Assembly (NCBI GenBank): GCA_002633005.1
Contig: NMRA01000454.1
Coordinates: 302,437 to 366,436 of the forward strand
Origin: Phoronis australis
Taxonomy: Eukaryota > Animalia > Phoronida
DNA: 64,000 nucleotides
Reading direction: 5' to 3'
The position numbers and the translations under genes were made by a program. The notes below the pieces were generated by a model. It was not told the origin of the DNA and made no database searches. It saw only the letters and a list, made by a program, of their open reading frames with translations. Positions 1-64,000 of this stretch are shown piece by piece (positions within the stretch are counted from its first letter, which is position 1; each line of letters opens with the position of its first letter).

Positions 1-112
1 AAAGGAAAGATTAATGTGGTTGATGATAACGGAAATGTCGTCTGCACCATCCTCAAGCAAGAACCAGCCATTGATCTGATCACGACCACCGTTCCCGCTA
101 TTATAGATAAAC
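1..112 (+). CDS. Gene 1 (SEA-like + multi-EGF TM receptor): 5'-truncated exon, end of a SEA-like repeat
   Basis: Open frame KGKINVVDDNGNVVCTILKQEPAIDLITTTVPAIIDK; phase-1 donor AC|gtgagt at 113; 'I.VVDDNG.VVC' matches the ends of exons 2793-2996 and 4882-5046. Confidence 0.75.
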
Positions 113-651
113 GTGAGTAGAGCCTGACACTGAAAACAATCGATACCATCCCAAATTGGCAACTGCGTTAGCCATTAATTTTGTGTTTGTTTACGTCAAA
201 AAGTGGGAACAAGCATAGGCACGACAAAGAGTTTCTGCTTACTTGCCTGTTTTTTCTCGCTTTTCCGCTTGCCGAGCCATTATTTCAGGCTAAAACCTCA
301 TTCCACTGTGGTGCAGGTAACACCATTGGTCTTGAAGTGTACTAAATGGCATTAACGAAACAGAACTGATTGAGACGTGTGTTCTTCATATGCTACAAAC
401 ACTGATCTAATGTTAACCTAATACCAGTACAGATTTTGTTGTGTTTCTGTTGAAAATTAGGGTACAGTTTTCTTAATCTCATGTCGCATTATTACAACTA
501 ATGCCGTTTACCACCGAGTTGATTATCTCGGGTAAGCACTTTGACAAGTGCCAACAGGATCTGCAATACACGTCTGTCGCATTGGGTTAGATGACCTTGC
601 TCGCTACTTTCGAATTATTTTGGCTCACCGAAGATCGCATGATTACAAACC

Positions 652-823
652 GGGCGTGCGTTCAGTAGACGCTAGGACCTACGCTAGGACCTACGCTAGG
701 ACCTAGCTAAAACCTAGTCAAAGTCACGTGTTCTCATTTAAAATGCACGGCAATATCTCACGTAATCATGCGAAGTCTTGCTTTTTAGCGATGTCCTAGC
801 GTTACTAAACGGGAGGCGGGCCC
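652..823. mobile_element. Small MITE-like element with internal 12-bp tandem repeat
   Basis: Inverted repeats AGTAGACGCTAGGAC / GTCCTAGCGTTACT, GGG...CCC ends, (GCTAGGACCTAC)x3. Confidence 0.5.
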
Positions 824-1924
824 ACACGTCTACATGTATGACCTTTGCAGGTTCAAGTATACATGTACGTTGTACATATAAATGTACAACGTATATGCTC
901 AGTTTGCTATAGTTCCTACCGAATTCGAATGGGGTTACATTATGCACCTTATGGCAGGTTTCAGCGTTTCCTACATCATCTGAGACTTGAAGTTAATGAT
1001 TTCCTTCACACCTATTTACTTGGGGTAATTTATTGCCGCATAAAATGAAAAAATCACTCGAGAAGCTACACATAAAACTATACACAGTGAGATTCGGGGG
1101 GGGGGGGGTTAATGTAATATGTGCACTCATTATGTTTGCTGGTTGAGTGCCCTCGGACTGTAGAGTGGATGGTGGTGAGAAAGAGGCTATATTGCTTCAT
1201 TTGTCATTGATGCAAACTTCCGTTACTGTATGGCGGACACTTTTCAGGATGACGCACGAACGAGTTAAGGTCACTACCTAGCTTCGTTGCCAAAGATTTC
1301 AGTTGTTTATTTTGTATTTGTCATTTATAGACTGTTCTCCGAGTAACGTCGGTATAGGCGACAGGGCGAAATGCTCAGTGAACTGTGCTTCAGTTTCCAT
1401 AACGTTGCTGTCATCTTGGGCAACGATGACGTAAATCGAATGGTCGCTAATGGGAGTCCCTGAAGGATCCTCTTTGAAAAGGTTTCTGAAAGAAACAGTT
1501 GTGCTGGTTTTTCCCCATTCAGAAACAATAAAATGGTTTGTCAACAGAAGAGGCGCTTGTCTCTGACGGAAAAAAAACGGGTTTGAATGTCTGCGTGGAA
1601 ATAACTACGGGGGGAGGGGGGGCTTCAAGATATATTTCTTTGGCTACTGTGTACCACAGTCTAGCTCAGACACAGGGTCTTAATGGCACTTTTTTCATCC
1701 TTCACAAATCATGATTATTTACAATAATCATAAAAATGTGAAAGTCATAATCATTGTATTTATTAAAATATTTATTAAAGATCCCTTTTGAGAACCAAGG
1801 AACCGTACCTTGATATGGAAAGTGCACGGCCGTTTCGTCCATATCTCATGACAAGTGCCTTTTTACGGGAAACGAACATCGTAATGTGTAAAAGGTTGCA
1901 TTGAAAGTATTATTTATCATGTAG

Positions 1925-2071
1925 TTTCCAAGGTTAAGGCGAGGTTCACATTGAAATGTACGATTTCCGGAACACAACAATTGAAAAGACATGTTGAAGA
2001 CTCGCTATCCCGTGTTCTTGGCGTTCCAAGTTCGCGGATGGAAAAGATCGAAATATCAAAGAAGAATGACG
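1925..2071 (+). CDS. Gene 1 exon: first half of a SEA-like module
   Basis: catgtag| acceptor, G|gtatgc donor, 147 nt, phase 1-1; SKVKARFTLKCTISGTQQLKRHVEDSLSRVLGVPSSRMEKIEISKKND. Confidence 0.8.
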
Positions 2072-2792
2072 GTATGCCTATGTCTCACTGTATTTTCTCA
2101 TCCATTTCCTTAAATCGAATTGTTATTTTCATTTCAAAGTTTCTGTTTTGTTGCATTTTTGTAACATGGCTACCAAGCTGTTTCTGTCTAGAATTGTTAA
2201 AATGCAACGCCCTTTAAAGATTGGCAGGACCTCATCTACGCTCAAAGATGTTAACGGTTATTCTGCTACAATCCTATTAAACAGTACATTCACAAATCCA
2301 TGGGTTTTAGAGCTTGTAGATATTTGACCTTTAAATTTAAAATAATCTGGCTTCAATTGGTCACGTGGCCACGCGCCTATTTATTTAATTTTTAGTTGAA
2401 ACACATGTGCATCCGTAGCAAAACAACGGTATCCATCATGACAGAATTTCGTTTGATATTAATTTTCAAGATGAGATTTCAGAAGCAATCTTACTGTTTT
2501 GTACATTGTCATTTTTTGATTTCCTTCATCGACATGAAAAAAATTCTCATTTTGATTGCCACTCATGCAAAACTTGAATATTATGAAAGAATTCGTCTTG
2601 GAAAACAATAATTAAGCACAACGCCTTGAACTTTCATATGCATTGGGGCAGCCATTTCTGAAACACGATGTTCCGAAGTCAGTTCACCTTGCACTTTTTT
2701 CCAGACTTCTATCTAGATTTATTGGCTGGCGTTTTGTTGTTGCGAAAGAATCTTTTTAAAATGTATTTTGGTTATCTTTTCTTTTCTTACAG

Positions 2793-2996
2793 TACACCAA
2801 ATTGATGTTGTTATTCTTCCACCTACGGCGTCGTCAACAAAAAAATCGAGTGAAATATTGAAGACCTTGAGATACATATTATTCAACGTAGAATTGAAAA
2901 TAACGAATGGTGACGGCGAACTCTGTACCAAAGATCCGAAAAGCCCAACACTAACGATTGTACCTGTTGGGCCAGATCCACCCAACGTAAAAGTAG
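2793..2996 (+). CDS. Gene 1 exon: second half of a SEA-like module
   Basis: ttttcttacag| acceptor, AG|gtcagt donor, 204 nt, phase 1-1; VHQIDVVILPPTASSTKKSSEILKTLRYILFNVELKITNGDGELCTKDP... Confidence 0.8.
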
Positions 2997-3343
2997 GTCA
3001 GTCGTGCGCATGCGTGATTTTGAGTTTGTGCACAAGTACTCAGTAACTTGAAAGCAGAGTTGAGATAAAGAAACTGATTTAAGTTCATGTTTGACGTACA
3101 CATGTACCTGTAATATTTTTTCCTCCACTTTCGGAAAGATCGCTAAAATTCAAGAAAATTTTATATCAAAAGGTTAAGTCAAACTTAAGGTGTCTTTCTT
3201 GAAAGGGACTTGAGACAAATTCACGTTTTATCGTTAAATTGGCTGATATTTAAGATTGGTCTTAGCCAAGTCCATATCTCGACCGGAAATGCAAACAATA
3301 AATGATAAACTAAATTAAAATAACACCATGGCGTCGTCAGATA

Positions 3344-3543
3344 CATGCGTGCACCCAGCCTAAAATGGGTGGAGGGCTCGAATTTTTGAGAATGTGGACC
3401 TATTACTAAAATTGGCGGCCGACGTTCAGAGCTATGGATTGTGCATTCGCCAACTTTTTGCAGGACCTGCCTTTTTACTGCACTTTTGTCTCGTTTTCTG
3501 CTTAATTCTGAGTGGGACCTCTTTGCCCCTGGGTGCGCGCATG
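3344..3543. mobile_element. MITE family A (CATGCGCGCACCCAG TIR)
   Basis: TIRs CATGCGTGCACCCAG / CTGGGTGCGCGCATG; near-TSD AGATA/AGAAA; homologous copies at 41189, 41607, 61541, 62001, 62847. Confidence 0.85.
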
Positions 3544-4291
3544 AGAAACGAAACTTTTTTGCAAAAGATGGTTACTATTACAAATATATTTAACTCATAG
3601 GAATTTCTAATCAGTGTCGTGAAAAAGTTACACATTGTAATAAAGCCCGTTGTATATTATTAAAGCGAAAACTTTAATACCACATTGCAGCAGGTGCCTT
3701 GGGCTGACATCACACCCAACGAATTGAATCGTTACTTTGTGTGGCAATAATTTCGATGTCTTTGTTGGTAATCTTAAGACTATTTATAGCTTAACTGTAG
3801 TAAAGCAACTGCAACAACGCCGAAAACGTACCTGCTGTATTCAAGTACCATTTGAATCTAGAACGAAACGGGGCATTCAGCAATATCCATATCGTGTCTG
3901 CATGCCGATATGCCTGGCATAAAGCTCACTCACGAATTAAGAATTGTGTAAATATTACGTCAGGATCGGTTTCATTGGATTCAGTTCCCCCATACGTCGG
4001 TTTAGGTGAGTCAATCGCACGTGCTTCCCGTAAACGAAAGAACCTCGCACGTAAAGTACTCGACTTCACCTCGCGATATTCCTGCGACTAAGAAGCGCAG
4101 ACGCTTTTAAGTCTTCTGGATCCTTGCAAGTCGGGAATCAACCAAACTCTTTGAATTATAGTTCAAGTTGATCAACTAACTAGACAGATGGTATCTGTGA
4201 CCGTGATCGAGGTGGCTATGTTGGCTATTGACAAAATGACAAAGATAGCGCCGGTTTAGAAATGTGAGTCAATATCGATGATCTATTTCAG

Positions 4292-4438
4292 GGGACGATA
4301 CCAAGGTGTCAATTTCCATGAAGTGTGACACTACAACGTTTGACAACAAAGGAGAGCTTGCCAAAAACGCGCTTTTAGAGGTCTTGCAAGTGGAGTTAGG
4401 GAGGATAGCAAACTTAGTGACCAAGCAAAGTGGCGATA
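4292..4438 (+). CDS. Gene 1 exon: first half of the next SEA-like module (absent from ORF track)
   Basis: tatttcag| acceptor, A|gtaagg donor, 147 nt, phase 1-1; DDTKVSISMKCDTTTFDNKGELAKNALLEVLQVELGRIANLVTKQSGD; same length as, and aligns with, exon 1925-2071. Confidence 0.8.
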
Positions 4439-4881
4439 GTAAGGAAGTATTTATTTTTTATTAGTTTCACTTGTATTTGTCTGAAGCACTTAACCAGATA
4501 GCGTTTTATGCTCCCACACGTGCAAACCTTTGTGTAGCGTGGACGGGTAGTGCACGCTACTGAAGGCTGTGTGTAGTAGCCACCTAGTGGCAATTTCAGT
4601 TTTTGGAATCCGGATATTTTCTACCAAAGCAAGTGGGTTGTCTGTCTGAATGTTAGCAGTGGACAAGTGGGTTTTATTTAACCTAAGACCACATCCGATT
4701 TTTGATGCCCCGCTTTTGATGTGCTACCCAGTGGCAAGGATATGGTACATGTACATCTGTGCCTTGGTATCTTTTAGACCTCTTGATAAATTGTTTGTGA
4801 GATGCAGGAACGCCAGGCTAAGGCGATGGCTGTTGACAATACTGTCGATGTTTATATGTTTACTCCTATGTTTCACGGTAG

Positions 4882-5046
4882 ATGCTGCACTGGAATTCAC
4901 GCTCCGCCCACCGACAGCAACGTCACCAATGCCGAGCCTAGAAGCGCTGAAATGGCTGGAAATCGTAGTCAAGGAACAGGCTTTCATCATCAAGAACAAT
5001 AACGGAAAACGAATGTGCATCGGAAAAGACAATGTTATTAACCCAA
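4882..5046 (+). CDS. Gene 1 exon: second half of a SEA-like module
   Basis: cacggtag| acceptor, A|gtaggg donor, 165 nt; AALEFTLRPPTATSPMPSLEALKWLEIVVKEQAFIIKNNNGKRMCIGKD; aligns with exon 2793-2996 (PPTA.S...S.E.LK.L...I.N..G..C). Confidence 0.8.
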
Positions 5047-5327
5047 GTAGGGTAGTTTTTCTGTTAATTCATACATGTATGTAGTGCTTGTAAAACACGA
5101 TTGCTGCTAAAGAAAGTGTATTGCGGCTCAACGAAAATTTTAACTTAATACTTACGGCATCGTTTGAGTTTTGCATTTTTTTTCAAGCGGGAATCGACAC
5201 TGCCATGAGCGTAATGTTTTCTGGTTCGTGTTTGTCTTTTTGCGGGTAATTTAATCACTTCTTGGTCTAGTTCGGTCATCGAGGCAAGCCTGCATGAAAC
5301 CTGCGAATCTTGTTTTTCATGTTCCAG

Positions 5328-5426
5328 AAACTGAATGTCCAGACGGGATGTACGGTCTAGGGTGTAAAAAAAAGTGCGACTGTGGTCCGGGACAACCATG
5401 CGACCAGCTAGGAAAATGTGACCTTA
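5328..5426 (+). CDS. Gene 1 exon: EGF-like repeat
   Basis: gttccag|...A|gtaaga, 99 nt; TECPDGMYGLGCKKKCDCGPGQPCDQLGKCDL. Confidence 0.88.
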
Positions 5427-5558
5427 GTAAGACACTTAATGTTTACATGCTCACTGAACCATTTAAACAACGAAATTGTGTACGAGCAATTCAAGTTGAC
5501 TGTCTGAAATCAACCAATACCGTTAATGAGAGCTTGTTTTCTCCTGTTCTTGTTTAAG

Positions 5559-5786
5559 AAACAAAATGTCCCGACAAAACTTTTGGCGAAAAATGCAAAT
5601 ATAGATGCGAATGCACAAACGAGACGGTATGTCCACCCGGTATACTCCACTGTAAAGCAAGATGCAAAGAAACAACAGAGAAATCGTGCAAAGTCACGTG
5701 CGCTGCTGGTCGTTACGGCGAGGACTGCTCAACGCAGTGCGACTGCAAGATGACAATTGCTTGTGTGGATGGAAAATGTACAAAAG
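5559..5786 (+). CDS. Gene 1 exon: EGF-like repeats
   Basis: tgtttaag|...G|gtgggc, 228 nt; KCPDKTFGEKCKYRCEC...CAAGRYGEDCSTQCDCKMTIACVDGKCTK. Confidence 0.88.
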
Positions 5787-6200
5787 GTGGGCCTATGGTA
5801 AAATGGTGAGGCACGAAACATGTTAATCTGTAATGACTAACCATAATCGAGTTAAATGTTGCTTCGTGAAGGATTTTTTACTAAACTTTTTGCGACCTGT
5901 CAAACTGTTTTGTTGAAACACCAGGTTAAATCATATAACCTTGAAGATTATTTTAAGTGGCCAGTAACCAAAAGCAGACGAAATATTTTAAATTCAATGT
6001 ATTTGCATATATATATATTTCTATCACGATATCGACGCACGGTATTGGCTCACATGACAAACCCATTGACAAGGTGTTCTAACAATCAACACAACGGGAA
6101 ATCTGGTACTTTACTTCATACCAGCAAGTCAGAAGGCGTTGAACAAGGTGATCATATTACTGTATATTGTACAAGCTCGCCCATTTCAATCCGTTTGTAG

Positions 6201-7454
6201 ACAAAGTGTGTGAAAAACCAAAGAAGTATGGCATAGATTGCGATTTGGACTGTCAGTGTGCAGAAGGCAGTTCATGTAGTCGTGCTGAGGGTTTGTGCGA
6301 CAAGTGCAAACCGCTGAGATACGGAGAGGACTGTGCGAATGAATGCGGCTGTCTTAAGGCCAGTCAGTGTGATGGTACCAGCGGCAATTGTAAAGGAATA
6401 TGCCTACGAGGCCTATGGGGACTCGACTGCAAGAACGAATGCTATTGTGAACACTGTAATCCTGTGACTGGCAAGTGTGAGGGCGACTGCCCGGATGGGC
6501 GCTACGGTCCTCGATGTGACAAGGAGTGTCATTGCAAAGACCAAAAAACTTGCACTGCTTCCGAAGGTTGTAAAGGGTGCGATTTGGGATACAGAGGACC
6601 CCACTGCAATCTAAAGTGTTTCTGTAACGATATGAGCTCGTGCTCGCAGTACGAAAAGTGTCCACACTGCCCGACCGGTCACTATGGACTAACATGTGAA
6701 CGCACATGTGATGGCTGTGTGGGAGAGGACTGTGACAGATACACTGGAGAGTGCAAGCGTGGCTGCAAGCCCGAAAGATGGGGGCCAGGCTGCAAAAACA
6801 AGTGCGCATGTCGACTTCCGGGTTCGTGCAATCCTGTACACGGGCATTGTCAAAGCGGCTGCCTCAAGGGGAGGACAGGCCCGGCTTGCAACACCACATG
6901 CAACTGTGAAAAGGACGAGTATTGTATTGACAATACGTGTGACTTCCAATGCCCTAAGTACCACTTCGGACACGACTGTAGGAATGTGAGCCACTGTCCA
7001 CCGGGAGACACTTACGATGTTTACACTGGACGATGCACAATGGGTGTTTGCGACATCGGTTACTACGGTCCCACATGTACTTCTAGATGCCATTGTAAGG
7101 ATAAACGATGTAAGTCAACAGGCGAGTGTATAGACGGTGTGTGTGCTAAGGGTTGGTATGGACCGTCTTGTGACCGACGGTGTAACTGCATTAATATTGC
7201 TAAGTGCGACGCTACTACTGGAGCGTGCGAAACATGTCCCGTCGGCTGGTATGGTATGGATTGCAGTAAACAATGCTTCTGTCGTGAAAGTGTAGCTTGC
7301 GACCGCCATACAGGGTTCTGTCCAAAAGGATGTCCGCCACTGCGCTACGGATTGGCTTGCGATAAAACATGTGCCTGTTATGATGGAGACGTATGTGAAC
7401 GCTTTTCTGGCACGTGCTGTAAGCCGTCGGATAACAACAGCGTTTGTTCTAAAG
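6201..7454 (+). CDS. Gene 1 large exon: ~13 EGF/laminin-EGF-like repeats (MEGF10/Draper/SCARF-like)
   Basis: tttgtag| acceptor, G|gtgaga donor, 1254 nt; repeated C-x-C...C...G.C...C..G[YWF]G..C units of ~31 aa. Confidence 0.95.
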
Positions 7455-8221
7455 GTGAGACAACAATAAGCCATTTCGGGGTTAAATATCTGCAATTCTC
7501 ATGTTGAGCATGTATACAGTGGTGAGTATTCCAAAAGTATTACATAGTTACGTAACAAGAGTATATAAACGCCATCGCACTCAAAAAATAGTTATAATTT
7601 GACGGCATTTTATGGGCAGTGCCTCCATCAACTTCAGTTCCTGTTGCCACCCTTTTGACGCTGTGTAGGGTAAACAGTGAATACCAACGCATACTGTTTT
7701 ACTCAAATATTTACTTACCAGAGTTTTTGGCATACATTTACATGAACGCTAAGAAAATCGTAAGGGTTTGCAAACTGAAACATTTGGAATAGTAAAGACG
7801 TGTTTCACGCCGTCCAACTTGGGTAACACGATTATTTTGTATATAAATAATTTTAAAGTTTAGTTGCAAGAAAACACCTTTTCCAATATCATTAATCTGC
7901 CAGGGTTTGTTGGATATCATCGAAATAAAATGACTTTTAAGTGATATAATTTTGTGTTGTTAAAATCTTTTTAATGCTTAATTTCCTTGCATCTGTTTAT
8001 TTTAAATTCCAAATAAATTCCGCATTATGAGATTCATTTTTCGCCGGAGTTAGTTGAAACGACCTTTTGTCATTCCACACATATAGCGGATATGTGCAGC
8101 GATAATTGGTCTCCTTGAGCACATTCATTCAGTTCACACTTTCTTTCACATTCGCGTAAAAATTAGCTGTTACAAAACCCGTTTAGTTACTGTAACGTGA
8201 ATCGGTACGAGCAATTAAGTA

Positions 8222-8616
8222 TCAGTCCACGGATCCACCGACCACAGTACAGCCAACAAGCGGCAAGGTGGGGGTCAGCCATTCAGATCCGTGTTTAGTC
8301 TGATAAATCACATTAGGGATGAGAGAAAATGGGTGAAGTATGACACCACAAAGTTTGGTGGTTTAGGAGATACAAGGGAAGTGTTCTGGGGGGCAAAATG
8401 AGGCNTGAACAGTTAAAACTGGACAGTTTTTATACCGTGAAAACATGGCTGCGAAGCCGTAAAATGTGTTTGAGCCTATAACTTTAGAAAAACGCAATAT
8501 TTTCAAGAAATATTTTACCGCTGTTTATAGATCCCATAGGACTACCTATGTGCCAAATTTGGTGAAAATCGGGTGACCCCCACCTTGCCGCTCATGGCTG
8601 GTGCTCTCGTGGACTA
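8222..8616. mobile_element. Non-autonomous DNA transposon, Academ-like ends
   Basis: Long imperfect TIRs (T[C]AGTCCACG...GCGGCAAGGTGGGGGTCA), 3-bp TSD GTA. Confidence 0.7.
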
Positions 8617-10541
8617 GTACTTAAGTATACGTCATTGTTCACGTTAACGTCGCTTTACGAAGCCTCTCTATAATACAAATATCACCAGCGTGGACGGCGA
8701 TGCAGCGCATGACAGTTCTGCATTCACTTATCAAAAGATATTATTTTAAATGAGGTGCAATTCTGACGGGAACATTTTAGTTTAATAGATGACATACTAG
8801 ATTTAGCGTGTATGTCAGTAGAATACCTGTGACTCACCCAATACCTTTACGAAAGGTTGATTGAGCTATCGAAAATAAATGACAATCCAGCTTTTTTACT
8901 GTAGCTGCGTGCGATTCAAACACGTTTTGGAGCTTTTTTTAGCAATGCATTACAATTGACACATGTGTCTGTCAGTCTATCCGTGGAATTGGAAGACGTA
9001 AAATATTCAGTAACGGTTCACGGACACATACATGTACATGTATTAATTCGCAAGTGGAACGCATTAAAGGCAAATTGGAAGCAAAACGGCAAATGGCAGT
9101 ACCTTAGTGATATCTTGAGACTCGCGTATTGACTAGAACACATCTGACCAAGGTGACAATATTCACGAGAGCACCTGAACATGCCGTATAACCCGGGATC
9201 GGTCTCAGCGAACTGAGCGCCGGCACACTGTCAGGCATAAACAAATTAGCATTCACAAAACTCATAGCACAATGTGCAGTAGGCGGAGCTAACTTCATTC
9301 AAATTGATATTAAAATGGTTCATTTCAAAATTGCATTTCTCCGTTTATTCCACAGATAACCCTGTTTCGTGAACGTCCATTACGTAACAGTAACTGGTTG
9401 AACATTTCCCGGTGTTTAGTCCTAGCCCGCAACGAATCATCCTTAAAGTTGAGTTACAAACTCGAATTAAAATTGTAAATTTCAAGTTCTGGTCTCAACT
9501 TATACGTGTAGCAATGTGGATGGGGTCATTAAGTGCAAGCCATGGTTATGCAGTTTTATAACGGAACTGTGATGTACTCGAGTACTGTAAAATAGACACT
9601 CATCCCGCATGCGCACTGAAGTAGAGAGCATAAAATTCCAACAGTAATTCCGAGTTGGATTTCAAGTACACAGATCAGACCCAAGTGCAGGGTTGCATGA
9701 AACGTTCCCAAATTGGGATTTAAGTTAACTAAATATTTCACGTATTTGACTGTGTCGTACATGTATTTACTCAAATATGGAATCGTTTCCTGTCATTTTA
9801 CCCTGGTTATGAGTTCCTCTTTGACATAGGCCTATATGAAATTTTCTAATACTGTTGATTTTCATTGGACTAAGGACTCAGATTTTATAGAGACTTAGGT
9901 CCTTAAAATTGTTATGTTGCAGAAAATGGACCCTACTGATTTAAACATGTAGAATGCAAAGTATAGTTCAATGTGGATATGTATCAAGAAAAAAATGGAT
10001 TAGTATTGAAACTAAAGCGAAGTAATTAAAGACAGTTGCTGTTTTCATAAGTCCAAAAGAACTCAGTAGATTTAGGGGACTTCCATGTAGCTGAGTCTCT
10101 ACTTGGGGCTGTTTTATGCAACTGTATCCAGGCCCTTAGCTTACAATAATTATAACGTGTTGTGGTAGTATGAAACGCACCACGGTATACATGTATTGGC
10201 TGTGACGTTATGTGTGCCTACATTGGTAATAGCGTTCATACATGTGTAGCAAAACAGCACAATGTCTTGACAACAATGAGAGAATCCACAATCAGGGCTT
10301 AGGTATTTTTGTCATATACTTGTATGGTATATATGTACAACCTACTGCAGGTTTCCAAAAATTTTCAAACTTGGAAAGTGCGACTTTGACGGAGCTCATT
10401 ATCCAAGGTGTTTATTTTTGTGCCCACTATTTATCTTCTAAATCAAACGCAAGTAATTGCGTGTGTCACACCTCTCACACTCCCTTTAAATCATGACCCT
10501 CAGCGAAACGTGTCAACATCTTAACAATAATTCCACTTCAG

Positions 10542-11978
10542 AACCAGTCTGCACAATCAAGGACGCGTACGGCCCAAATTGTGACAAGAAATCGAACTGC
10601 CAAAGTAATTTCAATCGTTTGAGCGGGGAATGCAGCACGTGCAAGACTGGTTACTACGGGTTTGCGTGTGAGAACCAGTGCCACTGCAAGGGTAGTGCTG
10701 GGTGTTCGGGTGATGGAAATAGCTGCCCTTCCGGTTGCGACGCTGGCTGGTTTGGGTTTCACTGTGAAAAACCGTGTCACTGTTATAAGAAGGCACCTTG
10801 TGAGACAGGCAAATGTAAAACAGGGTGTGAGGCTGGATGGTGGGGTACTTCATGCGATCGACCCTGCAATTGTGAAGCCGGTGATTGTAACCAAATCACG
10901 GGTAACTGTAGTGGTGAATGTAAACCGGGGAAATTTGGATACAGTTGCGATCAACACTGTTTCTGCCCAAGTAATGGGAGATGCAATCGCAAGACAGGTA
11001 AATGCGCCGGTGGCGTGTGCCCACCCAAGAGGTTTGGTTACGGTTGTCAAAAACAGTGTCATTGCCTGCCCGGCAGTGAATGCATCAAGGGTCTCTGCGA
11101 GAAAGGATGCGAAAAGGGATGGAGTGGACCGTATTGTCAAAGTAAGTGCTATTGTCTAGACGGCAATTGCAACAGAGAGAAGTGTGGACAATGTTTGCCT
11201 GGGAGATTTGGACCACAATGTGAAACCAAATGTAGATGCGCCGGGAAGTGCAACGAGCTGACCAACGAATGCGAAAAGTGTCCCCCCGGGAGATGGGGAC
11301 TTGACTGTCAACGTGAGTGTCATTGTAGTTCTGCTGCTCCTTGCGCCAGGCTCAGCGGCAAATGCCCGGGTGAGTGCGAAGACAGGTATTTCGGGTACGC
11401 GTGCGATCAAAAATGTCAATGCAGGAACGGCGAAAAATGTGACCAGTTCACCGGTGAGTGTCTCAGTGGAGTCTGTAAGTATGGCTACTACGGTCTAGGT
11501 TGTCAGGATAAATGTAACTGCGCGCGACCATGTGACCAGAAGACGGGGCAGTGCAAAGACGGGTGTGTTTTCAGACGTTACGGCGACACTTGCAAGAACG
11601 AGAGTAACTGTTCAGGCCCTTTCGACCGCATCACCGGAAAGTGCACGACTGTGTGCCGACCTGGATGGTACGGATACAACTGCGCACAAAAGTGCAACTG
11701 TGACGAGGAAACTGTCGGCAATTGTCACGCGGTTACCGGGGAGTGTAGTAACGGTTGCCCACCAACCTACTACGGCTACAACTGCAAGAACCGCTGTCAC
11801 TGCCTTGACAATAATGGTCGCTGCCCACGAGACACGGGGGAGTGTAGCAAATGTTTGATCGGTTGGTTTGGGTCTCGCTGTGACAAGAGATGCCGCTGTG
11901 ACAAAGGCAAAGCCTGTCCTCAAGGAACATGCCCCGGTCCTTGTCAAGTGGGATGGAAAGGGAAGGACTGTTCAGAAC
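10542..11978 (+). CDS. Gene 1 large exon: ~16 EGF-like repeats
   Basis: acttcag| acceptor, C|gtaagt donor, 1437 nt; same repeat type. Confidence 0.95.
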
Positions 11979-12316
11979 GTAAGTCCCTTAGCTTTTAACC
12001 CTCGACATTATTCCGCGTATCGACCGAAACCGAAGGTGGAGGTCGATACACGGAATAATGTCTCGTGGGATATTATTTCATGTACGCCACTCTCGGTACG
12101 TTTTGTGCATATATTTGACATTTTCGTATAATGCACACAGGAACGTGTCATCGGTGTTACATTTTCAGCTTTGACAGAGGTGGCATGCGTTATTTGCTCA
12201 TAACACGGTTGTTATTATGTCAAATAAAAGCCGTACTAATTATTAGACGACAGTTTTAGATGTTACGCAGTGGTACATGCATCTTCGACCTGATGGCAAC
12301 TATTAAAACGTTTCAG

Positions 12317-12457
12317 CCACTGCCTGCCTCAGACCCAACAGGTTTGGAACATCATGCACGAGGGCCTGCCACTGTCTGGACGACAAGCCCTGTCACCGCT
12401 TCACAGGCAAATGTAAAGCATGCAAGCCTAGATGGGAAGGTGACACGTGTTCCCATT
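12317..12457 (+). CDS. Gene 1 exon: EGF-like module
   Basis: tttcag|...T|gtaagt, 141 nt; TACLRPNRFGTSCTRACHCLDDKPCHRFTGKCKACKPRWEGDTCSH. Confidence 0.92.
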
Positions 12458-12530
12458 GTAAGTAACACACGCTTACATGCATCTAGAAAGACAAACCAAT
12501 CGGATGACGTAAGTCAACCCTTACAAAAAT

Positions 12531-12733
12531 GAACTTAAGTTTTCATCGAAAAACTTAAGTTTTTGGTCTGAAAAACTTAAGTTTTCATTCCCGAAAACTT
12601 AAGTTTTTGGCGAAAACTTAAGTATTTTGGAACAAGTTTTTTGGAACGAACTTAAGTTTTCATAACTTAAGTTTTCAAAAACTTAAGTTTTTCAAAAACT
12701 GAAGTTCTGAAAACTTAAGTTTTTCAAAAACTT
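12531..12733. repeat. Tandem array of the palindrome AAAACTTAAGTTTT (~11 copies, cut by an n)
   Basis: Directly visible repeated AACTTAAGTT core with short variable spacers. Confidence 0.9.
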
Positions 12734-12854
12734 NAAATAAATAAATTAAGCCAATTAGTACGGTTTCCAATTCCGTTTTGTCGAGTCCCAGCGGAAGTCG
12801 TTTTAAAGATGAAACTCGTGTAGGAACAAGAAAACGTGTTGTATCTCCTTGCAG

Positions 12855-13001
12855 ACGTGTCCCCCTGTGATAACCCAAACGTTTACGGAGAAGATTGCAA
12901 GTCGGAGTGTCAGTGCCTGACTCCAGAACACTGTGACAGCTTCACCGGTAGTTGCAGAGGCATTTGTCCTGTCCGACGGAAAGGGGACTCATGTGACATA
13001 T
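12855..13001 (+). CDS. Gene 1 exon: EGF-like module
   Basis: ccttgcag|...T|gtaagg, 147 nt; VSPCDNPNVYGEDCKSECQCLTPEHCDSFTGSCRGICPVRRKGDSCDI. Confidence 0.92.
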
Positions 13002-13568
13002 GTAAGGTCGATCAAAAACGCTATGTTTACACGTGCGTGATATACCAAAGTTCATATAACACGAAAGTGAATATGTAACTCAAAGGATTCAAATAATATG
13101 CCATTCTCTTCGACCTATATCCATCAATCTCGACACTTCATAGAACCTTGAAAGTAAATGGTGTTCATAAATAGGGCAGTATTATATGCGATGATCTTAA
13201 TGAACAAAGTTAAAGTTTTCTTATTGGAATAATCCTGTTAAAATTCCGTGTTTTGTTGTTATTGAATTTTCACAGCCAGATGGCGGCTACATCAACTTAA
13301 AGTCATCAAGCGCAAAACATATTTGCGGGTTTCCATTGTGTTGGGCCGATATCCCCTTGACTATGCACGCATATCTGAATAATATAGAACACTATACTTT
13401 GGTGGCGGCTAATTTACAGGCCTACATTTCTTTAAAGTTGTTGGGCTTACATATTCAGCAACGAATTTCATGTTTGTCTCATACTTTTCATTGTGCCTCA
13501 CGTGCATGCGTTCGTTCTATAGAGGTTACAAGAATGATTTCCTTATGCAACATCGTTTTTTGTTTCAG

Positions 13569-13715
13569 CCAGTGGCTGCCCTCGGCCAGGAACTTTCGGC
13601 GAGTTGTGCGAGAACAAATGTCACTGCAAGCAACCAACGTGCGACGATAAAACCGGAAGCTGTGAGGGTCACGGCGGCTGCTCAGAATACTTCTCGGGTG
13701 ACAACTGCTCCGTAT
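13569..13715 (+). CDS. Gene 1 exon: EGF-like module
   Basis: tgtttcag|...T|gtacgt, 147 nt; SGCPRPGTFGELCENKCHCKQPTCDDKTGSCEGHGGCSEYFSGDNCSV. Confidence 0.92.
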
Positions 13716-14953
13716 GTACGTAAACATTAACGCCTTTGACGTGATGTGTCCTTAAAGTCCAAGTTGCGTGTGATTTCAAGTTTTACTGCAGAAGCGTGCC
13801 TGTCCAACAACGCAATGTTCACATTACACATCCAATTTAAAACCTTTAGCACCCCATGTTAATCACATCACTGCAGAGAACGCACTACATCTGACGAAGT
13901 CACCATTCCGCAGAAAACACACAACACTCCCATAACACTGAAAGCACGCCTCAGAAAATAAACGCCGATCCAGAACATGCGACCCCTCAGATTAACCACG
14001 ACGACCTTAACCAAACAGCATCCCCTGTACTGTACATGTAGATTTGCTGTGAACCATGATTGAAATACACGGTACGAAATATGACGCTGAGCCCCCAGCG
14101 GAACATTTCCCAGTCATCTATAGTGTGAGTGATTTTGTCTGTGCTGTGCACGAACACGTAGACAAAATCTTACGGGCTAATATTACAGATTTTAAATTAT
14201 TTGTAGTGAAGTTGGGGATGTAGAAAATACTCTCTTTATGAATGCGCAAGCTTAGAACCTACATGTACTGTACTTTCATCTAACCTTTCCTCTGCGACAT
14301 CAGTACTAAACTTTGTCGTGGGTGCTCACCCGTTAGGCAAAAGTACTCAGCCCTCGTGATGTCTCCGTGGTAGTCTAACCAGTGTAACTCCGCAGTCGGT
14401 ACACCTCGCGTATACTGTTACGCTCAAATTTCCCTCAGGGATGAACGCTATCTGCGCAAGTGCATACGTTAAGTTATGCGACTTCCAAAATGATAAATCA
14501 TTGTCTTTATCATCGAAACTCGTTGATGCGCAACACGAAAATGGCGGAGGTGCTCCGGAACTGGATGGGGATGCGTGTTACGGAAATACACGCGGACAGT
14601 CGTTGAATTTCTGATCGCGGCGGAAATACAAAATTGTGTCCAAATGATTTTTATTTTTGATAGGAAAACATATAACTTACATGTAATGTGGCATGTATAT
14701 CCAAAGTGCGTGATCAACACATACGCTAGGCATAAGGACTTGGGTGTATTTTTGTTCTAATGGAATTATGTCGAAAAATTGCACCTGCAACATATAAAAC
14801 GGACGGATAAATTAGGCTTAGTTTGAAATTAAGGCAGATTAATACAGACAATGAAGTTTTTGCTGAGCTTGAAATTTCCGTGCACCGTTTTGTTGGATTA
14901 CACACGCATGTATAAGGCCTGAGCTGAACAAACATATTCTTGTGAGAGTATTG

Positions 14954-15060
14954 TCTCAGTATGACGTCATGACCAACCGTAGACCAATAGTGTTAAACTT
15001 GTGTCTTGTGAGGGGTTAGTCTCAGTATCACGTCATGACCAACCGTAGACCAATAGTGTT
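14954..15060. repeat. Two-copy direct repeat of ~41 bp containing TGACGTCA/CCAAT
   Basis: TCTCAGTAT[G/C]ACGTCATGACCAACCGTAGACCAATAGTGTT at 14954 and 15020. Confidence 0.85.
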
Positions 15061-15079
15061 GAAGTTTTGTTTGTTACAG

Positions 15080-15112
15080 TTGCACTACCTGACTTAGAAC
15101 AAGGGATTAAAG
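15080..15112 (+). CDS. Gene 1 probable 33-nt juxtamembrane micro-exon (ALPDLEQGIK)
   Basis: Strong acceptor ttttgtttgttacag|, donor AAG|gtacgt, phase 1-1, no stop. Confidence 0.6.
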
Positions 15113-17193
15113 GTACGTTAAAGTTCTTGTATTATTGGGAAGTGTAAAAACAAGATGGAGACGCAATTAAACTTATTTGTCCCCTTTCAATTAAGCTTTC
15201 ATATCTCTTCTCTTGTGCCATGCTTTAGGAGTATTTCGATATTGGCTCCACAACTGTAGGAAATATTTAAAAGACATAAATCGCGACTTTGACCTATTTA
15301 TAGATACGAAAACGACTTTACTGTCCAACTCTCTGAACCAAAAAATATGACCTGTAACCCTCTACAACCTTCAAAAATGGAAGGAAATTTTGAAAACTCC
15401 TTCCAAACTTTGCCAAACGGGCAAGCGTAGCCTTCGCGTTCAGCGAATTACACGGTGACTGTGTGAAAAGACCACACAACAATGACTTTAATGTCCAATT
15501 TGTCCGATAGGGGGTATGAAGTTTTCGGTGCTTCCTGCTTTTATCTTTCAACATTGACATTAAAGATGCATTAGCACTTGACAGAACGACGATTGGACGA
15601 ACCCCTCGGCATACAATGTAGGCTTTACAATCCTTTTAAAGGAAGTGTTTTACAAGACAAGATTTCTTTTTAAACCTTTTATTTCATTTTGTCTTTCATT
15701 GGCCAATTGCTAGTGAGATGTTCAACACTGTATTTTTTCGTTAGGTCTCTGTCGGGCAAAAAAGTGTGCATTGGCAATATCGAGCACGTGCTTAATATAC
15801 ATGTTTTGTGGTCAATTAATGCCACAAGCAATTGGAAAAAATACTTTTTCCGTTCTTGACTGGTACTCTCTTTGTATTATGCATTTGTAATGAGGGCCGG
15901 AGGCATGTTACATGAAATTAACCTACATACGGGTCATTCGAGCTACTCTTATGGTGAACTTTTTGCTCAGTTGTCTTGACGTTGGCAAATTATCCAGTTA
16001 CATTTTATGGGAATGGGGGACTTGTGAACATACATTCGCTGTTTTTTGTTGTTGCCATCATTCCGTGTATTTCCTCAGTGCTGTGAGGTTTCTCTATTGA
16101 CTTTTCTTAACTAAGTGGTCGATGGAAAATTGCTGAAGTCTGGTAAATACATGTATAACCAGATATATCTGAGTTCTTTTTGTGAAGAATTTAGGGTTGA
16201 GACACTGGGGATCGCTAACGTCGGATTACGATGTTTGCAGTATCTGTTTGACGTTTGAAGTCGCCCATTTCTATTTTTTCATTGACATTTTGGCATTATT
16301 TTAGTTTCAGTCTTTCTGTACTACACGGCCTCACTACTTTAGCTGTCATCTGTTACGACACGGTATTTTCACTTACTTGTAATTTCCTAGCTATTACGCG
16401 TATTGTGTCGCCGAATTCTAATAGGAATCGGGTTGAATTAGAAGCATAACAGTTAAAGTCCATGGACGTTCTCAGAAAATGCAACGTCCCCTGCTATATC
16501 TCTACAGACTTATATGTGTATTATTGCATCAATCATTCCCATTTTGTGGGACCTAAAACAAAGCCATTTTCCTATTTCGTGTTTCACAAATGTTTTTTTC
16601 ACGGACACTTCGTAATTAATTAAGTATTGACTGGCTACATTCTATGTAAGTCCATGTTGAAATCAGTCACTGAAAGGATTGAAAACGATATTAATTAAAA
16701 CATTGCCGCCATTTTGGTAAGTTGGTTTAGAAAACCTGGTCCTGACACATTTAAAGGCCAGACGATTGTTTAGATACACCCTAATGGGAAAAACTTCAAA
16801 TCTCAATGTACGTGGAGAATAGTTGCAGGCAAGCTACACTGTTGTAGGCATACTGTGTTCCTTTCTATACCTCTCTATAGTAAGTAGCCTAATTGAATGA
16901 TTTTAGGTTCAGGAAAGTCGGAGGGCAATTGCGTGAAATAAATGGTTTTCCACTTTTTTGTTTCTGTGCTTTTGCCGCAGCAAGAGTCTGTCTATTGTCC
17001 CATTATATGTCGTGAAACCAGTGTAAAAAACAATCGTCTGAATATAAAATGAAGACAACAACCATCTTCATTTTAAGACCCATCCCACCAACGATTCTAC
17101 TTACGAAATCTATGTGCAAGTTCTCCTTAACTAAATTTACACGAATTCACCTTTTATTCTTTCCTAAGTCCAATATTACTTGCCTACATTTAG

Positions 17194-17522
17194 GTTTGAA
17201 ACCTAGGGCGACGAAGGGTGAGAGACCAGAAAGACGAATAATTTCTGTGAGCGCTGTGTGCGCCCTGGTCTTCATTTTTTGCGTCGCTCTCGCCATTTTC
17301 ATGTATGTCGCAAAAACTCACAAGAATATCTTTGGAGTGGACGATGGCGAACTGCATGAAGAAGGTGAACTGTTAAGCGGTGAAAGTGATTCGTATCTGG
17401 AGACGCCGTCGGAAACCAAGTCCGATTCTGATTCTAATGCGTATGATGAAATCGGACACCAGGAGACACCATCGGGAAGTGAAGATGAGGTCATATGTGG
17501 AGAAGTTGATCACGCCTTTTAA
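17194..17522 (+). CDS. Gene 1 terminal exon: transmembrane helix and acidic cytoplasmic tail
   Basis: catttag| acceptor in phase 1; hydrophobic IISVSAVCALVFIFCVALAIFMYVA followed by KTHK; D/E/S-rich tail with NAYDEI; stop TAA at 17520-17522. Confidence 0.88.
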
Positions 17523-18919
17523 CATTAGCCCTCCTTTAAAAGAGCATTAATACTTGCAGATTTGCTCCTAACATCACCTTACAATGATCATGGTTATCCA
17601 GATCACGACGCCATTTCAAGTTTTGGATTATTCAAAGGGCGTGCTAGTTAAATGCATTTATTTATTTTATGTACATGTACATGTTTATGGTAAATCTTGT
17701 TTTACTGAAAGCTGTATTCCCTTTGCACATACGTGCATTTCATTACCAACGACATGGACAAATTAATGATTTTATTTAGTAATCAAATATATATTGATAA
17801 CTGGAGATGTGATTTATAAATGGAAGACAGGTACGTTTCAAAAAGTGTCATTTTTGAATCTTATTCGATATTTTTCGATGTAGTTGGTTTCATGTTTGAT
17901 TAAACTGGTGATTTAACTATCAATTTGTTTCATGTTTAACAAAGTGTTTCCAGTATTTTCCCGTCATACCCTGTATAATATTTGTTCTTCCGAGTACTGT
18001 TGGCGATTTCTGTCAGGAAAACGCACTATATCGAACCACGCCAACCATTTTGGTAAAAAAGTTTACGTAACCGATTAACAGACCAGCTGCTGTGTCTTTC
18101 CCGTGTCAAACCCATTGAGCTGCACACTCGACGGGATGAGCCGCTGCAGATAAGGACGTTGATTAAACAGAATAGCTCACCGGGTGTCCAAAATTTGGCC
18201 TAGTTCTCATGTGTTCAGGCGATAATTTCGGTGCCTAATCGCATGTGGCGCTAATGACAATCTGAACGGAACAACCGCTTTGTCACCATGATGACCATTG
18301 TGGCTATAGAATGCCTAAACATCAGTTTTGCCATGGGAAGTTCAGACAAAGCTGCTGTGTTAGCCAGCTACGGTCTTGAGGGAAGTCAATATCCAGAGTT
18401 ATACATGCACTTTCCGTGCAGCCGTGTTCATCCAGAGCTGTTCATGTTCCGCATTGGTCCATTGTTCTGAAGTGTTTCGACTGAGCTGGGGGATCCGTGG
18501 TCATCCATTTGGGCGCCTTGTTGATTGTTTGTTCCTGACGCGTAACTACACTGTACATGTATACGGTTTCCCAGGTTGGTCCATGTAGCTTCCGTGTTGC
18601 CATTGTTCAACTGTAAAACCCCAAAACGGGATAGGATCATCCCAGATCTTGATCCGAGTGGATCCATCACTGAGTTTACGACTCGTGTGTGAGGGGTTCT
18701 TTTGCCGTTAGCATCGCCCTTTCATTGTCTTGTTCATGAGGGAAGGAAATGGAAAAATGTGAAAAAACGACCCTGTTTTGTAAATTCAGTTGTGTTTAAA
18801 TTATGATCAAACCCTATTTTTAAATTGGAGTCTACTGTTTCTACATGCTGTTTCGTCACTCGTGTCGACGAATCACGTGTTTTATTAAATTGAGTCTCTT
18901 TCGTCAATACTATCGACGA

Positions 18920-20690
18920 TTCCTAAAACTAACCCCGCTATGAATGGCTGAGGCCCGCATCAGTAATAACGCCGCGTCTTTCAAGTTAGGCAGATCCAAA
19001 AGCCTCCAGCATAAATTCATAAATTTTCAAGCTTGTCTGCATTTCTTTCATAAAATCCGTCTACAAGGATCTTTGAATCAATATTTTAAATCTCATTAAG
19101 AACGAGCGCCAGATTAAGCTGCGACATTTTCAGGCACGTGATGAACTAATTTCTTTACCCACAGACTGGATTTGGAAAATTGAATCCCCAAAATAGGAAA
19201 ATTGTCTATTCAAATACGACGGGATTGGATAATGCGTGTGGCACGACTCTTTAAACAACATCTGACATTAGAAAAGCAGTGAATCCTCTAAACAGGACGG
19301 ATTTTATTGAATTGAATTGAAATTTGGAACTAAGATGAATTATCAAGCAACTTTGATTTTCGCTTAAAATTGGATTGAATTTATTAAGTGTAATAGCAAT
19401 TAAGAATCATGATTTAATTGATAATTAAATCAGATTCACGTAATAGCCATGGGTTCACCCCTGGGACCAGTGTTAGCTAATATTTTCATGTGCAATCTCG
19501 AGGCTGAGGCTCTGGCTAGTTGTCCATCGGATTGTAAACCACAATTTTACCGTAGGTATGTGGACGATACGTTTGTTGTGTTTTTGTCCAAGAGGTCAGT
19601 CAACACCTTTTTTAATCACATGAACAACATGTATCCGTCCATCAACTTCGCCATTGAACGTGAGCGCGAGTCGTGTTTACCTTTTCTAGATGTCTTGCTT
19701 TAACGTGAGAATACATGTAGCACCGTTGTTACAGTTTTACTGGGCTTTATCTTAAATTTGATAGTTTTGTGCCTATCCAGTACAAAAGAGGTCTAGTCAA
19801 TTGCTTGTTACACCGTGCCTGGAGAATCTGCTTCACCAATTTAAATTTTGATATTGACGTACATGTGTAGCTATGATTTTTCAGTTATTGCGTGCCAATG
19901 GTTACCCTCTGAGAGTTCTGAATATCTGTAAAAGGCACTTTCTTGCAAAAATGAATGAGGCGGATAAGGAGCTGTTATTGGACCCCAGAAAATGAGAGTT
20001 TTCTTTTCTCATGGTTACACTGTGCCAAGTAGTATAAAATGAAACGTCAATCACCTCGCCTTATTTATTGCATAGACACAGCAGTTGAACTGATAGTTGT
20101 TTTCAAACCCTTTCGGAAACTTTCCAATATGCTGTGTAAACTGAAGTCACCCATCCCGTTATTGAACAAGAGCAATGATGTGTATAAGGTTGGATGTGAC
20201 AACTGTAAGGAATTCTATATAGGACTCACACAGAGACGCCTCTGTGACAGGTTGAAAGAACATCACACCTCAGAGAAAAGTAACATATATAGACATTGTA
20301 TTAGCTACATGTACAATCACCAAGCCAACTCTTGTTAGTTTTATCTGCAGAGAAAACTAATAAGGAGTTAATGTACATCAAAGAGTCATTGGCCATTCAG
20401 AACCAGCATGCCACTGATCCTCTGAATAACATGCAGAGCTCAGTGACCCTGCAACTATGGTGATGACCAGATGCTGACTATATTCTATGTATCTCTCTCT
20501 TCACTCTATGGATGTTACCTGAGCTGTATGTTGGCAGTTGTTGTCCTAAATGGTTGTAAATATGATCATGATGATGTCTAATGAAAAGACGAAACGTTGA
20601 TTTGAAGATGATTTTTTTTATTTGTGCGGCGATCGTCCGGTTTTTAATGATTTAATTGTGTTATAAATAAATGCTGAATTTATTAAATAC
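18920..20690 (+). mobile_element. Degenerate Penelope-like retroelement (RT + GIY-YIG endonuclease)
   Basis: YEWLRPASVITPRL (~18938), AMGSPLGPVLANIFM, YRRYVDDTF, LPFLDVL (19449-19703), GIY-YIG VYKVGCDNCKEFYIGLTQRRLCDRLKEH (20180-20270); stops and frameshifts. Confidence 0.93.
20565..20602 (+). ncRNA. Minimal type-I hammerhead ribozyme-like motif at the PLE 3' end (C3 variant)
   Basis: ATC-ATGATGA-T-GTCT-aatgaaa-AGAC-GAAA-CGTT-GAT: stem II GTCT/AGAC, GAAA core, palindromic ACGT stem III, stem I ATC/GAT. Confidence 0.65.
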
Positions 20691-22467
20691 AGTTGAATTT
20701 ACTTTCACAATTTCTGCCGTTTCCGCCCCTCTTCCCACGCATCATACAGTGCAATGAATCAAGTGCGCATGGCATCGTGTTATTGATTGGTCAATTAAGA
20801 GTGAGGTCAACCGTATAGATCCAAGTAATTTCGTCGTTGCTTGCCACAATTGACCTTACGCCAGAAAATGAATGACAGGTGTGATTGACCAATCAGAATG
20901 CTGCATTCCGGACATCCCTCCAGACTGCAGTTCCAGTCGACATCTTGTCTGACAAGCATTAGCGGCTGTAGGACAAAACACGTTCAAATACGCGCATTTT
21001 AAATGGCCAAGAGTTGTTGTAGTGTGTGTAATTCAGACAGTCGTGACGTTATACCGACAGAGATGAAAGTCCTGTCAAATTTTGGACTAGAAACTCACAT
21101 GCATAAACTATACTTATTCGAGCACAGTCTGATAACCACTTATCTTGAATTCGCACAAAAGGAGCAGAGGTATTGCCAAAAATAATGTCGGGTTCGTTTC
21201 AAGTACGGGGATTTGAGACCTGGTCCTGGTTTTGGAATACAGGAAATTCAAAGTAATGAATTTTAGAAGATAACGAACCTTCAGAGTAATGGGCATTCGG
21301 AGTACTGCACCTTCGGAGTATTGATCCTTCGTCATAGTGACATGGAATCTTGGAAATATTTTCCATCAAGTTTGTAGCTCTTATGAAGTCTGCAGGGTTG
21401 TGCACCATTGACATCGATTGACTGGAGAAGATTTTCATTGACCAAAGTTGAGGTCTACGCCCACTTTTCCATCATAACGTGAATATGCTCAACGGTGTGT
21501 TCTCAGTGCAAGAAAACATGGTAGTTGAATGTCTGTTTTTTTGGCACGACGGAGGACTGCCTATAATGAACTTACCGTCAGCGTGTGCTGAATTTAAAGA
21601 AACAGAAAAGTTCAAACGCGTACAGGCATTCATATCAACCCACCAATCCACAATCAAAGTGGACTCTGGATGAACAACATATTCGGATTTTTGACGATCA
21701 CCTTCAATTCAAAATTTGAAAATGCCTACACCTCTACCTTACTGTGCTTGCAATTAAAACCAAAATAGCAGAATAACAAATCTAAAATTTCTGCTGTTTT
21801 GTTTTTTGGGAACTGTTACTAAGGTCGTAGGGTTAGACTTTTATGCTTAGGTATATACATTCACATTTGGACTCACTTGTTACCCTTTGGTTTAGCCACC
21901 ACGCGCGTGGTTTATGAATAACGTAAACCCTCCTCTTATCATATGCACTCAGGCGAAGTTTACCGAGTACGACCCGATGACACGTGAAGCGCTTTGAATC
22001 AGAGGCAAATACAAAATTATTACTAACTTAGTTACATGCATCATTGTAGTTAGTAGCACCAGTAGCTGCAACAATTTTGTTGTTGTTATCCATTCATATC
22101 CAATGTTTAATGAATATGCTGGGGCTGGACCTTTTCGGCGGGGGAGGGATTTGATCGAAACCCCCACGGCTACAGGCCTGTACTATTAATTATACATGTT
22201 ACTTAATGTAAAAAGGTGAAGCATTAACTGCAACTCCCTCCCCCAATGTGGATGCCCGGGCCGTCGCCACGGTGACTGAGCACCATAAAGAAAATCTATG
22301 AATAATTAATTCGAATGTGTTTATAATTAAAGACAAAAAGGGAATAGTTCCATTGCCCGCATACCTTTGTTGTGCAAATGAAATGATTGTCAATCTCACT
22401 GAAAAACTATCGGGACACGTTATACCCACGAACTGTGAATAACATATTCGCAACATGAACAGAATGT

Positions 22468-23870
22468 TTAATCTACGTTACAGCTTTGATAGTTTCCACG
22501 AAATCTAACACGGCCGTACGTACTCAATATCAGGTGCCGCAGAGGTGTTTTCAGCCTTTTTGGAGAACACCATATCAGACATAAAAATACGGACTGTTCC
22601 AGAGAGAGGTCAACAGCCGATCTACTGAAGTTCTTTTCTCGTACGTAGCACTGAGAAAGCACCGTTTTCCAGCACTTTACGTAATCTTGGGTCTGTAAAT
22701 TTCAACTTTTGGTAAAACAATGTTCCCCATCTGGCGTAGTTTGGGCGGTTCTGGGCAAAGTATACATCTAACATAGCAGGGGAAATGTTGATACAGCCAC
22801 TGACGTCATTGTTCTTGACGCATCTCTGGAGTTCTCTTTGGGCTCGGTTTACTATAAAGACGGAGATTGCCCAAAACTGATAAGTTTTGCCAAATTTGCC
22901 ATTAATCACTGGGTGAAATGAAGGTAGTTGGCGCGCATACATAACGCAGAAGACAGCAAAAGACGGCAAATTAGCAGTTGCATCAAATGACTCGTCCGAA
23001 AACAGAGGGACGCATCTTAGACTGGTAAAATAGGACAGCGAAAAATCGAAATTCGTGCAAACACAATGTGCTATTTAAAAGTGAATCATGTGGAGTATTC
23101 CGCTGTTTTCGCATGAACTTGTGAGGTCGCTGCTACACCAGGCGCGATGTTTCTGGTTTTCATGCCCTGACGTAAACTTGCGGACAAAAATCTTTCACAC
23201 TGTGTGGCAACCTATGTCGTACGGACTAGGTGGCTTATTAAAAATCGAAGTGCCTGGTTCCTCAATGTGATGCTTATTCATTGTGAATGGGCTTAGATGT
23301 ATAATCAATTTTGTTTCGACTCTTTATTTGTCTGATTGGGGCATCTTACTGTTATGCCCCGTGCATGTGATGTTGAACATCGGACGATTGGTTTCAAACG
23401 GTTACCTGGTGGGTTGATTTAGCTCAACTCAGGTACTTGGGCGTGTCTGGCGGGGATAACCCACCACTAGATTTGTCTGGCAGTGTCCATTCGTGATACA
23501 TGGGCTCACAGTGAATATTTTGAAACTGGTTTCACGCGGTTACCCCTTGGACTGATCTACATGTAGCTCAATGTTTGCACCTTGCTTATAACCGTCCGGC
23601 TGATACTCCCCACCACTGAAATTGTCTGGCAGTGACCAATTTTGATGCAGTGGATTACGTAGGAGGTAACCAAGGCGGTTTGAATTGGTTACCAGAAAAG
23701 TTGATCTAGCTCAATTTCTGAGTGTCATACTCTTGGCTCCCCCAAACACACCCACCAAACCGAACCGGCCAGACGGCCTTTCCCACCATTAGGATACCCC
23801 CAGAGCACTGTGGCACCAAAGAAAATTGGTTACCTTTTCATGCCCAAAAAAGCTCTGGGATCCCGATCTA
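22468..23870 (-). mobile_element. Academ (AcademX-type) transposon remnant
   Basis: QFWAI...RELQRCVKNND...MLDVYFAQNRPNYARWGTLF...GAFSVLRT-KNFSRSAVDLSLEQS transposase motifs; subterminal repeats 23395-23710; ends ...CCCGATCTA (TAG terminus). Confidence 0.75.
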
Positions 23871-25564
23871 GATTAAAAGCTTGGCCAGTGTTAAAAGCAC
23901 GTGGCCAGGAAGCGCGCGGTACAGTACATGAATGAACCTGTCATCAAAGACATCATTCGGGAACTATCCATTCATTAAACGGGTACCATAGCATCACCAA
24001 GAGATGAATATTGGCACTAATTTCCGACAGTTTCTAATACTATAAAAATATTTGCGTCATTTTTAAGATAAATTGTTTGATTAACCATAATTAGTGTTTT
24101 TAATCAAAATACCCAATAAAATGACCACTGACAGTGAATGCTTACACACCCAAATTTCGCCACAAAAATTGCAATAACTTTACACTGCTTGCCTCGATTT
24201 TGATACTTTTTCGATTTTACTGAGTAGAATGCATTTCCTTTCCGATGATAGCAAAGTACTTTTTCAAAACGAGAAAAAAAATCAAAACGAAAACAAATGG
24301 TTCGTCTCATATTGGTTCCTGGGTTCGACTGCCTTACGTAAGGAACTAAACACCAATGCTATTTTAACATAATCCGTACGCGTAACATTCCAAAAAATTC
24401 AACGACCACTAACTACAAACTATAAATATACTACATATACATGTACAAACGAATCACGAGATATTACTAATAAAACAAAATAATGAAGACTTTTCGAGCA
24501 AGCGATAGCACATTCAGTTGCAAGGAAAAAATGGCGGCGTTCAGGACAAGTTCCTGAACTGATGAGCNNNNNNNNNNNNNNNNNNNNNNNNNNNNNNNNN
24601 NNNNNNNNNNNNNNNNNNNNNNNNNNNNNNNNNNNNNNNNNNNNNNNNNNNNNNNNNNNNNNNNNNNNNNNNNNNNNNNNNNNNNNNNNNNNNNNNNNNN
24701 NNNNNNNNNNNNNNNNNNNNNNNNNNNNNNNNNNNNNGCTGTTTATGCCTATCAGTAGATGAGAGACCTTGCAGTTTCGAGAACCTTCTATGCGACAGAA
24801 CAGCCTTTGTTGTATTATGTTGAATTAACTAAAACACCAGGACCGGGTTGCAAAAAACTGCAAAATTATCCCCCGGATAAGTTTCATTGTTGTGTGACGA
24901 CAGGTGCCTTGTTCAATAATAAGAACGTGGCTCGGGATAATGCGTAGTCATTGTTGGTATACGGCGAATGACTTTTACGCAACAGAGCCCAGGCGAACAT
25001 GCTCGCTTAATAGAATTCAGGTTTCTGTTCTGTGTATTCGCGACATTAGCCATGCACTTATGGTGTAATATTTTCGCATATAGATCTGAATCGGTGAATT
25101 ATTTCCCATAATGCATGAAGTCTATCCCATTATTTAACATTCCAACCTCATCGACCAATCATGAGAGTGGCTGCTATTTTGCTCGGGTTACTATTGTCAT
25201 GTCTCCGGTCTATTTGCGAATCATTCACCTCTCACCTGCGCGATTTTGCGTGATCTTTGTTGCTTGATCCCTTGTTTTGGCTAAAATCGTGGTTCTACAA
25301 CATCCCAGCTTCCTCGGCAGGGCAGATACACCATGGTGGAAATGTGTTTGGTGCTACCAGCCAGGCTCATCTATCTTTTTAGTTATCCCATACGCGTTGA
25401 ATCAGTCGTGTGCAATACGGCTATGTGATGTTGTTTTCCGTGTTCACCTCCCGCACTACTGTACTTCAACAGTGCCCTCTGTCATGGACAGTTCAAAAGG
25501 TAAGCCAATTTCGACTCGACGTCGTTAGCCGGTTTGATCGCCAAACTTTCCGAATATAGTTTAA

Positions 25565-26526
25565 ACAGTACACACCATGGATTTTTGCACATTTTGAATG
25601 ACCGGTGGCCACAGACTAAATGTATGACGTAAAATTTAGCTAAACCCATGTTTATTTTGTGTAATTAGCTCGAAATTTTGATTTTTCTTTCAATTTTGCC
25701 AATTTTCACATTTCCCGCCATGTGACGTCATGGGTTGAACACAAGAGATCAGTGACTAGCATTGAACAATGGCGGAGACCAGGGAATTTGAAAGTGACTA
25801 CGATTATGAGCAAGAATTGAACGAATACTATGAAGAAACGTACGGAAATGGTGGCCAGGATGAGGAAATGGGGTTGCACGAAAGCGAGAACAAGTTTAAT
25901 GTGCTTCCGGCTGCGTACTTTTCTACTTTGAGCCTTATGAACTGGATCCTCCCGCGAGAGAAGCGGCCTCGGGCTCGGCAAGTCAACCCAGTCATCCAAC
26001 AGACGATCCTGAATTAAGAGCTGATGTTTCTGAATGATAAATATTGTCCTTTATTGAACCAGGCCTTCATCGTAACGTCTCCTGTGACTGGAGTAGAAAC
26101 ACGAGTCCTCAAAGTGGGCAGAACACAGAGTGGCCCCGGACCGAATCGCTTGGTCCACGATGAAGTCCCACACTCTCGTTCGGCGCTGGAAGCCATGCCA
26201 CTTCTGCGCAACTTTGGTGTCCTTCGTAACACCGAGACGTTTTCCGCGTGGCTGCTGTTGCTGCAGCCTCCGGAAACACATCTTTTGATCCCTCTACGAA
26301 CCTTCTCCACGCTAAATGTACTTTGCTTTCTCTTCACTCTATATACTTTGTCTCTGATCCGAACAGCATGGCGAACGACTTGGGTTCAACCCATGACGTT
26401 GTACATAATTATTATTTTTTCAATTTTTGCGTGTTTCTATATGAGCTGTGCACTAAAAGCACTGAAATCAAGTAACATATAATAATAAAATTTATTTTGA
26501 GGTACTAGAGTCATGTTGTGTACACT
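25565..26526. mobile_element. Internally deleted Kolobok transposon (KolX remnant on +, THAP remnant on -)
   Basis: TTAA TSDs at 25561 and 26527; TIRs ACAGTACACACCATG / CATGTTGTGTACACT; + strand FEPYELDP...RADVSE (P2X7-C-terminal-like/KolX start); - strand RCVSGGCSN...KW...LCSAHFEDSCF (THAP). Confidence 0.8.
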
Positions 26527-26754
26527 TTAAAGTAATACATTTGCAGCAGTATGAATAACACTCCACATGCAACCAGATACCAGGCGTACATGTAACATCT
26601 CAGTCTCAAATCGGACGGTTGAGTGGCTCTCGCGGCAGTATTTATCAGTGTGTTGTGGTGCGAGATTTGGCGAGAGCGTCTTATTGCATTGTTAGTAGTC
26701 GGAGAGAATCGAGAACTTAGTGTCACATTTTGTCAATATAAATCAGTGCAACGG

Positions 26755-27772
26755 AGTATCCCAGGACGCTACTGTGTGCCGCTATGCGACATGGAAACAC
26801 GATAGCGGGCATGTCTTTCCGAAAGACAAAGAACTTCAGAAAAAATGGATCATCACCGTCAAGCAATTGGATTCGAACAACTCCCGTAAACTCTGGGAAA
26901 AGCGACCGCATGATTTTTTTACGGCCACTTTACAAAGGACGATTACAGAGCAGCGGAAATTATGGTTAGTAACTGTAAATCTTACGCAGATATTCTTAGT
27001 TTAAATATTTACCGGTAGCGAATGACCATCTGCGCATTTCCTGGTCCGAGATTTCGAGTACAGTGTCCCACAATACACATGTCGTCCTAACAATGATGAG
27101 GTTAGATTACCTGTTCGTCCGAGAACGCTGAAATTTTATCGGAATAAAAATGATATTTTCAAGTGATGTATTGTTTTTTTTTGCTAAAACTAGTATAGTA
27201 TAGATTAAGGCTATTGCAGACATTGAATTTCAGTTCTGAGTGATCACGATGGAATGGCCTTCTTGCACATCGAGTAGAATGAATTTACATACAAACAGTT
27301 ACGCCTGGATTACAGCTGTAACTAATAGTTAGCTCTGAACATTGGCAGCAGCCTCAGCCTACAAGCACGAACTCTGCATTTAAAAAGTATATATTAGCGC
27401 CAGGTTTCAGAATAACTGTATAATACTGTTTTTTACCAAAGTTCTTTAAGTCGAGTCAGTTCATCCCACATTGTTCTGTTTACTTTTAACTGTTTATGGC
27501 TTCACACATGGTTAAAAGATAGTTTACCCCCTGTCTACAATTTCACGTAACTGCCAAATCTTAGAACGCGAAAATGGGTTTGTTTTGGCAATTTTTCTCC
27601 TCAACTGATATGGGATCCTATGTTGAAAGTCCAAGATGAGATACTTAACATATGTTGTAACATATTTAGCTCAAAGAAGAAGACTGAAGCCAGGTGGTGT
27701 TCCCACCTTCTTAAAGAATCCAACTTCTGTATCAGCCAGATGTGAACGACTAGCTAAACGACAAAAAAGTTG
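26755..27772 (+). pseudogene. Degenerate two-exon THAP-domain gene of a DNA transposon
   Basis: CVPLC...HVFPKDKELQKKWI...HFTKDDY, then second exon QRRRLKPGGVPTF (AVPTIF-box-like); frameshifts. Confidence 0.7.
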
Positions 27773-29559
27773 TAAGTATTTCAAACATGATATTCATAGA
27801 GTATCCGCTCTGGATGCAACGTTCGGCTAAGCATCCTCCTCGTTTTTCTCGAAAGTTCACTTTAAAACGCCCACGTTTTTTTGTGTCGTTTTTTTTTAGT
27901 TTCGTAGTTTAAACATTGGTGTTAATGGCTACGGCAAGAAATGGAGATTCCCGTAGTCGATAGCTTAAAGCGATAGATGTCTGTGTCCATCATAGCTGAA
28001 TTCATTGGCTCATACTAAAGGACAGCAATATTTTTTTCTTTATAGCCAAAATCTCTAGTATTTGTAAACGGCAAACACCTTTTCATGTCGTAGTATATTA
28101 TGTTTGTTATTCATTCAGCTGATACATAAAATGACAAATTTCAATCAGATACTGGACTTGCTTTAAAAAATGAAAGGTAGTGTCTGCATAAGAAACTTTC
28201 ACAATCAATGTCTGTTAAAACGGGCATTCAAGTCTCTCATGAATCGTCACTTTCATTTCATGAGAGGATTGCTTGGCTTTATCTTAGCAGACAGGGAAGC
28301 CTGTGGCGCAGTTTAGCATGTGTTGAACCACACATTATGTAACTCTCCCATAACATTACATCACAACCCACGTGACGAAAATGCCGATGATTCGGTATTT
28401 GGTTAATGGAAGACTTCGTGATGGATACACTGTGTTTCATTCTTTTAAAGCAAATCAGTCCAAGAACTTTGGCTCGTATTACTGTTCATGTCAATAGCAA
28501 AACCTTACTAAAAGCCATAATCTTTGTGTAATTCTAGCCTTATCCACTATCCATGTATAATTGAAGTTATCTTTCACATTTAGCTACAATTTATCTAATT
28601 GTTCAACCTAAATATATTCTTGAAATTAATTTGTTTCCTCAGAAAATAATTGTTATCACAGTTTTTCTTTTATTCTTTTTCCCTGCTCTTTTTACCAACT
28701 AGTTGTAAAAAAGTCGTAATAACGTTACTTTCCGGAGGAACCAGTCTTTGACGAAATGACAGTCGGGGCTATGGTAGAAGGTGTCCTGTGTGAGTTGATT
28801 CTTCTTGCTGGTCACTGTCTCTCGTGTCGCAACATCTGCAGGCACTTTCTTCTACCAACGATTCCTCTCATTGGTCACAGTCCCTCGTGACTCAACACGT
28901 GTAGTCAGTACATGTATCTTACTACTCACGATACAAGTGACAAGGCCTCAGTAACCTTCCTGTTCGTTAACACTTGCCCATTCCAAGATCCTCTTTAGAA
29001 TCTTCCACGGCATGACAATTCCCTCTGTACACTGCAGCAAGACTTCCAACTTCAACTACTATACCTCATTTGAATATCCTATTATTTTCAGCCCATATTA
29101 TAATATTTTACTTATTTAGCGATTGGCTAATAAAAACCACATGGTCTTATCTAATCTTATCATTGGCTGTTACGATTTGCTCTCAGGAATTTCTAGAATC
29201 TCTAGAGTGCTTTGACCTCAGAACCAAAGTACAAAAAACATCTAAAGTAGATTTTGACGTTAACATACATGTCAACAAGTTTGACCCAGGGATTACATAT
29301 GCACAAATTTTGAACAACAAAAAATGGATCTATTCTTACTAACTTAATCAATATTTATTATGACTATTTTTAAAACCACTTAAACATTTGTAGATTTTAC
29401 TAATACACTTCTGTGTTCATTTTCAGAAGATATTTTGAAATTATAATTTCTTCATATGCGACACAAAACAGGATCCGGAGCGTGGTTATGCGATTTATCT
29501 TTTTTCTAGGCACGAGTAAGATTTAGAAGCGCAAAGGAAAAACCCACACACAAATGCAA

Positions 29560-30440
29560 AAGGGTGGGTGCTTAACATTTTGGCCTCACGCATTGGCCAT
29601 TTAAGTGTTTTCTATTTGGTTTTTGTTGGTAAATCACATTGCAAACTCAAAAAGCAAAAAGAACAGTGAAAGTGGCCTAATGCCATTTGCTGTGCATTGG
29701 ACGTGCACAGGGGTCATGGTTGAGCCCATTGCATGAAACACCTGAGCTACAGTGTATAGCACGAGAGCTCCATTATGGTTCTTCAGGCACAAAATGCAGA
29801 ACGCTTGCTCCTATCTTTGCGACTACGTCTTCATTCTCACTGCCATCAATTCCCAGATGGACCATGAAGCAAAGTTTATTGACGGTTCTTTCAATTGCAA
29901 GCTTGTTAAGCTCATCAGTACAAGCATTAACACAACGAGGGTTGACCCTTAGGTTCTTTAGGACTTTTACTGCTGCCTGGCTATCTGACAAGATGGTAAT
30001 TGGCTGAGTGCCAAGCTCGGTGTGTATATCGTGCCATTTGAGCATCTCTTATTTACAGTGATCTCAGCCTGGAACACCGTGGCAAAATTGCTAAGCGATA
30101 CCCAGCCAAGTTTATGCATCTAAACAGGAAGGCTTGGAAAATAGACTCCAGAACCAGCCTGGCCATTTTCCAGATGGGATCCAATCCGTATAACAAACCA
30201 TCTCTTTCTTGTGTTCTTCGGTAGGCCAATCATCACCAATTCCCTTCACTTGAAGAAATTGTTCGTGTGATTTAAAGCTGTGATCTGGACATCACTAGGC
30301 ATGTTCCATAATTGCCCAGTCTTGGCCATTAGCTTATTGCAAACATTCCTGTGGCTTCTGTGTGCAACGGAATCAGGGGTGTGAATTTTCACCCACTGAC
30401 CGAAGTGCAGCTCCTGCAACTTCACCCTCAAGGTACATGT
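29560..30440 (-). mobile_element. Non-LTR retrotransposon remnant with RNase H domain (I/LOA/R1-type)
   Basis: CYTD.GS...GSGVY...ATVFQAEI...ILSDSQAAVKVL...HLGIDGSENEDVVAK. Confidence 0.85.
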
Positions 30441-30714
30441 ATATGTACAGTGGTGGTAGAACGATTAGCATGTCTAGGGCTGCAGAAGGCGTTCTTGGAA
30501 AAGCAGAGGTTATGCACAAACAAGCTGAACGTTGCAGCTGATTAAGTTTGTTGAATTTTACTGCCTTTTGTTTAACACTTTCACAGCTAATTTCTTCGCA
30601 TAACCGGTTTGTATACAGTGCTTGTCATGCATATCACGTCATATAACAACAAGCCGGAGCACACGGCAACAAGATATTGCAGTCATGCAAATAAGTCCAT
30701 AGCTATGGAATAAA

Positions 30715-30880
30715 TAGGTTATCCAACATACATAGGAATACTACTGCGATATCCTATGTCGACTTCATTTCGTATGGGAATGTTCGAACTGGACCTTCGA
30801 TCTCGCTGGCACATTCCCAGATGAAATAAATTCTCGATAGATTATGGCAGTAATTTTCCTATGTATTTGGGATAACCTAT
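30715..30880. mobile_element. Fold-back (palindromic) MITE, ~166 bp
   Basis: ATAGGTTATCC..ATACATAGGAA...GGGAATGT / ACATTCCC...TTCCTATGTAT..GGATAACCTAT; arms pair over most of the length. Confidence 0.8.
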
Positions 30881-31139
30881 ACATGTATACAGTGTACATG
30901 TATGATCGTAAATTTGAAAAAGTGTCTAAGCTTTCTTAGATTATCGTGAACTGATATAATTCAGCACGCTTTACAAACACGTGAATACTGTGAGATTTCA
31001 AAATGTAGAAATGATGTGAAATGGTATCTCTGCATGGCTGTTTTATAGGTAAAATTGTAATTGAATGCCTCGGGTCATCATCATGCTTATTCAGTCGACC
31101 ATTGTACTTTCAACTGATTATCATCACATTATGTTACAG

Positions 31140-31187
31140 GAAGAATACTAAGGGCGTTGATGCTTCTAGGATATTTCAAATATATAG
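31140..31187 (+). CDS. Gene 2 probable signal-peptide exon
   Basis: tgttacag|...AG|gtaagg, 48 nt, phase 1-1; RILRALMLLGYFKYI joins to VHA|CEPG, a plausible cleavage site; start-codon exon not identified with confidence. Confidence 0.6.
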
Positions 31188-33117
31188 GTAAGGCTTCAAC
31201 AACGTATTCGTAGATTATAATTTGCCGATTTTCAAAAATGGTGCGCTGACTTTGTGTGACACTTAGGCCTAGTACTGGATGATAATTTAGTGTTACTTTT
31301 TCTTCACACTACTAAATGGCATTACTTGGAAGATATTCCATGCAGTCTACTAATACCATACATCAATTAATTTGAATTGCAGACCACAAATCCTCAAATT
31401 AGCCAACATTTGAGCTTGTCGGAAAATCAGCCTCTCGGATATCCGCCGTCTTCGGAATGAGCTTTCGCAGAGAGTTCGAACTCAATGGTCTGTCAACGTG
31501 AGCTCGAGAATATTATAGCTTACGTAGCAAAGTTAATAAAGGCAAGTTTCCTCCTGGTGGCCTTTAGTGTCGAGGAACTTACTTGAGGTTAAACTCTGAG
31601 CATCGGTTTCAATCTCTAGCTTACAGTTCTAATGCGGGGGCCATCAAGAGGATTGCACTTGCATTTATGTAAACTGTGATGAAGTTGAGCGCACACGAAC
31701 GAACAATTATTGCCCGTCAATTGATATCTTAGAATTAAGTATCATACATTTACATGTCAAATTCGAGATGAACATCAAATATTAAGCTGCGCACGTCGAA
31801 ATAGCGATGGCGTGAACACAATTTATCTCACGGCCGAAGTAATACTGCGCATATAACTACACAGGAACCAACTTATTCACTTGAAGATTAGACTTTTTAC
31901 TTTTCACTCAACCATTTACGTTTTTGTGAATTCGTAAATTGAAGCACTCATTTGCCTTATTGGCTGGTTTTAGGGTCATTATATGACGTCATTTGATCAA
32001 AACTAAGATTACAGAATGACAGACAATTTGATTAGTGGTTGTTATAGAAACGTGAAAAGAGGCGAAATATAGCAGGTAATACCGTTTGCGTCTCCCTTAA
32101 TATGTCAAAGGAATTTGATTTGGTTAGTACTGACAAAGTGTACAAGAATTTTCCTCTCAATCTTTTGGTTTATACCCATCACACCAATCGGCGAAAAGCC
32201 ATTCAATGGCGCTTCTCCTCTCTTTAAGAGCAGATTGGCTAGATTGAAGACTACTCTGACGATGAACTACAGCGCTTCTGTTTTTGACTGAATACTTTTT
32301 GCATGTACTGTTTATGTTGGCTATGTCTACGAACAGATTAAAAAGTAATCGTTTATATTACGCAGTGGTGGATCCCGTTTAAGTTAAGGTATAGCTACTG
32401 GGTTCGTACAACCCAAGCGTGCGTTCTGTAGGCGGGAAAATCTCGCGAAAATTCAAAATAACGCAAGACTTCGCGAGATTTGGCTATGCATTTTAAGTGA
32501 AGCATGTGATCACACGTACTTCAGGTACAAAACGCTTCATGTTTGCTAATGGGTTATCAATTGAAACTTGGCACGTTATTTATCAAAACGGAGTTATTTA
32601 GTTATAATTGCACACAACTGATGGCAGATTGGCATAAAATCAAAGAGAAAGCCTGCTTGTTTCTACTCTTAGAAAGAAAATATTTACTTTGAAAGACTTA
32701 GTTTAGTAGATTTTTGCTTGTTCTATTTGTCGCTTAGGTCCTACATAACCTTAAAGAGTTCTCACCATGTACTGTCCTAGTTTTTGAGGTTTCAGTTTGC
32801 TAATGTGAAATGGATATCATAAAATGTATTTAAGAAAGCAAATTTTCTGCCAAATACATGTAGTCGCGATTTTTTGTCTTGTTAGTTACTTCCAATTTTT
32901 CCGTCAAATGATGTGATACGTGGAAAACGTTCGGTCACTAGACAATCGATTGCATTGGCGTCCCACAGCAGATCAGAAGACGCGGATGATTATGAGTGAA
33001 AACTGGACAATTACTATGCAGAAGGAGAGGAAAGTGGGCACGGGAATCAAACCCAACACATGAAGAATCAGGCAATGAATTCGATTTCCCACTTACAGTA
33101 AAAACTTTCGTCGGGTT

Positions 33118-33216
33118 CAGGGGCGGATCCAGTATTTTAGGGGGGGGGGGGGGCGGGNATCTGGGAGAGTCTTAGGGGGGGCATGGCCCCTTGGCCCCCC
33201 TCTAAATCCGCCACTG
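33118..33216. mobile_element. MITE family B (CAG[G/T]GGCGGAT TIR), 5-bp TSD GGGTT
   Basis: CAGGGGCGGATCCAG...AAATCCGCCACTG flanked by GGGTT on both sides. Confidence 0.85.
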
Positions 33217-33748
33217 GGGTTTTAGGCCGTATGAACTCGACCCACTTGCACGAGAAATGCCGCAGACTTGTGTGAACCACAACCAATTGAATCACGGAGT
33301 GGCCAATATTAAAGAAATAGACACTTAATAATCAATGACAAAATACTTTTATAACATGTAGAAAATCCACACACGCACCTTTTCTTGTCTGAAAAAGGCG
33401 ATTCTCTGCGGACTTTCCTCACATTTCCTCAGTATCGCATCAAAAACGGCGGAGAGACGGTCTTCCACTCTCTACTTACAACCACGATAACAACAAAATG
33501 CTTTCAAAATAATTTTGGCTTGTTTCTTAGCAACTGCTATGAAATCTCTTAAAAAGTACATGTATTACTAAAATTCTTTTTGAGTCACAGAGTCTTGGTA
33601 AGAACTATTGTAGGTCATGAACAGAAACCAGATTGTGACGTCATTATTTGGTAATTGCTACATGTAAGTTTCAACTCGTTTCAAGGTTTACTAATTGGTG
33701 GTCAACACCATGATTTAAGTACAATCCTGAGATCCCGGTACATTCCAG

Positions 33749-33889
33749 TGCATGCCTGTGAGCCCGGAAGATTTGGAGAAAACTGCAGCAAAATGTGCCA
33801 CTGTATTAACAACGAGACGTGCAACGAACACACAGGCCAGTGTAACGCAGGCTGCCACAAACGCTACACGGGTGACGCCTGCCAACAGC
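33749..33889 (+). CDS. Gene 2 exon: EGF-like module
   Basis: cattccag|...C|gtaagc, 141 nt; HACEPGRFGENCSKMCHCINNETCNEHTGQCNAGCHKRYTGDACQQ. Confidence 0.92.
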
Positions 33890-34466
33890 GTAAGCATGAC
33901 CTCACCATAATCCCAATAATTTTTNNNNNNNNNNNNNNNNNNNNNNNNNNNNNNNNNNNNNNNNNNNNNNNNNNNNNNNNNNNNNNNNNNNNNNNNNNNN
34001 NNNNNNNNNNNNNNNNNNNNNNNNNNNNNNNNNNNNNNNNNNNNNNNNNNNNNNNNNNNNNNNNNNNNNNNNNNNNNNNNNNNNNNNNNNNNNNNNNNNN
34101 NNNNNNNNNNNNNNNNNNNNNNNNNNNNNNNNNNNNNNNNNNNNNNNNNNNNNNNNNNNNNNNNNNNNNNNNNNNNNNNNNNNNNNNNNNNNNNNNNNNN
34201 NNNNNNNNNNNNNNNNNNNNNNNNNNNNNNNNNNNNNNNNNNNNNNNNNNNNNNNNNNNNNNNNNNNNNNNNNNNNNNNNNNNNNNNNNNNNNNNNNNNN
34301 NNNNNNNNNNNNNNNNNNNNNNNNNNNNNNNNNNNNNNNNNNNNNNNNNNNNNNNNNNNNNNNNNNNNNNNNNNNNNNNNNNNNNNNNNNNNNNNNNNNN
34401 NNNNNNNNNNNNNNNNNNNNNNNNNNNNNNNNNNNNNNNNNNNNNNNNNNNNNNNNNNNNNNNNNN

Positions 34467-34620
34467 GCCACCACAGTCACAACCACCGTCGTCATCACCA
34501 CAGTCACCACCGTCACAACCACAGTCACCACCACTTCCACCACCACCAATGCCATAACCACCACCTCCACCGCCACCACCAACATCACAACCATCACCGC
34601 CATCTCAACTACTACCACCA
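34467..34620. repeat. Degenerate (CCA)n microsatellite next to an assembly gap
   Basis: CCACCA/CAGTCA/CCGTCA repeats adjoining the N-run 33925-34466. Confidence 0.9.
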
Positions 34621-34695
34621 TTGATGTCTCTTCCTTTCTCCTGGAACTCGCGACTTCCTTTCCGCTCTCTATCTAACCTAAAGCTGTTATTCCAG

Positions 34696-34836
34696 CTATC
34701 CAGTGCCCACTCAAGGACACGTTCGGATTGGAATGTAACAAAACGTGTCACTGTGTTGAAGGTGGAAAGTGCCATCCCATCACAGGCAATTGCACTTCCG
34801 GTTGCATGGAAGGTTGGGAAGGGGATGGTTGTCAAG
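34696..34836 (+). CDS. Gene 2 exon: EGF-like module
   Basis: tattccag|...G|gtgagc, 141 nt; IQCPLKDTFGLECNKTCHCVEGGKCHPITGNCTSGCMEGWEGDGCQ. Confidence 0.92.
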
Positions 34837-35229
34837 GTGAGCGTTTGGTTAAAAGTACAAATAACGCTAACTGTGCAATAACATTCTTCTTCATCAATCC
34901 AAGCTTTAGTTTCTTTCTGCCGCGACATCCCGAGTAAATTCTCATAACATCTACATGTAGTTCCATACATTAAAGCATTCCTCGTTTTACTTAAACAATA
35001 TAGCAATCGCCGAGCTTAGTATGTCTCGGATTCTCAACCGATGCTCATGGTTTTCAGTCAATACCGAAGACGACGAAACGGGCCAGTTGGGTAAGTTTAC
35101 GTTACAACTCACTGCTTATGACGCATATTCACGAACGTAGGCAAAAGTCGCCTCACAAACCTTGCTAAAGCAGTCACTTGTGCGCCAAGAGTTCAACCTG
35201 GACTCGGACGGTTTGATCTCCCAATTTGA

Positions 35230-35702
35230 TCTGTAAATATTCTGGGGGTTCGTATCTGCTATTAAAATCATTTAGATTAAATGTATCATTTTAGAAATGG
35301 TGTTTTCAATTCCTTACCCCACAATGTGGGTGCAGCCATTAAAACTAACATTCTACGTGACCCAAGAGCAGAAATATTGAACAAAATGTATTTTACGGGC
35401 GCTTTTTGTGAAATTTCAAGATGGCCACCAAGATGGTCACCAATAAAATTAAAATTTCCAATTCACTGACCTCAGAACTGCAGGTGCAGCCATAAAACCT
35501 AACATTCTCAGTGAACCAAGAGCTGATATATTGGGCAAAATCCATTTTTAAAAATCCAAGATGGCCTCCAAGATGGCCACCGAAAAAATGGAATCAATTA
35601 TTTTCTGATTCGTCTCTCCATGAGGTTTCCAAAATGTATTGTTTCTACTTTCCGCAAAAAAATTCAACGAATGTCAAAATTTGGATATAGTGAACCTGAC
35701 TA
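35230..35702. mobile_element. End of a non-autonomous DNA transposon (Academ-like CTA terminus)
   Basis: Internally duplicated ~150-bp block with CAAGATGGC motifs; ends GTGAACCTGACTA. Confidence 0.5.
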
Positions 35703-36885
35703 TTGTGTTGTTAATTGCCATTCTACTTTAAACGGGGATCAAGAGGTGTGTCTATGAATGAGTGGTCAAGTTATGAAAGAGGCAAGGGACGCGAAAACTA
35801 GTCAAAATATCTTCTTAAACAACTACTGACGAAATTACAAAGCCGCAACGTCTACTGCAGCGTTGTGCACTTTTCCATATGGTGGAATTTCGAGAAATTA
35901 TCATCAAATTTACAGTTTTTGAAATACGCGCTAAAGAAAACTCTGTAGTCACCACAGAGATTCTAATCTCGCTCCCACAAATGCGCGCACGCGCTCACAA
36001 TCATTCGCGAAGCATCTGACTGACAAGATGGAAATAAATGTCAGATTATGATATGTGATTACACTGCGAATCTTATGTCGACATTACAGTACGAGGCAAG
36101 CAAATAAACCAAGCAATCTCCCGAAATAAGAATTCCAAGCGAATTTCCAAATCTATTAGAATATTACTGTACATCAATCATTAAATTTAAACACAACTTA
36201 CATCAACTGCTTTTAAATTTATCTGGCTGCTGGTTGACGTCAAAGGTTAAAGGTAACAATTTCCATACACGTGGTGATGCGTCTATGTCTTGCCTTGCCA
36301 AGTAACAAAAAGTGGTTTGCCCCATGTGTCCGAGAAATCGACAAAATGACTAGGACTTGACAGATCGATTTTATTTTTGAAATTTGAAATTAAAGAAAAA
36401 ACTTTGACATCAACAGTATTTCATTTTTACGAGCAAACTGTAAGAACCTTATATATATATATTTATATATACATGTATATATGGGGTGGAGGATCTCAAA
36501 TCACTACGATGGCCTTGTCTATTGTATAGATCAAATATTTTTTTCGACAGAGGCGTTTTTGACATTGTTTATTACTTTGAAAATAAATGTGGTCATGTGA
36601 ATATCGTGTCGAGTAGACAGTTTGGGCAGGGAACTACTTTGACCAATGTAACTTAGCCTGTCTTTCGCATTCCATGCCTATTTAGGATAGACTACAGTGA
36701 GTTTCTACTCCATTATCGCACTTGATAAGATTAAAGTAGGGCCGGGTGTGAATACGTTTGCTACCAAAACATTTTCCAGAAAAAAAAACGCTATAGGCCT
36801 ACTGCTCTCTTCTACGTCTTTGTCTATACATCAAGTGTTGTAGTACGTCTATTTAATAATCTTCAATAGCAAAAATTTATTCCAG

Positions 36886-37172
36886 TCTCAGACGAAACTG
36901 CTGTCTCAAAGGACGATCTGCTTATATTGTTAGCCGCTGGTTTACCCGCCGTGTTTATCATCATTGTCGCTATCATAGTGTGCACGTGCTGTCGTAAGAA
37001 ACCACAGTCGCTCGCACCGCCGAGCGACAACATAGCAATGAGCTCTCACATGACGGAAGAGTCAGTTGCAGACGTTCAGTCCGCCATGACGGAGGAATCC
37101 GAAGAGTCGATGACAGCGTCGTCTGCGTCCAGTTTCACGAGTTCGATGACCGGCTTTAGCTCATCATACTAA
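36886..37172 (+). CDS. Gene 2 terminal exon: TM helix and Ser/Met/Glu-rich tail
   Basis: tattccag| phase 1; LLILLAAGLPAVFIIIVAIIVCTCC-RKK, tail ...SSHMTEES...SAMTEESEESMT...SSSY*. Confidence 0.88.
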
Positions 37173-40100
37173 AACGGGTATCTTAAATGTAAATTCGTGA
37201 AACTACAATAAGGAGTGGGGCGTTCTTTTAGGCCAGCGGAGTATGATGCTTTTTGTTTTTTAAGTGTGCGATTTCCGTTGAAGTGTCGTACCTAGCACCA
37301 CTTTACTGTGCATCTCCTATAATTTATCAAAATCGCCATCGTCAAAATGTATGGTGAAGTCGACTCTGTTCTGACACGAACAGGAAAAGTCGACTCTGTT
37401 CTGACACGAACAGGAACGCTCTGCACGGCATGAGACGGGCATAACACAAATGAGCTTGCGAGTTGAAAACCGGAAGACCTTATTACACAAGTAATTCGAG
37501 AAGTATTGCTGAGGTGATGGAAATTACAGAGAGCTAAAAGAAATTCGTGATTTCCATCATGTATGGATAGCAGTTGCGTGGATTATGTGTTCATCAACCG
37601 ATTTCACGAACGTGTAGTCTAGTCTAAATGGCCCGCTGGATGTCGCTGTCCACCCAATTTTGGCATTTACTTACAGGTGGATTTCGTCGTGGCTAAGTTG
37701 TCATTGTTGTTTTCTTAACCAAATCGCTTGAGGGTTTAAAAGTAACTGTCTGGGAAATGCATGCAATACCGAAAACACATGTCTTTGGAATTACTTGTAA
37801 CTTGTAACACATTCTTAGTATAGAAATGGACACTCCCCAAAATATCGGTTTATTCCAGAAAATGCTATGGTCTTTCATTTTCAGCTAAATTTGGCAGGTC
37901 TGGCGTCATCTGTATGAGGTATTTTTCAAATAAAGATTGTAAAAAGTAATCCATATCCTGCTAAAGCATGCCTTCAACAGCACTCAAAAATCAAAAATAA
38001 CAGATCGTGTCAAAGGTTTCAATTTGAATGTTTGGACTGGGTAACCGCTGGTGTTCACAGGTCGTACAGAATTAAACAGATTAAGGACGCAATATCTGCC
38101 AATGCCGAAAATCATCAGATAGGAGACATATACGGTTTTATCCTCCAATGACTTACAAGAAACGCAGCCGCCGTTGTGTGAGTAATTCCGCTACCTCGTG
38201 CCGTAAAGGTTCTTCAAACACACTCTTTGTTCAAAGTCGGCACTGTAGGCCGCCACTGTTCTGTTATTACTAAAATAGTAGATTTTATAGTGCATTTTGT
38301 ACTGCGTACAGTTGTCACTGCTATAAACCTTGTTATCAATCGTACACTTAACAATCAACTGTGAATTGGCCACGCTAGGACCACAAAGAAGATTACTTCC
38401 TATCACAGCCGCTAGGGGGCGCTGACTTCTAAAGCATAAATGACAGGGGCTTAAACGACGGGCAACGGGCCTGTTTGGTAAGAAATTCGCTCTCACGTTC
38501 CACACAATTATTTCCGAAACATACTTACATGTAAATCACACTGAGAAGTGCCAGCGTAAGACTGAATTTCTGTCCTACGTGTAGGTCATCAGTCACTATG
38601 AAATTAAACTCTGGTCAAATGGGCAGCTCAACATTATTTTGTACCTGAAGTGAGTTATCCTGAAATAAAATTGTAAATTGTCGAATTCATGACTTTATAG
38701 AGTGTCATATTTCAGGGCAAACAAGATTGATAATGTTCTGATAGTTTGTAGCAAGTGAATGGTGCCAACTGAAGGTGTGGGCAATAAATAATGTCTCATA
38801 CTTTTACGAAAATGTCTTCAACAAGAACACCAAACAACTTCAAATACGCATGCGCTCCTCGAAGTCCAACATACACCAACACTGAAAGGACAGGGCATAG
38901 GAAAACATCAGGTGTCCGTATACTACCACTGGGTTAGGCATTATTGTTGTGATAATGAACGCGAGTATGGTTACATCAGCAATGTGAAGTATTTTCCACT
39001 TGTTAGGGATTCGCTATTGAACTAACACGTATTTGAAAAGCGAGGCACGAGAAAGGTCAAAACAAAATTTTGCATATGTCAGATTACTGGCACTAATGCA
39101 GCGTGACTGAACTTCTTAACATGACATGTATGTCTCATTAAATTATCAATACGCAAATGAAGTACAACTTTACAAACAACCTCGGTGTGCCGGAAACAAT
39201 CCGAGATCCAATTACAACTTCGTGAAAGTCTCGTTCTGCGAAAATATTTTTATGTAAATGAGTATGGTAATAGGTCATTGTTGACCCTAATGAAACAAGG
39301 CTTATTGTTATTGCTTGTTCACTGATTTCACTATCAACGAACGATTCGGTAATATTTGGAATTACTGGGGTTTTCTATATGTTCGCACTTGTTTTTCAGT
39401 GCATCATTTGTTATGTTGTCTTGAAAACCGCAATTTATTTACAAATTGTTTCTATTCCTGATTATACTTGTACATAGGATTCTCCAAAAATTCACAAAGT
39501 GGCACGTGCTGCAAATTTAAATATTCGCGGTTTTATTTATCTTTAAACTGATACTTGCACGCCAGTTCCATATCTCTATGTGACTGCCTGATCAAGTTAC
39601 ATGTAGTTAAAAACACAACATATACTGGCGACATGAAAGTAGGTCATTAGTGAAAAGGTCATCTATTTGCAGATTTTTTTTTGTTTCCAATACAAGTTGT
39701 AAATGAATACAACTGCTCTTTGTTCAGCTGAGATGATGTTCGAACAACATTGTCGTTTAGTTCCAGCTATACATAAGCATAGTTAGGAGCATGCAAATAC
39801 ATGTTTAAAGTCGACGCAAAAAGTCCTCATGGTCCAATGAAGCCTCGACCGATTTGCAATGTTCACGTATTTACTTTTGAGGGGCATCATAGATTATAGA
39901 CAACAGATTCGCAACTCCGGCATATTCTTACGAGCTGAGTTGAACTCTCCTGACCTATCTGCTGCAGTTTCCGGTCAGTGTAATTTGACGAGAAATACTT
40001 GCATCTACTTTATTGTCCAAAACAGCGAAAAAACATTAATTTATATTAATTTCGGTATTGAAACGCTTTTCAAAGTCTTTCAATAGTAGAAGTGTTGGTA

Positions 40101-40284
40101 TTGTGAGTACTTTTGCCAATGCTACTGGTAATTAATTTCAAAATTCAAACTTCGGTTCCGACCCTTTATGTCGTCTGCTTGCCCAATAGCAGCATAGTTA
40201 TCGGACAGTTTTTGATTTACGGTTCACATAGGCCTACTGAGAAAACTACGAAAGCGTGTTGATAAATCAACATTCTCAAGTGAG

Positions 40285-40324
40285 CAGTTCTTCTGGGAAG
40301 TGTTGAGTGGCCCTTAAAAGGGCC
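40285..40324 (-). terminator. Histone-type 3' stem-loop 2 (GGCCCT-TTTA-AGGGCC) with ACTCA and an HDE-like element
   Basis: Minus strand CCAAC-GGCCCTTTTAAGGGCC-ACTCA-acacttcc-CAGAAGAACTG; stem at 40309-40324, purine-rich element ~14 nt downstream. Confidence 0.88.
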
Positions 40325-40349
40325 GTTGGTTGTAGGTATAGCGTGAAAT

Positions 40350-40365
40350 GGTTCTTAAAAGAACC
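40350..40365 (-). terminator. Histone-type 3' stem-loop 1 (GGTTCT-TTTA-AGAACC)
   Basis: Minus strand AAC-GGTTCTTTTAAGAACC-ATTTCA, 10 nt after the stop codon; 6-bp stem and UUUA loop match the Histone3 consensus. Confidence 0.85.
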
Positions 40366-40375
40366 GTTGAATAAT

Positions 40376-40692
40376 TCAACATAAATCACACAGTATACCA
40401 TGCTCACTCAAGTACTGAAGGTCCTCTTCATTCAAGTTTTCATCTGGGAAGGTTGGATGAAAACAGAGGAGATGACAATATCGATGACAGTTGTAACACC
40501 TTAGATAGATATTACCGTTCACCAACGTTGTCACGAACCCTGCATCGTTCAGTTCTTGTTCCTGTATCCACAAATAATCCTGAACTGTAGGAAAAAATGA
40601 CAAACAACACAACGAATCAAATTTCGAAAATCATCGCCTTCGTGCGATTCCGTGTTGCTGTCACCAGACTGATGTTCTTCTCCAACGTCCAT
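40376..40692 (-). CDS. Intronless ~105-aa acidic-N-terminus PHD-finger-like (C4HC3) protein, with one frameshift in a T6 run
   Basis: MDVGEEHQSGDSNTESHEGDDFRNLIRCVVCHF / FPTVQDYLW...YLRCYNCHRYCHLLCF...ILCDLC*: C-x2-C...C-x2-C-x4-H-x2-C...C-x2-C. Confidence 0.7.
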
Positions 40693-41188
40693 CGTAAAAA
40701 ATCGACGTTGCAAGTGATGGAAACTTGTCTACGCTCTCGTCCTTTGTTTCTAACCTTTAACCCATTTTTTAATAAAGGGGTGTACTGTTTTTGTCTCATG
40801 TTGATAGTGCATAATCTATGGTTTTACAATGTATTAATCGTGTTAAATGCATATATATGAACTGGTCTCATTGAGGTGCACAGCAAATAAATTAACTATA
40901 ACAAATTAAAGTTTTGAAAATATAAAGAGCAGTAACAGACTCCCTAAAAATCAGGCTTGTTTTCGAAAGGTTTGCGCCATTGGTGATCCGATTAGTTCAA
41001 TCGCTTGCGGCGGGAAAATGATAGACCCAGTTATTGTGCGCGTGTACACTGTATCAATGCTTTGTATCTTATTCTTATTTGTCTAATCTGTTGATACAGT
41101 AAATTTCCTTATTTATGCCCATCCTGATTTAACCCCGACTTGAGCTCCTTGGGTTCTACCATATTGGGGCTGTCCAGGGACTCACGTG

Positions 41189-41327
41189 CATGCGCGCACC
41201 CAGTCTTCAAAATGGGGGGCTCGAATTCCTGACGTTATGGACCTGTTGTTAACAAGAGAGCGGGCAGACTTTTTTGCCCACTTCGCCAAGGGGGGGGGCT
41301 CGAACCCCCCCTCTGAGTGCGCGCATG
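41189..41327. mobile_element. MITE family A, 5-bp TSD ACGTG
   Basis: CATGCGCGCACCCAG...CTGAGTGCGCGCATG flanked by ACGTG. Confidence 0.9.
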
Positions 41328-41606
41328 ACGTGGTGCTTACTCGAATGAGTTTCATTTTAGCGGCTATTTCCAATTGTGTAGGTGAAGTAAATTAACAAAG
41401 TGGATGATTATCATCACCGGTATTTCATCATTAGTATTTTTGTCGGCCTCTCAAGTTTTCCGTGGCTAGGGATTGTCACATCTGTAAGGTAGACGTGTTT
41501 CAGTGAACCTCCATGTTTGTGGCGTTATTTATACCTGACCAAACTTTGAAAAAGAAGCCCGCGTTTAAACCAGGAGCTGCATTGGGTGCAATTTGTGTAG
41601 ACGTTT

Positions 41607-41763
41607 CATGCGCGCACCCAGCCTCTAATACGGGGGCTCGAATCTCTGGCAAAGTGGACCTTTTGCTAACAAAAAGCGTGAGAACTAAAATAAAAAACGG
41701 GGTGCTGCCGTATTGTGGACTTTCGTCTCTTTCTCTTGGACTTTTCCCCTGGGTGCGCGCATG
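41607..41763. mobile_element. MITE family A, 5-bp TSD CGTTT
   Basis: CATGCGCGCACCCAG...CTGGGTGCGCGCATG flanked by CGTTT. Confidence 0.9.
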
Positions 41764-42061
41764 CGTTTGTCTACGTTGCTAGTTTTTATAAAGGTGGGCC
41801 TGTCTGTAGCCAACTACGGTAAATTCATAAAAGGTCACGTGCAGTGCAACTCAAGTTCATTACAAATTAAAAATCCGAACTTTCAAACCGTTTGATCTGA
41901 GTTGACATCTCAAATCAAAATTATGAAAATGCCACATAAAAGTATGAAATTGAAAATTAGCACACGTCAGCTTCACGTCCCTACCACCCCCTTTATCTTG
42001 CTTGCTACCTCTTAGGGTTCATTTCCCTTGCTTCCGAGGTTTTTCGTTATTCTGGTATTTT

Positions 42062-42882
42062 CATAGACTGCAGCGTACTTGGCTAAGATGGTTCAAGTTT
42101 TGTGCGGCATACAGTCGACATAAATAATTGAGTATGTAACCTGCTGTTGAATTGCGGGATAGATTTTGACAGGTCCAGGTATTTATTTCTGAAGTATTAA
42201 TGTAATCTTTATTTATGTTAAAGGTTTTACTAGCGTCCTATTTATTTGTACACGAATGTGAATTTGTTGAAATCGCTGATCCAAATCCTGGCCAAATCTG
42301 CGCATTATGCTGAGACCAACCGTCTGATCAGGGCCACCGAAGAGTAATTTGGTTAATTCGCTCACTAGACTATGGCTGAAGGTCCTCGTAAGGACAAGAG
42401 TTCACCAGTCTCTACCATTGGAAGAAATTTAGCGGACATTTTTCGACAAAAGTTTACCAGACAGTTTTCATCAAAACGGAGAAAAGAAAAATGGATTTGT
42501 GAAGACAGGATTAAGTAGTAGGCCTACCAGAGCCTCTTAAAAACATCCATCTTCGAAGTGACGTGAACAAATGTACAAGTTTTTTTTTGGAAGAACAACT
42601 TCCATTCACGTCGACGCGAGAACATAACTTTTTCTCCCACAGCGGATTTTTGGGTCTCCGTACACTGTGGAAGCTAACGCCTCTGCATTTCGCCTGCGTA
42701 GCCGAACAACCGGCCACACAGCAGCCGACCATGATTAGCAGACGACGTACTTGCCGGAAATTACACCAGATAATTTAGCCAGGTGTCGCCAGTGAATAAT
42801 GACGTAAGGGCTTGTGCGCAAGCTCACAGATTTAGTCCATTGAAAGTATACGGAGTTGGCGGTCCATGTACTATAGTCTATG
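42062..42882 (-). mobile_element. THAP-bearing P-like DNA transposon derivative
   Basis: Imperfect CATAGACT...AGTCTATG ends; MVGCCVAGCS...VSFH...W...ICSRHFEDGCF THAP (42520-42732, frameshifted); no TSD seen. Confidence 0.65.
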
Positions 42883-43221
42883 GGGGCATGCGTTTTTTTC
42901 AGGAAGTAACTCGGCGAGATATTTTACGACTCGCTCAATGGCCTGCTGACACGGGAACATCCGGATAAACAAAAAAATTCGCAACATTTGTGATGAAGTC
43001 AGTTTTTCAATTAGAAAAGTTCATTCATGGCAAAGACACTGAATACCCAAGTATTGAATTTCTAAGTAAATGTCCGTAGGTTCGGTTGACTACTCATCTT
43101 TCGAAGTAACTGCTATGCCATGTTAGTAGACGGCTACATGTAACTATTTTCTACACACACAGACACAGCTGGTAGCCATTAGTTTAAGAGAATCAAAATT
43201 AATAAACCGAATTGTCCTTCA

Positions 43222-44815
43222 TAGGCCATGGGCTGTAGGCCACGGGAGGCTAAGAAAACCACTTCTGTGACTACTTTAGGGGGGAAATTTAATTCAGGTA
43301 TTTTTGATGTCACAAATCATTGTACTTTATGAATCAAAAAGTTCCCGCGTTTAAACTTGCACATTTTTGTGAAATTTGATGTTAAAATTATGCCAATTCA
43401 GCAAATTCTACATGGAATTAAAAAGTTAGAAAAGAAGAAAATTAAGTTCCATAAAGGATGATACTGCATAATATATTCCTACAGGCTGTATTAAGTTATA
43501 ATAAACACACACTTTGTTATATTTTTCAATTAAAATGAAGAATTATGGAAGAAATATGAATTCATGGGTGCCACCTGTTGGCGAAATATGGAACTACCAT
43601 TCAGTGTTTCATGCTGTTCTTACTATTGGTAAAACTATAATTGTCAAACTGACTTTATCTCACCTTTATTTTATCACGCATTTACTGATCTGTCACACAA
43701 AAACAATCATTGTTACAAGTACAAAGCAAACAATTTGTCAAAAAATGGATACAAAAAGTATACAATGACAACAAATGCAATCGGATGAAGTACAAAATTC
43801 CGAGAATATAACAAGATACAAAGCTATTACTAGAGACGTACATATGACCATAGAAAAATGTTTCACAAATCACCAGACTCACTGGTTTATGTCTCTTGAG
43901 AAGGTTTCTTCCAAGTTTCTCTGGCTGGGATGCAAGTCCATCACACCTTTACTCGTCATCTGACTCAATTTCATCGCTCACTTTGACGTTCTTACAGTTT
44001 TGGCAGTTGCACATTTCTGTCAGTGCATTTTAGTCCAACATTTACACAAGAACAAATGTTTGTTTAACTACAATTCACTATGATTCCGTTTTGATTAAGG
44101 AATTGTAGAATAGGGTAAATTCTCTGGTAATTCGATTTCAGATTTCCAGTTCGGACACATACATTACAACCTCTTTTGGGCAAAGTTTTCTAGAGGAGTG
44201 ACTTTAACAGAGTCAAATGCAACATTTCCCCTTGCGAGATTATTCGTTGCGTCATAAATTCAAAGAAAAACTCTTGAAATAGTCTGTGAAAATTTCACTG
44301 CTTTCACTATCGTCATATTTTTGTTTTGTCAGTTTTCTTGTGAAGCTTTTGTAGCAAGAACGATGGTATTGCCAGCTGGTGCTTATTACTGTCATCATCT
44401 CCTATCGAAAGACATTCTTTCACACAGTCAATTCTTTTTGCCCATGTCAGTTTCCAGAAACTCAACAGATCCGATGAACTTGCTGCTCGAAAGTGTATGC
44501 AGCATTCATTGACAGCATCTTCAAGGGAGCCGCCATGTAAGATTAGGTCTGCAGTTACTTAGTTTCTGAGCTTGTGATTGGCTTAAGATGCCATATTGTT
44601 GCACCTTTTGTTGGACTTAGCGCCACCTCTTGTTCAATAATGTAGCACTTGAACTCTCAAAAGTATACGTTTTTCTACAAAAATGTGCAACTTATAACAT
44701 GGGAACTTTTCAGGTGTCAGTTGCTTGATGGTATATCTAGCCACACAGAAAAAATCAAGTTGCCCCCTGACATGGTCACATGATGAAAAGACGGGAGCTA
44801 CGGCCCATGGCCTTA
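43222..44815 (-). mobile_element. Internally deleted Academ transposon with both TIRs
   Basis: TIRs TAGGCCATGGGCTGTAG / CTACGGCCCATGGCCTTA, 3-bp TSD TCA; N-terminal CCIH...YHRSCYKSFT and C-terminal Cys-rich CSCVNVGLKCT.MCNCQNCKN remnants. Confidence 0.8.
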
Positions 44816-47800
44816 TCATTAACATGATGACGAAACCACGTGGTTACTCAGTCATCGGGTATTTTTGTTCACGTATTTGAAACTGCAAATCGGCAAGATA
44901 AGCCCTGACGGCGTATGCGTCATACCCCATCATACTGGCAATAGAGACAACTGAAAACACGCAAAGAACCGTCTATATTTTCGTTATAACGATATACTAT
45001 CTCATTATAATGACAATGCTCTCTCGTTATAATATTCTGTGATTATACATGTATCTCGTAAAAATGAGATAATCTGCGATTTTGTTTCAGTTGTCCCTAA
45101 TGGTCCGTCGTATTTGTCACAAGTATCCTGTCCTGAGCTGTTCTTCAATAAGCCGAAGTGAATGCATCGTTTTCACATTCACCCTTTTATGGTTGGACAA
45201 ATGATCTAAAGTAGCTGTTAAAATACCCAAAGCTCTTCTGTACGTGGGTATCTTAGCCGCACCACGTAAGTGCGCGTTGTTCTTACTCGAGTCGTGACAG
45301 GTGCTTGTGACTAATTGGACTATCCGCGTATCAACTGGGCTCATCTCAGATTCATTTATTTAAAGTGAACAACTAAAAATATGGCACGACTGTCTAGAAT
45401 TTAACATGATACAGACTAGAATCAACTAAGCCACTTTTGGCTCAATTAGATATTTCCAAAAATAGCGCATGATCCATTAGAATAGGATTTGTTGAACAAA
45501 CGTTCAGCACCACCTATTGTTCGATGTGTGGGCACATTTACAGCAGTCGCATTTTACTTAGCTTATCTTATGTGGTCATTATGACATCACTGCGTCACCT
45601 ACATGGCTGCTTTTGGTTTGTTTGAATGACTGACACGTAGCGAGCTATAGAGGCTAACAATTTTTTTAGCGTTCCGAAGCACGCTTCAAAGTTTTGCCAC
45701 TTGGCCCGTCACTGTATATAGAAACGGAAATTTTAAAGCGCCCTGACAGCACCCCCCTGCTAAACGATGGTGAACACTACATTACCTCTTTTTATCCAAA
45801 TCTATATTATTTGGCTCAGTTCCAAACGTGTTTCTCAGGTAACACGCGATCCTTGCACGTTAAACGCAAATAGTTTCTGAGTTATCGATTCTCTAAATCG
45901 ATATGGCTTCGTTTAAATCACATACAACGAACTGGGAAGTGAATAATCACAAATCAGTTTATAACCGACGAATTTTGATTGAACACGGTCTACAATTGCC
46001 AGAAAGGTTTTTGTTTTTTAATTGCAAAGCCGTGTTTAACGTGTGTTTTACATGTAATTTGAAACACACGTTGATATCAATGGTTTTGGTTACGTCACAG
46101 TTGTGCACACTTTATGGTAATGTATGTAAATTCAATCTATGTAGTACTAATTTAGCATGAATAATTGATAATTTCTTTCGTTAAGAATGTTTACTCGAGC
46201 TGTTAAACATTTCGTAGGAATGTGACGACAGCAGTCAAGGCAGTGATAATGTTATTCGAGGTTTGCTTTTGAATTCGAGGAATATTACCGAGGTTTGCAC
46301 TCTGTTTTCAAATATCAGGATCTGGTTGAAAGATTGCGGATAACTTGTCGGTAGCCTGTTCCTGTCATTGAGCGGTGAGTCGCACTATGCCACCTATTGG
46401 TGAGAATTTAACATACACCTACGTCAATATTCATAGCTCACAGTGTGCATTTAGAGTTCGTTCATATGCTGCCCCAGCTAAAAATGAAACGAAAAAAAAA
46501 TCTACGGCACTTGACGTAGTCATCACCAATTGCACGTGCGCGCAGTAATAAAGGAATAGCTAAAATACCCTGACTACCGACCGTAAAGCCTGCGATTTTA
46601 ATATATTGTTATATGACTGGACAATTTAAACGAAAAACGGGAAAGTTAAGTATTGGGAACTCCAGTTTAAAGACACTATAGTGTACCTCTTGCAGGCTCA
46701 TCAATGTTAATTTGACGAGACAAAATGTTGAAGGTTATTAAATTTGGGACTACAATAAATAGTCATCGATTATTTATTGGATAGTTTTACTTACTGTCTC
46801 ATTTTTTAGATTACATCCATCGGACTCACGAATAGTAAACAGTTTGCTTTAAATACTCTATTCATTTCTACTTACGCTCATTGAAACCTCTGACCTCATT
46901 ACGTAATGAGATGAAACATCGTTCGCAGTTTCAATTGCAATGGAAACAATATAAGTAGCCTTTATAATTTTAATGTAAAACTGTACATTTCACTCTCGTC
47001 GTTCTGCGCACCCAGTGACATCGTACACCCAGTGACATCATATAAGGTAGTTGTTGTTTCGGATAAAACAACCCCTTAACGAGTTTACTGCTGGGCACCC
47101 AATTCCTTTTCGCTATCTTCGATCTGCATCGTACTCGCTAAACTTAATTAAAATCATCGAATATTACCCTGATTATTGTCCCTTCTCGGCTTTAATTAAG
47201 TCATACTTCCGTGTTCAGGAAACGATAGCTCGGAGCCAAAGCTATGGCAAGATACACTTGCAATGCACGTGTAGAATTTACACGGATTGTTGACTTCGTG
47301 TTTTCCCAAAGCAGAAGTTCGGCGAAGTATAAATTTCTGGACGTATCAAATCGTAATCAGCATTGCCGTCGCACTTGTATGAGACTAAGTCTTGCATTTT
47401 CACCTCGTGCATGGGTTGATAGTCTCATCATGAATATTACTGTGCGCTACTCACAAACTCGTTTGCTTTTGTTTTCAATAATTCATTTAAAGTGAAAATT
47501 TCAAAAGACTTTAAGTGTGTAATCCTATATCCACTTCACGTGAATGAATGGTATTGACTGAATATTCTACGGCAGCATGGCAATGATTGAAATGCGCAAA
47601 ACAGTCGGTTCAGCGAGCTCGGGAGAACGGGTGAGTTAGCTCATTTGGGTATTATTAACTTTCTATGCTGACAGAAAGTCAATGGTTGACAAAATATGCC
47701 CACGTCACAGGTGACGGCGCTTTGCTTTTATTATACATAGTGTACCTTGAAGTATAGAGATAATTAATTGCAAAAAAGTGCTGTCACTAACAGAAAGAAA

Positions 47801-49639
47801 AATTAAACAGCATCGCTCATAGGTTTATCATCTTGGCTACTTTTAAAATTTCAGACTCAGGAATGTCTATTTTGATGTCAGTTGGCAAAACATCTCTTCT
47901 ATTTTAAACTGTCAATGTCCGAACGCGATCAAGAACGTACGATAAAATTTCTTCGATATCGTAATGGCGTCCATGAGTTCTGAAATTGTAACTCGACACT
48001 ACGAACATCCTCCTGAGTATGGCGGCAGTTGTATGGTTAAGATTATGTTGAACGGTCAACATTTCCCTAACGCGTTCTCTTTTCTTGGAAAATTGTCAAA
48101 ATGTAAACCAATCGTATGCCATGTTGCGCGTGCGAGCATTTTTCCGTGCATTTGGTTCAGACTGTGAAAAATACTGATGAGACGAAGATTGTAAAGTTTC
48201 CACTGATCATCGCTAAAAACATAATCAAAAGGGTAACAGAAGCGTTCACAACTCAGTGGCGGATTTAAGGTGAAGGAAGCAAAGATGTCATGGTTCCCCT
48301 TAAATTTCAACAAGTCCTCTGGGAATCGACTTGTTTGGTTCTTGTAGTGTAGGAAGCAACTAGTTTTCGTTCATTATACACATTCACGCGTTGTTTAACA
48401 TTGTCAAATAAACACGTTTTAAAGAAGTTGACTCCACTTCTATAATAGCTCGAGACCTCCAGGCCCGGCTTAACGTAAATTCCTGGACGCACAACGGTAT
48501 GTGTTGAACTTTCCTTGATTGACAGTGAATGGATCAAAGCAGAAAAGTGTTCTTTAGGCCTCACGTACATAACATGTTATGACATGATGCATGCATGACT
48601 AACGTTTGCACAAATCCGCGACATGAGATAGGTAAAATAGAAAATGGCGTTTTACTTATGTTTTAGCACAGGCGCTTGGGTTTATCGCAAATGACGTCAC
48701 TCTATAATATATATAAGAAAATATAAAGGTTGGACANAAAACATCTCTTCTATTTTAAACTGTCAATGTCCGAACGCGATCAAGAACGTACGATAAAATT
48801 TCTTCGATATCGTAATGGCGTCCATGAGTTCTGAAATTGTAACTCGACACTACAAACATCCTCCTCCTGAGTATGGCGGCAGTTGTATGGTTAAGATTAT
48901 GTTGAACGGTCAACATTTCCCTAACGCGTTCTCTTTTCTTGGAAAATTGTCAAAATGTAAACCAATCGTATGCCATGTTGCGCGTGCGAGCATTTTTCCG
49001 TGCATTTGGTTCAGACTGTGAAAAATACTGATGAGACGAAGATTGTAAAGTTTCCACTGATCATCGCTAAAAACATAATCAAAAGGATAACAGAAGCGTT
49101 CACAACTCAGTGGCGGATTTAGGGTGAAGGAAGCAAAGATGTCATGGTTCCCCTTAAATTTCAACAAGTCCTCTGGGAATCGACTTATTTGGTTCTTGTA
49201 GTGTAGGAAGCAACTAGTTTTCGTTCATTATACACATTCACGCGTTGTTTAACATTGTCAAATAAACACGTTTTAAAGAAGTTGACTCCACCTCTATAAT
49301 TGCTCGAGACCTTCAGGCCCGGCTTAACGTAAATTCCTGGACGCGCAACGGTATGTGTTGAACTTCCCTTGATTGACAGTGAATGGATCAAAGCAGAAAA
49401 GTGTTCTTTAGGCCTCACGTACATAACATGTTATGACATGATGCGTGCATGACTAACGTTTGCACAAATCCGCGACATGAGATAGGTAAAATAGAAAATG
49501 GCGTTTTACTTATGTTTTAGTTGGAACCATCCGCGGCACAATGTTTTCCATTTTCCTCAATAAATTTGGTTGACGTACATGTGCATGGCTAGGTTATGAG
49601 GTTAGCGTTTAATCCATCATTATCGTATTGTCATAAGCA

Positions 49640-50050
49640 TTGACTGGGCACGGTCTTGGAGACAGTAATTGCTGGACGTACGAGAGCTCAGGCATGAAAG
49701 CCAAGGTTGCACATATTTGAAGATTTGTTCAGGCAAACTGGACCTACGTGTCTACCACGCAAGGCATTTTGGGTTCTTTGACGACAAACGTGCCGAATAC
49801 CGCTTGGCTGCACAATACCAATGTCATGGAAGTCTTTTGTTAGAAGAGATGCACACTAAAATGGACGTAAAAGAAAAATATATATGTACAGTACAGATTG
49901 AAGTGAATCTCGTTAAAATGGACGTAAATAGCTATGTCGTACTTGTGAGCGCTGGGGGTTGTGTTATACTGGCCGGAAGAAAGGCAAGTTCTTCCCCGAG
50001 AAATAGCTGCCAGCAACACATTATGCAGCAATCTGTCTCAGTCGTAGCTC
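49640..50050 (+). pseudogene. Degenerate KolX / P2X7-C-terminal-like (Kolobok accessory) remnant
   Basis: KRAEYRLAA...WGLCYTGRKK.QVLP...QHIMQQ resembles YR..AYRQ...W..G.LG...R..LP.C. Confidence 0.45.
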
Positions 50051-53000
50051 TGAAAAAGCCACTATTGGCTGGCAGTAGGTGTTCAATTATAGTGACCACG
50101 TGGCTACATTATTAGGTATCAAGGATATTGACTTCCTGTGGGCACTTATCCTCTTGTGGGATCCAATTGACCATTTAATTTAATCGAATTTCTTTAGTCA
50201 TTATTAGTAGAAAGGTAGTTCTGACTGGCGTTAATTCTTTGGGTTTTCTTTATGTCTTGATGTCTGTTCAATTATTCATCACTACTGTCAGTGCGCTTTA
50301 ACTGATCACGTGGTAAACCTTGATAATGTCATGTGACGAAACCACTTCGTTCTGAAAACGTGCGATGCAAAAGTAAGTGCTTGTTTTCAAAAGACATCGT
50401 TTTGTTGTGCGCTAGTTTGGTGTCCTAAGCTTAGGTCATTCTTAGATGAAAACACACGAGTTTCAACAAAATTTCTGAGTAAATGTGATGAATATGAATA
50501 TTATTAAGGCTGTAGACTCGGAGTGTGTAGAACGTGTGATATAGAAGACAAAATGTCGTGAGACCCTTGCCAAATACCCAGCTTGAGTGCGGAACATCAA
50601 TATCAGAGTTAGCTGGTAATACTCAAATGAAGCTAATCCATATACCGAGGTTCGTGCACTGTTCTTCAAATTCGGTTAGGAATTGCTTTTTCTTTTTTAT
50701 GTTTGAGTTTTGCATTAGAACTATCAAAAATTGGACTTTTAGACTGTTTTAAGTTTAAAAGTTGCATCAAACAAAAAGCTAAATGATAATTTAGGCAACT
50801 TAGTGTAACACAGACTTTAAAATATCCTCTTGAAAATCTGTTTCATTTTTAGTTATTGTTCTTTTGTCATGTGCACACTACATCTTTCCTTTTTGATCGC
50901 GTTACCTATTCAATAGCAGACTGGGATACGGAGACGGTGGGTTTTACCTGGCGGTGCTCAAATCACTGGATTTGCCACATTTCTTCCATTCTGTCGAAAA
51001 CTGTGAACAAAATTGAAAGTTCCGACTCATATAACCTCAAAAGCGCCACCCTTGGCCTTTCAGCGACTATGGAGCCACCGCCACCAGTCCCGACAAGTCA
51101 ACACTAGGCTCTGAAAGCGAACTCACTGGAGATTTCACAAATGCTACCAAGAAGTGCTGTCAGAAAATAAGTGTTTTCAATCCTGGACTGTTTGAGCGCT
51201 ACCTTAAATCGCATCCTTAGGAGCTTCGCTAGCCGTAATACAGCAGGACTACATGAGGACGCCATATTTCTACGGAGAGTGAATTGTATTCGTGGTCTTT
51301 TCTCATTAAGCACATGTACACGAGCATAAACACTAACTGACTCGTTTTACTTACATGCGCTTGCAATGCATGCCTTAGGCCACCGCCAAACACGACCTAG
51401 CCAAGCGTCCTGTTTCTATGGAGTTCAAATTGGCCACCAGGCAACAGTGTATCTTTACAGCGCCACCTTTTTCCATTTTCAGATAATGTTCATTTTAACT
51501 TTGTTAAAGTCTATAGTTCTGCGGATATTTGGCTAAATACGCTGACTTAGAGATGCTATCTCCCATAACCTTAATTAATTACTTTACGTTTGGTCACAGG
51601 TGCAGGTGTGACTCCTGATTGGATTCGAGCAAATGCATCAAATTCATGTTCTGTATATTCGGGACAGCGAAGCGGCAGCGTCTAGTAATCATAATGAAGG
51701 AGATAACATTGAGCTGAGACAGCTACATGTAAATCACCAAGATGCGCTATACGGCTCGGGCACAGAATTGCAAATTCCATATTTAACCGTGAATGATGCC
51801 TTTGACAAAAACTTAGATTTAAAATGTTTTCCGTTTTGTTTTGCTAGTTTTATTTATGCTGTTTGGTCTTTAAAAAATGCTGCAAAACAAAAAGCGCTCG
51901 TTCGTAAATTCACACAAATCTACACCTCTTTTGCAAAATATATCGCAGTGGGCTAAAAAGTACAACAGAATCTGCCAGTTTCCGGAAAAGGAGACTGGAT
52001 ACGCCGCTTAGGTTTTAATGCGCGTTACACTTTCCGGAACACAATACTCCAGAATATGAATATTGAAATTGCATTACATTTTTGTATTATATGTCTCTAT
52101 GAATGTACTGTTTGGCCTTGAGCATTAAGATGTTCAATGGAAATTATTTGTTTTACAAACTAGAAAACGCGACAAGTTCCTTACAAAACAACTGAAGATT
52201 TGAGTGTGTTATTTTTTAACTAGTTGTCTAGTGTATGTTTGATGGAAAAATGACTTGGGCAGAAATTTGATCGCTCCCAATTCACATTTACCGAAAAAAT
52301 GTTTGGCAATGTAATTCACAAGCTCATTGCAGCCGAGATAGAATTGATGAAAATTATTTACTTGTGAAGGGACGTTAGTAACTGTACTTCGTTTATTGTT
52401 AGGTTTATTCCGTTGCTATTGTTCAATTATTCTCGCGCTTAATGTCTCTGTTGCCTCTTAGTACGCTGTATAGCCGTTGTTACAGTACGTGGGCCATGCA
52501 GCGTTACTGCATGTGTCGTGCACTCCGCTAGCGACAGGCTTCGGAGAAGGGCGTGTTTCCGTTTTTGGTCTATATATATGGAACTGAGCGTGTCATGTGC
52601 AACTAAACTGAAATGTATGCTTTTAGGTGAAATACACATTTTGTGTTTTGTTACATAGATAATTAGGAATTGTGTTTATTGTCTCGCAGAATTTACACTT
52701 TTGCTCAAGCGAGATTTAATTTTTTTGTGAAATTCTTGTTTGATTTGTAAAACCGAATTTCTGATTATGTCCTACGACACTTTTCATGAAACTGACCGTT
52801 GATCTTCTCTAACTTTGTCTCCCAAACGATGTGAACAAATTATCTTAAATCTGTATCCCGAACCAGACTGTTATTTATAAAATACTTTTCGCAATAACCA
52901 CCCGTACTAGACTGAACAGAAACTCTCCAGTGCTAGGCGCCATGGAGATTTCATAAGACAATGAATGATAATTTCTAGAGTGAGCTTCGTTTGTAATTCA

Positions 53001-54435
53001 CACCAAAACTTTGGATATTCTTTTATAGCATCGTTTCTCTGTCCTCAAAATCCGCTAAGATTAGAGCAATATTTTTCATTCTAATTTACAACCAATTATC
53101 GAACCCTCGCCATGTCCCTCCTCTACAACTTAGGTTCTAAAACTAGTAATTGCCCATTCATCCATGCAAGTTTGATAAATTTCTGGGTAGCATGGCGGCC
53201 ATTATTAAAATCTGATTAAAACTTAATTAGATTTTCAAGGCGTGTGGGAAGCTAACAATGTATCGGCTGGCAGTGTCGCCGACTATAACGCTGAGTTTTT
53301 CGATTGCGAATCAGTTAAAGCATATCCCTCTGAACGCCGTCATTAGGGTTTGTGTTCGTTATCTCTACCAGGTCATTCTCCGAATCTTTCGGTTACGAAG
53401 TTGGTTCGTTCAATCTCGTCGCACATTATTCCAAATGTTCTCACTGACACTGCCCGATTTACTACGAATCGGCTTGTGACGTTCAGCGTCAATCGTTGGC
53501 AAGCAGGGGAGATAAGTCTTAATTATTTTCAGCTTGTTGGTCGTGTTAAAATAGTGAAAACGTGAAATAGTTCTTAGAGATCTGAACGATTAACCTATCC
53601 GTTTAACCTGTATCACCTACATTCACTACAGTGAACAGAGTGTAAATAGGACTTTAAATTTGACCAGAAATTTCAACATACATGTGAGCATGGTGATCAC
53701 TGTTCCGTAAAGATTCNAGATTTTCAAGGCGTGTGGGAAGCTAACAATGTATCGGCTGGCAGTGTCGCCGACTATAACGCTGAGTTTTTCGATTGCGAAT
53801 CAGTTAAAGCATATCCCTCTGAACGCCGTCATTAGGGTTTGTGTTCGTTATCTCTACCAGGTCATTCTCCGAATCTTTCGGTTACGAAGTTGGTTCGTTC
53901 AATCTCGTCGCACATTATTCCAAATGTTCTCACTGACACTGCCCGATTTACTACGAATCGGCTTGTGACGTTCAGCGTCAATCGTTGGCAAGCAGGGGAG
54001 ATAAGTCTTAATTATTTTCAGCTTGTTGGTCGTGTTAAAATAGTGAAAACGTGAAATAGTTCTTAGAGATCTCAACGATTAACCTATCCGTTTAACCTGT
54101 ATCGCCTACATTCACTACAGTGAACAGGGTGTAAATAGGACTTTAAATTTGACCAGAAATTTCAACATACATGTGAGCATGGTGATCACTGTTCGGTAAA
54201 GATTCGGAAGGGGCTGACGCATGCGTTTTGCGAGAGTGTAGTCCCGAAACAACGACTTAAAACAACAAATGTTCCAACGAAGAAAACTTTTGCCGAGTGT
54301 GTTCCTCCATTCTCCTCACGCCCTGATACTAAAACCTGCGAGTTGTCAAAGAGTTTGATGTCTTGCTGCAAGTTCTTTCGTGTTCGTACACACCAACAAC
54401 TAGAGACGTCCAAGAGCGAAGCGCCAATGGTTTCT

Positions 54436-54975
54436 AAAGGAGTACCTTTCTGCGCGGTGAAATGGACATATTCAGTGTGGACCTTTGTTTAATCAACGCG
54501 TAATATATTGCTTAATCAACGCGCTAACTTAGTTATTCAGCTCAAAAGTGGTTCTTTAACGATTATCTTTTTCTCTTAATCTACGCGCACTTTTGCTTAA
54601 TCAACGTGTAATATTCCTTAATGAACGCGCTGAATTAGTTATTCCTTATATCCTATCAAAGGCAAGTTCACATTCAGTACAAGGTCAACGGCGCCATCTT
54701 TTATGTTCTCACCTTTAGTTGTCAATCTTCAAAACTGGCCCTGTCCGCATGGAGTAAATCTTCCGTTACTGCGAGATTTGAAAGCATGGGCACGATTGGA
54801 CTCTATGAACTTGTTAAAAGTACCCATTGAATAAGTAATAGTGCCCGCTGAATAAGCGATAGTATGCATTAAATAAGCACATAAAGGCATAAGTTTAAGA
54901 ACTATCTCAACGCGTTGATTAAGTTAAAGTTCGCGTTCAATAAGCCTATTTCAACACGAAAAAAGGTACTCATTT
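54436..54975. mobile_element. MITE with GAGTACCTTT TIRs and internal TTAATCAACGCG repeats
   Basis: GAGTACCTTTCTGCGCGGTGAAATGG / CTATTTCAACACGAAAAAAGGTACTC; subterminal repeats in both orientations. Confidence 0.7.
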
Positions 54976-57900
54976 ATGAACCCCTCCGGGCTTCTTAATA
55001 TTGTACCCAAGAACGTTTTAGTTCCTACATGTCCTCAAACGAGGTCGCTCCACAAAGAAGCATTTTCATTCAGCATTCTCTCTTGTAACACGTCAAAGCA
55101 ATTAAAACAATACTCCAATCCATCATTGTCACCTGGGTTGCATGTGAGTGTACATATAAATCAGCCTGCTGTGTAATCATACCACAGTCATCATCTGCAA
55201 CATTTAAAGGTTCTTCTTTGGGTTATAAGACAATTACTTCGTGCAGGAGTTACCTGTGAAATATCACACATCTGGCTGATTCGCAAAAAATGAAATAACT
55301 GATAGTTTATACAATGTCGTGTGGTTCCCATTAATCAGAGGACATTCATAGCTGATTTTCAAAGTCACGCGAAAGCTTCAACGTGATGACTTTGCAGAAA
55401 GTAAAATGACTTTGAAGATATTTTTCGCGTAATAAAGGCAGAAGGCTGGACTTCTCTACTCAGTGAATGCTGGATATGTCGGCCATGCTTCCTTGTGAAC
55501 TGTAGTATTTCGCAATTTTACGACAGCAAGTAAAACTGACTTGGCTTTCACTATCCCTATAAATAAGCCTGAACTACACTGGCATCTGCTTTTGCTTCCG
55601 ACCTCGTTGCAGATACAAAAAACCGTAACCGTAATTACAAATTAATAAAACGCGCAGGTGTCAAGAATATAGATAAGAAAGCCAATTAAACAGCGATCCC
55701 ACTGCGCAGACAGTGTGATTTTCCGGGGATCACTCCAACGGAAAACTACATGTAAGTGATCATATCCGTTACCCAGTAGTTAAACAAGTGTCGGAATACT
55801 GGCTGATCTAAAGTGTACTACGGGCAATGTTTACTTTTTCGACGGTAGGTGATTAACGGGACTTGATTTTACCCTTCGGCAATAAGCCTGTCAAACGTTC
55901 GTAACAAAGGGCACACGGACACGAGAATAACGTTTTGTTGCATAGTTTATGGCAGGCCTGTAATTGGCATTTAAACGTACATGACATTATTTCCTGTTGT
56001 ATTTTATCATATTTGATTTGTAAACGAGTGGCCATTGCTTGAGTTCTGATTAGACCGTGTTATCCATGGAGTTTTTTAATTTCTTCACAGTCTCTTCGAA
56101 AGATGTCTAAGTCGAATTGGTTTTTCTAGTAGAATTACCTGTTCTGTTAAACCCTCAATTAGTTTCATATCTCAAACAATTCTTTTCGTTCATGTTTTGG
56201 AATAAAAACAACTAGTTAACAGTTCCAATTACGCGCGATGAGGGAATGGATCAAACGCAGTTCATCGATTGCTGGCACGGGAAGATTCCCAGTCCCTAAC
56301 GGGAATTATTCTAGTTTGGGGTTTGCGATTTCGGCTTCACCAATTAGCCTTGCATGCGTGTTAAGAGTAATAGAGTGCACGCTCACTCATTGAAGAGTCA
56401 CAATATTGAAGTTTGTTATTTCGTAAACTTAAATCTGCCTTTCAGAAATCTAAGGTCTAAGGGATATTCAAAAAATTCTAAAATGACGGTACATTATCGT
56501 GTGATCTCCCGTTCCATCGACAAGTGAAAACATCTATTCTCATTTTCATATTCGGTGGGGGCAATTCCATTGACGAGGTTGTTTACCCGCCATATTTTTA
56601 GTGGACTAGGTTCTGTGCTTCAGCGATTCGGCGTCGTAACAACACCCTGTGAATAAAATGGGTTTTTGTACCCAAAGTCTAGTTCTTCATTGCCTTAACA
56701 CAAACTATGGTTTGTTTATCTGTTTATTATACAGTCTACCTTATTAGCATCGTCACTGGACTTCCAGTTTGAAAGTATGTCAATACCCGGATGATGATTC
56801 AGCTCTGCTTATTAGCCAAATGGCTTCGGTTATTGACAGTTCCGTAAAACTCACTGATCGGCGATCCACTAATCCTATAGTTATTATAAACAGACTGGAT
56901 TATTTATAGGTTGATTTGAAAGACCAGTAAAGATTTGCGCTTCAAGATAATTCGCGTCGAGAGGCTTTGTTCCTGGAGCACCTTTGGCGAACAATTCAAT
57001 GTATTTCATTGGCATTCGGTCTGCACGATAAAATTGATTGCTCGTTACTTCGTGAAGTTGGTGCACAGCAGTGAGTTATTAGTGGTCTTGGTCCACGGGA
57101 ATTAATCGTTTTTCAATTGACTCAGGCTAACGTTTTACCGCGCTTTTGTCGCTCACGGGAGTATTGGCTGGATGCGTACAGTGTATGGCTGCGGCACGCG
57201 TCGATGGTGTACGGCGGTGTTATCAAACCAAAACGCGACAACTGCCGACAGTATCGAATCAGACGAGGAAATTAGCTTACAGTGCTGAAATTAGCGATTC
57301 CAGCAATCATAGCCGGTGAACTGAGCGGCAAAAAGTATCTGTGCGTATTGAACTAACTGTCTAATTATCGATAAATTCCCTGTCGTTTCACATAACGACC
57401 AGTAACTATCGCCACGCGAGATCGCGCAATTCATTTCCAAGCAAAATGGGGAACTTGTGCGTGAGTGCAAAACTGACGTCAAAGAGCTCAGCTAGAAAAC
57501 CCAACAGGAATGGGCAAGCCAAGGAGTCGGCACAAGTCATTTATTATCTGGTAAGAAATTTGGTAACGTAAACTAACAAATGCGTGTTTTTTTCTATTGC
57601 GCTGAAATGTAAATTGGCCCGGCTAAAGTGGCCAGGTCACTCAGGCGTGCATTTACTGTGACTTACGCGTAGTTTGTTTTCAAACTCTGTAAACATTTGT
57701 ATAATTCAAACGTGAACAAACATCTTTTAAACAGTCTTTGGATGTGCTTTTCCTCCGTGGATGGAGTTTGGCCGCAAATAGTCACAAAAAGCAAACGCTG
57801 CAAATGACATACCTTAAAGAACGCATGCAAAGGCTCTTGTTTATTTGAACTTTGTTTTTTATTTTCGTGGATAGACTGGCTAATTGACGAATAATTGGAA

Positions 57901-60149
57901 CCACGTGTTTAGAAAAGCGTTTAACAAAAACAAAATACTTTGTAACACAGAGTGAAAAGGAGGCCGTGTCTTATCAGAAGGTTATGCGTTACCATATCAC
58001 TACAGGCTTTGACACTAGCACCACAAAATATAACAAAGTAGAACACATGATGCGGTGACATTTGTGTTCAAAGGTGGAATGTGGCATTGTAGAATATTTG
58101 AACATTGTTCGTATTTGAACAATGTTAATATTTGCACTCAACCCGTCACCTAACTACAATATTAACCCATGTTGTGCTGACTTACATAAAATATATTTAC
58201 CAAGCGCTTTATTTGCTTTTATCTGAATGTATGCTGTTACACGCTGCAAGGCACGTACATTAGGTAATGGACCCATTAATTGCACTATTAAGGTGAATTT
58301 ATTCCCAATAGAAACATAGGAAGGTTTGTGATTGTGCGAAGCATATGTGTTTGTACTGAAATAGCAAAGCACCTCTCCCATTCTTGTGTTCCTACCCATA
58401 ATGAAACACAAGTGTTACTTGCTGTTTTTGCTTCTTCACATGGACGTGTACTGGTAACGAAGTCATATCCAGTACTTGCACACCATTGGTTGCGCTGCAA
58501 AAATGATCGTTTTACTTAGTTGTTTAGGACACAATGTCTCGTTTAAGGGACAATTTTAACGCAAACGTGAACGCCAGCCTGTTCGAAACACTCAGAACCA
58601 TTGTAGTTTGGCACAACACTTGGTTTTCAAGCATATGGCGAATTCGTGGTGAATAATCCCACGTATTGCGTAATTCAATACCATAATGCACGGAAATTTA
58701 GTTTAACTATTTCATTTCGAGTTGAAGTGCTGACTATAGGAACTCGGCAAAAAGAGCAAGAAGTAATGTCATGTCAATCAAATCAGGAGTATCGAACACT
58801 TTGGAAAGTAGGTCTGTCTTGCAATGTATTTTTCTGCCCCTTGAAATGTGCAAAGTTCAATTGAGGGTGGACCTAATGGGCTTTTCAGTGTGAGTGACGA
58901 CGTAAGGGTTTAAACCGTTGTCCATATATTTTTGTTGACATGGACAGCATTTATTAGGCGCGTACCGATCCACTAACAAGATGCACACGTCATATACCAT
59001 GTCACCCTCTTTACAAACGCATAAACGGGCAGATTAACAGCGAGTAATTGATATTGGGATTTCGATTTATCTCTTTGGCGGGAGTAGTATTTGTCTCTTC
59101 CAAGGTTAGATGCAGACTAGAATACGCGAACGTCAAATTGAACAGACCGAACTCGTAACGGGCCACGACAGCAGGAATCGGACACATTCTCCGTAGACCA
59201 CAAAACTTTCGAAAGCACACCAACATTCACGTTACCGCTAGATGTCGCCTACCATTACAAGCGAAGAACGTCGTCACACAATGTTTAGCGCGATTGCCTC
59301 AGGATTACCCCACACAGCCGGGATTTTATCTTCCGGCCCCGTTATTTCATTCAAATTAAACCCAACTCTTAAAATCAGAGGATGTTCTTTCCTGTAAGCT
59401 CATACCCCCTTGTTTTAAACTAATTTCTGATTAGACCACTAATACTGCATTTCGCCCTGTTTCTGTACCTGCTTGGAAAACGAAATTAAAATTAGCGTTT
59501 TACTCTAATACAAACGATCTCATTATACACGTATTCCTTCCCGTGGTCGAATTCTGTTCACGTTACCAATACGAACAATGATACCATCAGCGACTCAAGA
59601 GTTTATTGCGTTTGGAAACAGTAAAATTGTGAAATTTGAACATGTCGCGTGCGCGCATTGCCTGTGACTTTTGACGGAAACGGAAATGAAATCTTTACAC
59701 TGTAAAGTATCATGAGGGCGATTGAGAGTAAAAACTCAACGCGGTGACTGTTTTTAGGCGAGATGCAAATTAAATGTTATGAAATTGGTCTTAGGCCTCT
59801 TCCCTGCTCAAACGATACATGTGATTAGAAAGAAGCATTCACCGAGTTTTGTCAGGGAACGCCGTGCACAGTTTAGACCAAAAACTACACGTAGCTGAAA
59901 TTGTTTTACCAAAGCCCAGAAAAAAACTCTCATCTGAATGAGGAACAAATTGGGATCAGTATAATGGTGTTATGTCGTCTGCCGGAATGAAAAGATCTTT
60001 TTGACGGAACGCAGGTTAATGCATGTAGCAGACATGAGAGATGGTCCGTAAAAATGTACCACAGTACAGTAAAGTGAAGCAAGGTGATCAAATTAAGTCA
60101 AAGTCGAATTGGATTTAACGATGTAAGACACCCTATACTCCAGATCGAT

Positions 60150-60510
60150 AAACACAAACTCAGACAAACAGAGAGGAATACACCCAGGCAGACAGATGAA
60201 CAGACATTTGTGTGGATAGACAGATTGACTGGCAGACATGCGGACAGATAGACACATGGGTAGACAAGTAGGCAGGTAGGGGGACAGATAGATACACTGT
60301 AAGTTGACAGATATGTGGATAAACAGACAGAATGACAGACAGGAAGACAATACACATCTTTACGGGAAGAACTGCAATCAGGCCGACAGACGGACAGACA
60401 AACCTACAGGTGAGGAATACGGTATGCAGACGTAAGAAAGAAGTACACACAGCCAAACAGACAGGATAAGGGAAGAAATACAGAGAGACAGATAGACAGA
60501 CAAACATACA
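60150..60510. repeat. Degenerate (ACAG/ATAG)n tetranucleotide microsatellite
   Basis: Repeated GACA/GATA/GGCA units. Confidence 0.85.
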
Positions 60511-61394
60511 TTTAAAATACACATGCCATTTTAAAATAATCGCATGCTACCAAAACTATATTCGGTACTTTTTCGGCACAAATGCCGGGGTGATCGAGAC
60601 GGGTGAAATGCGCGTTGGACAGAGGGAACATCAGACCCGAGGGGCAATGGCACTGGTGAACATAAGAAAATATTGGGGCCGGCAGGGACCGTTTGGGAAT
60701 CATCAGGACGAGGTAATTCAGAGTCTGGGGATTCAAGTAGCGCCACGCCACCCCTTCTGTACGGCACTGATTACCTGTCAGAACCTGAATTGCGATTTTT
60801 ATTAGATAATTTGTCAAAAATAATTTCACTCACTCTACGTCATGGCAGAAATGTGGCTACTTTGCGACCAAAGCTTGACTATTTTTAAATACCCCCGTTT
60901 CGGTACCAAACAAAGCTGTTCCTGTGTTATGTTTGTTGTATGTAAATCCACTGGGTTAATAATCCTGCTGAGTGGCAACAGTTGTGTTTGAATGAGTGTT
61001 TGTTGTTCTTAGATTTTAACTTCAATTCCTACATGTGTTACACGTCTGTTCATTACAGTTATAGCAGATTCGAGGTCTACTGGTCGTTTCATTATTAAAA
61101 GCTATTAAGTTGCATTCATCCATTGACTGAACGGGTCATAGTCAATCAATGGAGAAAGCTTTTCCATTTCACATTGTTAAAAGTAATGGATATTCTGTCA
61201 ATAAAATCTCTTATATTGAATTGCGCGGTAATTTTTCCTCAAAGCATGTTACTTTCGTGAACACACAAGGTAAATGCTTTATTTTTTGGTTCGTTTGCAA
61301 TGGAGGTTAGCGTTCTTAAGTAGCCATACGCAACCTCCCATTGGCTCACAGCAAGTATTCCATTGAATGTCATCACAGCATACAATTTTGAAAA

Positions 61395-62377
61395 AAGGAT
61401 AATGTTGAAAAAGACATGCAGTTTTGAAGAGAGACGCGGCGGGGTGCATGGAGTGCAAAATGTTATGCTATAGTTTGTTTAACCCGCACGAGGGCGTGTG
61501 TTGAAGATGGTCTCGTCAGTCGTTTAACTCGTCTAGGCAACATGCTCGCACCCAGGGCGCCCCATTTGGCGGTATGGGCAAAAATGTCCGCCTCGAAGAA
61601 ACGAAAAGTCCAAAAAAGTAGAAAACGAGACAAAGGTCCACTAAAAATACGGGAACAACTCATTGCTGTGAACGTACACGCTTTTTAGTAAAAGATCCAC
61701 ATTCTCAGAAATTAGAGCCCTCGACTTTTTAGGCTGGGTGCGCGAATTGGCAATAGGAAAGCGCTGATTATTTAACTTGCACCAAAGCAAGTGCTAAAGT
61801 CTCAAAATGGAACATGTCCACTCAGCACATGTATAGTTGAGCAAAAGGTACTGTTTAGCAATAGTCCCAGGCTCTCCCGGATAACGTTGAAAAATGCATG
61901 CACGTTTGAAGAGAAACGTGGTGGTGTGAACAGAGTGCAACATGTTATATTATAGTGAGTTGAAGATGGTGTCGTTAGTCGTTTAACACGCCACAAGCAA
62001 CATGCGCGCACCCAGGGCCTCCCATTTGGCGGAATGAGCAAAAATGTCCGTCTCAGAGAAACAAAAAGTCCGAAAAGTAGAAAACGAGACAAAAGTCCAC
62101 CAAAAAGGCAGGAACTACCAAAATTCGGCGAATGCACAATTAATAGCTCTGAACGTACTCGTTTTTTAAGTAAAAGGTCCACTTTCTCAAAAATTCGAAC
62201 TCCCCCATTTTAAGGCTGAATGCACGCATGGGCAATAGGAAAGCGCTGATTTTTAACCTGCACCCAACCAGGCGCACACCCTAAAGTCCCAACTAGAACC
62301 AACTACACCCTGTCATGAGTTCACTTTAGTGTGGTTGAGCAAAAGATAGTGTTCTGCAAAAGTTCCAGGCTCTCCCG
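61395..62377. repeat. Old ~490-bp tandem duplication; each copy contains a family A MITE (61541-61749, 62001-62230)
   Basis: Shared GTTGAAGATGGT.TCGT.AGTCGTTTAAC, GGCAATAGGAAAGCGCTGAT and AGGCTCTCCCG anchors with substantial divergence. Confidence 0.8.
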
Positions 62378-62754
62378 CTCAGTGTACATGTAAGTGTCCA
62401 AGGTCCCATAATTATTGAGCATGTGCAGTGCTGTCCACACCAGAACTTCACAATGTCATATCGGTGACATTGGCAGCACCTTCCTTATCTCGTGTAATCG
62501 CTGTGAATAAACGTTAATAGTGCTCTGCCTAGTGATTTTACTGACAAGTTTGTAACGGCTCTTGAAAGAGCGGCGATTTTAACTGGAAAAATCAACTGCA
62601 TCACTTTTATTTGAAATTTATTTGTTTACACGTGATCTGCTGCACTTGCCATTCCGTGTTTTAAGAACAACATTTTTGTGAAAAAGGACCACGAAATAAA
62701 CCACTTTGGTTTCAGCTGTGAATTGGCATTTTGAGCGAGTAATGATGGCACGCA

Positions 62755-63042
62755 CAGTGGTGGATTTAGGAGGGGGGACCAAGGGGACCCCCCCTAAAAT
62801 TCTACCAGATACCATTTGGAAGTTTGGGTGCGAATTATTGACTAGCACATGCACGCAACCAGGGGGGCTCGGGGGGTGAATAAACAACGCGTAGGTCCAT
62901 TTTTCTTTTTAGTCAACAGGTCCGCGAACCCAAAAATTCGAGATCCTTGCGTCCCCCACACTTTAAGCTGGGAGCGCGGATCTTCCAAATTCTGATTATT
63001 CCTTGACCTCTCCCCCAACTCAAAATCCTGGATCCGCCCCTG
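62755..63042. mobile_element. MITE family B with nested degenerate family A copy (62847-~62982), 5-bp TSD ACGCA
   Basis: CAGTGGTGGATTTAG...CTGGATCCGCCCCTG flanked by ACGCA. Confidence 0.85.
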
Positions 63043-63522
63043 ACGCAGACCACCAAACTGCAGTCACATAAGCTGGTCTAAGAAAATCACATTTCTTGCG
63101 AGACAAGTGTATTTCGCCGACGATAGAGTTAACAAGTATTTGCAAATAAGCTGTTGAAACTTCCGTCGGATTATAAAGAACTTGACAGACTTGTCTGTAG
63201 CGTAAAACCGACACTACAATGTAGTTTGCAATTTGACTTTCATGTACATGTAGATTATCACTGTAGATTTTCGTGTAGGTTGCACTGATACACGCAATTA
63301 TTGGCAAAGAAAAGACTTGTTGGAAAGGAGCTGCACTTACATAACCATTATTGCCGATAAAAACTATCATTAGAGTCGTTAATATCGAGGTATCATTATC
63401 ACCATTAACCGATGGTGCCTGATAGCAGCATCCGCGTAAACACCGGTATTAGAGCACGGATAATTATCTCCATACTTGAACTCGAACACAAATTACGTTT
63501 GACATTTAAAGCTGTTTCAGAA

Positions 63523-63730
63523 GCTGGTGTGGCCTAGTATGATAGGTGTCCACTTTCTTTACTCGAGGCCGCGGAATCAAGTCCCACAAGGCCACACTGC
63601 GCTAGGCGCCGAAGTCAGGTTCATAGACCCTCAGTTCGGTTTTAACTGTGTATTGTTCAAGCACAAACATTGTCCCAGGTGATCAGTTCAATGAGCCCCG
63701 CATAGGGGACCTGCACACGTCTGGTACAAC
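63523..63730 (+). mobile_element. tRNA-derived SINE (degenerate)
   Basis: A-box TGGCCTAGTATGA and B-box-like GGAATCAAGTCCC at tRNA spacing; no intact cloverleaf; non-tRNA body follows. Confidence 0.6.
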
Positions 63731-64000
63731 GTGTACTAGACCGTCTCCAATTATTTTTATAAGAATGTTTCGCCCTGTTGAGCTGGCCTGAAACAAAAAC
63801 CGAATTAAACATTATACTTCCATGGTATGGGTTTCATGATATTCCTTACTGTGATAGGATATTCCCGTTTTCTACCGAAGTCACGTGTTCCTGCGCCACT
63901 TTTGAATTTGCAAGTTTAAGGTTGACCAGCCACATGGAGCTCCGAATCGCTTGTTGGTAACGGATTAAGAATCCTATGGCGGTAATGAACACTTTCTTTC

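Follow-up and report, generated by a model that had tools for sequence, protein, structure and literature searches.

A small PHD-like gene is followed by two histone-type hairpins

The window, i.e., the whole 64-kb stretch of DNA analysed here, carries on its minus strand a small PHD-like (C4HC3) gene of ~105 aa (40376..40692, ATG at 40692), frameshifted in this copy, whose TGA stop codon (40378-40376) is followed on the same strand by two hairpins and a purine-rich tract. The proximal hairpin, hairpin 1 (40350..40365), comprises a histone-type 6-bp stem and a 4-nt loop and lies 10 nt 3' of the stop. A 25-nt gap separates it from the distal hairpin 2 (40309..40324), a canonical histone stem-loop flanked by CCAAC (5') and ACTCA (3'), with its stem 51 nt past the stop and cleavage predicted after 40304. 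The HDE-like purine tract CAGAAGAACTG (40285..40295), which includes AAGA, lies 13 nt past the stem of hairpin 2. The ORF, its stop, both hairpins, the two flanks and the tract are all situated where an earlier note on this DNA had placed them.

According to passages of a source on histone mRNAs, the stop codon and the 26-nt stem-loop element are 25-60 nt apart, cleavage occurs five nt past the stem-loop, and a G-C at pair 2 together with a U at loop position 3 is diagnostic for the stem-loop (10.64898/2026.10.14.759114). Both hairpins possess the diagnostic G-C and U, and both are perfect, with pair probabilities of 0.70-0.81 in hairpin 1 and 0.85-1.0 in hairpin 2. Hairpin 1 lies nearer to the stop than the histone range and has no purine tract 3' of its stem; only hairpin 2 combines canonical spacing with a tract. 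In the 64 kb, hairpin 2 is also the sole Rfam match at gathering score (Histone3, 36 bits, E 8.3e-07, cut-off 34 bits), and hairpin 1 scores 22.8 bits against the same family (E 0.0037), under the cut-off. The earlier observation of two histone-type stem-loops plus an HDE-like element is confirmed, with the qualification that profile score, canonical spacing and tract come together in hairpin 2 only.

The hairpin arrangement is real and well beyond chance: among 300 dinucleotide shuffles of the window, one such hairpin appeared in 2 and two appeared in none, as opposed to the two in the real window. Between hairpins 1 and 2, stem pairs 3 and 4 have both bases changed, the compensatory differences described earlier, and such changes, which keep pairing in both stems, suggest that both hairpins were kept over time. 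Upstream of the gene, a possible promoter (40768..40983, minus strand), assigned by motif match alone, contains CCAAT at 291 nt, TATATA at 165 nt and an AT-rich box at 84 nt from the PHD ATG.

The gene encodes a PHD-like protein

The window's own PHD copy is a frameshifted relic. Its 1-nt frameshift lies in a T-run at ~40591, in agreement with the earlier note, and the near-identical database protein P0001 reads in frame across this break. Programmed frameshifting at the T-run was considered and rejected, since other copies are simply in frame. The N-terminus is acidic, with 8 D/E and zero K/R within the first 22 residues, and all eight C4HC3 zinc ligands are found across the two window pieces. 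The homologue P0003 (110 aa), 42% identical over 73 aa, retains every ligand and passes Pfam PHD_NSD (PF22908) with 27.7 bits against a cut-off of 23.9. A PHD-like protein, as proposed earlier, is supported by the ligands and by P0003; the window piece itself matches Pfam PHD weakly (E 0.077, below the cut-off).

A profile search of 1.84 billion proteins returned 6 matches, five of which are relatives, down to 32% identity to P0003; the sixth, P0006 (694 aa), is repetitive, has no matching cysteines and was dropped as chance. Both P0001 and P0003 start with Met at the acidic stretch, as called by machine. Among the Atlas neighbours of P0003, 9 of the 10 rows listed are PHD clusters at 0.84-0.88, a result at the level of a lead. 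Structure models of the protein are poor (pLDDT 57-60), and Foldseek with these models gave no matches at E 0.001 or better in the PDB and viral libraries. Sequence search of the PDB returned weak rows alone, among them 1wev_A, which we take to be a PHD domain, at E 0.067 and 0.19; a match to picornavirus VP3 at E 0.02 was rejected as chance.

Searches of other sequence collections yielded no further homologues. Against viral contigs, P0001 gave 12 candidate stretches with no true relative among them (one, L001, lies inside an unrelated long ORF, with a cysteine-free matched part, and was judged chance), P0003 gave 0 of 4 and P0002 no candidates. L002, one of 196 metagenome-contig candidates, is a cysteine-rich repeat protein and was likewise judged chance. 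Neither search of prokaryote genomes gave a match (0 of 114 and 0 of 68 candidates), and the double-hairpin pattern was found 0 times in viral contigs.

A P-like non-autonomous transposon carries the gene

Contig ends and depth delimit a whole non-autonomous DNA transposon of 2,995 bp (39888..42882, minus strand), or 2,418 bp without a nested MITE. The element is bordered by an exact 7-bp target-site duplication, ATGCCCC, at 42883..42889 on its 5' side and at 39881..39887 on its 3' side (both minus strand); among lengths of 4-10, the two sides match at 7 alone, as seen in the window copy only. Comparison of the ends identifies a 5' terminal inverted repeat that starts with CATAGA (42851..42882, minus strand) and a 3' terminal inverted repeat (39888..39919, plus strand). 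These 32-bp inverted ends are imperfect, matching at 11 of the first 12 bases and at 22 of 32 overall, a number of matches reached by 71 of 500,000 random pairs. Hairpin 2 lies 421 nt inside the 3' end of the element.

Near its other end, the element contains a frameshifted THAP zinc-finger remnant (42540..42732, minus strand) with its ATG at 42732, 150 nt inside the 5' end. The remnant is made up of two consecutive pieces that match Pfam THAP at positions 1-43 and 49-60 with E 0.031 and E 0.027, respectively, neither of them reaching the curated cut-off, and an indel at 42579-42580 varies between copies. Neither of 2 candidate longer THAP relatives scored. The 92 reading-frame segments of the element (at least 22 aa each) contain no transposase catalytic domain and no histone family, and a P-type DDE transposase is absent from the window copy. 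In line with the earlier statement that histone coding sequence is lacking, histone peptide motifs are also absent from the six frames of the window, by a crude test.

P superfamily termini read CA...TG. Passages on this superfamily describe ~31-bp inverted ends, 7-8 bp target duplications and a THAP domain (PMC3698922). ISL2EU elements, according to passages of another source, have THAP too, but 2-bp AT duplications and GG ends (PMC4482050), which do not fit the element. According to passages on Repbase, non-autonomous elements are assigned there by their ends and duplications (PMC4455052). By its anatomy the carrier is best described as a P-superfamily-like, non-autonomous derivative of a cut-and-paste transposon; it is filed as P-like and not as a proven member because the window copy has no transposase.

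Polintons and adintoviruses possess polymerase, integrase or capsid genes, and AcademHP a helicase and an Academ transposase. The 3-kb element contains none of these, and the viral contigs yielded no true relative; nothing points to these groups, which the earlier note had named among the options. The broader suggestion of a mobile element or an endogenous virus is borne out in its first half, by ends, duplication and repetition; an endogenous virus as carrier was rejected, as there are no viral genes and the anatomy is that of inverted repeats and a target-site duplication.

The nested MITE (41188..41764) belongs to another family and has 577 bp with 16-bp perfect inverted ends. It contains internal repeats, and related pieces lie at 3344-3409, 61677-61747 and 62162-62230. 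Directly left of the transposon, another highly repeated element occupies 39068-39808, with its junction at 39808 in 90 contigs of DNA run X3 and 34 of X4. To the right, a less repeated, decayed element (43337-44941, X3 depth ~160-600) has cysteine-rich coding remnants and 34-bp inverted arms at 43337-43370 and 44677-44710. The transposon lies ~2.7 kb behind the last of a series of plus-strand exons (6152-7504, 10490-11995, 33655-33920, 34677-34937 and 36870-37172) that encode many cysteine-rich EGF-like repeats and, in a transmembrane exon, a short tail; they resemble receptors of the MEGF10/Draper type. Elsewhere in the window are a transposase-like fragment with a weak DUF6589 match (22625-23074, minus strand, E 0.053), an exact 30-bp tandem duplication (37357-37416) and a pair of almost identical open frames of 104 codons, spaced 854 bp apart (48059-48370 and 48913-49224, minus strand), a local tandem duplication. 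By eye, from their motifs, we take 26699-27001 (plus strand) to be a second THAP-like fragment and 20033-20335 (plus strand) to be a GIY-YIG-like fragment of a Penelope-type element.

The element is highly repeated and its close copies link the ORF to the hairpins

Contigs of four public DNA runs were placed on 38000-46000; X8 placed none, which is no proof of absence. The element is highly repeated, at more than 100 times flank depth and with many different junctions: X3 depth is 620-5,084 in bins over the element versus ~6 in the unique flanks, values that are not a copy number. Loose ends with varied flanks were found at 39888 in 23 contigs (X4) and at 42882/42883 in 97 and 94 contigs (X3) and 21 (X4), counts that include short derivatives. 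In such derivatives, internal deletion joins 42714-42882 to 39888-40114 (depth 108 in X4), and neither the PHD gene nor the hairpins are left.

The PHD frame is open in most of the family depth. An extra base at ~40591 restores the frame in 438.5 of 530.6 depth in X3, and in 20 of 98 reads and 6 of 14 reads in the RNA runs X11 and X13, respectively; in 12 of 95 X11 reads the extra base is at 40589 instead. Variation was examined in 40 listed variant rows out of 397, a tool-selected subset whose sites are not independent and mostly mark two subfamilies. Among these 40, 21 fall within the ORF and none in either stem or the purine tract. Of the ORF rows, 7 below 10% of X3 depth were excluded (2 of these 7 are synonymous) and 14 common ones kept. 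The common differences are synonymous in 10 of 14 cases, against an expected 19-27%, and lie at third positions in 11 of 14 (p 4e-5 to 7e-4, values that are optimistic in view of that selection of rows and of the subfamily structure). Such an excess of synonymous change indicates selection on the PHD protein, and the sequence comparisons taken together support the view of a PHD-like protein with signs of selection.

In close copies the link between the ORF and the hairpins is shown directly. A 296-nt contig of X5, from another study, covers 40267-40562 with the ORF, both hairpins and the purine tract; its 6 differences fall, by the variant rows, 5 in the ORF, 1 in the spacer and 0 in the stems. 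This contig demonstrates linkage and not constraint, since 6 differences spread over 296 nt would be expected to put less than one in the stems. Another contig, labelled organism B, extends over 40257-40383 at a depth of ~2 and differs at 2 places; it may come from a relative, or may be the same animal's DNA. The hairpins are part of the repeated element, and a histone pseudogene fragment unique to the window copy was rejected because they are joined to the ORF in other copies.

Some copies depart from this arrangement. An 87%-identical X4 copy can be aligned only as far as 40368, immediately ahead of hairpin 1, so the hairpins may be missing or changed in divergent copies. Between the hairpins, at 40333-40334, there are breaks in five contigs of X3 and one of X5, and one contig of X3 passes over 40297-40353 and may represent a single-hairpin form.

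RNA reads cover the locus on both strands

X11 and X13, two runs of raw RNA reads that carry the same species label, were searched at 18-19% of each run, their selection type being unspecified. On 40150-41050, X11 placed 521 of 12.75 million records and X13 57 of 11.05 million, on both strands. No RNA ends pile up at 40304 in X11 or X13, runs with few reads here, of unspecified library type and with no histone-gene control, and X11 depth continues beyond 40304. No splice joints were listed over 40150-41050 in either run. According to passages of a planarian study, stem-loop histone RNAs are depleted in oligo-dT libraries (PMC10954484), and a non-polyadenylated RNA would be depleted there in the same way.

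In X11, A>G is seen at 111 places and T>C at 94, versus 12 and 10 in DNA run X3, an excess that suggests editing of read-through double-stranded RNA, the DNA being that of other individual(s). First mates on the plus strand show a modest excess over the ORF in X11 (46-80 versus 23-28 just downstream) and are confined in X13 to 40243-40676, plus a few above 40925. A short sense transcript would be consistent with this pattern, provided that the libraries are stranded in the usual way; the pattern could instead reflect divergent copies aligning over the coding part alone. Collectively, the RNA data neither demonstrate nor rule out histone-type processing.

At 40677-40686, the loose-end consensus of X11, X5 and X3 reveals by eye a divergent subfamily with ATT in place of the window's ATG, which makes up 4-16% of DNA depth versus ~43% of X11 reads there. 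At 40693, 29 of 67 X11 reads and 41 of 958 X3 depth are one base short (by eye), and this loss would join an open upstream frame (40756-40693) to the PHD frame, again by eye. The ATT subfamily and the missing upstream base together imply that PHD could end a longer element protein in some copies.

Discussion

Overall, we lean towards the reading that a PHD-like gene in a P-like non-autonomous transposon has its message ended the histone way. A PHD gene that ends in a histone-type hairpin suggests that the histone pathway is likely used by the element for ending its message and possibly also for timing it. In the mechanism that we propose, the distal hairpin would be the binding site of SLBP and the purine tract that of U7 snRNP, a cut near 40304 would yield a message without a poly(A) tail, and the proximal hairpin would offer SLBP a second site without being a place of cleavage. 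Judged by the signals themselves, such processing of the PHD message by SLBP and U7 is moderately probable.

This would lead the RNA to accumulate in S phase, in oocytes and in cleavage embryos, times at which cut-and-paste elements acquire additional copies through repair off the sister chromatid. The PHD protein, for its part, would read a histone tail, helping the transposase to reach chromatin or to avoid silencing; we only infer this link to transposition because no catalytic transposase was found. That S-phase, oocyte and embryo timing and histone-tail reading jointly operate for the element's benefit seems to us doubtful. Somewhat more credible, and still tentative, is a P-like lineage with an accessory chromatin reader whose mRNA would be a true non-histone client of SLBP and U7, with its activity tied to S phase and to the oocyte or early embryo, escaping poly(A)-based control and detection.

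The alternative that fares best, which we consider unlikely, is passive cargo: a PHD piece together with a histone-gene 3' flank, or a host gene already having one, would have been captured and amplified, leaving idle hairpins that look conserved since the expansion is recent. The excess of synonymous change among copies argues against it, as do the canonical spacing of hairpin 2 from this ORF's own stop, the double changes that keep pairing in both stems and the lack of a histone coding remnant in the 92 segments. On the other side, it accommodates the missing RNA end at 40304, the divergent X4 copy that stops aligning at 40368, and the short derivatives without the PHD region (e.g., the joint of 40114 to 42714, depth 108 in X4), which imply that an element can do without the cargo in cis. 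In non-autonomous elements, selection on a protein that acts in trans is weak.

Less probable again is a PHD that forms the last domain or exon of a longer THAP-transposase-PHD protein, its middle deleted, so that the histone-type end would be that of a transposase message. THAP and PHD do lie on the same strand, and the ATT subfamily at 40677-40686, with the base loss at 40693 that joins the upstream frame, points the same way. However, P0001 and P0003 both have their first Met at the acidic stretch, P0003 having only 110 aa (both machine gene calls); none of 216 candidates of 166-2000 aa scored as a longer form of the protein, which is weak evidence; no splice joints were listed over 40150-41050; and a deletion of 10 bp at 40729 is frequent (411 of 1,482 depth).

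Very improbable is a role as mere transcription terminator or decay signal, by which read-through would be limited and the element silenced, timing bringing no benefit: the position of the signal 421 nt inside the 3' end and the feeding of stem-loop histone RNAs into piRNA production in planarian stem cells, described in passages of PMC10954484, would suit it, but the ORF shows selection on its protein and RNA depth runs on beyond the site.

Comparison with known systems

The preferred reading, a transposon gene whose message ends the histone way, can be set against four known systems. Among PHD fingers (PF00628; NSD-like PF22908), the protein shares the C4HC3 spacing and differs in being stand-alone at ~105-110 aa and in having an acidic head and a helical insert of 34 residues that follows the first CxxC; the window copy has nothing past the last CxxC. 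PHD is known on transposons from AcademHP, and PHD domains occur in LINE ORF1 or MULEs. Like the present element, AcademHP, LINE ORF1, MULE and Copia readers place a chromatin-reading module on a mobile element, but they belong to other superfamilies, and we know of no transposon-borne chromatin reader with a histone-type mRNA end. The Copia case concerns an arthropod family that has captured a methyl-CpG-binding domain (PMC6673714).

With the P superfamily (P element, 1360/Hoppel, Galileo; derivatives such as BuT5), the element has in common the ~31-bp inverted ends, the 7-8 bp duplication and, by its putative remnant, THAP, as given in passages of PMC3698922; it differs in that the window copy is without a catalytic domain and has a PHD gene and histone 3' signals in addition. 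Neither a PHD gene nor histone 3' signals on P-superfamily elements were met in the literature passages or searches. A full-text literature search, judged by title and abstract opening and covering few subscription papers and no Repbase Reports, gave no report of a transposon or non-histone gene with a histone stem-loop. The arrangement is real and apparently undescribed.

Passages of PMC4604434 state that no non-polyadenylated cellular mRNAs apart from histone mRNAs are known and that pull-down in human cells found no real non-histone SLBP target, and passages of PMC5011920 regard the stem-loop plus HDE as the hallmark of replication-dependent histone genes, in a cnidarian too. If its message is processed, a selected transposon protein gene with the full signal would be a natural exception to this histone-only rule; if the reading is true, it would also offer a straightforward way of coordinating transposon functions with DNA replication, and such RNAs would be depleted in oligo-dT transcriptomes and hence overlooked. 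The closest comparison is with the replication-dependent histone genes themselves, which share with the PHD gene a short, apparently intronless ORF, a canonical stem-loop at its distance, a purine tract and CCAAT- and TATA-like boxes, whereas the PHD gene encodes no histone, sits in a transposon and has a second, proximal hairpin. By analogy, its 3' end would work like that of a replication-dependent histone gene, yet the gene is not one.
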